A stretch of 56,369 nt of DNA, filler included, from Sphacelaria rigidula (Eukaryota): the NCBI GenBank assembly GCA_964200075.2. It is 7 parts of 7 records of this genome, joined end to end, with 100 filler letters (N's around TTAATTAATTAA, not from the genome) between each part and the next. Parts side by side here need not be neighbours in the genome. Positions count along the whole stretch, not along the records: positions 48,403 to 56,369 come from CAXNAA020012813.1; 6 more parts are not named here. One strand, written 5' to 3'. The notes beneath the pieces are model-generated. The model saw only the letters and a program-made list of their open reading frames with translations, made no database searches and was not told where the DNA came from. Positions within the stretch are counted from its first letter, which is position 1; the number at the start of each line of letters is the position of its first letter. The position numbers and the translations under genes were made by a program. Positions 1 to 56,369 of the stretch are shown here, one piece after another.

Positions 1-379
1 GGAATTTGGGTGCGGCGAGAAAAGGGCTGGGCACGCTCGTTGGACACATGAACGAGGGGGGGGGGGGGGAGATTTGGTGGCAACGCACGTTGATGATGGC
101 GTATAGATGATGGATGGAGGGTGCAGGTAGGTGTCTTGGAAAAAAAAAAGTAAATAAATGAAAAATTGAAGATTTTTTTTAAAGTATATATAAAAATAAA
201 TATAAAAATGAAAATATTATATAATACATACATAAAACATAGAATAAAAGTAAATGAATAAAATATAGAAATCGACTCGGAGGTTCGATATCAATTTCGC
301 GGTTTGCATCTCTTGTACCACCGGCTACGAAAACGCCGTCCGAGACGTCTATATATTTTGCCCATCGTCGACCACCAGC

Positions 380-650
380 ATAAGGGTCGGACGGGATTAA
401 TGATTCGTCGGGAAAAAAATTGATTTTAGTGTGATTGATTCGTGCCGTACGAATCAATCAAGCCTTGGGCTTTGTTTCCAGCGTTGCAGCCTAGGTACTC
501 GCAGCTCAGGCACATGGAACGGCGCAAAAATTGCTTGGAGACCTTTTCGACCAGCGGTCAACCTTTCGTCTCTTTTTCGAGAAACCAGGCCTGAAAAGAC
601 GTGGACTTGGTGATTCAAACCGGTGGTGATTCGTCCAAACCGTGCAAGAG
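380..650. repeat. Dispersed repeat, inverted homologue of 15510-15772
   Basis: Aligns by eye with the reverse complement of 15510-15772 (translations share PFHVPxLRVPxLQR); contains a perfect 12-bp hairpin TGATTGATTCGT-gccgt-ACGAATCAATCA at 432-460. Confidence 0.8.
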
Positions 651-1082
651 TAACACCAGCAGCTGACAAAATCACCTACGAGTGATCTAACAGCTTCACA
701 AGCTTTACCGAAGTCGAGCGAGTCGCGCGGCGCAATTCCAAATGACTGCTCGATACGCCCTCACGATACCGTGGTTCTGACTCAGGCCGCGCATGCATGA
801 TGGATCTGCTTGTTTTGTTTTCGTTTTTGTGTTGGCGTTTGATTATCCGTATAAATAAAATGAAAATAATGCAATAGATTGACTGTTTGAAGAAAAAAAA
901 AACGCACAGCAACAAATGGCGCCCAAAAAACGGCACACTTTCGGCCGGAACGAAAAGACTCAATAAACTGGAGACACTTCATCTTTCGATGCTTTATAGA
1001 AAGGATCCTGTGTTATAGTGAAGTCAGGCTATCCTATCTGTGAATGAGTCACACCATGGATAATGGCAATAGATCACACAGT

Positions 1083-1536
1083 CAAAAAGCGTACTGTGTA
1101 CAGTATATGGAATATACTGTCTAATGCAATGCAACCGGTCGCCCCGGTGGCTCAGTTGGTAACCCCGAAACCTTCTGACGGTTGGGTTGCGGGTTCAAAC
1201 CTCGGCGCGATCTGGCATTTTTTCTCAATGCCCAACAGTGCAGAGCGACTATGTCGTGGGTACACAAAATTCAACTCAACCGTCGACAAGGGAAAGGGAC
1301 TGCTGAACCCCTTTCGCGATAAAAAATAAAGGCAAGCACCGCAGAAGGAAGGTGCAGTACGAAAAACAAAAGAAAAAAGAATATACTCATGTGTTAACCT
1401 TCCTCCAGTGTGACCCCGGCTGGTGCGCCCACATATGCCGAAAGGTGTAGACTGGCGTCCAGAATAGATGGGACGACAACAGGCACAGGGCAATAGACAC
1501 AATAAATAATTGATACTATACGCAATACACTTTTTG
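1083..1536. mobile_element. Small fold-back MITE-like element split by a nested SINE
   Basis: Inverted termini CAAAAAGCGTACTGTGTACAGTAT / ATACTATACGCAATACACTTTTTG; uninterrupted relatives at ~1722-1820 and 51444-51528. Confidence 0.6.
1137..1487 (+). mobile_element. tRNA-derived SINE, copy 1
   Basis: Pol III box A TGGCTCAGTTGG (1148-1159) and box B GGTTCAAACC (1192-1201) in a tRNA-like head; body and 3' end (CTGGCGTCCAGAATAGATGGGACGACAAC) shared with 37160-37436. Confidence 0.85.
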
Positions 1537-2182
1537 GAAATATAATCTATAGTCACTACCCACAGTGTGGAATGTGTGCGCGTTCCGTTGCGGATGGCTG
1601 TGCGCGATGCCGCATGCCTACCCTCCTCCCGGGGTCGTTGAGCACGCGTTTACATGTCGGTGGTGTATATCCCTCGGAACCTTCCACACCCTCGTAGGCA
1701 ATAACAAATATATTACATATGTCAAGAAGTGCGCGTACTGCTTGCAGTATGGAAATCCATTGTCTATTGCAATAGACGCAAAAAAAAGTCGATTACTGTA
1801 CGGTACGCAGTTCACCTTTTGACGATGTAATCTATATGTCATTGTCCAGGGTGTATGGAAACCTTCTGGCGTGCACGGACAACCACAGGGGGAAATCCTC
1901 ATACTGTACGAGCCGCGTTTTCGATTGAAGCAAAAACACTATAAAGACGTTGAGCCTTTTTTCGATTTGGGGCGAATGTGACGGTGATCTTCGAAGATTT
2001 GTTTTTCGGGAAATCGGAAGCAGTTTTATTGTTGCCGTATTCATAGCAGCAGCCCGATCACAGACAACAAGCACCGTCTTCATTACCGATTTCGATCATT
2101 TCCATTTTCGATCATTTCCATTTTTCCCATACTCCATTTCTCCGATACTCCAGGTTTTCGAGTTTACATTTTCCATTCCCGG

Positions 2183-2266
2183 TTTCCGATTTTCGATTTT
2201 CGATTTCTGATTTCCGACTTATGATTTCTGATTCCCGAGTTCTGATTTCTGATCTCTGATTTTCTG
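2183..2266. repeat. Degenerate 7-nt tandem repeat (TTYYGAT)n
   Basis: About 12 units such as tttcgat, ttctgat, ttccgat. Confidence 0.85.
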
Positions 2267-2736
2267 ACGTTGCTTTCCTTGTCAACATGCGCCCTGAAGC
2301 TGCTTTTTATGGCGAAGAGAAGCATACTCCTGTGAAAACTGCATATTTGGTCCATCTGCGTCGTCTTGGGCCCTGGGGTTGAGACCTCGGAATACCTTAC
2401 TCTATTCGAAGAGACGGTTCGGGGACATCTTTGCGTTTTCCGTTGGCTGAATTTTGTTTTTAGCGGAACTTGCACTCTTCTCCAAGAACCGTCAAGAACG
2501 GTGAAGTCTAGGAAAACTGGAACGAACAAACAGGTGTCCTGGAACCGTTTCAACGAGTAAAGCAAGGCATTCCGAGGTGTCGATATCCGCCTAGCACTCG
2601 GTTAGAGCGTAAAGCGACGAAGAAGGACCAAAAAGGTCATTTCCAAGGATTTGTTTTCTTTGTTTTACCTTAGGAAGGGGCCTGAGGCTGGTCAGCTTTT
2701 TGTCACACAACAAGACACCCGATGGGTTTGATCGGC

Positions 2737-2878
2737 TGATTGATTGATTGATTGATTGATTCATTCATTCATTCATTCATCCATTCATTCATCTATTCAT
2801 TCATTCATCTATTCATTCATTCATTCATTCAATCAGTGACAGATTAATTCATTGATTCATTGATTCATTGATTCATTG
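2737..2878. repeat. Compound microsatellite (TGAT)n(TCAT)n(TTCATTGA)n
   Basis: Direct reading. Confidence 0.95.
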
Positions 2879-3204
2879 TGCCACGTAAAACCGATCCAGG
2901 AACAAACCCAGATGCGTTCACAAGATAGACGCATGCCCCCAGATTGAGGGAATCAAACAAAACAAGAAGATCGTGCCCGAACAAACAGCTCAGACACCGA
3001 ATCTAACCTAAAACACGTTTTTCATGTACTGCGTTGCAGTATGTGTGCGAGCTCAGGCGTGTCACATAGTCAGTCCCCGATTTGTGTGTGCGAATGACAT
3101 CAACAAATCCATCGTCGAAAAACATGTGCGGGGAAAAGGAGGAGGAGGCGGCGGCCGGGGGGAGCGGCATTATATCAATCCTCCTAATCCTCTTCAATGA
3201 CGGG

Positions 3205-3560
3205 GGTTTACTCATGATCTTGTATGCCTCAGTCATAAAAATCATTGACCTGGCATCCCCACAAAGCCGGGACGGAGCACACCGGGTTTTCGCCAGACTA
3301 GGCTCGCACTCAGTGACCAAGCGCGAAGTGCCGTGGTGTGTTCGGCGAGTCGCATGAAGAGTGAGCTGCATGCTGCTAAGATTATTTTGCCTTAAGCTTA
3401 CCCATTATCTTGCATTAGGATGGCAGCCTCCAATGAGTTGCTTTATTCTCTGGTATCGCCACTTCCAGGGACAGCCACGGCTTTTACACGGCGTGATGGG
3501 TGTCTCACCCTATAAAGACTACGTACTACCACCATCCCCTTTGTGTGGAGTAGAGGTTCT
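3205..3560 (-). mobile_element. Non-coding retroposon, C-tail family B
   Basis: Minus-strand end ...GATCATGAGTAAACCCCC; 3315-3510 is the reverse complement of 40035-40235; 3' end also at 14964-15018, 38795-38863 and 56295-56369; related fragment at 3715-3775. Confidence 0.7.
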
Positions 3561-4559
3561 CCCACGCCGTAAACCATGATCTACCTCGACTACCACCATG
3601 GTCACAGCAAAGAAAACGCGAGCGCGTAAAAAACAAATCGGTAACCTGGTTGCCTAGCTTACGCAGTGAGTGTCGTGTTTTATGGCGTCGTTACCAGCCG
3701 ACGCCAACCGCATGGCGGGTCCGTCCCTACAAAGCCGGGACGGAGCACGCCGGGTTCTCGCCGCACCACGCTAGTGGGAGGAGGAGGGGGGGTGTACTCA
3801 TTTGTTGCTTGCATTCTTCGTTTGACCATTGACCACGTATCCCTTTCGAGATGGAGCACCGTTCCTCTTCCTAATAGAGACACCTCCAACATCTCGGTGC
3901 TCATTACCTTTCTTCCACACATGAAAAAAACTTTTCACATATCTTATCCCCGTCCTGTTTCGCCGTCTCTGGTCACCATCTATCTCCTAGTATAGCCATC
4001 GTTTTTTCCATACTGTCCAATGTAGCAAACGATTTCGTGCCACGTTCGCTTTACTTCCCACATTTCCCCCTCTAGCACGTTCCGTTCCTCCTTGTATAGT
4101 TCACATTCTGTCATTTTATGAGTTCCACTCTCTACTGCTTTGCGACAGGGGCGACTTTGTGCACCTACTTCCTCCTCCACTCGACTACTGGTACACCTCT
4201 CTCTTCTTTCTGGCAGGTCCAGGTCCCCCGCCGGAAACCGCAATTTCAATTATTTTGCGGAGTCCATTCGGACATGCAGATATGTTTTCATCCCTATCCT
4301 CTCTCTCAACCCCCCGTTTATCTTCAGGTGTTCTTCCTCGTCTACTTTGCGTCTGAGTATTTCTTTTTTTCTTTTTTCATCATGTCTCTTACTTGTCTTG
4401 TACCCGCCACATTCACCTATAAACACTATCTCATCTTGGTTTTCTCCTATCTCCTCCCATGCCTTCTCGGTTCCTCTATCCCACCTTATTTCCGCCTTCC
4501 CTCTCGTTATTTTCTTCCATGCAGCCCTATTGACCATGACTAAACATTTCTACCTCTGC

Positions 4560-5790
4560 ATGTTCTTTACGCCATATTGGTATTTGAATTTCCCAATGTT
4601 TCTGTTTTCAAGCAGATGCATTGCCAATTCTGCTCTCCATGCTGTACTACTCGTCGTTTTCGAGCATCCAAGTATTTCTTAGCTGCTGGCATCTGAATTG
4701 TTTCCAACTTCTTCATCAACTTCACGTTCTCCTCCCATACTTCTCCTGCACATTCCAGCTTTGGTACAATAACCTTCTCCAGGAAATATCTCTCAATCCT
4801 AGTATCTACGTGCGAGTCTCTGAGTATCACGTCCATCCTTGCTATCTGTGCCTTATCCTTACTAATTTTTCATGTGTTCATCCCAAGAACAGTTTCTCGA
4901 GATCTTTGTCCCAAGGTATGTATTCTGGTCTACGACGGGAAGTTCCTCTTCTCCCCACTTTCATTTAAACTCCACCTAGTTTTATCTTCGTTACATACAA
5001 GTACAGCGCATTTGTTCGCGTTCGCTGCCATTCTCCAAACCCTAGTGTAGTCTATCGCCTTCTCTATGTGCTTCTGCAATCCTTCTGGTGTTTATGATAC
5101 CCCCACAAAATCACCCGCGAACATTAATCCTGATACAATATCTTCACCCACGTTGACTCCTTGCTTTGCTGCTTGTATTGCTATTATCAGGTCATTAACT
5201 CATACTTTGAATAGAGTGGATGATAACGTACATCCTCTTGCAACTCCTTGTAAACCATCAAAATATACAGATATTTCCCCGTCTAGCATCATAGCACTTT
5301 GGCACATTCTGTCATCTTCTTCACCACTCTTCACATCGTTCCTCTTATCTCAGTTTCCCACAACTTTTTCCACAACCCATTTCTCCATACTGTGTCGTAG
5401 GCATTTCTTTTCTAGCATCGTTCCTACTCTACAGTATCATTCAGAATCTTACAGAATGTTTTCCCTACCGTGCTCAGTAGCGTTATCTCCCGATATTTCT
5501 CTGGGTCAGCCTTATCGTCTTTCTTGCAAAGGTTGACGACTACTCCTTCTCTCCACCTCTTGGGTGTGTACTCGTTTTCCTAGACCCAGTTGTACAGCAT
5601 CACCGTCATGGTACTTGTCGCCTTTCCCCCGTACTTGAGAAATTAATCCACTATTTCGTCTGCCCCGGCTGCCTTTCTGTTATTAAGTTTAGCTACACAC
5701 TCCCTTACCTCATCTCTGGTAAACTCTCTCTGCAGTTCTTTCAAGACACTATCCTCCTGCTTTTGACGCCTCTACAAATGCTCCTGCTCA
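4560..5790 (-). pseudogene. LINE reverse transcriptase domain (disrupted; catalytic FADD reads FAGD)
   Basis: Manual minus-strand translation of 5000-5260; ORF 4567..4836 resembles the post-RT region. Confidence 0.85.
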
Positions 5791-6326
5791 CGCGTTGATT
5801 TCTTTTTCGAATTTCCTATCGAACTCCGTGCTTGTCTTTGGTGTTCCTAGTTTCCGGTAATGCTCGACTAGCACTGCTCTCTTTTCCTTCGAACTGCTGA
5901 CCATTATACCGTTCTGTGCCCGCAGTGTAGCTATCCCCTTGTCCATCCTTCCTGCCTGCTTTCCCGTTATCCCTTTCACCCCTGCCCACATTTGTGTCAT
6001 CCCGCCGTCGGAATTGTCGTTTGGTTTTTTCACCACGTCTTGCCCCTTTCCCTCCTTTATCTGCTGTACCATATTTTTTACTTCCTTCCGAGCTTTAGTA
6101 TACTCCTCCCATCCTGCCGTAGTTTTACTCGATATTCATCTCGAGTGGGCCCCTCTCCACACTCTGATAGACTCTTTCACCTCCTCATCCAATCATTCTA
6201 CTGCTCTGTTGCATACTGTTAGTTTCTCCCCTATGACTTTACTCGCTGTGTTCTTGACCAACTGCTCCCGTCCTTCTATAATCTTCGCTCCTGCCCGATC
6301 CCTTTCCATCTCGGTATCAAGTGTAT

Positions 6327-7240
6327 CTACCCTTTCCAACAGCTCGGAAATTCCAGTGCATTTCTGGCCATCTCTTCTTGGAACTCTCGCTGTATTTCTT
6401 CCATTTCTAGTTTATTTCTTCTCCATTTGTACCACTTCTGACCCCGCCTATTTCTTTCAGCTCTCGCCTGTTGGCTTTCTGCGCATATTAAGCAATGATC
6501 TGTAGTTGCCACGTCTTCTGCGCATACTTGTACTTCGATTTCCTTACTATTTCCATGCTCTACCGCTATGTAGCCAAGAACGGAGCGTTCTCTCCCGTCT
6601 TTGCATTTTCTAGTCCATGGCCATTGCGCCTCTGGCTTCTGTGCTCTATTGTTCATCGTCTTCATCTCGTCATTGTCAAGGACCTTGAGCATTTCAAACC
6701 CATTCGTGTTCTTACGTTCCCCGTATTGCCCCATGACACCATCCGGTTGACCTGTTTTTTCAACCCTTGTATTTAAATCTTCCGCTAGAATTGCTTCTCC
6801 TTGCCTTCTATACTTATGTACATCAGCTGCTATCTCTAAACACCTCCGCTGTATATCGTTCACCCTACTCTTCGATTCTGGAGGCATGTAGATGTTCCCT
6901 ACGAACAAGTATTTCGCTCCCCGTCTTCTTGGTACGATAACCTTATCCATATGCTTTCGTCGAACTTCGTGTTATAGATCACTTCTATGATGTCAAACAG
7001 GTTTTCTTTGACTAAAAACCCTACGCCCCCCGTCCCCCTGCTCTTGGACTTGAGTCCCTTCCGCTTTCTCTCTATCCATGCGTACTCTTCAACTTTGCAT
7101 CCTATTTTTGCCTCCTCTTTCTCCCATGACTCTTGGATCCCTACTATATCTAGGTCGCAGTTTCGTACTTATTCGGCTATCTCTATTATTTTGCGCCCGT
7201 CTGTAGCAAATCCACTCACGTTCCACGATCCTATTCTCAA
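6327..7240 (-). pseudogene. LINE apurinic-type endonuclease domain (disrupted)
   Basis: ORF 6327..6950 plus upstream WNV/QE motifs in adjacent broken frames. Confidence 0.85.
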
Positions 7241-7967
7241 CTTCCTTTCCGAATCATTATCGGCTCTCCTGTTGTCTACTGTTCTCTCTCCGTCGTTTCT
7301 ATTTCTATTTTCCCTTGCCCGTTTTTTCGTGCTGTTTCTGGGTTGATCTTTGTCTATTTGCTTCGGGCTGCAATGTCCCCTCCCCTTCCCCTTCCGGGCA
7401 CCTACCTATCTTTTCCTGCTCCTCCTTTGCTCCATTCACCCCCGGACTATGTCTTAGGTTTGTTGTTCCATGAGCAACGGATACTCTGCATCCAGCCTTC
7501 CTGACCCATGCCGACACCTTGCTTGTCTCTATCCTTTCCTACTCCTTGCTTGTCTCTATCCTTTCCCACTCCTTGCTCGCTCCCTGTTTTAGTGTGACTC
7601 AGAAGTGTTCTCCCTCCCTTCCTACCTTTCCTCTTGCCAAAGAGTATAGTCCAACTTCATCGCATTTCTTTTTTGACTATATTCTCGTCATATCCTTGCG
7701 GACTCCAAATATCAACTAGTACGTTACCCGTCCAATCTTTACCTCTCGATTCACCCTTCCTCACCGTCTCTCTCTTAATCTCTTTCGATAGAATCTCCAG
7801 CCTGTTCGTTGAAGGTATTGCGGTGGGATGTAGTCAACGTACTGGGATATCCCAATCCTAGTACTCGTTGGGGGTCTGGTTTCTTTCAGTTCTTCTGCTG
7901 GCTCACCGACACTAAGGAATGCCTCCGACACGGGCTTGTAGCCTGAAGCCAAGTTCAACATCTTTGA

Positions 7968-8067
7968 NNNNNNNNNNNNNNNNNNNNNNNNNNNNNNNNN
8001 NNNNNNNNNNNTTAATTAATTAANNNNNNNNNNNNNNNNNNNNNNNNNNNNNNNNNNNNNNNNNNNN
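7968..8067. other. Artificial 100-bp linker (44N-TTAATTAATTAA-44N)
   Basis: Six-frame stop linker inside Ns; recurs every 8067 bp. Confidence 0.98.
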
Positions 8068-8504
8068 CGCAGATTTGGGGTCTACCAAGGCCTCACTTTG
8101 TTCAAAGAATGTATGTACCGCCCTTGCCCGAGGGTTCTCGGTGTGCGTTGGGTTGGATCAACCCAACTAGCCTCCTGGCATTCCAGCGTATCGTAAGCAT
8201 GGACGAAAAGCTACGCAGTGGCATGCAGCATATGGGGAACAACAACGGAAGAAACGGTAGGGTTCTCTATATGAATTTTGGATCCATGTCGTTCTCTTCC
8301 GATGACGTTGGTCATATTTCACCCGACGAGCATGAATAAGCCCCAAAAGTCGATCTGCTCGTGTCTTTTCGTGATTTTGGTCGGTGACATTTTTTTGCCC
8401 AGTTTGGGGGGTCAGGCGCGCCCATAACTGTACCCTGCAAGCGGCTCCCTGATGCTGGCGAGTTGCATTTTCGACAGAAGAACAGATATGAAGTAGGTGC
8501 AGTA

Positions 8505-8861
8505 TGTTCGTAGGATGGCCTGGGGTAGTCAGTAAGATACACCTGTCAGGATAAGGTGCAATAGTCTAGTGACATACTCCAGAGTACCTGTTTGAGTTCC
8601 GGGTACTACGCGGGATGACTTTATATTGCGACGTTAGTGACTGGACATACGTGAGTGGTGCTTGTCGCATCTTGAGACCTTGACCCCTACTGGGGTCACT
8701 CTCCCTTCTTCCCTCTTCATGAACAAAGTTTTATATACATTTCTACCTCATCTTGATCGGCAGTCAACCGTGTCCATTGATCGACTGTCCCAATCGTGTC
8801 CATTGATCGACTATCTAAGCCGAGTCTGCACCCCATCCTCTCACGGGGTCACGAAGCTACA
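8505..8861 (+). repeat. 5' LTR (357 bp)
   Basis: TG...CA direct repeat of 12089-12419, with 26 extra bp from a local duplication of CGTGTCCATTGATCGACT. Confidence 0.92.
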
Positions 8862-9249
8862 AACAGTCTAGAGTTCCTACCCAACTTGGGAGCTTTGTGG
8901 CCGAGGTGAACTATGGCAGACTGGAGCACCACGGAGGGATAGTCGGCCGTCGTGGGAGACACATCATCTCCAACGGACATGCTGGAAGTCAAGGAAAATG
9001 TAGCCAGTTTGCAAGACTCGATGGCGGATATCACCGAGTAGCTGGCGGAGCTCAAGACGATGATGGTGTCCCAGTTAGTGCGTGGGACATATGTCCACTG
9101 GCCCCAGAGCGGCAGCGGGCGCGGAGGGGGAGTCAGGCGACGGGAGGCACACCGTCGCCGGTGCCGGAACAGGGAGGGTCCGGTCACCAAACGGTGAAGA
9201 GATTGTATCAGGCCCTCTCCGAGGATCCACGGACGATGGATCAGTCCAA

Positions 9250-10240
9250 CTAAGTATGAACGAGGAGTCCCCGGCTTCCTACCCTCATCTAGGCGTGGAG
9301 AGTTATTTTCGTGTTGATGAAAAATTCGATGGTCGAGAGGGAAATTGGCCGTTGTTTCGTGATGATTACCTGACACTAGTCAGTGCAGCAGGTTTTATGA
9401 GTGCCTTACGAGACACGCGAATATTCAGGCTCACGATGCTAGTACCGAGGATTTAGTTAACCAGGGATTAGCACCGAAGGAAATACAGATGTACAGACTC
9501 TTGTGGGCGGGACTGGGGAGCTCGATAAAGGGTGAGCATGTAAAGCAAACCGTTTACTCCTGTAAGGGAACGCCTGTGGCGTGGCGAGCGTTAGAGGAGT
9601 ATTGTGCGCCGTTGACTGGTGGTGAACAGATCTCGTTGGTTGGGAATTTTTTTCCATATGACACAGGAAACTGGCCTGGACCCCCGCGAATATTGGCAGG
9701 AATATCAGAACGTTATTGTGTCACTGGAAACGGCTCTAGAACAACAGATACCAAAGAGATTAGTGTTCGCGCGCTTCCTGCAAGGACTCACAGCTGATTA
9801 TGATCACCAAAAACAACACCTTCTCTCGCAGAAAGGCTTGGACGTAGAAGAAATTGTTGAGGGTGTTGAGGACTAGGTTCGGGATGGTAAGAGACAACAA
9901 GGGGAAGGGAAGCCACGCGTTGGTGTCAGTTGGAAAGAGTAACAGTGGCAAAGAAAGTCGGAAGAGGAAATTACGAGGGACCTGGGGAAGTACGGGGGAT
10001 TCAAAAACAGGCGGGCGTGAAAACGGTCCTGTGAAGGAGAAGCGATGTTGGATTTGCCGGAAGCAAACAACAAACTTCGCGCGTGACTGTCCGGAACGAC
10101 ATTGCATGAGACGCAGACAAAAGGGACATTCGTTTCAGAATTGTAATACAGGAGAAGACAAAGATACAGCGATGGCAGCAGGGTCGTCGAGTAGTAGCGA
10201 TTCTTCAGTATGCTCAGCAGCGGACGGAGAAGCCTTTTGA
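9250..10240 (+). pseudogene. Copia-type gag remnant (UBN2/Retrotran_gag-like plus degenerate zinc knuckles)
   Basis: KFDGR..W..F, AWRALEEY, LDPREY...FLQGLTADYD, CWICRK...DC and KGHSFQNC across frameshifted ORFs 9082, 9489, 9619 and 9854. Confidence 0.72.
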
Positions 10241-10410
10241 AAATGATGGCATGAAACCTATGCATGACTCAAATACCCCTTTGATGTTCGATGTTTCGAG
10301 TGTTCGTGGCCACCATGCCGATAGCGATTCATGTACCCAAGGAAAGGTTGATGCCCAGGTGCATCAAGATGTTGGACATCTCTGGACGATGCTGAGACCA
10401 TATTTTTGGT

Positions 10411-11135
10411 TTGGTGGTGAGGAACATACAAGCGGTATGGGCGAGTCCGGCGATGGCGGTGCCGAACAGAGATACCTTCCGTTTGGTTAGTGACTACCAA
10501 GCGGTGAACGCGCTGATAGAGCAGTCTCGGGGGGTAATGCCGAGTCAGGAGGACATGCGGGAGTTACTGGGAGCGCAATGCTTTAGCAAATTGGACTTGC
10601 TCCAGGGGTATTGGCAAATGCCTCTAGCACCGGACGCACAAGAGTTCTCCACGATCACCACACCAGAAGGTCTGTTTACGCCAACTCGTGTTCCTCAGGG
10701 TGTGCTGAATGCTGCATCCTATTTTCAAGATGTGATGACTGATCTTTTGCAAGCATTGGACTGCAAAGTGTGGGTCGATGATGTTTTTTATTTCGCCGAT
10801 TCAGAAGAAGCGTTGCTGACGTTGTTAGACGAGATTCTCGGACGTTTGGAAAGTGTTGATCTGTTCGTCGCAGCTCACAAGTGCACGTTTTTTTTCTCGA
10901 GAAATAGTTTGGTGTGGCAAGGTGTACTCGCACGGAACTGGGTCTCATGATCCCGTACGCATTCAAGGGCTGAGTACAATGCGACGTCTTCAAAATGCAA
11001 GCGAGCTGATGCAGTTTCTACAGGCGGTCAATTGGTTGCGAACTTCACTACCTCGCATGGCAGAAGTAGTAGCGCCGCTTCGTGCGTTTTTAGGACAACT
11101 GATGGCAGGGGCGTCGCGTAGGACCAAGCGGGCTC
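10411..11135 (+). pseudogene. Ty3/Gypsy reverse transcriptase fragment
   Basis: WASPAMAVP, FRLVSDY, FSKLDLLQGYWQ, RVPQG, WVDD; continues after a frameshift into LMQFLQAVNWLR. Confidence 0.93.
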
Positions 11136-11139
11136 ACAG

Positions 11140-11415
11140 TTGCACATCACTGCGGAATTCAAAGATGTTTTTCAGCATTCGTATGCTCAGGGGGAGTGTC
11201 GAGTGAATGCTTTGGTGCACGTCGCAGAGGACGATGATGGACATGTCATAGTTTTGGTCGATTGGGATGGCTTCGATTCTGAAGAACGCACGTGGGAGTC
11301 TCTTCGGAAAATTCATTCTTCGGCGCCTGAATTCGTTGTCAAGGAATTGCGTAAAGTGCGGTTGACTCGGGCGTTGACCAGTAAATTAGCGTCGGAGTAT
11401 GGTAGCTCTTTGTGA
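11140..11415 (+). pseudogene. Gypsy C-terminal chromodomain (RNase H and integrase deleted)
   Basis: VLVDWDGFDSEERTWESL is a chromodomain signature; lies directly after the RT thumb. Confidence 0.85.
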
Positions 11416-11497
11416 TTTGGCGCATGCAAAATTCGGCTTGGTGATTTTTGTTGGTTGTCAAGCTCGTTCGTTTGTCTTGAACTCGCTTTGGGGGTGC

Positions 11498-11810
11498 TGT
11501 AGCCCAAAATGGTGCCAAGCCGTTGCGTTTAACGTGTAGGATACTGGATAATAATTATGTGACAGGGTACACTGTGGATGATGACCCTCACCGTGTAGCC
11601 TCTGATGTGTAGCCAGTGGGCTGCTGTTGCCTACTTCGTGAATGGAAACTCCAAGAGAAGTTCTTATCGAGCTTGGCCAGTGAATTCTGGAGAAGTCCCT
11701 CTCTGAATAGCCCTCTTGTCCAGATCGTCTGGCAGACGCTATAGAGCATGGGCTAGTACAGTTGCAGAATTTGACTTGCGTTTTGCATGGATTGACCATC
11801 AGGAGCTACA
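11498..11810 (+). repeat. Probable 3' LTR of the nested Gypsy element (313 bp)
   Basis: Terminal inverted hexamers TGTAGC...GCTACA, preceded by a G-rich tract; 11530-11760 is homologous to 24367-24585. Confidence 0.7.
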
Positions 11811-12088
11811 GTGTGGTGAACACACAGCTCATGCATCCCTGTTTTTTGTCTTGGTGTGAAAAGACAGATGCCGATGTATTTGGTTCTTGGCTGGACCTAT
11901 AGTCGTTGGAACAAGTGACGGAGTTCCGGGATATTACGGCGGCTTTGCGGTTGCTGATGAAATCCATTTGTTTATAGGATACACGTGTTGAATGCGCCGT
12001 AAGCGGAAGAGTTCTTTTTTGGTGGATAGCTCTGTTCACGGAGTGTGGTCCTTGAATCTTACCATTTGACACCCAGTTAATGGGGGGG

Positions 12089-12419
12089 TGTTCGTAGGAT
12101 GGCCTGGGGTAGTCGGTAAGATACACCTGTCAGAATAAGGTACAATAGTCTAGTGACATACTCCGGAATACCTGTTCGAGTTCCGGGTACTACGCGGGAT
12201 GACTTTGTATGGTGATGTTAGTGACTGGACATACGTGGGTGGTGCTTGTCGCATCTTGAGACCTTCACCCCTACTGGGGTCACTCTCCCTTCTTCCCTCT
12301 TCATGAACAAAGCTTTATATACATTTCTACCTCATCTTGATCGGCAGTCAACCGTGTCCATTGATCGACTATCTGAGTCGAGTCTGCACCCCATCCTCTT
12401 ACGGGGTCACGAAGCTACA
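12089..12419 (+). repeat. 3' LTR (331 bp)
   Basis: Direct repeat of 8505-8861. Confidence 0.92.
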
Positions 12420-13325
12420 AGCACAGTTATGGGTGCGACTGGGGCCCGATCTTGGGTACTATATTTCGGGAAAATGGATCACGAACGCTATATGCGTAAG
12501 AACTGGACCGTAATCAGACGAGTCATATCAATCGAAAATACATGCGTCACCTAGAAACAACGACCTGGCTCATATGGAATGTACTATAAACATGGTACAT
12601 ATCTTCAAGCCTGTGCGTGCTCGGTGTTGAGATGATTTTGTTCCTCCCCATAACTCGCTCCAGATCAGTGGGTGCAAACTCTTGGTGCACTAGTGTACTA
12701 CTCGGGAAGCGCACGCGCCCGAGCTGCCACCCCACGTTCACCACCATTGCGAAGGTAACAAGACAAGAAGACGAACAGCGGTAGTTGTGGCCGCCACACA
12801 CCAACGCATCTGCAGTGAAAGGCGTGCCTGACATCGTGCCAGAACGAGAGAGTACGGAAATTGGGATACCATGAGCAGCAGCGTCGCGCATCCCTTGGGT
12901 TCTCTCTCGAAAACGTCTGTCACAAGACGGCCGTGTTTCATCGGTGAACTCGTCCCCTACAAGCCAAGGGGTGAAAGGGCATGCGCTCATGAAAAGTGAG
13001 GTTGTCCCTTGTACACATCCCCACACAACAGAGCAGCACATGGCGGACCGCCACCAAAGCAAATGTCGTGACATTGGTGCCAAAAAATAGCATCTGGTCG
13101 AAGATGCAAGTTGGTGTAAATCGCATGGTTTACATATTATTTTCAGTATGTACAGGCAGTCAGTTGAAATATGGTGGCTCTGCTGACCTATTCATATATA
13201 TTCAGTGTGTAGTCTAAAACAAGAATCGCTCTTGGCGCCCTGGTTTCTCCGCTGGAACCCTCAGATCCAACAACCGAAGTTCATGTGTTACGTCGCCCTC
13301 TGGGACTCAATACATGAAGAGTACT

Positions 13326-13800
13326 CGCTGTTGGAAGGCTAATTTGCCCATTGTGCACAGCCGTACAGAACGAAGCAGCACCTGGCGGCACGCCACAAAG
13401 TGAAACACCGTCACACACTGCTCGCTGCGAGAAAAAAATATTCAGCCCAAAACGAAGCTGTCGACCGTCGCATAGTTTGCATCTCACTCTTATATTAGTA
13501 TATATATACAGACAAATACGAAGTACATGATCACAACAGTCGCTAGCAGATGTAAGGCAGTGCAAGTACTGCAATCGCTCCAGACGTCTCGACTTCTGCA
13601 CTGGAGCTCTGACACGAAGCAGCCGCTAGCTTTGTCTTTCTTCTGTGAACTCCCCCTCTGAAATTCGACACTTGAAGGGATAATCGCTGTTGAAAGGCGA
13701 AATTGCCTGTTGTGCGCAGCCGCACAGAACTAAGCAGCAGCGCCTGCCGACACGCAACCAATCTGCATGTCGTGACACCTTGCGGCGAGAAAAAACAACA
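13326..13800. repeat. Diverged ~115-bp direct repeat pair (13326-13440 and 13685-13800)
   Basis: Both begin CGCTGTTGRAAGGC and end GCGAGAAAAAA. Confidence 0.75.
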
Positions 13801-14860
13801 TGCGCATCGATTTTTTTTATTTTGCGATGTTGGACCTCTATTATAATAGCGCTAGACACTAATCCTCAACCCAAGAGTGCCGATCGCGCAACGCGTAGAA
13901 CTCGGTGACGAAGCAGAGGATTGGACTGCCGTTTCTTGCGTGCGCTCCCCACACACCCAAGCTAGGTCAACCTAATTCACTTTTTCGTTTTAGCATGATA
14001 CCAAGCCGCAACAAACCCAAACGTACAAAAATGAGGTGTTTTGCGCTCTGGGAGGGGGTTTTCTCGCTGCTGGCGCGACGCCAGGAAAATGTGAAATGGA
14101 TTCTCCTAGATCTTGTGTGTATGCGGGGGTGTGTGAAGTGTCGAGAACCGCGCTATCTCCCGTGCTAGAGCTGTCCCATGGTAAATCAAGTATATAAGTG
14201 ATGAAGCGTGCGTTCTGCTCGAGAGGGCCTCGGCACAGGTGCGAACACCTACTGACGTGTTCAGTATTCCTCCACACTTATGTTTTTTTTAGTTTGCCGC
14301 TGCTTTTGGTCGTTAGGCCCTCCAGTCCCACCCATAACAGTATGGGGTACGTCAAGGGTCTGTCGGGACAAGATTTTCGTACACGGACTCCTCCCCCATT
14401 TCCCCCCTCCCCCTCCCAGACTGCATTCCTTCAAAAGTTGACATTATCTTTTTCTTTTGGGGAGGGATTATTGAAGAAATTCATCAAGAAACACTAACAA
14501 AAACCGAGGAGTATGGTCGGCTCTGCGATATTCGTATATTTTCTTCTGCTTCTTGCCCGCTCTACTGTCCCGATGACCTCGGGATGCTGGCCACCCTCAC
14601 ACACATGTATGCACACGAGCGCACGATAGTTACAGCCTGCAGCCAAAGTAGCAACTTTATCTCACGCCTCGCGAAACTTGCCCGGAGTACTGGTAGATAG
14701 TTGAGGCCTACGACGCGGAACATGATCCCATGAACGGTGTCATGGTAAGTGATGAGCTTGCGGGGCGGCGTGTCCACCATTTTCATCGATCTCCATGCCG
14801 AGGATCTCTGTAGACGTGAGCTGACCGCACTGGTTGTCTCCCTCCCCCCCCCCCCCTCCC

Positions 14861-14956
14861 AGGAGTAGGAACGGTGCTCCGTCTCGAAAGGGATGCGTGG
14901 TCAATGGTCAAACGACTAAGGCAAGCAACAAATGAGTACGCCCCCCCCCCCCTCCC
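14861..14956 (+). mobile_element. 5'-truncated copy of the C-tail LINE family A
   Basis: Matches the LINE 3' UTR at 3790-3880 (reverse complement); flanked on both sides by C-run+TCCC. Confidence 0.85.
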
Positions 14957-15018
14957 TTCAAAAGCAATGGTCTCATGACTATGGCATGCATGATCATGAG
15001 AACCCCCCCCTCCTCCCC

Positions 15019-15188
15019 TTAACCCTTTTGGGACCGGGCACCTAGAACCATGTTGTTTGCACGCAGGGGTCTTTTTGTGAATATCGGCACTATTTTCAGT
15101 CGTGTCCAAGTGAAAATGATGCCGATTTACGGAAGCTCGCCTGCGTGCAAACCACATGCTTCTGGGAGTACGGTCCCAAAGGGGTTAA
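15019..15188. mobile_element. piggyBac-type MITE (162 bp plus TTAA TSDs)
   Basis: TTAA-CCCTTTTGGGACCG ... CGGTCCCAAAGGGG-TTAA; nearly palindromic throughout. Confidence 0.88.
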
Positions 15189-15509
15189 AAGCTCGATTTT
15201 TTTATCTTGGGGTCTACGTGTCCAGAAATATTTTCTTGACAGACCCTTGGGTATGTTGACAAATAATCTATATATCTAAATTCATCGCCCTTCAAGTACA
15301 GCGACAGAAGAGGGTAGGATAGTACAGTACCGTCTGCTATGATAAATTGCTCTGTGTCCAGGGCGCTCCCAATTTCAATTTATTTCGGTGTTCTTGACGT
15401 TGCCGTCTCGGATTTTGGCGGTGAAACCGGAGTGGTCTCGGCTGGGTCCTTCTGCTCTAAAGTGGAAAGGTCTGCCCGTAACTAATTGTGTAATTTACAC
15501 GTGGTATCC

Positions 15510-15772
15510 ATCTTTCACGGTTCAGATGAATCATCGCCGATTCGCATCACCAATTTCACGATATTTAGACCTGATTGCTCGAAAGAGAGAAAAAAGTCTA
15601 CCGCTGGTCAAGCAGGTCTTCACGCAACTTTTGTGCCATTCCACGTGCCTGGGCTACGCGTACCTGGGTTGCAACGCTGAAAACGAAGCCTAAGGATTGA
15701 TTCATACGGTACGAATCAATTACACTAAAAATCGAATAATTTCCGGACGAATCATTGATTCGTCCAACCCTT
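15510..15772. repeat. Dispersed repeat, inverted homologue of 380-650
   Basis: Reverse-complement alignment by eye. Confidence 0.8.
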
Positions 15773-15994
15773 AATATCTTCGTACGGTAGGTAGTGGAGG
15801 AACTGGTGGACTCGTTTCAGTACCGAAACGCCCAGGTATTCATCATAATGTAAATGCTTCGTCTCGTGTCTCGTTCGAGTCACGTGTTTCATACTGCCTG
15901 TACTGCAGAATGGTTGCGTCCTTGCATTCCTTGACAAAAACTACGCTTCCCGCGCCTCGTACACAGTTCATGATAACCAGAGCATGTCGGTGGC

Positions 15995-15996
<2 letters not shown>

Positions 15997-16034
<38 letters not shown>
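15997..16034. repeat. (TAT)n microsatellite
   Basis: Direct reading. Confidence 0.95.
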
Positions 16035-16134
16035 NNNNNNNNNNNNNNNNNNNNNNNNNNNNNNNNNNNNNNNNNNNNTTAATTAATTAANNNNNNNNNN
16101 NNNNNNNNNNNNNNNNNNNNNNNNNNNNNNNNNN
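16035..16134. other. Artificial 100-bp linker
   Basis: Identical N/TTAATTAATTAA/N structure. Confidence 0.98.
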
Positions 16135-16980
16135 CGTTGTATTTTCCTACTATTTATTGCCCCCCCAGCCCCCGCTCCCCCCCTTCTCCCCCGCCACGTA
16201 CTCGAGTTTCCTTCAACGATTTTCCTACTTGTTCCTTCTCCGTCGCCCGTCATTCTTTGATTCAACCCCCTCTTCCCCTTCCTCGGGACAAGTCTGTGGT
16301 GTGAAGAATTACCGCACCTCTTCTTTGGTAATTGTACACCCTCTCACATGTTGGTGTCGCGGATCGGATTAGCACTACCTCACCGCGCCGAATAAACTAT
16401 CGTCAAAAAACGAAAATAAAATAAAATAAGTCACATGATCACTTTTTTTAATGACGGAAACCAGATGCTCCTTGGATGACAAATAAAAAGCATCTGCTTT
16501 TGTTTTCTTCACTTTATCAACAAATTGCATGTATACATATATATATATATTATATTCAATTTCTCAATATTCCGTATTACAGGAACATGATTCTGTTGTA
16601 ACAGTCAGACGACCGGGGCGTGGCGACTTATCAAGCATTTCTCGTCTCCAGCATCTTGGAGGCATCCATGTCGTAACCACAGTCGGGTTGACGCCGCATC
16701 AGTTCGTGCAAGACATCGAGTCAAATCAACCAATGTGAATCAGTCAAATCGAACAGCACAGTACCTTGCTGATTCCGATGCCCTCCATCGTTGGAGTAAC
16801 CACTCCCGCGATGACGTCCAGAGCATAACCTCGTCGACCACCAGTCTCGTCGTGGCTAGCCTTTCGTCGCCTGTCATGCTCCTCCTGCTGCTCTTGTGCA
16901 CGCCTCATGTCATCTTCCAGTTGAGCGTTCCGTGCTAAGCAACTGTTATTATCCGCGTAAGAGTACAAAGCAAGACGAAA

Positions 16981-16990
16981 CAGCAGCAGC

Positions 16991-17026
<36 letters not shown>

Positions 17027-17180
17027 AGCAGCAGCAGCAGCAGCAACACCAGCACCAGCACCAGCAGACAACACAAGACATCAGAAGACTACAATAGAAA
17101 ACAATAGACAACAACAGAAAACAATAAACAACAGAAAACAACAGAAAACAATAGACAATAGACAACAACAGACAACGACT
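16981..17180. repeat. Compound CAG/CAA/CCAGCA microsatellite and A/C-rich low-complexity tract
   Basis: Direct reading. Confidence 0.92.
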
Positions 17181-17281
17181 AACGTGAGTGGGAAGAACGT
17201 CAAACAACAGAGCTGGAGCATGACTTACGAAGGGAACAAAAAAAGTCAAAATAGTAACCGTTGTAAAAATTTCACATTCAT

Positions 17282-17349
17282 CAATGTGACCACGGCTGGA
17301 TCCCTGGGGGGTCAGCTAAGGTGCGACAACCAATCAATCAACCAATCAA
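17282..17349 (+). mobile_element. 3' tail fragment of the RTE-type LINE family, (CAAT)n end
   Basis: ACCACGGCTGGATCCCTGGGGGGTCAGCTAAGGTGCGACAACCAATCAATC matches 55305-55361; another copy at 37788-37829. Confidence 0.75.
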
Positions 17350-17684
17350 AGGATACTCGTGTGTGTGTGTGCGTGTGTGTGTGTGTGTGCGTGTGTTCAT
17401 CGGCTGGATCGATCAACATACTCCTGTTTTGGACACCATCATCACAACATGTAACACATAGATTGCTTATCTATTCGTACCCTCGAATGTCAGCATACAT
17501 ACATGGAATAAAAAAAGAGGTGAAGAAGTAAATAACCGACGAAAAAAAACAAGAACGATCCGCGTGTTAGCTCGCAATACAACGCAATACTGCTGCGCGA
17601 GCAAGATGTCGTCAGTCAAACGTTTTGTGCTGCTGTACCCCTCTTCAAGTGCATGTCAGGACGTATATATTTCCAGACCTTCTT

Positions 17685-17932
17685 CACGTGGGACAGCTCA
17701 TGAGCTACCCAAATATTACTCATGGACGGATCATGATCTAGCTCGTTTGTACACTTTTCCCCATGTTTCCTCCCTACAGCGCTGGACGCCGAGCACGAGG
17801 AATAGCGCAGAGGCAGTGCTTAGGCTTCTCTGACCCCGCAGTCACGTATTTTGCGTTCTTGGACAAGGGATATTATTAGTAGGGTCCTCTTGGATTAGTG
17901 ATTATTAGGTAGCTCATGAGTTGTCCCACGTG
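17685..17932. mobile_element. MITE-like element with ~36-bp TIRs (CACGTG termini)
   Basis: CACGTGGGACAGCTCATGAGCTACC ... GGTAGCTCATGAGTTGTCCCACGTG; no clear TSD. Confidence 0.75.
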
Positions 17933-18189
17933 TGAAAAGCTCACCGTTTTGTGGCGTGCTACTGTTCACGGTTCGGACGAATCAGAGCTCATACGGGTTG
18001 ATTCCCCATGCCTCTTGAACGTGAATCATGTACCAAAGAGCCATCCGGTATGAATGACGGACGGTGAAGTTGTACGTTCAAGGTCATACCACACGAATCA
18101 CGAACTAGGAATGTGTACACTCCCAAGTAGTTGCACATAAATCACGAGTGCAAAATATGTACGAATCACAATCTTGAATGAAACAATGG

Positions 18190-18420
18190 TGAGAAACATG
18201 AACGTATGATTCATGCCGCATGAATGTAAATCGGAAATATGTAGGCTTGATTCACCTCTCATGAATGGAAGGTGAGGAACATGTGCCCATGATTCATGAT
18301 GCGTGATTGAAGGGCAAGATAAATGTACGCTTGGTTCACCTCGTATGAATGCAAGGTGGGAAATATGCACCCAAGATACATGCTGCACGACTGCAAGGTG
18401 GGAAACATGCAAATGAATCA
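18190..18420. repeat. ~41-42 bp minisatellite, array 1
   Basis: Units like GGGAAACATGTACGTATGATTCATGCNGYATGAATGGAAGGT; same family at 19905-20190. Confidence 0.85.
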
Positions 18421-18608
18421 AGGGTATAGGTATGCAAGGTTTCGTACTACTGTTGCCGTCCACTGTACAGATGGTACAGAACTGTGCTGTACTGCGCTAT
18501 ACTGTAGTACTATACTCTACTGCCCGCTGACTACAGTGGGAGCTGCCGGAGTGTTTCCGAAACTCGGGCGAACATGCGGCGACGATTCTTGCAGTACTGC
18601 TGCTGTTT

Positions 18609-18884
18609 GAGCAATGCTACGGTTGGGGTTGCAATCTTCATCTCTGGGTCTCATTTTTTAAAAATCAAAATATATGGGGCTTACTGTGCAGCCCAACTCT
18701 CCAGCGACCGGACTCCCAGAAACATGGTGTTTGCACGCAGGGGCCTTCCTGTGAATGAGCATCATTTTCAGTCTTTTTCAAGTAAAAGTGATACCGATTC
18801 TCAAAATGACTCGTCCAACACCCCGAGCAGCCCCGAGAAACGTATTCGCTAAAAAAAAGTGCAATCCCTACCGTAGCATTGCTC
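18609..18884. mobile_element. MITE-like element with ~25-bp TIRs (GAG...CTC termini)
   Basis: GAGCAATGCTACGGTTGGGGTTGCA ... TGCAATCCCTACCGTAGCATTGCTC; possible 4-bp TSD GTTT/GTCT; 18708-18805 inside resembles the 15023 MITE. Confidence 0.75.
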
Positions 18885-19904
18885 GTCTGAAGCTGCCGTC
18901 GTACTGTTTTGCGTATCAAGGCCAACTGAGGCGCACAAAACATGAAACCGCACATAAGCCGCCAATAGCTTAGCTCGGGATAATAAACAGCTACAAGAAT
19001 CTCTCAAGCAGCGCAGAGGCGTGCTGTGCTATGGTGTACCGTAGTGTCTGCGGTCTGCAGTGTACGCTGCCGGAGCTTTCTCGAAACTCCCGGGAACATG
19101 CGGGGATGAATCGTGCTGGTGCTGTCTTTCTCGCAGGTGTTGCTGGTATTGAGTACAGTATATCCAGGTCAACTGTACCACAGAACACAACACGAAACCA
19201 CAAAAAAATGAAACCGCGAAGGTTGTCAACAACATAGCTCGGTAAAATAAATAGCCAGAAGAACCGCTTAGGGCACGCAGACGTGTGTGTTATGCTGTAT
19301 TTGATGTATGTGTTGTGTTACGTGCAAGTACAATATTTGAAATTTGTTTTACTTTTGCAGATTTGGCTCTCAAGGGGTTTGCGACCCCTACGCTCTTATT
19401 TGCCTACGCCACCCGCAAACAGGCGGCATGTCGGTCAGAGTCGTGAGGTGTAGCTGCAAATGAAAACCTTCAGAAAACACTAGGGACGCACGAGCTACGG
19501 CAGCGATTCGAGGTGTTGTAACTCGCTGATAGTCGCGACGACCGTGTCCCGTAACTCACACACCTCGAGCCTACTCCGCATCTCACCACTGTTGCTTAGT
19601 CGTGCTTGCACTTGCCCTTGTATCTCGGCTACTTCCTATACATTGAGACTCTCAACTGACTCGCGCACGGAATCACAGCACATATGTTCCGAAATGGCTT
19701 CAAGATGCTTCAACCGCAATTCAGATCATGGAAAATTGTAATCCGCTGCTGCACAAAAGCTTAATTCCTTTCAAACACAGAATCGAACATTTTTTGCAGA
19801 TTTGGCTCCCAAGCGGTTTGCGACCCCTACGCTTTTATGCCCACGCCACCAAAGAGTCGCGCCCCATGAAATGACAGGAGGAAAACAACACGTTTTCGTG
19901 AGTG

Positions 19905-20190
19905 ATTAATGTCATATGAACAGAAGGTGGGGAATATGTACGTATGATTCATGCTGTATGAACGGAAATTGGGAACCATGTACGCTTGATTCACCGCGTA
20001 TGAAGGAAAGGCGGGGAACATTTATCTATGATTTATGGCGTATGAATGGAAGGCGGGGGAACGTGTGTGTATATGATTCAAGCTGCATGAATGGAATTAA
20101 AGAAACTTGTACCTATGATTCATACTATACGAATGTAAGATGGGAAACATGTACCAATTATTCATACCATACGAATCGAAGGTAGGCAAC
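19905..20190. repeat. ~41-42 bp minisatellite, array 2
   Basis: About seven units with ATGATTCA...ATGAA cores. Confidence 0.85.
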
Positions 20191-20569
20191 GTGCGTATCG
20201 TCAGTGTACTGCACGAAATCACGAACTTTGAATGTGTTCACTCCAAGTAGTGTCGCACGAATCACGAACCCAAAACATGTACAAATCACAACTTGTACAT
20301 GAATCGTACGATTGATTTATACAACTGTTGAAGTTGAGTCCAATCACGATATTATTGGTCCGAATCGTGCTGCTGTAAAAGCAAAAACTAATGAAAAGCT
20401 GCATTTATCAACAGGAGCATGTACACCGGTTCATGGCCGATGCAATGCATCAAAATAAATATACGTACAACAAGGGCGCATGGACGAAGTGAAATCAACA
20501 GTACTATTTTCTCGTGCTGGTGAATATATGCAAGGGGTATGTTCGGTAGGGCATGAGATTATTTTACAT

Positions 20570-20845
20570 ACTCACAGAATTGGCGTGTACGCACTAGTAT
20601 GGAAGTACAGAACTTGAAGAATTTGTCGGGTACGGGGCTTGTATGGAGGTAACAAAAACTCTTCCGCGCAACCGGTTATATTCTCCAAGGATATACCCGT
20701 ACTCAGGGTGAGAGTAAACATTTCGTACAGATCTTACAGAACTGTCGGACACCGGTATGAGAGCCTCACAAAACTCATAGAATTGTCGGGTACGGATAAT
20801 CCTCGGGTAAATCCCCGGGAAATGCAAAATATCGTACCCTACACA
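20570..20845 (+). repeat. Short-period ACAGAA..TCGGGTA repeat element
   Basis: Same motif family as 44150-45530. Confidence 0.7.
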
Positions 20846-22447
20846 ACATGACCATGAAATCATTGCTCCTACGATTCTTGTTTTGCCCGCGCCCAACAGC
20901 GGGTGTGGCGAACAGATACCGCGCGATTAAACAAAACACGACGTCACCCCTAATTATTTCGTTGCTAACGCCTATAAGTTTTCTCCCTAGGCAAACATTT
21001 CCAAAAAATCAAGTGATTTTAAAATTGAAAGTATAGCAAAAAATGTTTTGCTTTTTTACTTTCACGGCAGAAACACGAGTTCGTTACGCTGGCGACGGAG
21101 AAAAACAAGACAGGACAAATATGCAAAACATTGCAATAACTCCTCCGATACAGGACACACCTCGCAGCCTTCGTCACGAGGTCTTCGAACAATACTTGGA
21201 ACTGGTCGGCCACCCAGGCTGAAGAACCCTCCCAGCCCGCCGCTAGCGAGGTGTCGTGTACGTCATCCCCCAAATGCCCCTTGGTCGTCTTCAATAAATC
21301 CCTGTTTGGACATGATTTATTATTGAAACCAAGTGAGGACGCTATTCTTTCAAGCTATATAGGATAGGTAGGAGAACCTTATGCTCAGGTCGATAGTGCA
21401 GAGGAGAGTGAGGCATTCCTTAGCGACCATCGTCACTTCTTCGACGATTTTTTCGTCAGATCACCCAGATTCACCAGACAGCCAGCGAGTTTCTTGTTGT
21501 GGGAGATGATCCTCGTGGATGCCGTCCACGGGACCGGCAGTATGGAATCTCAAGAATCTCGAGAACGTGCCCTCCGTACAACCAATATTGATCTACCCTT
21601 TAACTCAAATGTCCATCCGCGGGTGGTGAAGAGAACACAAATGGAAGAAAGGACCAAAAAAAAAAAACAGGCGGCAGAAGGACCTCCTATCGCTTCTTCG
21701 TTATTTTGAATCAAACAGGCCGCTTGACCAAGACTAAAAAGGTAGCAAGCAGAAAAATCTCGATATGTGAATGACCGACGGATGAAATGACTCTCATAAG
21801 TTAGCTCTTTATGATGTTGCACGAACCGCGCGTTAACTCTATGCTTTCTGAGCTTTTTGAACTCATTTCACGATTTAGTGTATCGCCTAAAAACGGATGA
21901 GACACACCATTCACCCCACAGGCGGGGTCTACAGTATATTAAAGAAAAAAAGCAGCCGAGCAAGAGCAAGACCCCCTCTCGCCTGACAAAAGTCGTTTCC
22001 TGCTCTCCCAACTCGAAAGCAGCCCTGGCCCTGTCCGTCTTGTAGGACACCACCTGCCACGTGTCAACATTCACGAGAACGTCCAGCTTGGCCGCCGGAA
22101 GCACTTGCACCATGGAGTTCGTGGTCGCTGCGGGGAAAAAATAGAAGCGACGGCAACATTAACCGCGTAGGCCCGACACCAGCCCAAAAAGTATCCCGAC
22201 TCTATCGCCGTTAATATGTGGAAGACAATAATATCTGTTTTGATGAAACAAATACATGACATAGTCGAGACTTGGGGACCATGAAATACGCGGTACATTT
22301 GTCATTCGTCATTGTTTTCAGTGAGGGGCGAGAGGGAGAGGAGGTGCTTCCAAACAAAGAGAAGCTGCTCAGCAACAGCGTCGGGGTTTACTGCATCGAG
22401 GGTCAACATGATTTATTGTTCTGAAATGCTACCTCGCGCTGGGACGC

Positions 22448-22624
22448 TTAACCCTTCGACCGGCCAGGGTAGGTAGGCCATCTGTTGAATCGGCATGACT
22501 CTCACGTGAAATTATCATGCATGGCCCTGATTCATATCCTGGCGGCCAAGGGTCAAGAAATTTATTTTTCAAGTGAAAGTGGTGCCGGTTTAACCGATGA
22601 CCCACCCTGGCGATTAAGGCGTTA
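22448..22624. mobile_element. Degenerate TTAA/piggyBac-type MITE
   Basis: TTAACCCTTCGACCGGCCAGGGTAGG ... CCCACCCTGGCGATTAAGGCGTTAG with the GAATCGGCAT core. Confidence 0.65.
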
Positions 22625-22775
22625 GATGAAAAGTGGATCGTCACATGGAGGGTGTTGATGGGAGAGGCGGGGAGGGGAGAGGTCGAAATTCAGAGACAAG
22701 TGGCCAAAACATGAAAAGTGGAACACGATTGAACTATCATTGCGGTTTGGTCAGGAGTCGAACAATCTTAGATTA

Positions 22776-22995
22776 CTGGAAAATGACAACCGAGGCTCCT
22801 GGATGATGATTACCGAAATTCCTGGAAAATGACAACGGAGATTCCTCGATGACGGCTACCAGGATTCCTGGAAAATGACAAACGAGATTCCTGGATAATG
22901 ACAACCGAGGTTCCTTGATGATGGCTACCAGGATTCCTGGAAAATAACAACCGAGTAACTGGAGAATGATGACCGAGATTCCTGGATAATGATTA
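22776..22995. repeat. ~20-22 bp minisatellite (ATTCCTGGAAAATGACAACCGAG-like)
   Basis: About ten degenerate units. Confidence 0.88.
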
Positions 22996-24101
22996 TGACA
23001 ACAACAAAAATTGTCACCACAAAACGAGGGGTGACAGAAAGACGTTTGACTTTGATGACATGCGATTTTGTGGCTACCCCAAGGGCAGGCGTCAGGATTT
23101 CATCGAAATAGGAAAGACGGTCTTGGTTTGGACATCAGTCCGCAATATCCCCTGTCGGGAACACCCAACAACCTACGCCAAGTAGCGGTTCCACACAGTT
23201 CCACAGCAAGGAAAAAAACGGAAACGCGAACAAAGTGATGGAGGGGACATCCACGAAAAGATAGCACAAAATAACTTGCCTGCAAAAAATCCTCTCTTGG
23301 ACAGCACCTCCGACGCCCCCGCAATAACCATCAGAGGCTCCAACGGCACATCCTAAGGGGCCATGATCCATAGCGTCGTGGAATATAACACACACATAAA
23401 ACAAATGTGTGGAACAAAACACAATAGAAAAAAATGTCGATAACATGGTGCGCGGGCCAAAATAGGTCCAAAAAGGCCCAAGAGGGGAACTGCACAGTTC
23501 GACACACCGAACAACAAAAGTGGTGCGTTGATGGATCTCGAATCGGCGCCGGACAAAAACGCGCTCTGCGCACACTACGAGCACTCGGGACAGTCAGTCT
23601 CCCCCTCTCCCCGCCCGCCCTAAAGATCCGAAAAAAAATGGTGTCCACACTCAACTCAGGTAACAGCATTCCGGGAAAGTTATTTAGAGAGTAATTCGAG
23701 AAGGTGAAAGTTGTACACTTGACTGTGTTGCCTACGTTAGTTCGGTGCAGCCAGCCCATCCAGGCGGGGGCGGGGAGATTTTGGAATATTCTTCGGAAAA
23801 AAAAAAGACAATAGGCTTGGTCGTTGTGTGTGCGTTTGTGTGTGTGTGTGTGTGCGTGAACGGCAAACAAGCGGATGAAGTTCTGATTCCGGAGCTGCGC
23901 ATGGTTGCGGCATGGTGCTGGGAGGTGACGACCCGCTCGGACTCGAGACGGTACGAGGGTAGTGGAGGATAACCTCGTCAGGGTATGCGGAAGGTTCAGA
24001 TGCAGTAATATTCAACAAATAGTCACTAGTCCTCCGTTCCCCGTCCTCCGACGAAGGCCATGACCGGTCTTGTCGGTACGGCGTGGGGAGGGTCTTCTCG
24101 G

Positions 24102-24201
24102 NNNNNNNNNNNNNNNNNNNNNNNNNNNNNNNNNNNNNNNNNNNNTTAATTAATTAANNNNNNNNNNNNNNNNNNNNNNNNNNNNNNNNNNNNNNNNNNN
24201 N
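24102..24201. other. Artificial 100-bp linker
   Basis: Identical N/TTAATTAATTAA/N structure. Confidence 0.98.
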
Positions 24202-24289
24202 GGTGGGGGGCGGGGTGGGGGCGCATCTTTGTGTCATGTTAGTGGGGCGCGAACAAAGTGGACCGCCCCCCCCCCCCCCCCTATCGTAG

Positions 24290-24366
24290 TGCTCCGTCTC
24301 GAAAGGGATGCGTGATCAATGGTCAAACGACTAAGGCAAGTAACACATGAGTACGCCCCCCCCCCC
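24290..24366 (+). mobile_element. 5'-truncated C-tail LINE family A insertion with clear TSD
   Basis: C(n)TATCGTAG on both sides (ending 24289 and 24374) of TGCTCCGTCTCGAAAGG...ATGAGTACG. Confidence 0.88.
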
Positions 24367-24585
24367 TATCGTAGGATGACTCGGATTGACTATCCTTATC
24401 TGTGTGGCCCCTTGCTGTTAGCTCGTGATGTGGTCTGTTTCTGAATCATCCGTGATAGTAACAAGTGAGAAGAAAAGCCTTGTCGAGCACGAGGCCAGTG
24501 CTACTGGAGGAGTCCCTCGTGAATAGTTCACTTGTCCAGATTATCTGGCAGAGGCTGCAAAAGTCATGAGCGGCTAGTAAAGCAT
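24367..24585 (+). repeat. Diverged fragment of the 11498-11810 LTR family
   Basis: Shares GGCCAGTG..CTGGAG.AGTCCCTC.TGAATAG..CTTGTCCAGAT..TCTGGCAGA with 11670-11740. Confidence 0.7.
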
Positions 24586-24599
24586 TCCTAAGGAAACAC

Positions 24600-25050
24600 T
24601 GCCGGACCCAACACTCCCATACCCACTCCCACACCTCATATTATGGGAAGCATACACTGCTTCGAGGAGAAGAAAAACTGCTTCAGAACGCGGAAGCACA
24701 AACTGCTTCTGCGTGCTAGCGATCAACGAAGAAGCACAAATTGCTTCGGCGTCCTAGCAAATCGAAGGGAGGAAGCAGGGGGGTACAACGTTTCGGAGCC
24801 ACAGACAGCTCTACGGACGACAACCGCCAGACATTCGGAATTGACCGCGCCCTATGGACCTCAGCATCAAATAAGGAGGGGGGGTTGCCGTGGCACGCGG
24901 GAGTGCTGCAGGGAGCGGAGAGGTTCATGACCTCATGGCACAGAAATGAAGCGGAGGCCAGCCGACTGCGTGCAATTAGACTGGAGATCAACGAAGCTCA
25001 AATAGCGCAGCAATGACGACAGTCCAGAGGAGAGGATGGTGGGGGGTGAA
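24600..25050 (+). pseudogene. C-terminal fragment of an RTE-type LINE ORF
   Basis: FGIDRALWTSASNKEGGLPWHAGVLQGAERFMTSW parallels WVTATKNMGKWHIGVEKGAGEFEGTW of the 54.8-kb RTE. Confidence 0.6.
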
Positions 25051-25502
25051 CCCCCCCAATGAGGGGTGCCGTTATGTCATGCAATCCTTGTCTTGATACA
25101 CCTGGTATGCTTGTACGTATAGCTGTTCCTCGAGAGGTCGAAAGATGGAACGTTGCGATTCTTAGTTCTTTGGTTGGCGATATTTGGGGCCTTGAGTCGC
25201 GCCCGTAGTCGGACCGTATGTTCATTTCTACTTGACGTCGCGCGTCGGGTTGGGAAGCCGGGTGCCACCCCCTGAAATCCGAATGGCCACTTGCGGCACC
25301 GGATCTTCTGATGTTAGCCATATGTGATATTTTTCTTCCTTATTATTTATCCCTGTTTTGCTTGTACCGCGTTTTGTGACTCTAAATCTGGGTCTATTTT
25401 GTTATTTTTCGTTTTGCTAGCCTGTGACCGCGGAAGGCGTCCGCATCAGATGCCTAGTATCGAATGTACCGCGCAGATAACGGAACGGTTTTTATTGTGA
25501 AG

Positions 25503-25565
<63 letters not shown>
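25503..25565. repeat. (CAA)n microsatellite
   Basis: About 21 units. Confidence 0.97.
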
Positions 25566-26600
25566 GTGAGCAGAGCTTCAATCTGGGGGAATCCAAAGAG
25601 AAAAACGGCAGGGAGGTACAACGGAGCAGAGCTTCAACCTAGGGGAATCCCGAGAGAAAAAATGGCAAGATCAGTATGCGACCAACGCATGTTGGTCGGA
25701 AGTAAAATCTGAAAATCGGTGACCAAGCGAGATCGAGCGCCAGCAGGAAGGAGATACTAGAGTTCCAGTATTCATAGGTGGTGGGTGGCTTTAGTAGTTC
25801 TTCGATCGTCGTCCGATGTAGGTGGTCCTGTTGTGGATGTCGTAGAGTAGGGTCCTAGTGAAGAAAAGAGGACAAAGAATACTACAGAGGGGGGGGGAAT
25901 TCGCAGCAAAGGAGCGCCGTTCAATGCGGGGTGTGGACGTCGTGGCTACGGTCGATGTTGCACTGGAGACCACGGCGAAGTCCTTTGGGCTTGAGGCGCT
26001 GGAGGCAACAGGATCCGCGTGGTGCAGATGGGCTGGTGGTGTATAGTGCTGGCCGGAGCTTAAGCTGTATGGGTCCAGGGTCATCGATGAAGCGCACGAT
26101 GTATGTGTCGGCAGAAACCAGGTTAGCGGAGTGGGTCTGACCCAACCACCAGAGGTTGTCGCTGCATTTAAGCCAAAGGAAGCTACCCTCGGGTAGCATT
26201 CGCTGGTTTGCGAAAAACTTCGTCTTACAAGTCTTGGTGGGTATAAGTTCGTAACCATCGTCTACAAAGCGTAGTCCCTGATCGCGGTGAAGTTCGCGGG
26301 CTGCTGCGCCACGGCGCATGTTGCGATATTTCTTGTTATGAGCAAGATGCTAATGTTGGGATTGCGTCCAGTACAGGAGGATTGCACGGCGGTGCAATTG
26401 AAGGTTGGATTCGCTTCCCCAAACGCTCTTCGAAGACCGTATCAGTGGGTCTTATACATCAAAGCAATTTTTCAACCTCGACCACGGGTGATCTGGGGGC
26501 CGGAGATGGTGGACACGGTCAATCGGAGGGGATGTTCCGTCACGTCGTCGGTGGTAACATGGTAAGGCGAGGACTTGGTCGAGTAGCTGTTGAGAATATA

Positions 26601-27800
26601 CTATGTGAGTCCGGCAGGCGGGTACTTTGGCATGTCGCTTGTATCATGCGGGCTCGTGCAGGGTTTGCATCTGTGCACGAAGACGCGGGGTTTGGTATCC
26701 TTGCCCTGGAAGTCGCGAGGCAGGTCGAGATAAAGCAGTTTGTCATCAACGGGTTTATCATCCGGTGATGATGGCGATGGTCCGACTGTGAGGATCTTGA
26801 ACGGTCCCGTCCAATTGAGGGAACATTTTGGCTTCAAAATGTTTTCTTTGGCTGCCTTGCTGGGGCCTTGGCGGATGGTCGACAAACTCTTGTAGATCCA
26901 AACCCAATCACCAACTTTCCACTTGGGGCGTTTGTGCAAGAGGTTGTAGAGAGCAGTGTTGAATCTCTCTAGGCACGAAGCGTTGATAGGGTGTTGCTTT
27001 CGCACGAGAATAAACGCTTTGCGTTGTCGTGAATACGCTAGCTCGTGATAGGATATCTGATTCTGATCCAATCCTTGGTCGCCATCGAACGTGTGTCGCT
27101 CAAACACGGTGATGGGCAGCCGAGGGTAACGTCCAGCATGGAGTTCGTTCGGGGAAAGGCCTGTGGCGGCGTTGACCGAGTTGTTGTAGGACAACATGAT
27201 GTGCGAGAGATGGAGGTCCTGGTCATTTTGGTGCTTATTGACAACCATAGAGAACATCTGGGCCATGGTGTGATTTACTCTTTCGGTACCACCGTTACCG
27301 CACGGGTGATAGGCGCTCGTGGCAATTTTGCGGAGGGCCAGGAGCTTGTAAAGCTCATCAGAGAGATCTGAGCAAAGTTGCTGACCATTATCTGAAAGGA
27401 GTCGCTTCGGGCAACCGTAGTGCTTAGTGTAGTCGTGGACGAATATGTCGGCCGTTCCGGCGGCAGTAAAATCCGCAGCGGTCATCGCGTACATGGACGC
27501 GTGGCGGCTGAAGCGGCCAGTGAAGAATAGAATAAGATGTAGGTGTTGCCGCGACCTGTGGTCGGTAGAGGGCCAAAGTAGTAGTCAAAGGACACGAGGT
27601 GGCCTGGCGCGTTGAGGAGTCCCATGGAGATGACGGGCCAGCGAACTGTCTGCCGTGAAGTCTTTCGGGCTTGGCATTTGAAGCATTGCCGAATCCACAG
27701 GCGGGTAGAAATTTCTATGCCAATCCACCAGTAGAAGCGTTCTAAGAGCGCTAGGGTGCGGGTGACGCCAAGGTAACATGACAAGTCTGTGTGACAGCCT
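26601..27800 (-). pseudogene. Gypsy integrase (frameshifted)
   Basis: ORFs 27482..27925 and 26601..27494. Confidence 0.92.
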
Positions 27801-28976
27801 TTCATGACCCAGGGGCGCATTAACAATGGGACATATATGCGCGTTGGTTCGTCATCGAGTAGTCGTGCTTGGCGTCCCGTGGTTGAGACGGAAATCGCGC
27901 CCGTCAAAGGCGTGGGGCGACGCACGCGTAGTTGTACACATTCACCCGTAGTAAAAAGGGTGCCTACACGAGTTCGTGTACATCAGAGATGTCTGGTGGG
28001 GGCAGTGTGCCAACGGGGGCCAGAAGGGCGGATGGACAAGGGACTGGACAGTCAAGTTGTAAGTGCCAGATGGCTGCGCGACATAGTGGTTCCGCGTTCT
28101 GTTCGCGAGCCCAATCGCGGTGAGAGTGACTGGCGAGAAACTCGCGTAGTTGACCTTCCGCTGGCGAGCCGACCAAACATGGTGGGGTAGGCAGCGGGGG
28201 AATAGGCGACGGGGCAGAAACGCCGACGTCGATATCTGCCCCTGGAGCAGGAGCTGAGTCGTCAGCTCCATGCTCGGGAGCGGTAGATGTTGATGGCACC
28301 GTTACGGGCGGCGGGGCTGTATCAGTGCGCGGCGAAGATTGTCCGCGGCGCGTCGGGCACGTTGCAAGAGGTTTCGCGGAGCGTTGCGTGCTGGTCCGTG
28401 GGACCGGTGCTGCGTGGCTCGTGGAATTTGCAGGTGTAAGAGGTGGCGGTGGGGCACTCGGAGGGGTGGTGCGGGCGGCAGACCGAGAGTGCGTGTTGTC
28501 GGAGTTCAAGTAGGTGACCGAAGGTGTCTCCGTGAAGAACTCCGCGCGAGTACCGAAAGTGCGGAACTCGACAAAATTAGAGGTAGTACGCGCTAATCCA
28601 CCCAAGACGGCGTCATATGGTAGAGGGCGAGGCCCTCACATATGCATATCAGTTTCTGGGCACTGAAGGTCGAGGGTGTAAACGGGCGTTGAAAACCGTC
28701 TAATCGGGTGAATGCCAGGTTCATCGGGTTCCGTTAAACGGCAAGCCGGGATGGAATCTGCGGCCGTAGGCGGCAGGGGTAGTCGAGAAAAAAGGTCAGC
28801 GTTTCCGTTGGTTTTGCCTGGACGGTGCTTAATGGAATACAGGTATGCTGTTCGAAACTCCAACCATACTTGTACGCGCGGGTTGTGTTCACCAACCTTG
28901 GTGAGTTGTTCGAGTGCTTCATGATCTGTATAAATCTCGAAGGGCACGTGAAACAGATATTATCGAAGGCGCTTAA

Positions 28977-30012
28977 CCCTTTTGGGGCCGTGCCTCCAGA
29001 ACGACTAATGAGGCTGGTCAGGAATGACGTGTTTGGCGTCTGCACGAAGCAGTGGCATGTTGCTGAAAATTCGCGTATGTAACCGCAGGGTTATGACGAA
29101 GACCGAAAGTTTCATCCAATCAATTTTCAGGTGCAGGGTGCGCATTAGATAATGTACGTCTGATGTAGCAAGCAGTATGGGTCGTGGTCGAGAGCTTCCA
29201 ACAGGATGCGGCGACCGGCGAGCCACCCGCCACTTGTGGCTTTGGATGATAAGTTTGTCCCCATCACCTTGCCACACAGCCCTTCGTGGTCTGGGTGGGC
29301 CGCCATCCCCCCTTCTTGCAAGCGGCAAATTCTCTTCGAAGGGTATCAGCGTTGCGGCGCGCATGCATACAACAGTGTAGTACAGTACAGTGTAGTACGT
29401 CTCTCCGACTGAAGCAGCACCTGCCGCTGCATACTCCCTTGCACGTTCTGGGCAATTCTCAGCTACCGAAATCAGCTGCCGATATACAGCATTGTCATTC
29501 CCGTTCACTACATACATGTGGACTGCACACTGCAAGTCATCGGCAGAGGGATACGCAAAACTCATTACGGTAGCTCATGTTGTCTTTCCAGAGCCCCCCT
29601 GGATTTTGTGCCTCATGAAAATGACCACATTGTGGCATGTACCCTCCTTCCCGGTTTTTGCCGGTCCACCCTGTGTTAGTGTAAATGACTACGTTTCAGT
29701 ATAGAATTGGGACCCGAAAAACACTCCGGAAAAACTCGGTGACGGTATACTGAGTGCAAGGAATACCATAAAACCAAGCTACGACCACCCTGCACTTGGA
29801 AACCTGGGGAGGCTTATCTGGGCCAGGGATAGGCCCCCCACACGATGCTTGCAGTGACATTACACTCGACAACAATCCCCACGCTGGTCGTTCGGGTCTG
29901 GTCGATAATTTTTGCCTCGCCGTGTTTGGGCAGGTCGCTCGGAGCCTTATTGTGTATTATTCCACTAATACAGGGTTGACCCTGTGTTAGTGGGAGTCCG
30001 GTCCCAAAAGGG
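28977..30012. mobile_element. Non-autonomous piggyBac-type element (1036 bp) inserted in the Gypsy RNase H
   Basis: TTAA-CCCTTTTGGGGCCG ... CGGTCCCAAAAGGG-TCAA; removal restores TWAI-KRLR; the left 185 bp recur inverted at 40336-40525. Confidence 0.9.
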
Positions 30013-30531
30013 TCAATGGCCCAGGTGATTACTCCGCCTTCCAGTTCTAGCGGGCTCCAATTGGCCTCATTGGTCAGGGTGGCGCGGCTGATATGGAGGA
30101 TGGATCGTACGGAGCCATCAAACTGAGTTTGGTTCAAAACTCCTCCAAATCCGTTTGTGCTGGCGTCAGTGTGGAGATAGAAAAGGCGAGTCTTGTACTG
30201 CCTCCCAATCAGGAAAGCAGAGTACCGGCTTTTCGGTAAGCGTCATAAACAATTCACGGGCGATATTCTCCATATCGATCGTGAAGGTAAACACGGCTCC
30301 TTCCTTGAGTAACTCAGTAAGGGGGCGAATCCTTTTAGATAAATTCGGCAACAAATTGCGATAGTAGGATAGTCCGCTCATCAATGAGCGAAGTTGAAGA
30401 AGGTCAGTTGGCATCGGCAAGTCAGTCATCGCCTCAACTTTGCTTGTATCCGGATGCAGGCCTGCTGGCGAAATGGAACGCCCTAGGAAGTCCAAGTCAG
30501 TCGCACAAAGGCGAGCTTCGGATGGAGACAG

Positions 30532-30748
30532 TGTAATGCGTGAGAGGACCGCGTGCTTAGAGGATTGCGCCGTAGTTCAAAATACCTCAGGAACGACGTT
30601 TTTCAAAACCAATCGGGTCAGTCCCTGCAGGTACCACGCCCCTGACCCTAACCCCAACACTAACACTAACACTAACACTAACACTAACCCTAGGGGTCTT
30701 CAAATTCCGGTGCGGTCCTCTAAGCACGCGGTCCTCTCCCGCATTACA
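30532..30748. mobile_element. 217-bp TIR element (TGT...ACA termini, 4-bp TSD ACAG) carrying telomere-like hexamers, inserted in the Gypsy RT
   Basis: ~33-bp TIRs with one mismatch; ACAG at 30528-30531 and 30749-30752; removal restores LRTHSLKLSPSEARL. Confidence 0.92.
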
Positions 30749-32168
30749 ACAGTTTCAAACTGTGTGTGCGTAGGCGAGAGAGAAATTCTCGTAGAGTGCG
30801 GATATGTGCAATAGGTGAGGCATCGAAAGCAGTAGCGTCATCCAGGTACATGATGATGTGCTCGAGGCCCTCGGTGACGCGTTGCATTGAGCATTGAAAT
30901 CATCCCGGGGCAGTGGCGGCGCCTTGTGGGATTCAAAGCCACTCGTAGAGTCCGGACGAGGTACAAAAGACCGTCAGTGGGACTGTGTCAGGGTGTATAG
31001 CATTCTGAAAAAAATCCAGAAGCGAGGTCGAAGGTGCTGAATATGTTCCCTTCGCCTAAGGAGTCGAAGACTTCATCAATGCGGGGAATTGGAAGTTTAC
31101 CAACCACAGTGACGCGATTCAACCGTTGGTAGTTCACGGTTTTGCGTATGTTTCCATCCTTTTTGGGAACGACCACAAGTGGCGAGGCCCAAGGAAAGTA
31201 GGAGTGTTGCATTAATCCCGCTCCCAAACACGCATCCAAGATGGCGTTAACCTTGTTGGTAAGGATTGGGTTTGTCCGGTATGGCCGAGAAGAGATCGGC
31301 GAGACGCCGGGTTGGAGGGTAACCTCAGAGGTCAGCGTTTTGCAATGCCCAAGATCCGTCTTAGATCTGGAAAATCGGTCTTGGTAATGCAGCAGGACAT
31401 CACTGAGTTCTCGGATGACTGCCGGTTCCCAGCCGGGCCCATGAAGGTCAAAATTGATGTCGCGCATGTGTGGCTGCATTTGGTGCCACATCTGCAAGAA
31501 ACTATTCCGAGAATCTGGTGATAAGCGTTGAAGCACTTCGGCAAGAGGATCGAAATTTGACTTGGCAAGATCCATGGGGTGGGCCTGGGGTGCAGTCGCA
31601 GAGGCAAGGTCGAAATAAGGTTCATCGACACAATGTACTGAATCCGTCGGAGATGTTGCGTTTGGCGCGGCAGGCTCTGTTACGCACGTCTCGAGTGGGA
31701 TGCGCATTAGGGGAGCAGCGACGATTCTTAAAGTATAGCCGGGTTCCAAGTAAACATGACCCGTAAGAGGGAGGAGTTGGTGTCCCGCCGAGACAAAATG
31801 TTCTGAGTCGGCTAGTGCGCCAATACGGGGTAACATTTCGGCAAGATAATGACCCATAAGTGCTGGCATGCCATTTCGGCGGACTAGTGCAACTTCTATA
31901 AGTTGAGGATCGTCGGAGAGTGTAATACCAACGCTACCGTTGTTTCGTAGGTGGAAAGTAGCTCCGGTTGCTTGAGTATTTTTGTGCAAGGCCAGAGCGC
32001 CGTGGAGTGTACCAACGTGTTCAAGGTTGAATTCTCCACGAGGTGTGGAATGTGGCGATGGTGGGGGAAGCGTGCGGTAAGTTCGTTTATTAAACCGCAT
32101 ATAACAGACGATTTTATATTTTGGGGTTCAAACAAAATATGGGGCTGAAGTGGCATATCTGTCTTGCA

Positions 32169-32268
32169 NNNNNNNNNNNNNNNNNNNNNNNNNNNNNNNN
32201 NNNNNNNNNNNNTTAATTAATTAANNNNNNNNNNNNNNNNNNNNNNNNNNNNNNNNNNNNNNNNNNNN
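32169..32268. other. Artificial 100-bp linker
   Basis: Identical N/TTAATTAATTAA/N structure. Confidence 0.98.
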
Positions 32269-32296
32269 GGGGGCGTGGGCATGGGTGTGTTTTGGG

Positions 32297-32331
<35 letters not shown>

Positions 32332-33118
32332 GGGGGGGGGGGATATTTCAGCAAAATATGCTCATTTATCTCGATTTGGGTCGGAGCGAATTTCCAAGCT
32401 TTTGATCGAAAAAAGAGGGAAAATTGTGAGACGGTACATGGTCTCTCTTGTACAAAGCAGTTTGTACCGTCTGCACTTTTTGCATGCATTGTGTCTTGGA
32501 TGCGTGTGTGCGTGTTTCATATGGGAGGATGTGAAAAACAAGTGGGTAACGTGCAGTGCAGATAGCCCAGAAATATCTGTTATCTCTCCTCAACATGCGA
32601 GTGAAAAGGACTTGGACAATGTGCAGCTTTATATTGCCTGCACTGTCCGTGAGCGTGTATGCAACTCGGTTGCCCACCCCTCCACGCAAGTTCGTCGCTG
32701 ATCCCTTAAAAGAAAATGCTCAAGTTTTCGCCAACAAAGAATGAACAAAGCATACCCAACTATTAATAGTGTAGTGTATCTATTCCTGTGCTCAACTCGT
32801 GCTCTATCCTGCAGGGTTGCGGTGGTCGCTGAAAATGATTTGTATGGAGTTTGCATGGTTCTATGAACGGGTGGAATCTGTTGTGGTTGTCTGTAAAATA
32901 GGGGTCAAGTGCCCTTTCGTGCCCTTCAACCGCATGTTTTCGACCGGAAAAACTCAGCTTTATTGCTTTATACTTCTTCTCCGCGCACAGCACGTTATTA
33001 AAAACAGTCGAAGCCGACTAGGAACAGAAGAGCGGTTGACGTATCAGTTTGAAAAAAATATTTCCCCCCCCACTCGTTCGATCGAAATAAAATATGCGAA
33101 GACACGCCCCAAGTAAGG

Positions 33119-33233
33119 GTTGACCCTCTGACGTCGAGTGATATATGTGTGAATCGGCATCAATTTTATACATTTTTCATGTACAAGTGATGCCGATTCA
33201 CAAATAGACCACCACTCGCAGTCGAAGGGTTAG
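33119..33233. mobile_element. Degenerate TTAA-type MITE
   Basis: TTGACCCTCTGAC ... GTCGAAGGGTTAG; internal inverted GTGAATCGGCATCA / TGATGCCGATTCAC. Confidence 0.7.
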
Positions 33234-34582
33234 CTGATCCCCAGGAGTCATGGTCCAGCCGGGGTCACATGATGGTCACATGATACGCGTATCCAAGATG
33301 GAAACAAATCGAGGATACTCGCCTAAGAGAAGTGAAGAGAACGTGAGCTTAGAACAGACGGATTGGACGTGGAGAAGAGAACAACGAAGGAGGGAAGAAC
33401 AGACAAGAAACAAGCACCAGGGTAAAAATAACAAATGGATGTCCACTGCAGCATGACTCCGGTGGAAAACGTCTGGTGGAAAAAACACTCACTCAGGCCG
33501 TGTCTTATCAAATTGTGTTCGACTCGAAAACGTCCGGTGGAATCGAATTTTCTCTCACCTGATACGCCCACGGCATCCATGTTCTCAACCATCTGAGAAA
33601 ATAAAGAGCGTGGACGAATCAGAAACGAGGGAATTCGATTCGACCGCACGTTTTCGACACGATTTTTTTTCAAGACACGACCTCATCACATCCAATTAAT
33701 CGTTATAAGCAAGCCGTGGAGAAAGATTGCGGCTCATCTATTTCGACCTCATTGCCGTTTTGGAAATGAAGCTGTCGTCATCCATGAACGCTACGGAAGC
33801 GAGGCACCAAACTGCTACTTTCTCGACTACAACTGCATGGCGATTACTGTATCGTTGTGGTTTCATCCTGTGAAAAGTCGAAGGGTGCGTCCCTCCTGTC
33901 TGACTGGCGCGCGACTCTACTACGCTACGAGTGCAGACAGCGCTACTGCAGCCGAAGGTCGGCAGAGACCAAAATCCTGTGAGACGTACCTTCGCGGCGG
34001 CAGTGGTACGCTCTATATGCTGCATGGACAACGCCGGATGCTCCACAGTAGTCTACGGTACTTACATTCCGTTCGCTGACCGCAAGTTTGCTTGTCCGGA
34101 CATAATCACCAACCGCTTGTCCCCCGTGGGACACATGGGGCTGTCGGGAGCCTCTTAACCCAACAGTTTTTTTTGGGGGTAGGGTAAATACCCGATGTGT
34201 ACCCTCCCGAATTTTGTACGTATTGCGATGGTCCGATACTCCAAAATCTATCCAAATATTGGGGACTGCTGCTCGTATTCAGCGATAAGCTTGGGGTTTT
34301 CTGGTAGCAGTTTGTTCACAAGAGGGTGGGTCATCCGAGTCTTTGCATTCATTTTTCATGCGAAAGTGATACTAGTTCAACAGCTTACCCGTTTGTTGCG
34401 TCACAGGGTTGAACTAGGCGGCGGGCCCATGGGTACGGGTCAAATTTCATAACGCAAACACCAATTTCAAGTAATTTATTTTAAATTATTACCAGTCCCT
34501 CTACGTTTCATAACGCATTTCATAACGCAAACTTGATTTTAGTATGGAATCCGTCACACTCGTGTTTACCGGTCTTCTGCAG

Positions 34583-34805
34583 CTGGCAGTACATGACCGT
34601 GCTGCGGAGAGATGGTATCCACGACAACAACGGCCTCACAAGGAGTGCTTTGTCTTTCTGTTTAAGGGTTGGTATACCAAACGTTCGCTATGAGCGTCGT
34701 CGTGCCTGCGGTATGGTTGCAGTGGCCGGGGTTGGCGTCGCAGTCTCCATTTGCGCTCAACTTGCTCCTCCTCCTGTACCCTCCGCGGCTTTGGATACGG
34801 GCCAG
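34583..34805 (+). CDS. Possible internal exon, unknown protein
   Basis: TTCTGCAG acceptor and CAG/GTATAA donor around an open frame ending RRRACGMVAVAGVGVAVSICAQLAPPPVPSAALDTGQ; no partner exons found. Confidence 0.3.
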
Positions 34806-35511
34806 GTATAAGATCATTGTGCGTTGTTTCCTGCTCCCGGACGTCACAACCCCGAGCAAGATAGTACATGAGCATCAATGCTGCTGGGTCCCTATTGTCG
34901 GCCGTCGTGCTTTTGTTCTGGATAGCTCGTGTTGATCGGTGCCGTACAGACAGTACTCACGCGATGCCCACCGCCTGGCCAGGGTTGGTGCATATTGCGG
35001 TAAAGATACACAGTACAGTCGGTGCCGCGCCAGAAATTATTTGGAGAATGCGATGGCGAAGACGACCAAGTACTATACGCACCGAACACAGGACAGCTAA
35101 CGTAAACACGTATCCCTCTTGCGTGTGCGACCCCGTGTGCTACAGCACCGCCCCCGTCGAAGGTGTACCGTAAGCTTGCTTCATGGTGAGATGGTGCTTG
35201 TAAAAATATCATCGAGATACTGTACTATTCTGGGCTGTAGCCAGCAGGCGGAGGGAAAGGAAGCCCAGACCAGGCCTAGACATGAAAAAAACCCCAAACC
35301 ATTCAACCTTGTTGATCTCTCTGCGGTACATGGGGCTTGAGTAGCGCACGTGTGTACACCAACGCAGAAATCCCGGGTTAAATCCGTTCGAGAATCGTGA
35401 ACAACGACGAAAAAATAGCTGGTTTGAGTTTAATTATTTCATAACGACCCGTACCCGTTAACTCGGTGCCTCAAACTAAACCCTTTACCGCTGGGGTGAG
35501 TTATCTGCTTC

Positions 35512-35621
35512 TTAACCCTTCGACCGCGGTGCGGACAGTCCATCTGGATCACGCATACTTTCTGCAAGTGAACATTGATGCCGATTTAGCAGGTGACCTA
35601 TCCTCACGGTCTAGGGGTTAA
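35512..35621. mobile_element. piggyBac-type MITE (~100 bp)
   Basis: TTAA-CCCTTCGACCG ... CGGTCTAGGGG-TTAA. Confidence 0.85.
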
Positions 35622-35937
35622 TGTAAGTTTTCAAACAGAAAATATTACCGACTCGACAGACGACTGACCCTGAATATCTCGAAGAGTTGATGACAATCGG
35701 AGGACGGAGGAAGACCCTTCGTCGCGCTACGTTAACAGTCTAGCGGCCAAACGGGTTTCACTCCTTGACAAGCAGAGTGGATCGTGGAGTAGGACATATG
35801 AGTGGATGTATTCCAGTGAAACATTTTTCTCATGGGGGCAAGGTACCTAGAGGATCTGGTTGTGTGGAGTGACAAAATCGTAATTGGATAGGCGAGTACC
35901 TCGAAGGCGGATCACATGTGACAGGGGTCACATCTAC

Positions 35938-36247
35938 TTAACCCTTAGACCGCGAGGTTAGTCTTCTGTTGAACCGACATCAATTTCAAGTGAAGAAAGT
36001 AGGCATGATGCAGAAAGACTAATCTCGCGGTCTAAGGGTTTAACCCTTAGATGGCGAGAATAGGTCATCTGTTGAATCGGCATCGTATTCACTTGAAAAA
36101 AGTATGCATGATCCAGATGAACTACCCTCGCGGTCGAAGGGTTAACCCTTGGACGGCGAGGGTAGGTCACCTTTCGAATCGGCATCACCTTCACTTGGAG
36201 AAAGTATGCATGATCCAGGTGACCTACCCTCGCGGTCGAAGGGTTAA
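35938..36247. mobile_element. Three adjacent ~98-bp piggyBac-type MITEs sharing TTAA junctions
   Basis: TTAA at 35938, ~36040, 36142 and 36244; each unit CCCTT...AAGGG. Confidence 0.88.
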
Positions 36248-36971
36248 TCTGGGACGGGGGAGGCGGCGCTTGGCGCCGAAACCGGCACACAACATTGCTG
36301 CTCCCATAGGAAATTTCCCATTGTTTTCGTGTCCAAAGGGTCAATTTTTGAGTGCTCGCGAAGAGAAACCTCGGTATCTCCACAGCTGGCTTTCAAATAA
36401 TAACGATGCCGATTCAACATAATTGCGGAGGCACCTGGGCGGGTGAAAGGGTTGATTTCTAACTACTTCAGTTGAGCCGTTGGCCGTCAGGGTAGGTAAT
36501 CTCGGTCACGCATTCTATTTTCGAATGAAAGTGATGCCAATTCAACAGATGACAGACATGACCTGGAGGGTCAGCAAGATGAGCATTTGGCCTCCAAAAC
36601 AACCCCTGTTGAGTTGTCACTTACTCCAATGAACGCGCGCCACGTATGATGATTTGGACGGACATTTATCAACCGCGGCTGCTTCAATGCAGTTGCCAAC
36701 CGCTTCGTGGGCAAGGGACCTTTTTCGGCACCAGACGCAACATGCGAACGCTGGGCGGACGGACCACGGTAAAAATCCGAAGGAAATGAACTGGTACACT
36801 TACCGTGAACCCTTCGATCTTTGACCGCACTCTCCGTCAAATTGGCGAACGTTTCGAGTATTGTCGTCTTTGCACGCGCCCCACACAACGGGCCACGTGT
36901 GCTCCTCTTCAGTGGAGGGGACCCAAAGAAATGGTCGTGAGCAATGGTTGGTACAATGGAGATGCCGCCAG

Positions 36972-37002
36972 CCCTAACCCTAACCCTAACCCTAGCCCTA
37001 AC
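36972..37002. repeat. Short interstitial (CCCTAA)n telomere-type repeat
   Basis: Five units; the following GAGAACCCTCGGGCAAGGG motif recurs inverted at ~8120-8140. Confidence 0.8.
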
Positions 37003-37159
37003 CCCGACCAAGGCATGTCGAGAACCCTCGGGCAAGGGGGGTGCAGAGGGCTTCCTAAGAAAGAGAGTGGAACCTCGCTCGGGCATTTTGAACCAAAAAA
37101 TTGGATCGGGTTCATTTGTATTCTCACATTTTTACTAGTTCGAAATGTTTTAGTATTGT

Positions 37160-37436
37160 CGGCCACCCCAGTGGCTCAGTTGGTAACCTCGAAACCTTCT
37201 CACGGGTGGATCGTGGGTTCAATTCTCGGGGATTTTTTCTCACACCATGCCCAACAGTGGTGAGCGACTATGTCGTGGGTACACAAAATTCGACTCAACC
37301 CTTTTGGGATCGGACCCCCAATAACGAAGAAAAAGCTCCTGTGTTGACTTTCCTCCTGTGTGACCCTGGCTGATGCGCCCACACATACCGGAAGGTGTAA
37401 ACTGGCGTCCAGAATAGATGGGACGACAACACACAC
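37160..37436 (+). mobile_element. tRNA-derived SINE, copy 2
   Basis: Box A 37172-37183, box B 37216-37225, (AC)n tail, TSD AGTATTGT/AGTATAGT. Confidence 0.88.
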
Positions 37437-37785
37437 AGTATAGTAAATACCATTTTTTCACGAGAACGCCCTGGCCTCTCCAAAAAAAATGAAGGCATAT
37501 ATATTTTTTCTTCAGCATGCCTCTGCGGCTCTCCATGCTACGTTCCAAATCACGATTCTAATATCTGTGCTGACAAACTGAGATAGGGTCCAAACACAAA
37601 AGCGATATCGTTTTCCCGTGCTCCTGGGAATGCCCACACAAAAAATTGTCATCATCCGCTGCATGTATCGTTCGGGGTTTCATGTAGACTTCAGAATGGA
37701 CGCCCCCTCCGTACGGTACAGGAATTACTAGACATGGCATTTAATCAACGAGAACAGATTGGCCCAAAATTTTGAGTGGATGTAA
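37437..37785 (-). repeat. Internally deleted copy of the repeat at 47440-48110 (host of SINE copy 2; continues at 37100-37159)
   Basis: Reverse complement shares CCATGTCTAGTAATTCCT and AGGGCGTTCTCGTGAA blocks. Confidence 0.75.
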
Positions 37786-37919
37786 GTAACCTGGGGGGTC
37801 AGTGAAAGTGCGACAATCAATCAATCAAATGTACACCTTCCCCTTGATTTGACGATTAGTTCGATATGCGGATCACGGCCCAACTCGTATGTGTCCATGA
37901 CATACTACCTTGAGAGCTT

Positions 37920-38023
37920 TTAACCCTTGGACAGCGAGAGTAGGTCACCTTCTGAATCGGCACCAATTCAACTTGAAAAAAGTGTGCATGATCCAGATAG
38001 ACTACCCTCGCGGTCTAAGTTAA
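37920..38023. mobile_element. piggyBac-type MITE (~97 bp)
   Basis: Closely similar to the units at 36044-36243; TTAA on both sides. Confidence 0.85.
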
Positions 38024-38269
38024 ACCCCTTTCTAGGATGAACCAGCTTGTGGTGTTTGGTGATGATTGATTCCCTCGTGATCGGTACTCGTTCTGTTGTC
38101 CATGTCTCCACGACCCGCATGACCCGCGCTGAAATAGTTCCGAGATGTAGACGAACGACAACGATAGTGTCGCACTGCAGGAGTCATGATGACACAGGCG
38201 AGGATAATATGTTGTCACAATCGACACCGTTTCACTCGTATTTCCATCTGTCTTTTTTGTTACGGTCAG

Positions 38270-38374
38270 GTGGCTTTGGATGGGCAGTTGGGGTTGGACC
38301 TTTTGCTTCAGAGGCCCTCGGACTTCGACCTTGTTCTGCTGGACATCGTCATGCCGGTTCTTGACGGTATCGAG
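38270..38374 (+). CDS. Exon of a response-regulator receiver (REC) domain protein
   Basis: CAG/ acceptor and /GT donor, phase 0; VALDGQLGLDLLLQRPSDFDLVLLDIVMPVLDGIE includes the phospho-acceptor D-x-x-MP-x-x-DG motif. Confidence 0.88.
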
Positions 38375-38620
38375 GTATTTGACCGCCTTCTTTCGAGTCT
38401 CCACCTTAATGTTATCGTCAGCGTTTCCCCTTTGTTGACCTTTACGTAAATACGTGAGGTCGGTTATTTTCGCAACTGCGGCTGAACTTGTAGCGGAGCA
38501 GTTGCCGTTTCATGGTTGAATCGATCAAGTCTTCCAAGCAACCAACGAATCAACAGTCCATCACTACATATACCGCTTTTCCTGCTCCCCGACCACGCAC
38601 GCACGCCTCAATGTTGGCAG

Positions 38621-38702
38621 GTCCTAAATCGAATGAAAGCACACCCGCAGCTGAAAGAAGTGCCGGTAGCGATGCTCTCTGGTTTGGAAGATCAAGCCCT
38701 TG
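38621..38702 (+). CDS. Next exon of the REC domain protein
   Basis: GGCAG/ acceptor and /GTGAGG donor; VLNRMKAHPQLKEVPVAMLSGLEDQAL continues the REC fold in frame across a 246-nt intron. Confidence 0.85.
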
Positions 38703-39074
38703 GTGAGGGACACGGAGTGAGGCTTGTGTTCCATGTGTTCCAATAGTAGGACCGTCTTTTTTCGATTTTGGTTTCGCCCCCCATTCCCCCCGTCCTCCCG
38801 TAGGGATGTAAGGTCAACAATCTTATGACGACGGCACTCAAGATCATGAGTACACCTCCCTCCCTTTTGTCGCTTTTACCCCGTTTGTCAAGGTCGGTGA
38901 CGTGTCTTTTCTCCTTGCGAGGCCTGACTTTTTTTCATTTTTTTTTCGTGTTAGTACGTTGTGGTGGGAAAAAGGATTGGGTCGGTAAAACATATTTTGA
39001 GGCCGATGACTACCGTGAACTTGAGTAGTAGTTGACTCACGCGAAATGCCTCAACATCAGGCGGCCATTGCCTT

Positions 39075-39115
39075 GGGGGGGGGGGGGCGTACTCATTTGT
39101 TGCTTGCCTTAGTCG
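39075..39115 (-). mobile_element. Very short 3' fragment of C-tail family A
   Basis: G-run followed by CGTACTCATTTGTTGCTTGCCTTAGTCGT. Confidence 0.75.
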
Positions 39116-39599
39116 TCAATGGGGGGAGAGACTTGACCTCATGGAACTTTTGAATCTTCAAAAATCCCTCGACCAGGGAGAGTTTTTTGTTTGTTTTTTC
39201 TGTAGGAGCAGCTGAGCCAATACACGATGGTGCACAAAAGTGTACAACGGTGGTTTGTTGTTCAGCATAGATGACCTCAAATAGACTACTCCGCGATACG
39301 AGAGCCGACTTAATCTCGTCGAGAGCCAAATGGCACTGATGGTTCCTAGGGCGGGTAGATCGCTACTGTAGGGAAAATATGGAACATGACTAGTGTATCC
39401 CCTACGTTGGAGGCCATTATACAGAGACTGGGGTATCCCGTGATTGTGTGGTGCAAATCAGGGGCGGACGATGCTTATCTTCATTTTTATTGACGTCATC
39501 AGGATGAACATTACTTCCTCTACAGCAGTTACCCTGCAGTGGTTTGCTAGTCTCGAGCAGTCCACGCGAATTCATTTGTTGAACTGGAAGCATGGAATC

Positions 39600-39853
39600 G
39601 TTTGATACATGAGGCAGTAGCGAGAAAACGATAGTAAGATTACTATACGCGGAGGTAGATGGTGGCCACAGACGGCGAAACGGGGCGGGAATAAGATATG
39701 TTGGAGGTTTTTGTGTAATGTATGGAAGAAACGCAATGAACACCTCACTGTCGGAGGTGTCTGTATTAGGAGTAGGAACGGTGCTCCGTCTCGAAAGGGA
39801 TGCGTGGTTGATGGTCAAACGACTTCGGCAAGCAACAAATGAGTTCGCCCCAC

Positions 39854-39905
<52 letters not shown>

Positions 39906-39920
39906 ACCCCCACCACCCCC
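39600..39920 (+). mobile_element. 5'-truncated C-tail LINE family A copy with a long C-run
   Basis: 39620-39850 is the reverse complement of 3790-4020; followed by about 50 C. Confidence 0.85.
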
Positions 39921-39995
39921 ANNNNNNGAGACGGGTGCTCACTCGAAAAGGGGGCGTGTGGTTGGCGGACAACCCCCCCCCCCCCGCAAAAAATG

Positions 39996-40026
<31 letters not shown>

Positions 40027-40034
40027 CCCTTCCC

Positions 40035-40235
40035 TTCGGTTAGACACCCATGGGGCAATGTAAGAGCTGTGGCTGTCTCTGGAAGTGGCGATACCACAGA
40101 ATAAAGCAACTAATTGTAGGCTGTCGTTTTAATGCAATGTAACCAGTAGGCTTCGGGCCGAAAAATCTTAGCAGGATGTAGGTCACCCTTCATGCGACTC
40201 GCCGAACACACCACGGCGCTGCGCGCTGGGTGGTT
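40035..40235 (+). mobile_element. C-tail family B copy, cut by the segment end
   Basis: Reverse complement of 3315-3510. Confidence 0.75.
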
Positions 40236-40335
40236 NNNNNNNNNNNNNNNNNNNNNNNNNNNNNNNNNNNNNNNNNNNNTTAATTAATTAANNNNNNNNN
40301 NNNNNNNNNNNNNNNNNNNNNNNNNNNNNNNNNNN
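40236..40335. other. Artificial 100-bp linker
   Basis: Identical N/TTAATTAATTAA/N structure. Confidence 0.98.
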
Positions 40336-40525
40336 CAGATGTACACCACCTAATGCGCACCCTGAACCTGAGAATAGATTGGATGAAAGTTTCGGTCTTC
40401 GTCATGACCCTAAAGTTACATGCGCGGATTTTCAGCAACACGCCACAGTTTCGTTTAGACGCCAGACAAGTCATTCCTGGCCAGCCTCTTGGTCGTTGTG
40501 GAGGCCCAGTCCCAAAAGGGTTAAA
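40336..40525. mobile_element. End of a piggyBac-type element of the 28977-30012 family
   Basis: Inverted match to 28977-29162; ends GTCCCAAAAGGG-TTAA. Confidence 0.85.
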
Positions 40526-43500
40526 GTGGGGCATAAAACAAGAGGGGAGAGCTTATAAAAAATAAAAAAATAAGCTTAGTTTTGTTTTCAAACGAGCTTA
40601 CGGAGCTAATGCCTACAAATCGTCGGCAGCATCCACAATGAGCATGCGGCAAATGCCCCGCGTCCAGGTGCTTTCAACTCCCGGACGTCGTCGCCCGAAT
40701 GATGCGGCGACAGCCTCCCTCCCCCCCTCAAACCCCCCCCGAGCTGTCGCGAAGAATACGACCATGTAGCGCATGATAACTGGTTTCAGATCGCAACAAG
40801 CGTGAACTGTGAGCGACACTGGCGAATAATGCAAATACGGGAGTTCCGAGCTGCTCCGTATGTCACCAGTTCAGAAATCGGGGCTCAGAGTTTTCAGGTT
40901 TTGAAAATTCGATCATGACAAATTTTGCTCAATTCAAGGCGAAAATAGGTATACGAAACCGATAGATGCAACAGGCTCGGCGAATAAGAAGTCCGTCATC
41001 GACACTGCAGCCTTGGGAGATTCGAAACTGATGCCAGACCCATGAGCCCCTCGACGCAAGGATGCCTCACCCCTCTGTACCCCCCCCCGCCGCCGAATAC
41101 GGTACAACAGTCAGTGCGTACTTTTGAACAGTACTACAATTGTCGTGCGATATTCAATACATTACCTAATCTTTGAAAGCAAAAAAACATAAGTTTCAAG
41201 AATTCCATCATTTTTCACGAGTCCGGGGAAAAAAGAAATTGGCCTTGAAAAAAAATATCATTGATTGCACGTGTGCGGAAAGTATAAAATGGCTCTAAGA
41301 AATAACTTTGCTCGGCGACAAGAATGTGAAATGAGCCTCGCCCCAGATTAGCGCGTCATAAGTAATGTCGCCACCTGTACTGCGCCGATAGCTTCCGCCG
41401 TCTGCGATACCGTTACTCCTCCGCATCAAAAGGGAGCGGTACTACCGACGGGGACTTGTGGTACGATTCGGAGGTAAGGTGGTCACATCGACCATCCGCT
41501 GCGCTGCAGAGTCGCTCAGCTTGTTGAGGAGGAATCATTGAAGAACTCGTTCGGACTTCCCTCCCCTCAGCGTTCATAACAACTCGTCACAGCAACGATT
41601 GCCGGCAGTTCGCTCGATGTCAGACCACCGCTCATACCAGCCACAGAGTAGCGTCGACGACTGTGCGATGATGGCGCATGTAGGATTGACAAAAAACACA
41701 CTTGGAGATCGTTGTTCGCTTCAGAGTTGGACCTACGGTCATCCTCGATATAGACTCGTCCGGTGTTCATGAAAACCTGCACCCACGCACGACCGGAGAT
41801 TTGCCCAAGGGCGTCAGCACACCAACCTCAACACACTTGTGCCCCAAAGGGCGCACTGCAACATGCAAAGAACGCCATTGATATGTACACGAGGCGAGCT
41901 CTGTGACCAATTCCTGGAGAAGACAATTTTGAATGACGCAAATGCAATAGTCCACTTTACAAACCGAAAGAACATTTTTTACAATTTGTCCATCAGGCGC
42001 GATCAAAACATGAAATTATCATGGTCATTCTCTGCCTCCGTTGCCGGGTCATCTGTCCCCGACCCGCTGCACTCCAAATCGGAGTCTCCACTCCAGATGC
42101 CGACTGCAATTCTTGCCCCGATGCTGTTGTAGTATTCGTGTCCACCGTCGCGACAATAACTACTATTCGAGGATATTTCTAGACCCCATCCCTCTCCCAC
42201 CACACTCCCGCCGCCAAACTGGCGCGGCTCATCGCCGTGCCTCACGTTGACTGCTGCCCTCGACGCGTTGATCGCTCCACTCGCCTTGGCCTTTCCACGC
42301 TTTGCCGTGGATCCACCCGTCCCGCGCTTCGCTGTGAATCCGCGCCTCCCACGCTTCGCCGCGGATCTGCCCCCGGCAGAAATAGATCGCTCACGTGCAC
42401 CACCCTTTTTCACTGTCAGCATCACCCCTGGAAGTCGCCTCGGTTGCCCCAGAGGACGGCGGGGGAAGAAAGCAGCGACCCTGGCAATCGTAGCTCAGCG
42501 TGCAGTTCCCCAAATGCCTACACATGCATTTTTCGCAGCGGTGATCTCTTTGTGGCGCCTTTGCCGGGTTATATGAGCACCTCAGAGCCTACACGTTCCC
42601 GGACCCATCACGATACGTGTGGCTTGAAAAATAAACAACAATGTTGTCCCGCGTGAGCGCTTCTGCCTCTCTGCTCGCCGGGTTTATGCCCCGCTTGTGA
42701 TGAGTCTTCTGTGATTCAACAACCCAACCGCGGCCATTGAAGTCCACCGTGGGTGTCTTCTAAAAACTCCCTCCCCAGTATTCGAATACCGCGTCATACT
42801 CACCCACGTGCTTCCGATAAGTGTCCAAGTCTCGGCAGCACCAGGAAGGTATATGGCCATGTACTGTGGTGGTACACAGGCGGATCTTGTCGACATACGA
42901 TCCCAAGTCCCACCCCCCCGTGGCGAAGAGAAGCCCCGGATCCGTGGCGATTTGCGCAGAAGCGTTTTCGCACCTGGAAAGGAAGATGGCGTCCTCTTCC
43001 GTCAGTATTGGTGCTGTAAACAGATTCGGCGTACCTGCGTGCAGAGCCTTCAGCACGAAATTCCACATCTTGAAGAAAGGAATCCCGGAAACATATGGTA
43101 AAAAGTTGCATTCAGCCAAACGGTAGGTCAGCACCAATAGTGCTACCTTCATAGATGGCGTCAATTACGTATACTGTCCGGCGGGCGGCCAAGCGCTCTC
43201 ACTCCCATCCCTCAGATTCTCGGTGGAGCTGTACACCCTGTCCTCGAGGATATACCGGGGGCCACCGCTCACAATCGCTCAACAGTGACTTGCGCTGCGT
43301 CGAAGCCCTGCGGCGTAATATACCCGGAGGACATTGCTAGCAACACAATAATCCGCAGATCAGTATCGCTCGAAGTCACCAGTCACTTCTTCTAGTGCTT
43401 CTTGAACAACCTCTCGGAGTGGATGATGGAGTGGACTGTGGACATCTCACCCTCACCTATCCCGGGTCCAGCTGCGCTGTGGATACTCTGATCAGGCCCA

Positions 43501-44149
43501 CTGCCATTACGCCACCACAGAAGGTGGAGGTGGTAGTCAAACCTACAAGGTTGGGGAAGCGCCGCACCAAGCAGATCTAGGTCCGCTGCCGCCGATGTTT
43601 CCCCGCTGCCTGTCAGTACCGCAATAAACGATGGCGGAGTCTTCCGAGCCGCCGCGCGGGTGGCAACACCCACCCCTGGCACCGTCGTTGGCACCGATGC
43701 AGCCCCGCTCCCCCGTCCGTCTGTCACGGCCGCGAGATATGTCCGCAGTGTCGGCCCTGCAAAACCTCTGCCGCCGAAACCTCCGCGTGCCGCAGTTTCA
43801 GCCGTCCGCTGCGTCGCCGCTCTTCCCCCGCCCCATCTGGCTGACTCATTCGGAGACTGCTCGTCGAGATCCGCGCTCAACAACGGATGTGGTACGAGTC
43901 GGGCGGAATGGAGGTTCGAGTGATACAGTTCCTTCACCACCTGTCCGGAGGACGTTAGATAAAATGGTGTATGGAGGAAATATGTCAGCTGTTTCGTCGG
44001 TTTGAAATTGCAAGCGTCGGAGTCAAATACTCGTACCAAGCTCTGAAAAGCACACATGTAGACGCCATTGATGCCGATCGAAATCCCAACCATGATCGCA
44101 AACATGAGCTAAGAAGTCAGATGCTGCTATGCTGAGCAATTGTGCTTTG

Positions 44150-45530
44150 CAGAATCATGCGGGTATGAGACTTCTCAGAGAACATAAAGAAACATAGGGT
44201 ACCGGCATGAAAGTCTCACAGAAATTTCGAAATTGCCGGGTACCGGTTTAAAAACCTTACAGAAATTGCAGAATTTTTCGAGTACGATATGGGAGGCTCA
44301 CACAATAACCGTACCGACAACCGGTTACCTCTTTAAGAGCATACCTGCGCTCCGGATACGGCTAAACATTCTGTACATAACTCACAAAACTGTCGGGTAA
44401 GGGTATGGGAGGCTTACAGTACTAACAGAAACTATCGGGTAGGGTATGAAGGTTGCACAGAAAACCGTATCCGCAACCGGGTATCTATATTATCAAGAAC
44501 ATACCCGCCCCCCCCCCGATAACGGTACAGGGAGCTTACAGAAATCACAGAAGTATCGGGTAAGGGTATGGAAGTCTTAGAGAGATCACAAACCTGTCAG
44601 TTCCCGGTGTGAACGTCTGACAGAAGTCACAGAACTTTCGGGGAACGATTACCACGACACAACCACCATCAATGTCGATGGCGTGCATCGTGCTAAATGA
44701 TCCCCTGGTGGTGCAGATGAATCGCCCCCGCTCGAGCAACCACTCGAGTCTCGGGGTGATCCATTCAGACGGTCTGCAGTGCTGCTCATGTTTCGTGTTT
44801 CCACTCAGCAATACCTAGTATTCCGTCAGATTCCAGACTGAAGAACTTTCCAACATTAATTTTTTGTTGGTGTGCAGTGTTGAATTAAGGAATAGGGTGG
44901 GTTGCTTGATGGGGGGTACATATTCCGGTCATGGGGTTGTGTTTGGATTGAGCTTATATTCATACCTCGCCAGCGTATAGATCTGTACTGTACCTGCAAT
45001 CGGGTATATCTACGACGATATACCCTAACCCCAGGTAGGGGTATGGGAAGCTTACACAGCCGACAGAATTGTCGGGTACCTGTACGGGATGAAAGTCTTA
45101 CAGAAAGTTCAGAACTTGTCGGGGATGGTATGGGAGGCTCACAGGAAAAACGTAACGGCAATCGGGTTCTTCAAGAGCATACCCGCGCTTCGGGCACGGG
45201 TAAACATCATGTACGGAACTCACAGAATTGTCGGGTAAGGGTATGGGATGCTTACAGAACTCACATAAACTGTCGGGTAGGGTATGGAGGTTGCACAGAA
45301 AAACGTACCCGCAATCGGGTATCTTATCAAGACTGTACCCGTGCCCCCCAGTGACGGTACGGGAGGCTTACAGAAATCACAGAACGACCAGGCAAGGGTA
45401 TGAAACTTTCAGAGAGAATACACAACTGTCGGGTACCGATATTAACGTCTGACATAAGTCACAGAACGGTCGGGTACGGTAAACACCCACGAAAATTCAC
45501 CGGGTAGACAGAGAATCGTATCCTACAGAG
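44150..45530 (+). repeat. Two copies (44150-44645 and ~44990-45530) of an element built from short ACAGAA..TCGGGTA.GGTATG repeats
   Basis: 44289-44645 and 45130-45480 are colinear. Confidence 0.8.
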
Positions 45531-45725
45531 CACACCATTGGAACCATGCAGCAACCCGGGACTCGTGGCGCTGTTACCTCGGGATCGATATTGGTGTCTT
45601 ATGCAACATTCGGACTGCCCGCGCCGACGTCCAAGCAGATATCCAGACGTTGCATTCCGCGAGTGATTCTTGGCGATCCTCCGCATCTACCGTGTGTTTT
45701 GTTCGTCGGAATGAACTCCACCGCT

Positions 45726-45830
45726 GAGCCACTCAGTCAGCGGCTGACTGAGTGGCTCGGTGATGGAAATCGTTCTGACGAAAAAAATAAGTGAGAGTTC
45801 GATCCTCGGCGCGATCACTTCTTCTTTCCC
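45726..45830 (+). mobile_element. Degenerate SINE-like tRNA head preceded by a palindrome
   Basis: TGGCTCGGTGATGG...TTCTGACG...GAGTTCGATCCTCGGCGCGATC resembles the 1137-1215 head. Confidence 0.5.
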
Positions 45831-47439
45831 ATAGGCGAATAAATATCGTTCTCATGGTTGTGGAAAGATGTCAGAACGTCCACACCCACCTTGGTCACTT
45901 TGGCAGCGTCGGCGAGGGGCAACCCGGGAAAGGAGCCGAGAGTACGAACTGAAGAACACAAGTGCAGTACCGGCCTACGTCAGCGGAGCTGTGGTTTTGA
46001 CATACAGTATGATACTTGTATCTGATGCCTGCAGCGTTCGATCGTAGTACTGTAGTACCGTTCAACTTACCAAGTAGGTTTGTATGTCTGCGTCGTCTCC
46101 GTAGGTGTTACTCAACGTTTACGGCCGTTAAAACCCGGACGGGGGTTCCGAGCATACCCTCCAGAAGCCAACAACGGGGGCACTATCAGCGATGTGCGTG
46201 ATGGACGACGCACCCCAAAGATATACACGCTATCCACACGCACAATGTGCAGGAATTGATTCTGAAAGGATTCGACCCGACCGCCCTTACGTAAATACAC
46301 TTCAGCGACTACCCTTGTCTTTGGCGGACTGGACTATGCCCTGGGCGGCAGTGCAGTACACAGCACCATATTCTACAGTGCTGTGCTGCACTGGACTCTG
46401 TTGCTCTGTATCAGATACTGTACTGTACTGTACTGTACAACAGTGGCACTCTGGAGCAGACGTGCATGGGTGCGGAGCAAACTTTAAACTTTTCAAACTT
46501 CAGCCAAGTCGTTTATTTGTTTACGGCCGTTATTATCGACACAGTGTTTTCGGAGATCGCCAAGATTTTAGGCGTTTCCGTACCTGGCGCTTGGCGTTCT
46601 ACGAAAATGAAGCGGCTAGAAATTTTCGCCAAGCCTTTACGTTTGGCGAACGCCAAATATTTCGGATCGCAACGCAATACTCCGCAGAGCTGCCGCTGGC
46701 ACACGCCGTAGCACTCGCAAGCATGCGAGAATAATCAGAAACCTTGCGAGTGAACCCTTGGGCTATGTCGTGGAGTAAAAAGCCCCGCGGGTTGGCGGTA
46801 TCTACTGTTTCTCCGTAGACGGTGTGTGCCCCGGCAGCGGTGTTGGAACTTTTGGGGCCGAGCACGGTGGTTGTCGTTTGCAGACATACGTACTTTCGAA
46901 GTGAAGAGCAGAAACAATCCAGTAGCTACCTACTTGCCTGCAGCGCTGCAACGAGTGTACGCTACCGCACCGTCTGAAAAGTGTATAGCTGGTGGTTTCA
47001 TTGAGTGTGTCTGCGCATACAACTCATAGAAAGCAAGCACGCTGCAACCTGTGCACGGGGCTTTACACAAAAGGTATTTTTACTCCTGCGTGCTGCTGCA
47101 GCATCCCGAGAGAGCCGTTCGATCATGCCCTAGCCTGCCCGACTGCCCCCGCGTGTCACAGAGAGGTTGCGAGAAAGATGTTTACCACAGTTATGAACGC
47201 CATACACGGGCAGGGAGCACAACCCTGTCTTTTATTTTGCCGGCGAAGGCAAGCGAAGGACGAGATCAGCACCATCTGTAACGGCATTTCTAACAGCAAC
47301 AGGATCTAGATAAAAATGAGCCCTACGAGCTGGGCCAGCCTAAAAACGGATTTAAGCTCTAAAAGTAATATCTCATCGACACAGACGAGTCGGGCCGTGA
47401 TCCTCATATTGTATTAATCGTCTAACCGAGGGGAAGGTG

Positions 47440-48110
47440 CCCATCTGCTCAAACGTTTGGGCCAATATTTTCTCCTTGATTAAACCCCATGTCTAGTAAT
47501 TCCTTTACCTATCGGAGATGGCGTCCATACTAAACTCTCTATGAAACCCCCGATCGATGCATTCAGTGGAGGACGACGAATTTTGGTGCGGACATTCTCT
47601 GGAGCAAGGGGAGACGATAGATACCCTCTCCTTCGCCTAATTCGTTGCCTATCCCGAGATATGGCGCACATTAGTTTCCATACTAAAATCAATACATTAC
47701 GAGCAGAGGCACCAACTAGATACACTAAATCTGGATATCGCGTCTCAGTTTTTGAGAGTTGTTCCATAAAATTTCGTGCGGTGAACCGCTGGTGCATAAT
47801 AAAAAAAATAAGAACAGCTTGTTACCTTTTTTCATGTCTTTTTTCATTTTTTTCATTTGTTTTTCGTTGTTAAGTTTTGAGGAGAAATGAACATTGCTCT
47901 TAGGCCTTATCTCAATGTTTTAGCTCAATTTTGAGAATTGTGATTCGACAGTTAGCATGGAGAACCACAAAAGTGTGCCGAATAAAAAAAAATGAGCCTT
48001 CATATATTTTTTTCTCATAGAGGTTAGGGCGTTCTCGTGAAGAAATTGTCTTTACCATACTAGAACGCTCTAAACCAGTGAAAAAAGAAATTGAAAAAAA
48101 ACTGACCCAC
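47440..48110 (+). repeat. Dispersed non-coding repeat (longer copy of 37100-37785)
   Basis: Inverted homology as described for 37437-37785. Confidence 0.7.
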
Positions 48111-48302
48111 TGATGAGTGTTGTCGATTATGCCTCAGAGAGCGCCCACACAAAATTTCAATACGAGCTGGGCCAGCGATATGTGCAGCATTTGCATCTTC
48201 AACCATAACTCGTCAAGTTTACCAAACCAGCTCGACTCGAGCATATCGCTGTGTACTGCAGACAAACCTTGTAATGCACGGCACTGCCGCTGGTCGATTG
48301 GC

Positions 48303-48402
48303 NNNNNNNNNNNNNNNNNNNNNNNNNNNNNNNNNNNNNNNNNNNNTTAATTAATTAANNNNNNNNNNNNNNNNNNNNNNNNNNNNNNNNNNNNNNNNNN
48401 NN
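48303..48402. other. Artificial 100-bp linker
   Basis: Identical N/TTAATTAATTAA/N structure. Confidence 0.98.
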
Positions 48403-49331
48403 CTGACTCGAAATTTCGAGCAACAAATGCCCCAAAATACCCCCACCCCTATCGTAGGATGGCTCCCATGGTAGTGATCTGACCGTTGCGAGCGTGGTGC
48501 CGAGGGGTGCGTCCATGCTGCAATCTGGAGCACGCGCTGGCTGCGTGAACATCTCGGTACAGTAGCTTTCAACAATTGATTCCGATGTGACGAGGTCACG
48601 CACTACCACCTGGGGTGACATATGAAGCCACGAAGAACAAGGGTGCTTCATGATCAACCACTCGTCGCTTCATTTGACACCGACGCCATCAACCGTCAGC
48701 CGCAAAGGTCTTGTGGCTTTCAAGCAACGCTGGCGGCAATACGGCAGGCACACCCGATCATAGCTAGCTTTCGTCGTTCTACTGGACTGGCTGGCGTCTG
48801 CACATAGGTCGCCCGGCGGAGCAACGCGTACCAAATTTCGCAATCTCCGTAAAAACAAAACAGTTCAGTTTTCTCAACTACATAAACATGACTGAAATTA
48901 CTCTTGTGGTCTGAGGAACTGTGGCTTCCCTGTCCTCCCGCCAGGTATACAAGGAGGACGACAGAGTTTTTGTAATCGCATGCCCATCATCAAAGCATTC
49001 CGAAGTACATGAGTATCCGAACACAAGAGACGAAAATCCGAAGCACGACAAAAGAAAAGCTGCTATCAAAGAAACCCTGCAAAATTTGGAGTTCAAAATC
49101 CGACAAAATTCTGAATTTGGCGCAAAATGAATCTAAACACGTGTAAATCGAGATATTAGAAAACTACGCACATGGAAAGAGCATGATTGCCGGGCCAGGT
49201 ATCACTGATTACACAATCACGCCAGAAAAACAGAAGGCCTCTTTGAACTCCCACGAAGAAACAACGGGCAAATTTAAGCCCCTTCACACAAAGTAGTAGA
49301 AACTACGCAGCCAGAGGTGAAATGACACGTG

Positions 49332-49937
49332 CTATCGCTTCCAATTTCGGAGGCCCTGCTTGAAGCCCTCTAGAGCCCCACCACCCCGCCGGCCCCCGCC
49401 CTTCCTCGAGATCGCCTGCGGTCGATGAGACTTCATCCCGACATCACTGCGATGAACCTCTTTCCAGCACCCGGCGCAAAACAACTCCGCCTCGTCCGCG
49501 TCGTTGTCCTCTTCACACTGACGACATCGGACAACAGCATCCTCCGAGCAAAGGCAACACCACAGGTCCGTCTCATCTCCGCCACCCTTGCCATCATCGA
49601 ATCCCCTCTTCTCTTTAGTTCCTCTTGTTTCCTCCACCTGCTCCGTCTTCTCACCACCAGTGGCAGCACCATCGCCGTCACGGCGTTGCCCCGTAAGGCC
49701 TAAGCGCGCTTCGTCCAAGGCTTGCTGTGCAATGAGTCGTGCAGCAGCATCGTCATCTTGAATGGGGTGGCTTGTAGCGCCCGCAGCTCCATGTCCGTAT
49801 CCGGTGGGGCGATTAAGTACGGGTTTGGCCGTCGGAGCGGCGGGGAGCCAAAGCCCATCATGGTCCTCATCGGATGGCTTAGTGGGAGGTTGTTGCGTGA
49901 TAATGCCATGCCCTTCCAGACGCACTTGGTCAGTCAC
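49332..49937 (-). CDS. Last exon of a protein with a ZFYVE19/ANCHR-like C-terminal B-box zinc finger
   Basis: CCAG/ acceptor, 201 open codons to TAG; WCCLCSEDAVVRCRQC...LFCAGCWKEVH...H matches the WCCICNEDA..RC..C...LFC..C..E.H pattern. Confidence 0.85.
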   Translation of the reverse strand: MTDQVRLEGHGIITQQPPTKPSDEDHDGLWLPAAPTAKPVLNRPTGYGHGAAGATSHPIQDDDAAARLIAQQALDEARLGLTGQRRDGDGAATGGEKTEQVEETRGTKEKRGFDDGKGGGDETDLWCCLCSEDAVVRCRQCEEDNDADEAELFCAGCWKEVHRSDVGMKSHRPQAISRKGGGRRGGGALEGFKQGLRNWKR

Positions 49938-50456
49938 CTGGCGAGTTGTGAGCCGGCATGGTGGCGGCGGAGTGCATTTACGAAAATACCAGTGAAGCGA
50001 CCACTTTTGAGCGGCGCATGGGCCAAGGCATAGGACACTTTTCTAGTACATTGGAAAGTCTGTGCCTTATTACAAAAAGGGCGACCGGGGAAGATACAAC
50101 ATCGGTTGGGCGGGGCACATGTCCCATGTCTACATATTCTACTGTCGAGATCCGGAATTTGCAAAACCTGATGCAAGCAGTACATCAAAGGCAAATAGTA
50201 GTAACGAAGCTTGTTCAACAGAACACACGGCCGACTAGGCGCTGCACATACGCCACTCGGTGTAACAACGCGTCTCATCAACATAGCAGCGCAATTGACC
50301 ATGCACGTCAAAAAAGGCACTTGTATCTTCAGTGGTACGATGCAGCTGGCGATGAGTGGTGCGCGATACACTGTTTGTACACTGCCCTCACAGTGGAACG
50401 ATCTGAGGAGCTAGCTACACGCCCACACACACTCACAAAACTCTTTACACACGCAC

Positions 50457-50809
50457 CATCTGAAGCAGCCGTTCTTCCTCGTCGCCGAGCACGCCCTTTC
50501 CATCGAAGCCATCGTCACCATGAGCACCTGCTGCTCCGCTGCTCCGTCCTTTGCCACCCCGAAGAAACGCCTCTAGTGCGCCCGTCTCTGGTCCAACCAG
50601 CTCTGAAATAGGGCCGGCAGACTTCCCCCCGATCTTTTCGACCTCAGAGGCAGCCGCCGCGTCGAGCGCGCTCAGCTTCTGATCGAAGTCAAGATCGTTC
50701 GGGTTCAAGAATGACCGGGATTTTCCTGTTGTGGTGACTTGGTCGTTTCCGTTTTTGCCGTCGGCGGCCTCATCCTCGTCCAACACGTCTGCCAAGAGAT
50801 CGTCCAGAC
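50457..50809 (-). CDS. Penultimate exon of the same gene
   Basis: CCAAG/ acceptor (alternative AG would start at 50788) and ATG/GTGCGT donor; joins in phase 0 as EEERLLQM-VTDQVRLE; upstream exons not located. Confidence 0.78.
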
Positions 50810-51443
50810 CTTGGAAGGTTTCCGAGAAATCCTGCGGTCATTTTTTCGGTTTAGCGCGTGTCCTATTAATGTGGAAATGAGCAGCAGAAGAAGAGTGGCG
50901 AAAAGCTGATTGTGTGTATTCATTTTCGTTTCACCAGGACTGAGCGTTGGGAGATTTCGCAAAACACTAGCAAAGAGGGGCGGCGGGATAAACAGAACAA
51001 TAGCGAACAACGCCCTCCCACCCCAAGGCTGTTTACACGTTGACGGCAAGATACAATCCGTCCGACACAGCGTCCGATAGTCCGGGTCGTGGCTCTCAGC
51101 CGACCAATCTGCGACATGCGTCGCATCGTATCAATCAACGACGTGGGCAAAGGTAGACTTGCTTAGTTTATACGTTTGCAGCAGTTAAAAACTAAACGGT
51201 GTGACAAATCTTGACGCAGGTTGCTGCTGCTTATCCAAAACCGCATTAACGCCCTTGAAACGCAATGGGCGGCAACTACACGTCCAAAGGTGCGGCGTGG
51301 CGGAATGTCTACCGGTACAAGTGGACGCGTCGAAATACCCAGCAAACGTTTTCGACAGTCACATGTCACCCAACAAGAACTTGGACATACTTTCTTCTGA
51401 TTGACGTGCAATTTTTCACACGTTGGACAACATATTACACTAT

Positions 51444-51528
51444 TCAAAAGTGTACTGCATACAGTATGGAGCATATTGTCTGATGCAATAGACGCAATAG
51501 TCGATACTGTACGCGGTACATTTTTCGA
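51444..51528. mobile_element. ~85-bp fold-back MITE-like element
   Basis: AAAAGTGTACTGCATACAGTAT ... ATACTGTACGCGGTACATTTT; related to 1083-1536. Confidence 0.65.
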
Positions 51529-51933
51529 CAACGTGATATGTTGCCAAGAGTGCGCTATTCGTACGCTCAGTACCTTCGCTTGATTTGACCACCTCTTCCG
51601 CGTGGACAATGTACAAAAGAGGAATACTTCCTCTTTCCCTCCCCGATAAGGCATACGCAAAATGAGGGCTGAGAGGCGACTGAGTTAGTATATTACAGGC
51701 CTCCCACGTCACTCGGCACGTGTAAGGTCACACTCCTTTTACGTCGAACCCTATGCTCATTACAGTGCAAACCTTCCCTTCTCCCCGACCGCCACCCGTC
51801 TGGGGTTGGTTGTAACGGGGTAGGCTAACCCCGTCGACAGCACAACCAGTAAGTAGGGGAGGATAAATTGACCTACTGACTTGCCTGCGTGCCGTGTCAG
51901 TGGTGATGCAACTCGCAGTCTAGGTAGTGGGTC

Positions 51934-53418
51934 ATGTCGACGGTGCTAACCTCTAGGCTCAATCCTGCAGATTCGGAGTTCTACCCTAGAATGGGGACCA
52001 AATTGAACCCCGCAGCTGCAGCGTTTTACCCGGCGTTGAGACACCGTCACGGAAAGCATTTTGATGGAGATGAGGCACGTATGAGTAAGTATCAGATTCG
52101 GCGGACTGGAGATAGCGGCCTACGCGAGATGGGGAAGCTGCACCCTCCCCGCGAGATCAACAAGCAAAGCAAGTACCGTGATACACGTGCCAAATAAATA
52201 TGGGAACAGAAAAAACAGCTCGCCCGTAAAATTAGGAGGCGGAACAGACCAAGAAGGAGAGCAGAGCAAAGAGAAAGACGCGTGAATATAGAGAAGGCTA
52301 AAGCTAGGTCGCGTAGTGGGGAGCTCAAAGTGGCTACCTATAACGTCCGTACACTGTCCCTAACGGGAAAGAACGGAGCTGGCCATGCTGAAGTGGCCCT
52401 GCAAAAATGTCAGGCAGTCGGATGTGACGTCATCGAGCTACAAGAAACGAGGAGACCAGGTCGATCCGAATTTGTGTGTCCGGATATCATATATTTTGCT
52501 GCGGGGGGGGGAGCTGGTCAATATGGGGTTGGGTTGGCGGTCAAGAAGTCGATCATCAGCAAGGCGACGTGGACTCAGGCACTCCTCAGCGAACGCCTCA
52601 CGTCGATTACTTTCAAGCTAGCGGGTAAATCAAATGCTACTACGTTTGTAGTTGCATACGCCTCGACAGACACTCCACAGTCGAGAGAAGAGAGAGATGT
52701 GTTCTGGACTGAGTTACACGGCATTGTGAACCGTATCCCCCACAAACATCACCTGTTCATTTCAATGGACGCTAACGCGAGGGCTGAAGTACGGACGGGC
52801 GAGGAAGAACGTAAAATTGTAGGAGTATACGGCCGAGACTCCCGATCCAACGACAGTAACGGCACATCTCTAATGCAATTTGCAGGCGACAACAGGCTTT
52901 TCCTGGTCAACACGTTATTTCCCACCCCCAAGGGAAACACCTCGCGTACGTTCAGCGGTGTTGCGAATCGCCCCGCGGAGAAAAAACGCACTGACTACAT
53001 CATCACACGGCAATACCACCGCAGGCTTGTTCGTGATGTCACCGTCCACCTTCAACCCCCCAACTCGCCGGACTCTGACCACAACATCGTGTGCGCCTCA
53101 GTGCGGCTCCTTGGTCGCTTCGCACACGACGGAACTAGACGAATTCCAATTGGGCGTACACCGATCGACAGAGAGGCAAAAGTATCTGACCCCGACAGAC
53201 GTGAGCAGCTCACCCAGCTCATCATCAGCGAGCTCAAACAGAGTAAACCTGGTGAAACAGTCAGTTCACTGGCTACGAACTTTGCGGACGTACTCTTGAG
53301 TGCCGCTGAAAAGGTTGTACCCCGTCTGACCCGAAAGCCACGTGTAACGGGGTGGTTCGAGGATGCTGAAATCAGAACGGATTTTAAACAGGCCTGGATG
53401 GAGAGGGAAAGAGCGTGA
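51934..53418 (+). pseudogene. RTE ORF N-terminal half: two PAM2-like motifs, basic linker, APE endonuclease
   Basis: ORFs 51934..52197 and 52282..53418 share a frame (offset 348 nt) separated by a single TAA. Confidence 0.82.
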
Positions 53419-53479
53419 TCAACGGTGAGACTGGGGTCATCTCGAGATAAACTCGCATGGCACATACTGCTGGCCCTGG

Positions 53480-55001
53480 CACATACTGCTAAAGTTCTCC
53501 TCAAAATCGTAGCCAACAAGCTCGGTAATTTTTACGAGGAAACAGATGTCTTCCCGGAAGAGTAGTGTGGATTCAGGCGCCAAAGATCTACAATAGACAT
53601 GATGTTCGTGGTACGCCGACTCCAGGAGTTGGGACGGGCGAGCAACGTCCCAATAAACATGTATTATATCGATCTGCAGAAAGCCTACGATTCTGTAGAC
53701 CGCACGCTCCTGTGGGAAGTGCTTGCTCGGTTCGGGTTCCCGTCGCGAATGATCACGACCATCCCTATGTTTCACGACGGCATGCGAGCCCGGGTACAGC
53801 TAGATAGTGGCGAACTATCAGCGTGGTTCCACGTCCGCCAGGGACTCAGACAAGGTTGCGTTTCTTCTCCGGAGCTGGCTCGGTGGAAGTGATCGTTCAG
53901 CGATTTGCTGGGGATCCACTTATCGTCTCAGACTCGGTCTTTCTAGATGACGCGCCAAAAGGTGACGGTGGTGAACCCGTGGTAAATACACCGCTCAAAA
54001 AGGTGCGACGCGCGGTGTGGGCAATGCTTTATGCGGACGACGCCGGCATAGCCTCGAAGACCGCAGAAGGCCTTGCTCGAATGATGGCCGTGATGGTCAT
54101 GACCTGCCAAGAGTTCAGCCTGATGGTCTCCGAGAGAAAGACAGAGTCCATGCGCTTTTGGTCAGTACCCAGTCCCACGGAGGCCGCCCTGAATATCAAA
54201 GCTGCCGGTCAACCGTATAAGCAGACGGGGAGGTTCATCAATCTTGGAGCTATCAACGCGGATGCGAAAATGTCCATCGAAATCAACCGCCGTATCAGCG
54301 CGGCGTGGGCGCGTATCCCAAGATATAGCTCCCAACTCTACGACCGACCCAACGCCGAGCTATCCTTGAAAGTTCGACTGCTTTAAGCGGGGGTGGTACA
54401 AGCTCTGTTGTATGGATGAGCTACGTGGATGCTACGTTCTGTCGACTTCGACAGTCTGCGACCCATCCATCACAAGCTCTTGCTGCGAGTGGTTGGATTC
54501 CGCAGGAAAGATCGAAATGGCTAGAAGACTCTTTCGTACAGAGCGGTGCTCGAGATGACCAACTGCGAACGTATCGAGAGGACTATCCGCAAACGTCAAC
54601 TCTGCTTCGCGTGGGCCCTTGTCCGGCAAAAGGACACACGCATTCCCGAGCGTGTCATGAACGGCCGGCTTTCCACACGAGAACCTAAGGAGGCCGGCCG
54701 CCCCCCCAAGCAAGGAGAGGATACCCCAAAGGAGAACCTACGTGCGCTAGAGGCTGTCCCGCACAAAGGAGCCCGACGGAAGTGGTTCGTCTACGGTGTA
54801 GAATTGAACGATGCATGCGATTGGGTCACTGCGACGAAGAACATGGGCAAATGGCATATTGGAGTCGAAAAAGGAGCGGGAGAGTTTGAGGGCACGTGGC
54901 GACGCGCGGACAAACGAGAATCAGACCGCCGTCACAAGCAAGAGGCTGCTGCGTCGAGGGCCGCCAATCAAAGAATACTGTCTGCTCATATCGATTGTTA
55001 A
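53480..55001 (+). pseudogene. RTE reverse transcriptase and C-terminal region (stops and frameshifts)
   Basis: ORFs 53599, 53823 and 54546. Confidence 0.9.
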
Positions 55002-56294
55002 TTATGTCTTCAGTTGGTGGCTCTGCAGTGCCCATTGGTGTGTGTCTGTATCTACTCTGCTGCTCTGAATCCCTTGGGCTTTTTCCTTTCTTTTTTTTTC
55101 TTTCCGGTTTTTTCTCGTTTGCTTTTTTCCGCTCCTTTTTTTTTTTGTTTTCAGGTCGGCCATCTCTTTCTGCGCTTTGCTTTTGTTGGATTATTATTTT
55201 TTCCCCCGTCTTCGTCTACTATGTCGTTCTGTACGATTTTTTTCTGTTCCTTCTCTTCTTGAGCAAGTGTTTCAGTTTTGCCTTTCTTGGGTACGTCTGT
55301 CATGCAACCACAGCTGGACCCGTGGGCGGTCAGTTAAAGTGTGCCAATCAATCCATCAATCCGTGATGTTCGATCCCCTCTTTTTCTAGCCTACTTTCGA
55401 CGGCAAGCTGCAACAGCGGACGATACAGTGCATGCCCATATCCAGCTTGTAATTTTTCAACCGAAGCGTGCATAGATGACAGAGTAAGTACGCCTCGTAA
55501 AAACGTTGAACAGAGCGCTGAGGTTGCGGCTAGATTCAGGGATGAAAGGTAAAGATGGTGAAACTCGGTCCAGCGATCAAGCTCACGGGAGGGGGTAATT
55601 GGGTTTGCTAGTAGCAGTGCCAATCGCTCAGACCCGCGCCAAGTATGTTCCCGTTTGGATCTCGATTGCAAAAAAGCGTCACTTCAACATGTTGCAGGCC
55701 ATTGATCGTTACTGTCTTTGAAAACAAGGGCTAATGATCACCGCTACGATGTCTGCCGCATGCCCAATTTACCCGGAGACGGACAAGAAGAGATACGAGG
55801 ACGGACAAAAACCTGTGATAGACAGGCGAAACAGAACAATTCTTCGATACATAGTGAAGACAAAGGGGTTTATCCCCAGGAGCCTGATCAGAGGGGGTGC
55901 ACAGTGGCTTCAAGCGGCTGTCCGTTTTGTCGATCACTACTGCCGTGTTTCGTGCTGCTCGTATCTTTCAACGAGCGGTTGTGGAAGAACCCAAGAGGCT
56001 TCAGGGGACACGTGAGGCGTCTAGACTGGCGGGTAGCATCCTAGGCGCACGTGCACAGCTCTCTCTCCAGACAATGATTAGTGTACCCCATTCCGACCAA
56101 AGTTCGGGTGAGTGTACCCCCTCTTGTTTTACCGCAATTTCCATCTTCGACCTCCCCCGGAAGACGTGAAGAATCTCACACCAGAGAATAGAGACAAAAA
56201 AATGCAAATAACGTGGGGCATAGACACCACAAGCATCACTGGGCATTTTTTCGCGGTCAGTCTTTACATTATGAAGACATGCCATTGTACATGA

Positions 56295-56369
56295 GGGGGT
56301 GGGGGTGTACTCATGATCATGCATGCCATAGTCACATGACCACTGACCTCGCATTCCTACGAAGCCGGG
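56295..56369 (-). mobile_element. 3' end of C-tail family B
   Basis: Minus strand reads ...GACTATGGCATGCATGATCATGAGTACACCCCCACCCCC. Confidence 0.75.

Follow-up and report, generated by a model that had tools for sequence, protein, structure and literature searches.

Copies of a LINE with a C-run 3′ end, probably of the RTEX-1/2_Ec32 kind, and of a short partner with the same 3′ end in Sphacelaria rigidula

The window (the whole stretch of Sphacelaria rigidula DNA that was analysed, 56,369 nt with filler) very probably holds an old copy and several 5′-truncated copies of a brown-algal LINE of the RTEX-1/2_Ec32 kind, together with a partner that borrows the LINE 3′ end. The five LINE copies share the APE-RT type and the 3′ end ATGAGTAC(A/G)-C(n); four copies of a non-autonomous, SINE-like partner of ∼315 nt have the same 3′ end. 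The earlier note on this DNA had pooled the two as one family; the SINE-like partner is separate from the LINE. The sample, only 56 kb in size, consists of seven unlinked segments of ∼8 kb joined by spacers N44-TTAATTAATTAA-N44, and LINE copies were found in four of the seven. Homopolymer lengths in it are uncertain, with an N6 gap beside the C51 run. Pfam searches of 41 other ORFs gave retroelement domains only, and no host gene. All features are listed in Table 1.

Table 1. Copies and fragments of the LINE and of its SINE-like partner in the window
Feature	Position	Strand	Details
SINE-like, complete copy (∼315 nt)	3199..3509	−	Ends ATGAGTAAA-C5; last ∼75 nt align to the LINE 3′ end; 5′ flank without C run
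SINE-like, internal fragment	3724..3775	−	39 nt, 92% to 3294-3256; directly downstream of C7TCCTCCTCCC of the near full-length LINE
LINE, near full-length, old and decayed	3776..7967	−	Six-frame read, tblastn, Pfam
Near full-length LINE, coding remnant	7733 to 3801	−	Stop TGA 3800-3798
Near full-length LINE, after the stop	3797-3793; 3792-3786; 3785-3776	−	GTACA; C7; TCCTCCTCCC
LINE, 5′-truncated fragment 14861-14940	14844..14956	+	C13TCCC 14844-14860; C12TCCC 14941-14956
SINE-like, 5′-truncated tail	14957..15013	+	Ends ATGAGAAC-C8-TCC; flanks C12TCC(C) and C8TCC
LINE, 5′-truncated fragment 24290-24355	24266..24374	+	C16TATCGTAG 24266-24289; C11TATCGTAG 24356-24374
SINE-like, 5′-truncated copy	38790..38867	+	Ends ATGAGTACA-CCTCCCTCCC; C6ATT upstream
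LINE, 42-nt tail fragment (39116-39088) and C13 tail (39087-39075)	39020..39128	−	C6A upstream; decayed SINE-tail-like fragment downstream (39074 to ∼39030)
LINE, fragment of ∼265 nt, aa 1281-1360	39590..39921	+	5′ junction without C run; terminates ATGAGTTCG-C4ACT-C51-AC5ACCAC5A, N6 gap next
Insertion cluster	39928..40039	+	LINE-tail-like piece 39928-39972, without last ∼25 nt; C13 39973-39985; 14-nt ultra-truncated LINE tail GCAAAAAATGGGCG 39986-39999; C30 40000-40029; TTCCCTTCGG
SINE-like, 5′ part, cut by segment end	40040..40235	+	82.5% over 194 nt to 3509-3316; C30 and TTCCCTTCGG precede
SINE-like, 3′ part	56296..56369	−	Ends ATGAGTACA-C5AC5TC; 5′ part beyond window end

The near full-length LINE carries many stops and frameshifts in the six-frame read. 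A tblastn search with protein P0003 (1360 aa) produced seven HSPs over aa 13–1360 (776 identities in 1493 aligned positions); the copy is collinear with P0003 from aa 13, at position 7733, down to the stop codon. Single ORF pieces of this copy were nearly blank in Pfam searches; its RT frame matched RVT_1 when stops were read as X, and both RVT_1 and Exo_endo_phos were found on pieces of the copy. The end of the LINE had earlier been put at 7520, a boundary set too short: coding sequence is recognisable up to 7733, and the 5′ end lies farther out. No 5′ junction was found before the segment end at 7967, nor any matching C-rich sequence between 7733 and 7967; the segment stops short of the 5′ end, and the duplication of this copy is not recoverable.

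With the near full-length copy as blastn query, truncated copies were located at 14861–14956 (97 nt, 89.7% identity), 24289–24365 (77 nt, 87.0%), 39116–39075 (42 nt, 85.7%) and 39590–39863 (275 nt, 77.8%). These coordinates are close to those in the earlier note, which had described a C-ended LINE with four truncated copies in four unlinked segments. The fragment at 14.9 kb is 95% identical to P0003 aa 1340–1360. Upstream of 39590, no additional LINE homology emerged at higher search sensitivity; the junction there is truly without a C run.

P0003 is a single ORF in which the APE endonuclease (Exo_endo_phos, aa 170–392, 3e-12) is N-terminal to the RT (RVT_1, aa 740–989, 1e-30; Pfam). In P0003 as in P0005, a single ORF also encodes a predicted N-terminal ferredoxin/RRM-like domain, and there is no separate ORF1 and ORF2. 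An intact element would accordingly be expected to encode one ORF of ∼1330–1360 aa, comprising, in this order, an N-terminal ferredoxin/RRM-like domain, APE, RT and a C-terminal Cys/His motif; from P0003 and P0005 we infer that this ORF would extend to ≤5 nt from the templated (C)n tail. The stop codon of the LINE is inside the terminal motif, so that the 3′ UTR amounts to 5 nt plus the C run.

The RT region of P0003 shares 66% (P0006) and 78% (P0047) identity with Ectocarpus sp. proteins. The closest named relatives of the window LINE are likewise Ectocarpus proteins and gene models, with protein identity of 36–47% to the Ectocarpus models and 52% to P0003. PDB matches for the RT were L1 and R2 RTs only (E ∼1e-20). 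On the basis of shared features and similarity to Ectocarpus gene models, the LINE is probably of the RTE-X kind.

The C-terminal end of the protein is more conserved than the whole: in the last 31 aa, P0003 and P0005 are identical at 28 of 31 positions vs 71.8% overall. Of 122 relatives, 33 have a (V/E)(V/A)(N/D)G-like motif among their last 25 residues, and in 27 of these 33 it is situated 6–8 residues before the C terminus. The codons of the VVNG-like motif (GGTCAATGG) are retained in the non-coding partner. Judged by these comparisons of sequences, the LINE 3′ end is under extra constraint.

The N-terminal domain matched no Pfam family; a search of PDB profiles returned only weak rows for PTB RRMs (E 0.3–0.9), and nothing informative came from an Atlas part search (score 0.77). 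Its AlphaFold model has the order beta-alpha-beta-beta-alpha-beta (pLDDT 75, ∼90 in the core). Foldseek matched the model to ferredoxin-like and RRM chains, including L1 ORF1p, none of them at E ≤ 0.001. As modelled, the domain is RRM-like solely in the sense of a fold class.

Sequence ATGAGTACRCCC, with at most one mismatch, occurs eight times in the window, vs a mean of 0.39 and a maximum of 3 in 100 shuffles. Five of the matches are at LINE 3′ ends, 3790(−), 14932(+), 24347(+), 39085(−) and 39839(+), the last with one substitution, and three at SINE-like ends, 3204(−), 38846(+) and 56303(−). A ninth tail, ATGAGAAC-C8 at 14995–15010, was found via alignment; ATGAGTA(C/A)(A/G)-C(n) terminates nine copies across the two families. 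All five LINE copies have the (C)n terminus, in which ATGAGT(A/T)C(A/G) leads into 4 to 13 Cs; the fifth copy has C4, ACT and C51 in succession. Every copy examined in the window has a C run and none has an A tail, the feature that the earlier note had named as evidence against its claim.

The earlier note had seen in these tails a G/C mirror image of L1. Taken literally, such an element would have a G-tract-specific endonuclease and a non-templated C tail added post-transcription, like the poly(A) of L1. The geometry of tail and duplication is indeed that of L1 with C for A, and the C runs vary widely in length, from 5 to 51. However, impurities of the tails (C7TCCTCCTCCC, C4ACTC51AC5 and C5AC5) look inherited, the group of the relatives has templated simple-repeat tails in the published tables (PMC3747384, PMC12477816), the protein is encoded by a single ORF instead of an ORF1/ORF2 pair, and two junctions have no C run. 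We consider a true mirror of L1 improbable; what stands is the geometry, with a C run in the place of poly(A), while the closest frame is that of RTE and RTE-X, where the feature is already catalogued. Unusual APE specificity, which had been deduced from the mirror, does not follow, as selection at the annealing step gives the same pattern, and special 3′-end formation is unneeded if the C run is DNA-templated, like other LINE microsatellite tails.

Beyond the terminal repeat, the partner and the LINE share ∼75 nt of 3′ sequence, with 15 invariant columns across nine copies (alignment A1), as is typical of LINE/SINE pairs of the stringent type, whose 3′ tail the RT recognises. As to the head of the SINE-like element, ARAGORN detected no tRNA in it and Rfam gave no match at the gathering threshold, nor anything for region 3100–3800 at E ≤ 1; no similarity to the LINE 5′ region was found. 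For the shared tail, RNAalifold predicted 10 pairs, 0 of them covarying, at −2.3 kcal/mol from only seven sequences, and single-sequence folds had z-scores from −0.92 to +1.73. Since there is neither covariation nor unusual stability, no hairpin is claimed.

An upstream C run (at least 6 nt, within ∼12 nt) was found at seven of the nine readable 5′ junctions vs a background of 0.0056 (binomial P 6e-15), and at three of four junctions for the LINE alone. The two junctions without such a run belong to the LINE copy at 39590 and the SINE-like copy at 3.2 kb; insertion at C runs, as suggested earlier, thus applies to most junctions, the C-run target being preferred, not obligatory. Where a flanking run is present, it consists of C and not G on the sense strand, and the element always shares the orientation of that run.

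Both flanks are readable for six copies, of which three have clear duplications, C(n)TCCC, C(n)TATCGTAG and C(n)TCC, and one has a weak duplication, C6A/C13A (the LINE fragment at 39.1 kb). The first two, at 14.9 and 24.3 kb, read exactly as had been claimed. The duplicated target starts with the C run or comes right after one. The downstream C run is shorter than the upstream one in three of four pairs (12 v 13, 11 v 16 and 8 v 12; the fourth is 13 v 6); in the downstream run the element tail and the duplicated target are not separable.

Certain microsatellites are the only insertion sites of some LINEs of the R1 group, which are described as strictly site-specific. The window LINE is like them in that the simple-repeat target equals the element's own 3′ repeat; it is unlike them in having two of nine junctions without the repeat and, on present evidence, in its clade. 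An element as strict as the LINEs of single microsatellites would end with GTAC(R) and be tailless, all C runs being pre-existing target. The C runs upstream of seven junctions and the downstream runs no longer than the upstream ones in three of four pairs agree with this scheme. Still, the LINE copy at 39590 (with its C51-rich tail) and the SINE-like copy at 3.2 kb (C5) have tails with no C run in the 5′ flank, and curators of Ectocarpus elements score (C)n as the consensus 3′ terminus (PMC12477816), which makes a tailless element hard to credit.

Insertions recur at the same C runs. Tandem re-insertion was observed at 14.84–15.01, 39.03–39.12 and 39.59–40.24 kb, and arrays of a LINE fragment in tandem with a SINE fragment at 14.9 and 39.1 kb. 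The flanks of the SINE-like tail at 14957..15013 identify it as a second insertion into the same C-run site as the adjacent LINE fragment. Among the 12 G/C runs of at least 10 nt in the window, eight are tails, duplicated targets or insertion-cluster parts of the LINE or its partner, which for this window agrees with the earlier suggestion that the element could be a source of poly-G/C tracts. It is scarcely credible that the C runs reflect sequencing or assembly errors in homopolymers, or that the association is due to chance: an N6 gap does come immediately after C51 and the longest runs (30–51) are of a type that assemblers handle badly, but insertions have C runs at either end along with unique bases that match (TCCC, TATCGTAG), the runs occur in four unlinked segments and two families, the motif count is 8 vs 0.39 expected, and curation of another genome arrived independently at the same feature (PMC12477816).

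In the catalogue of Ectocarpus elements, RTEX-1/2_Ec32 have the entry ‘single EN-RT ORF; (C)n 3′’ with ‘(C)n termini/TSD’ and a ‘C-rich’ TSD; non-autonomous RTEX-N1/N2 are described there as having the 3′ end in common with them and as elements that ‘can be present in tandem’, the entry for RTEX-N1 reading ‘60 bp 3′ end 83% RTEX-1/2’ (PMC12477816). The window elements agree with these entries in the single EN-RT ORF, the (C)n 3′ end and the C-rich TSD, as well as in short partners that have the last 60–100 bp in common and occur in tandem (PMC12477816). Size is compatible for the LINE (an ORF of ∼4.1 kb here, with the 5′ end beyond the segment; consensuses of 5.5–5.9 kb for RTEX-1/2_Ec32) and differs for the partner (∼315 nt vs 607 and 188 bp for RTEX-N1/N2_Ec32; PMC12477816). 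With RTEX-1/2_Ec32 compared by catalogue description, the protein identity of 36–47% to Ectocarpus models suggests that the window LINE is probably a sister family in another genome. A C tail with a C-rich TSD is already catalogued for Ectocarpus RTEX-1/2 and is not a newly discovered mirror image of L1. Our search of the literature on poly-C LINE tails found nothing relevant, which is weak evidence of absence, and a brown-algal comparative genomics preprint had no passages on RTE or homopolymers.

Simple-repeat 3′ ends instead of poly(A) are listed for RTE and RTE-X members, with non-A repeat ends in six of six green-algal RTEX families (Ohshima 2013, PMC3747384 Table 3), and the base with which the TSD of RTE-related retroposons begins tracks their 3′ repeat (Nishiyama & Ohshima 2018, PMC6007223). 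The window elements share with RTE-clade LINE/SINE pairs the lack of poly(A), a simple 3′ repeat and a SINE with the LINE's 3′ tail (PMC6007223, PMC3747384), and the first TSD base or bases are those of the tail repeat (PMC6007223). For such pairs, too, the tail RNA has been proposed to act in nick-site choice and/or base-pair priming (PMC6007223, PMC3747384). Their tails, however, which are (GTT)n, (CAA)n or T-rich, overlap by one or two bases, and a T stretch is located ∼10 nt upstream of the TSD (PMC6007223, PMC3747384), whereas in the window LINE the tail repeat is C alone, a pure mononucleotide, and the TSD starts with the entire run or adjoins it.

Mammalian L1, with its poly(A) tail and TTTT/AA nick, resembles the window LINE in having a homopolymer tail, a TSD that opens with the tail base and new copies in older tails (PMC3747384). 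It has two ORFs, a poly(A) added by the cell, relaxed template recognition and no sequence in common with its SINEs (PMC3747384); the window LINE encodes a single ORF, its C run is probably templated, and ∼75 nt of specific 3′ sequence recur in its partner.

A mechanism can be proposed. The LINE protein would recognise the last ∼75 nt of its own RNA, a region that is coding in the LINE and retained in the non-coding partner. The nick would fall on the G strand, within a G/C homopolymer or at its margin; the G run thus exposed could then pair with the C tail and prime reverse transcription, and a second-strand cut 1–10 nt past the C run would yield a duplication opening with Cs. One C run would become two with each insertion, so that sites would be hit again and tandem clusters would form. 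Very short or tail-only events could lengthen C tracts.

A bolder version of this proposal regards the RTE-X lineage as a self-propagating maker of G/C tracts, traces most long brown-algal poly-G/C tracts to the LINE and its partner, and gives roles to a recognition element and to the RRM-like domain; we put it forward tentatively, as a possibility rather against the odds. Abortive near-tail-only events, of which the 14-nt piece flanked by C13 and C30 would be an example, would extend tracts to 30–50 nt. The RT would recognise its RNA through a putative element within the final ∼25 codons (the clade-wide VVNG-x7/8-stop ending), and the C-rich 3′ end may be held by the N-terminal RRM-like domain.

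Since a curated catalogue already contains the descriptive facts, these observations are of limited value as a discovery. For annotation, a C run with ATGAGTAC is a sharp 3′-end marker for the LINE and its partner. The rule that the tail repeat chooses the target, which covers one or two bases in RTE-type elements, can span a whole mononucleotide run. The LINE and its partner are a concrete, countable source of long G/C tracts in these genomes, and such tracts are prone to slippage and can form G-quadruplex or i-motif structures.

The long copy of the LINE lies on the minus strand of the window, where 7 unlinked segments of ~8 kb (GC content ~49%) are separated by artificial N44-TTAATTAATTAA-N44 spacers. 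With this copy as a query, blastn detected four truncated copies (78-90% identity), and the LINE copies are spread over four of the segments. Allowing up to one mismatch, the window contains 8 matches to the terminal motif ATGAGTACRCCC, while 100 shuffles gave a mean of 0.39 and a maximum of 3. These matches and the blastn copies confirm the C-tailed LINE with truncated copies in four segments that an earlier note had described. Three of the 8 motif matches, like a ninth tail (14995-15010), belong instead to a short second family, the partner, which that note had not separated from the LINE. The extent given there (3776-7520) is too short, as the alignment with P0003, a 1360-aa relative, starts with aa 13 at 7733 and continues down to 3801, the last codon; no 5' junction of the long copy was found up to the segment end at 7967. 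All three frames of this copy are full of stops and frameshifts, and 776 of 1493 residues aligned with P0003 are identical; the RT frame, with five stops read as X, matches Pfam RVT_1. Judged by its sequence, the copy is old. In its N-terminal coding region a 27-nt unit is repeated 2.3 times (7517-7577), with the peptide ...ERIETSK... duplicated relative to P0003.

The partner is a SINE-like non-autonomous family sharing ~75 nt of its 3' end with the LINE; its copies end in C runs (C5, CCTCCCTCCC, C5AC5 and C8TCC). The partner head had no match to tRNA and Rfam, nor to the LINE 5' region.

Coordinates of LINE and partner copies, insertion clusters and other elements in the window
Feature	Position	Strand	Description
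Truncated LINE copy	14861-14956		blastn with long copy
Truncated LINE copy	24289-24365		blastn with long copy
Truncated LINE copy	39116-39075		blastn with long copy
Truncated LINE copy	39590-39863		blastn with long copy
Partner, complete copy	3509-3199	-	~315 nt
Partner, 5' part	40040-40235		
Partner, 3' part	38790-38867		
Partner, 3' part	56296-56369	-	
Partner, 3' part	14957-15013		
Cluster	14.84-15.01 kb		[C13TCCC][LINE fragment][C12TCCC][SINE tail][C8TCC...]
Cluster	39.03-39.12 kb	-	[C6A][LINE fragment][C13][SINE-tail-like fragment]
Cluster	39.59-40.24 kb		LINE fragment, C51-rich tract, N6 gap, LINE-tail-like piece, C13, then 14-nt LINE-terminus remnant, C30, TTCCCTTCGG, SINE head
ORF	49332-50042	-	ANCHR-like B-box zinc-finger match (E 2.8e-8), sole non-retroelement domain found in window
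Ty3/Gypsy element, decayed	26433-31782	-	Integrase_H2C2 and RT_RNaseH domains
APE-RT LINE remnant, second, unrelated	52198-54386	+	RT ~28% identity to P0003
Separate RT fragment	10396-10950	+	
Perfect (CAA)21	25503-25565		
(AAC)n/(AACAACAGC)n array	16979-17073		
Interstitial telomere-like (CCCTAA)5.5	36972-37004		
Interstitial telomere-like (CTAACA/CTAACC)7.5	30648-30692		

Nine 5' junctions were readable, four of the LINE and five of the SINE-like family. In seven of the nine, a run of 6 or more C lies within ~12 nt upstream, against a background fraction of 0.0056 of window positions with such a run (binomial P 6e-15); this count excludes two more short pieces that also follow C13 (39.05 kb and 39.99 kb). 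One LINE copy (39590) and the complete SINE-like copy (3.2 kb) are the two exceptions without an upstream C run, and both are still C-tailed; therefore, the C run is part of the element, not of the target alone. Six copies had both flanks readable. Three of them show clear duplications that have the C run at their start and read C(n)TCCC, C(n)TATCGTAG and C(n)TCC, the other three showing a weak C(n)A, an unclear case at 38.8 kb and no C run at 3.2 kb. The flanks of the LINE fragments at 14.9 kb (C13TCCC upstream, C12TCCC downstream) and at 24.3 kb (C16TATCGTAG and C11TATCGTAG) are as first described. As for L1 A runs, no boundary between the tail and the duplicated target can be drawn within the downstream C run. 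In three of four pairs this run is shorter than its upstream counterpart, which would fit partial duplication of a run that was nicked internally.

Repeated insertion at C-run sites produced three clusters. At 39928-39985 (plus strand), a LINE-tail-like piece (positions ~-90 to -25) is followed immediately by C13, and the last ~25 nt and the ATGAGTAC motif are missing; it may be due to internal deletion or aberrant priming. Runs of at least 10 nt in the window number 12 for G/C versus 5 for A/T. Four of the 12 are LINE tails, two are upstream duplicated targets and two lie in the third cluster, a link of the family with G/C tracts for 8 of 12 long runs in this small sample of 56,369 bases. Four runs (56-69, 32298-32330, 32332-32342 and 44508-44517) show no link to the family. 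No recognisable tail motif adjoins 32294-32342 (G33 and G11) or 56-69 (G14); these may represent tails of greater age or of other families, or tracts that arose independently.

P0003 and P0005 (1328 aa), a second protein relative, are single ORFs with Exo_endo_phos (aa 170-392) and RVT_1 (aa 740-989) domains and, by inspection of the sequence, a Cys/His motif (CPCG...H....C) near the C terminus. Both end in ...NGQMTKASNK, and the window copies are alike. The LINE DNA ends in ...AAC AAA TGA GTA C(A/G) C(n); thus the stop codon is located inside the conserved terminal motif, and the 3' UTR consists of five bases and the C run. In the last 31 aa, P0003 and P0005 share 28 of 31 residues (71.8% identity overall), a level of conservation reached by only 9% of 31-residue windows. 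A VVNG-like motif was found within the last 25 residues of 33 out of 122 relatives, in 27 of the 33 at 6-8 residues from the C terminus; among the C termini of P0002-P0059 the ending (G)(C/R)VVNG-x7/8-stop is clade-wide, its window site being 3830-3801 (minus strand). The non-coding tail of the SINE-like family retains the VVNG-like codons GGTCAATGG, a hint of constraint at the RNA level, and the raised 3'-end conservation would fit an RNA element within the LINE coding sequence. A defined hairpin in the 3' tail common to LINE and partner was not supported.

An N-terminal domain (P0003 aa 16-89; window ~7690-7450, minus strand) is conserved in relatives and fused to APE and RT within a single ORF. 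It is predicted to form beta-alpha-beta-beta-alpha-beta (core pLDDT ~90), a ferredoxin/RRM-like fold. Structure comparison placed it near ferredoxin-like and RRM domains, L1 ORF1p among them, none significant (best E 0.03), and a profile search gave PTB RRM rows (E 0.3-0.9); taken together, the structural and profile hits to RRMs (PTB, hnRNP R, L1 ORF1p) all fall short of significance.

The RT region of P0003 has 501 relatives at E<=1e-10, among which informative names belong only to Ectocarpus sp. CCAP 1310/34 gene models, P0006 (66% identity) and P0047 (78%); the C terminus of P0047, ...ANGQMTTASNK, keeps the ending of P0003. In the curated Ectocarpus TE catalogue, RTEX-1_Ec32 (5867/5511 bp) is listed with "single EN-RT ORF; (C)n 3'" and a "C-rich" TSD, RTEX-2_Ec32 (5582 bp) with "(C)n termini/TSD", and the non-autonomous RTEX-N2_Ec32 with 188 bp (PMC12477816, Supplementary Material 3). 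For RTEX-N1_Ec32 (non-autonomous, 607 bp) the entry reads "60 bp 3' end 83% RTEX-1_Ec32/RTEX-2_Ec32" and "can be present in tandem", while catalogued RTE and CRE elements end in (CAA)n and (CA)n, respectively (PMC12477816). The main text of that paper covers RTE-X and RTEX-N1 abundance; in the passages covered here the C tail is not discussed and 'c-rich' has 0 occurrences (PMC12477816). All descriptive features of the window family agree with the RTE-X rows. By this likeness to the catalogue description, membership of the LINE in the RTE-X clade is well supported, though not proven. A C-tailed, C-run-targeted LINE kind is thus already catalogued in Ectocarpus. The earlier picture of a G/C mirror image of L1 remains apt for the geometry, but L1 is not the nearest relative.

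Assignable ORFs of the window are all of retroelement type except one B-box zinc-finger match. The Ty3/Gypsy element has 43-51% identity to the Gypsy part of P0047, which also carries a NADAR-type domain. Since Ectocarpus RTE-1/2 families are recorded with (CAA)n tails, the (CAA)21 and (AAC)n/(AACAACAGC)n arrays may, by analogy, be tails of another LINE group.

RTE and RTEX elements have simple-repeat ends, not poly(A); for all 6 green-algal RTEX families listed, the terminal repeat is (CA)n, (CAA)n, (CCAT)n or similar (PMC3747384, Table 3), and SINEs of RTE/RTEX elements share the LINE tail, a mark of stringent recognition (PMC3747384). In retroposons related to RTE, the base with which the TSD starts follows the one repeated in the 3' repeat, and the authors proposed guidance of the nick site by the tail RNA and/or priming through base pairing (PMC6007223). 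In the window family, the LINE protein would bind the last ~75 nt of its own RNA; the G strand would be nicked in or beside a G/C run, preferred via the endonuclease or via annealing; priming would occur on the C tail, and the other strand would be cut 1-10 nt beyond the run. The window family is the mononucleotide extreme of the 3'-repeat/TSD rule.

Follow-up and report, generated by a model that had tools for sequence, protein, structure and literature searches.

It has long been asked how the protein of a LINE finds the RNA that encodes it, a behavior known as cis-preference. A retrotransposon copy from Sphacelaria rigidula (GCA_964200075.2) raises this question in a particular form, as its single open reading frame (ORF) begins with two tandem motifs that resemble PAM2, the peptide through which cellular proteins bind the MLLE domain of poly(A)-binding protein (PABP). 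Are these motifs a conserved part of the element, and what could they do at the start of an endonuclease-reverse transcriptase protein? We analyzed the whole 56,369-nucleotide stretch of DNA, filler included, that contains this copy (hereafter, the window).

PAM2 motifs are carried by PAIP1/2, ataxin-2, eRF3, Tob, PAN3, and GW182, and two motifs occur within one protein in eRF3 and Tob. The host consensus is LNxxAxEFxP and a PAM2w variant is found in LARP4 and LARP4B, as set out in the excerpted text of PMC7356810, which also gives the core as LNxxAxx[F/W], the F-to-W form being PAM2w.

A Decayed, Single-ORF Retrotransposon Copy

Judged from its sequence, the element in the window is a decayed and internally deleted copy of a single-ORF non-LTR retrotransposon of the RTE type, in which an apurinic/apyrimidinic-type endonuclease (APE) is followed by a reverse transcriptase (RT) (Table 1). 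Its source family is abundant in a brown-alga-like organism. Summed contig depth rises from 20–55 at 51600–51723 to 5,383–11,885 at 51724–51847 in the DNA-type runs X1, X2, and X4, and from 0 to 56 over the same step in X6, a run whose RNA type is only guessed; in the public runs the depth remains high up to at least 55300. Together with a box at about 51777 that resembles the 5′ end common to the homologous loci L001 and L002 (CTCCTCCCCGGCC...), this jump places the motif region within the boundary of the element, where the earlier note on this DNA had taken it to lie. An in-frame TAG at 51925 stands just three codons 5′ of ATG 51934. The window 5′ UTR folds somewhat better than shuffled sequences (z −2.2); for the 3′ ends and for the 5′ UTR of L001, RNA folds do not surpass those of shuffles.

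Translation from ATG 51934 confirms the frame reported in the earlier note, with SRLNPADSEFYP and TKLNPAAAAFYP close to its start. Two relatives, P0148 (MLTALNSRLDP...) and P0277 (MEAVQTSRLNP...), start at a Met aligned with this ATG, with the proviso that gene callers may read GTG or TTG as Met. The Met20 column is invariant in the nine sequences of alignment A1, and P0221, from the window's own subfamily, was called from Met20. An Arg/Lys-rich stretch lies 3′ of both motifs, at about 52207–52317. The frame is indeed continuous with the APE domain apart from one TAA, which is codon 88 (52195–52197), and runs on to 53418 (406 codons stop to stop) through the Exo_endo_phos match.

Farther 3′, Pfam RVT_1 matches the frame of 53431 at residues 10–149 (E 7.7e-12) and the frame of 53430 at residues 186–242 (E 4.4e-4). 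When the L001 ORF is compared with the window by tblastn, its residues 13–548 fall on 52003–53547 and residues 716–849 on 53476–53877, with a further match at 53862–54950; loose contig ends in the public runs fall at 53477, that is, at the deletion site. Elsewhere in the window, tblastn found a small C-terminal fragment (24774–24971) and a weak RT likeness (5203–5750), and a blastn search for a second copy inside the window returned the self-match only.

Table 1. Features of the retrotransposon copy, in window coordinates
Feature	Position	Strand	Details
5′ UTR of retrotransposon copy	51775..51933	+	5′ end approximate, ± about 15 nt; contig-depth jump, 5′-end box, upstream TAG
ATG, start of single ORF (window subfamily)	51934..51936	+	Aligned Met starts P0148 and P0277
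PAM2-like motif 1, SRLNPADSEFYP	51952..51987	+	Residues 7–18
Internal ATG (Met20)	51991..51993	+	In protein alignments, matches the Met that starts P0124 and the ~55% family
PAM2-like motif 2, TKLNPAAAAFYP	51997..52032	+	Residues 22–33; best Pfam PAM2 stretch
Basic leader, motifs to endonuclease	52033..52332	+	Conserved boxes HxxGK, SKxQIR, GxL[HN]P, ARKxRRRxR; one TAA
APE domain	52333..53082	+	Pfam Exo_endo_phos, read-through residues 134–383, E 1.8e-6, 28.3 bits (cut-off 24.5)
Reverse-transcriptase remnants	53458..54155	+	Two frames, interrupted by stops; Pfam RVT_1
Internal-deletion site	53477..53547	+	Residues 549–715 of the L001 ORF (~167 codons) without counterpart
ORF C-terminal part	54525..55001	+	Stop codon 54999–55001
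3′ UTR	55002..55362	+	Variable C/T-rich tract at about 55060–55290; without poly(A); tentative end (ATCAATCC)x2 at 55347–55362

Architecture and 3′ End

The window element has the same domain order as L001, APE then RT, in a single ORF and with no ORF1. In L001, an element of at least about 4.4 kb, the ORF is preceded by only about 170 nt of 5′ UTR and contains Exo_endo_phos at residues 130–389 and RVT_1 at residues 700–975. Some RTEs have a separate short ORF1. This arrangement is ruled out here, as the motif shares one ORF with APE and RT in both L001 and P0124.

L001 closes with ...ACAATACAATACAA at a position that is also the end of its contig, and at their 3′ ends copies of the element appear to have short tandem repeats instead of poly(A). 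Among brown-alga LINEs, the Ectocarpus elements RTE-1_Ec32 (4,584 bp) and RTE-2_Ec32 (4,037 bp) are presented in the excerpted text of PMC12477816 as having a "single EN-RT ORF" and closing with (CAA)n, a description that resembles the window and L001 elements. The RTE label fits both the architecture and this Ectocarpus annotation as excerpted (PMC12477816). Neither "PAM2" nor "PABP" occurs in the text of that paper or in four of its supplements. Because the 3′ ends appear to be short repeats, a tether to a poly(A) tail requires a polyadenylated transcript; repeat ends without poly(A) did not enter into the cis-preference idea of the earlier note.

The N-Terminal Motif Is Conserved among Relatives

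Across the 56 kb window, read in all six frames, the pattern LNP....F.P occurs twice, as the two motifs, compared with a mean of 0.03 and a maximum of 1 in 100 base shuffles. The strict form, LNP.A..F.P, occurs once (motif 2) and in none of 100 shuffles, and a loose ELM-like pattern gives 1.8 matches per shuffled window. Motifs 1 and 2 have identical bases at 8, 8, and 4 of 10 sites for codon positions 1, 2, and 3, respectively; the corresponding figures for the two window motifs against L001 are 8/5/3 and 8/6/3, and the Leu, Asn, Pro, and Phe of the motifs use differing synonymous codons. Since it is the first two codon positions that agree and not the third, the likeness of the motifs lies in the protein. 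The pattern indicates that selection acts on protein, and on this evidence we reject nucleotide-level conservation of the motif stretch.

Relatives were collected via the APE domain. Within a family at ∼55% identity, 21 of the 120 matches listed keep their N terminus, and all 21 carry the motif there, 19 in the strict form LNPxAxxFxP and 2 with a single residue changed. The same is true of the two intact full-length ORFs in which the N terminus is preserved, namely P0124 (1,205 aa, MGSVLNPNAMVFVP) and the metagenome locus L001 (1,244 aa, ...SVLNPDAEVFVP). A profile search with alignment A2 listed 150 representatives, eight of which reach profile positions 1–5; all eight conform to L-[NDV]-P-x-[AV]-x-x-[FWHL]-x-P (three strict and five with one key-position substitution, of which one, in P0231, is F to W). 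Across 278 proteins, the strict motif is found 24 times in the first 70 residues and not once in the remaining 75,723 residues, and in A1 the residues L24, N25, P26, A28, F31, and P33 are invariant. The alignments establish that a conserved PAM2-type motif, L-N-P-x-A-x-x-F-x-P, opens the ORF, by its position and by its conservation as protein. The motif is kept in relatives at 40–57% identity, in agreement with the earlier note.

The window's subfamily has two motifs, 15 codons apart, and both are retained, imperfectly, in P0148 and P0277. The counterpart of the single motif of the relatives is motif 2 by protein alignments and motif 1 by DNA alignment with L001. The motif is missing from P0206, P0216, and P0267, three relatives that are full-length but more distant, and therefore APE-RT elements do not carry it as a rule. 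In the largest cluster, P0121 (2,648 members), the motif is absent from the called protein, which starts downstream (MSKQQ...). No relatives were found among viral contigs, and one weak 58-residue match in a bacterial MAG, among genome contigs, was set aside. A PDB sequence search with the 40-aa N terminus gave a single irrelevant match (E 0.47), and an ESM Atlas search with the N terminus gave no usable match.

In motif 1, position 7 is Asp in the window copy and Ala in the family majority. The earlier note ascribed this Asp to decay of the copy, and this proves correct: the Asp is private, with Ala in nearly all contigs of four runs. At the base concerned, 51971, the change A>C turns the Asp codon GAT into the Ala codon GCT, and this C accounts for 4,896/4,976 of the depth in X1, 5,273/5,338 in X2, 11,068/11,376 in X4, and 229.5/229.5 in X6. 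The Ala in place of Glu in motif 2 had also been put down to decay, an explanation that is not supported; position 9 is E, V, A, or P among lineages, so that the consensus Glu is not kept, and P0221 also has Ala. As for the TAA, P0221 has Gly and P0277 has Glu at the place of codon 52195, and its sense reading is based on these two sequences. Among the variants listed, the majority substitutions flanking the TAA are S79G, T84R, and W90S, which produce the residues of relatives in 3/3 cases for P0277 and 2/3 for P0221. Because these substitutions shift toward the residues of relatives, and the codon is sense in P0221 and P0277, the frame was once continuous.

Match to PAM2 and a Predicted Disordered Leader

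Pfam PAM2 (PF07145) matches the 87-aa ORF of the window in two stretches with 17.3 bits (E 0.0036), and a 60-aa piece of the window with 18.7 bits. The scan suggested in the earlier note thus recovers the ORF, at a score below the curated cut-off of 20 bits. The N-terminal 60 aa of L001 (22.7 bits, E 6.8e-5) is the sole piece above this threshold; whole proteins scanned gave 11.7–17.5 bits or no match, all sub-threshold, with no match in P0148, P0221, P0227, or P0231. Motif 2 has all five key PAM2 residues (Leu3, Asn4, Ala7, Phe/Trp10, and Pro12) at consensus spacing. In the excerpted text of PMC7356810, the MLLE anchors are pockets for Leu and Phe/Trp, a turn at Asn, and a small Ala, with which the conserved L, N, A, and F/W of the motif coincide.

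An AF2 model of the homologous L002 ORF has pLDDT <50 and no secondary structure over residues 1–77, followed by a helix at residues 76–123, so the motif sits in a leader predicted to be disordered. ESMFold2 modeling of L002 ORF residues 1–45 with a stand-in MLLE (L013) gave a weak score of 0.38 (runs 0.39, 0.37, and 0.38), with at least 75% of contacts shared between runs and a partner pLDDT of at least 52. The best of three controls scored 0.01, and an unrelated protein in place of the peptide or the MLLE gave 0.01 and 0.00. In the calibration of this test, which excludes peptides and disordered chains, the mark was reached by 51/78 solved complexes and 2/108 mismatched pairs; at scores of at most 0.60 it was reached by 5/78 solved complexes and by all 4 passing mismatches (of 180). 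Because PAM2-MLLE complexes have already been solved, a pass may mirror likeness only. The MLLE of L013 derives from a giant-virus MAG contig and belongs to a protein that is neither a PABP nor the host's. Of 13 giant-virus-MAG loci tested, 11 have an MLLE domain, and the two inspected, L013 and L005, are without the PABP layout.

Discussion

The motif shares with host PAM2 proteins the same spacing, the key residues, and a location in a predicted disordered region. In contrast to them, its carrier is a retrotransposon endonuclease-RT polyprotein and it lies at the extreme N terminus; moreover, Glu9 is not conserved in the element, Pfam scores are mostly under the gathering threshold, and binding to an MLLE is putative.

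From these features we infer the partner of the motif, the MLLE of PABP, and its purpose. The motif falls among the first 25 residues, where a basic leader predicted to be disordered precedes the endonuclease, and it is doubled in the window's subfamily; it would most likely dock on the MLLE of the host cytoplasmic PABP. As the motif emerges from the ribosome before the rest of the protein, the nascent endonuclease-RT could be tied to PABP on the very mRNA under translation, and such a tether would favor both RNP assembly and cis-preference where an ORF1 is lacking. We give about an even chance to the reading as a whole, in which a decayed RTE-type copy encodes a PAM2-type motif that docks on the host PABP MLLE and tethers the nascent protein in cis.

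A functional parallel would be the contact between the PIE element and PABPC1 in human L1, where ORF2p is proposed to capture PABPC1 co-translationally (PMC7617806, as excerpted). Both would be PABP-contact elements in a LINE EN-RT protein, near its N-terminal half, with a proposed role in co-translational cis-preference and RNP formation; in contrast, PIE lies in the linker after EN (residues 272–297), and its predicted target is RRM1 rather than MLLE (PMC7617806, as excerpted). L1 also possesses an ORF1, which the element described here lacks, and a 3′ poly(A), which it appears to lack.

Other readings of the motif must be weighed against a cis tether. The MLLE of PABP might be bound for another purpose, either nuclear entry via shuttling PABP or competition with host PAM2 proteins, such that deadenylase adaptors (PAN3, Tob, and GW182) or PAIP2-like repressors are kept off and the element mRNA stays stable and translated. 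We regard this as unlikely. It draws on the same sequence evidence as the cis tether, and nothing separates the two; the apparent short-repeat 3′ end makes a tail-priming role less obvious, and protection from deadenylation is also raised for the L1-PABPC1 contact in the excerpted text of PMC7617806. However, at one protein per mRNA, competition with abundant host factors would be poor unless the protein acted in cis, which leads back to the tether.

It is also rather improbable, in our estimate, that the motif is functional with a partner other than PABP, such as an MLLE protein of another kind, an import factor, or the APE or RT domain of the same molecule. MLLE proteins beyond PABP exist, for example among HECT E3 ligases, and the giant-virus-MAG loci add MLLE domains outside PABPs; the mostly sub-threshold Pfam scores, the loss of consensus at position 9, and the weak prediction for the complex with L013 fit such a partner as well. 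Against it, the invariant positions are the MLLE anchor positions (PMC7356810, as excerpted), the F-to-W variant is as in PAM2w, the leader is predicted to be disordered, and the unrelated substitutes scored next to nothing. LINE 5′ ends often hold promoters, and a short motif whose loose ELM-like pattern is common in shuffled windows could be a chance likeness, or a stretch retained for the sake of its nucleotides (as 5′ UTR, internal promoter, or RNA structure, the last in keeping with the fold of the window 5′ UTR). This reading is already disfavored and we consider it very improbable, given the absence of the strict pattern from the shuffles and from all but the N-terminal residues of the proteins, its retention across families with differing flanking residues, the codon-position pattern, and the family majority that restores the consensus Ala.

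We found no report of PAM2 in a transposon protein in the full-text literature searched outside subscription journals, and the closest published parallel is the ORF2p PIE-PABPC1 contact, put forward for human L1 as recently as 2025 (PMC7617806, as excerpted). The idea of a PAM2-MLLE tether lends itself to a cheap test, in which a 12-residue peptide and its Leu/Phe mutants are set against an MLLE domain. More tentatively, and with some doubt, we suggest that an RTE clade evolved PAM2 mimicry in its first residues, doubled in one subfamily, and captures PABP via MLLE co-translationally; besides the PIE-RRM1 contact of L1 ORF2p, this would be a second, independent means of capturing PABP and attaining cis-preference. 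If so, an unrelated, ORF1-less LINE clade would capture PABP via a different interface than L1, and transposons would join the known carriers of PAM2. It would also explain how LINEs with neither an ORF1 nor a poly(A) 3′ end build RNPs on their own RNA, and the N-terminal PAM2-type motif suggests how single-ORF elements may remain attached to that RNA.

Tandem PAM2-like Motifs Open the ORF of a Decayed Retrotransposon

Translated on the + strand from ATG 51934, three codons downstream of an in-frame TAG, the ORF begins MSTVLTSRLNPADSEFYPRMGTKLNPAAAAFYPALRHRHGKH... and carries two PAM2-like motifs (51952-51987 and 51997-52032) where an earlier note had read them. As that note also claimed, the motifs share their frame with the APE endonuclease apart from a TAA at codon 88 (52195), and this frame is otherwise open up to 53418. 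Searched by tblastn with an intact relative as query, the element lacks ∼167 codons between endonuclease and reverse transcriptase (RT), and the C terminus of its ORF extends to about 54950. Given the APE domain, the split RT, the missing ∼167 codons and the TAA, we identify here a single-ORF APE+RT non-LTR retrotransposon, in a copy that has decayed and lost an internal segment. Closely upstream lies an ORF that may be a host gene exon, and transposon remains abound elsewhere in the window.

Domains of the retrotransposon copy, neighboring ORF and other mobile-element remains in the window
Feature	Position	Strand	Evidence
Exo_endo_phos endonuclease	residues 134-383, read-through translation	+	Pfam E 1.8e-6
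RVT_1 pieces, two frames	downstream of endonuclease	+	Pfam E 7.7e-12 and 4.4e-4
ORF with ANCHR-like B-box zinc-binding domain	49332-50042	-	Pfam E 2.8e-8
Other remains: RT ORF	10396-10950	+	RVT_1, E 4.1e-20
Other remains: LTR-type integrase zinc-binding domain	27482-27982	-	E 1.5e-11
Other remains: 5'-truncated fragment	24774-24971	+	resembles C terminus of same RTE group
Other remains: weak RT likeness	5203-5750	-	

The Motifs Lie within the Repeat

Logan contigs of four public runs (at most three samples from three studies, X1 and X4 being one sample) were aligned to 51600-55300 at 80% likeness. Summed contig depth, which is not a copy number, is 20-55 over 51600-51723 in the DNA-type runs X1, X2 and X4 and 0 in the fourth run, X6; from 51724 on it is 5,383-11,885 and 56, respectively, and it climbs further 3'-ward. 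The metagenome loci L001 and L002, both copies of one related family, lose their mutual similarity upstream of a CTCCTCCCCGGCC box; a box resembling it is present in the window at about 51777. The depth jump and the box common to L001 and L002 therefore place the 5' end of the element near 51775, with the motifs about 160-260 nt inside it; the objection that they might fall outside the element, raised in the earlier note, does not hold.

The termini have further features in common with other copies. A 5'-terminal box, CTCCCCG.CC...GGGGT.GG, is common to families whose proteins share only about 40% identity (window about 51775-51915; L001:165-310). For both the window element and L001, pairing is predicted between a pyrimidine-rich 5' end and purine-rich sequence some 80-100 nt farther 3'; the 5' UTR fold has z -2.2 in the window element versus z -0.5 in L001. 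The 3' UTR (55060-55300) contains a C/T-rich tract of variable length, with long T runs in other copies and contig loose ends at 55188 and 55207; 3' of this tract is a GCGACCACGG-like box, common to the 3' UTR of L001. L001 terminates in ...ACAATACAATACAA, where its contig also ends, and in the window element we found no poly(A), the 3' end being tentatively placed at (ATCAATCC)x2. Ectocarpus RTE-1 and RTE-2 are given as 'single EN-RT ORF; (CAA)n 3'' (PMC12477816). Upstream of the L002 element are (CAA)n runs (L002:60-125, 455-480, 700-720) that resemble short-repeat tails belonging to further RTE-type insertions, such as those given for these Ectocarpus elements.

Nearly All Contigs Carry the Consensus Ala of Motif 1

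At 51971, C instead of A accounts for 4,896/4,976 of the depth in X1, 5,273/5,338 in X2, 11,068/11,376 in X4 and 229.5/229.5 in X6, which makes codon 13 Ala, not Asp. Because nearly all contigs of the four runs give Ala here, motif 1 of the family is SRLNPAASEFYP, a complete consensus match, and the earlier note was right to ascribe the Asp to decay of this copy. The majority differences S79G, T84R and W90S, one of them situated behind the TAA, are all toward residues of relatives (3/3 in P0277, 2/3 in P0221). P0221, a protein labeled 'unnamed protein product [Sphacelaria rigidula]' with 78% identity to the window over the leader, has Gly at the place of the TAA, and P0277 has Glu, so that codon 52195 is sense in these two copies, a point the note had wanted checked. 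Together, these sense codons and majority differences indicate that motifs and endonuclease once lay in a single uninterrupted frame.

The Motif Is Conserved in Relatives That Keep the N Terminus

A protein search anchored mostly on the endonuclease scored 8,000 candidates and gave 170 matches at E ≤ 0.001, the top matches forming a family at about 55% identity. The N terminus is kept in 21 of the best 120 of these 170; 19 of the 21 start M-G-F-K-LNP[DG]A[VLA][ED]F[FS]P, and the remaining two have a single substitution each (F to L and P to S). The start called for each of the other 99 lies further downstream, and these are uninformative on the motif either way. A search among longer proteins returned six, with the N terminus complete only in P0124 (1,205 aa, intact APE+RT, 42% identity), which begins MGSVLNPNAMVFVP. 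The 4,579-nt contig L001, from a metagenome scan that also gave L002 as a second copy of its family, holds an intact 1,244-aa ORF beginning MASVGLVAIQSVLNPDAEVFVPKT. When 1.84 billion cluster representatives were searched by profile, 6,830 matched at E ≤ 0.001, and the eight of the best 150 that reach the first five profile positions all have the motif: strict in P0129, P0251 and P0253, changed at a key position in P0201 (F to L), P0221 (F to H), P0227 (A to V) and P0231 (F to W), and present twice, with Asn altered in each, in P0148. The pattern predicted for other copies is thus borne out in relatives keeping the N terminus but was not found in P0206, P0216 and P0267, which are full-length but more distantly related (E 1e-42 to 1e-34). 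All 278 proteins collected together have 24 strict matches within the first 70 residues and 0 in the remaining 75,723 residues, and L24, N25, P26, A28, F31 and P33 are among the invariant leader columns of a nine-sequence alignment. Motif conservation and protein-level selection are well supported.

Both units and the upstream Met are kept in P0277 (MEAVQTSRLNPAAELYPRLGTKLNPAAAVFCP) and P0148 (MLTALNSRLDPAAAVFCPVWEPELVPAAAEFYP); the double motif is imperfect in both, and unit 1 of P0277 is shorter by one residue. Of 10 bases compared per codon position, units 1 and 2 of the window agree in 8 at the first, 8 at the second and 4 at the third. If they are a duplication, it would be old and maintained at the amino-acid level. 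The counterpart of the relatives' single motif is unit 2 in protein alignments and unit 1 in the DNA alignment with L001.

Chance matches are rare: in six frames of the whole window, LNP....F.P has two matches, motifs 1 and 2 (mean of 100 shuffles, 0.03), and strict LNP.A..F.P has one, versus 0 in 100 shuffles. The Pfam PAM2 model, which the earlier note had proposed as a check, matches two stretches of the 87-aa ORF (E 0.0036), but at 17.3 bits stays below the 20-bit cut-off. PMC7356810 gives the PAM2 consensus as LNxxAxEFxP, with Leu and Phe/Trp as the two MLLE pocket anchors, Asn as a turn stabilizer and a small residue required at Ala. The window family conserves the Leu, Asn, Ala and Phe/Trp columns and does not conserve Glu9. 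The observation that tandem PAM2-like motifs open an RTE-type ORF is confirmed.

The Motif Sits in a Predicted Disordered Leader and May Bind MLLE

The usual setting of PAM2 is that of a short linear motif within a disordered leader. AF2, run on the 569-aa L002 ORF with an 11-row alignment, gave a model of mean pLDDT 59.9, in which residues 1-77 have pLDDT < 50 and no secondary structure, and a long helix (76-123), the Arg/Lys-rich part, precedes the endonuclease fold. Further leader boxes (52033-52332) are kept across lineages: H-x-x-G-K directly after the motif, V-S-K-x-Q-I-R, G-x-L-[HN]-P and the basic A-R-K-x-R-R-R-x-R stretch, a long helix in AF2. As guesses, these boxes could be an NLS or bind RNA.

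A viral_contigs scan with a back-translated MLLE signature provided 14 loci (L004-L017) as stand-ins for a host PABP MLLE; 11 of 13 tested, on giant-virus MAG contigs, have the Pfam MLLE domain above cut-off. Complex prediction, made without the family alignments of this analysis, gave L013 MLLE with residues 1-45 of the L002 ORF a score of 0.38 (runs 0.39, 0.37 and 0.38), weak support that measures likeness rather than binding because PAM2-MLLE structures are already solved; the best of three controls scored 0.01. At least 75% of contacts agree between runs, with a partner pLDDT of 52 or more. Of the solved complexes, 51/78 attained the mark, as did 2/108 mismatched pairs; with scores no higher than 0.60, only 5/78 solved complexes attained it, together with all four passing mismatches (of 180). 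The motif is a putative MLLE ligand and probably binds this domain.

Two MLLE loci, L013:181-1104(-) and L005:7-1047(+), were rejected as PABPs on inspection. Of these two proteins, one (307 aa) carries MLLE at its N terminus; the other, no shorter than 346 aa, carries it at the C terminus and also contains a Cys/His-rich stretch. Such viral MLLE proteins could be baits for PAM2 proteins.

Discussion

In the openly available full-text literature, we found by title and abstract no report of a transposon-encoded protein with a PAM2 motif, and no papers using 'non-LTR retrotransposon' together with 'MLLE'. In the Ectocarpus transposon paper, 'PABP' is absent from the text, and 'PAM2' and 'PABP' from four supplements (PMC12477816). 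The closest precedent for a putative PABP hook is human L1 ORF2p, whose 'PIE' (residues 272-297) is predicted to bind PABPC1 RRM1 and for which co-translational cis-preference has been proposed (PMC7617806).

The weak point of such a mechanism is the 3' end: since L001, the window element and Ectocarpus RTE-1/RTE-2 appear to end without poly(A), a tail tether would require that transcripts be polyadenylated. We read the motif as a hook by which the protein, while still being made, would grip PABP, and hypothesize that it may serve cis-preference.
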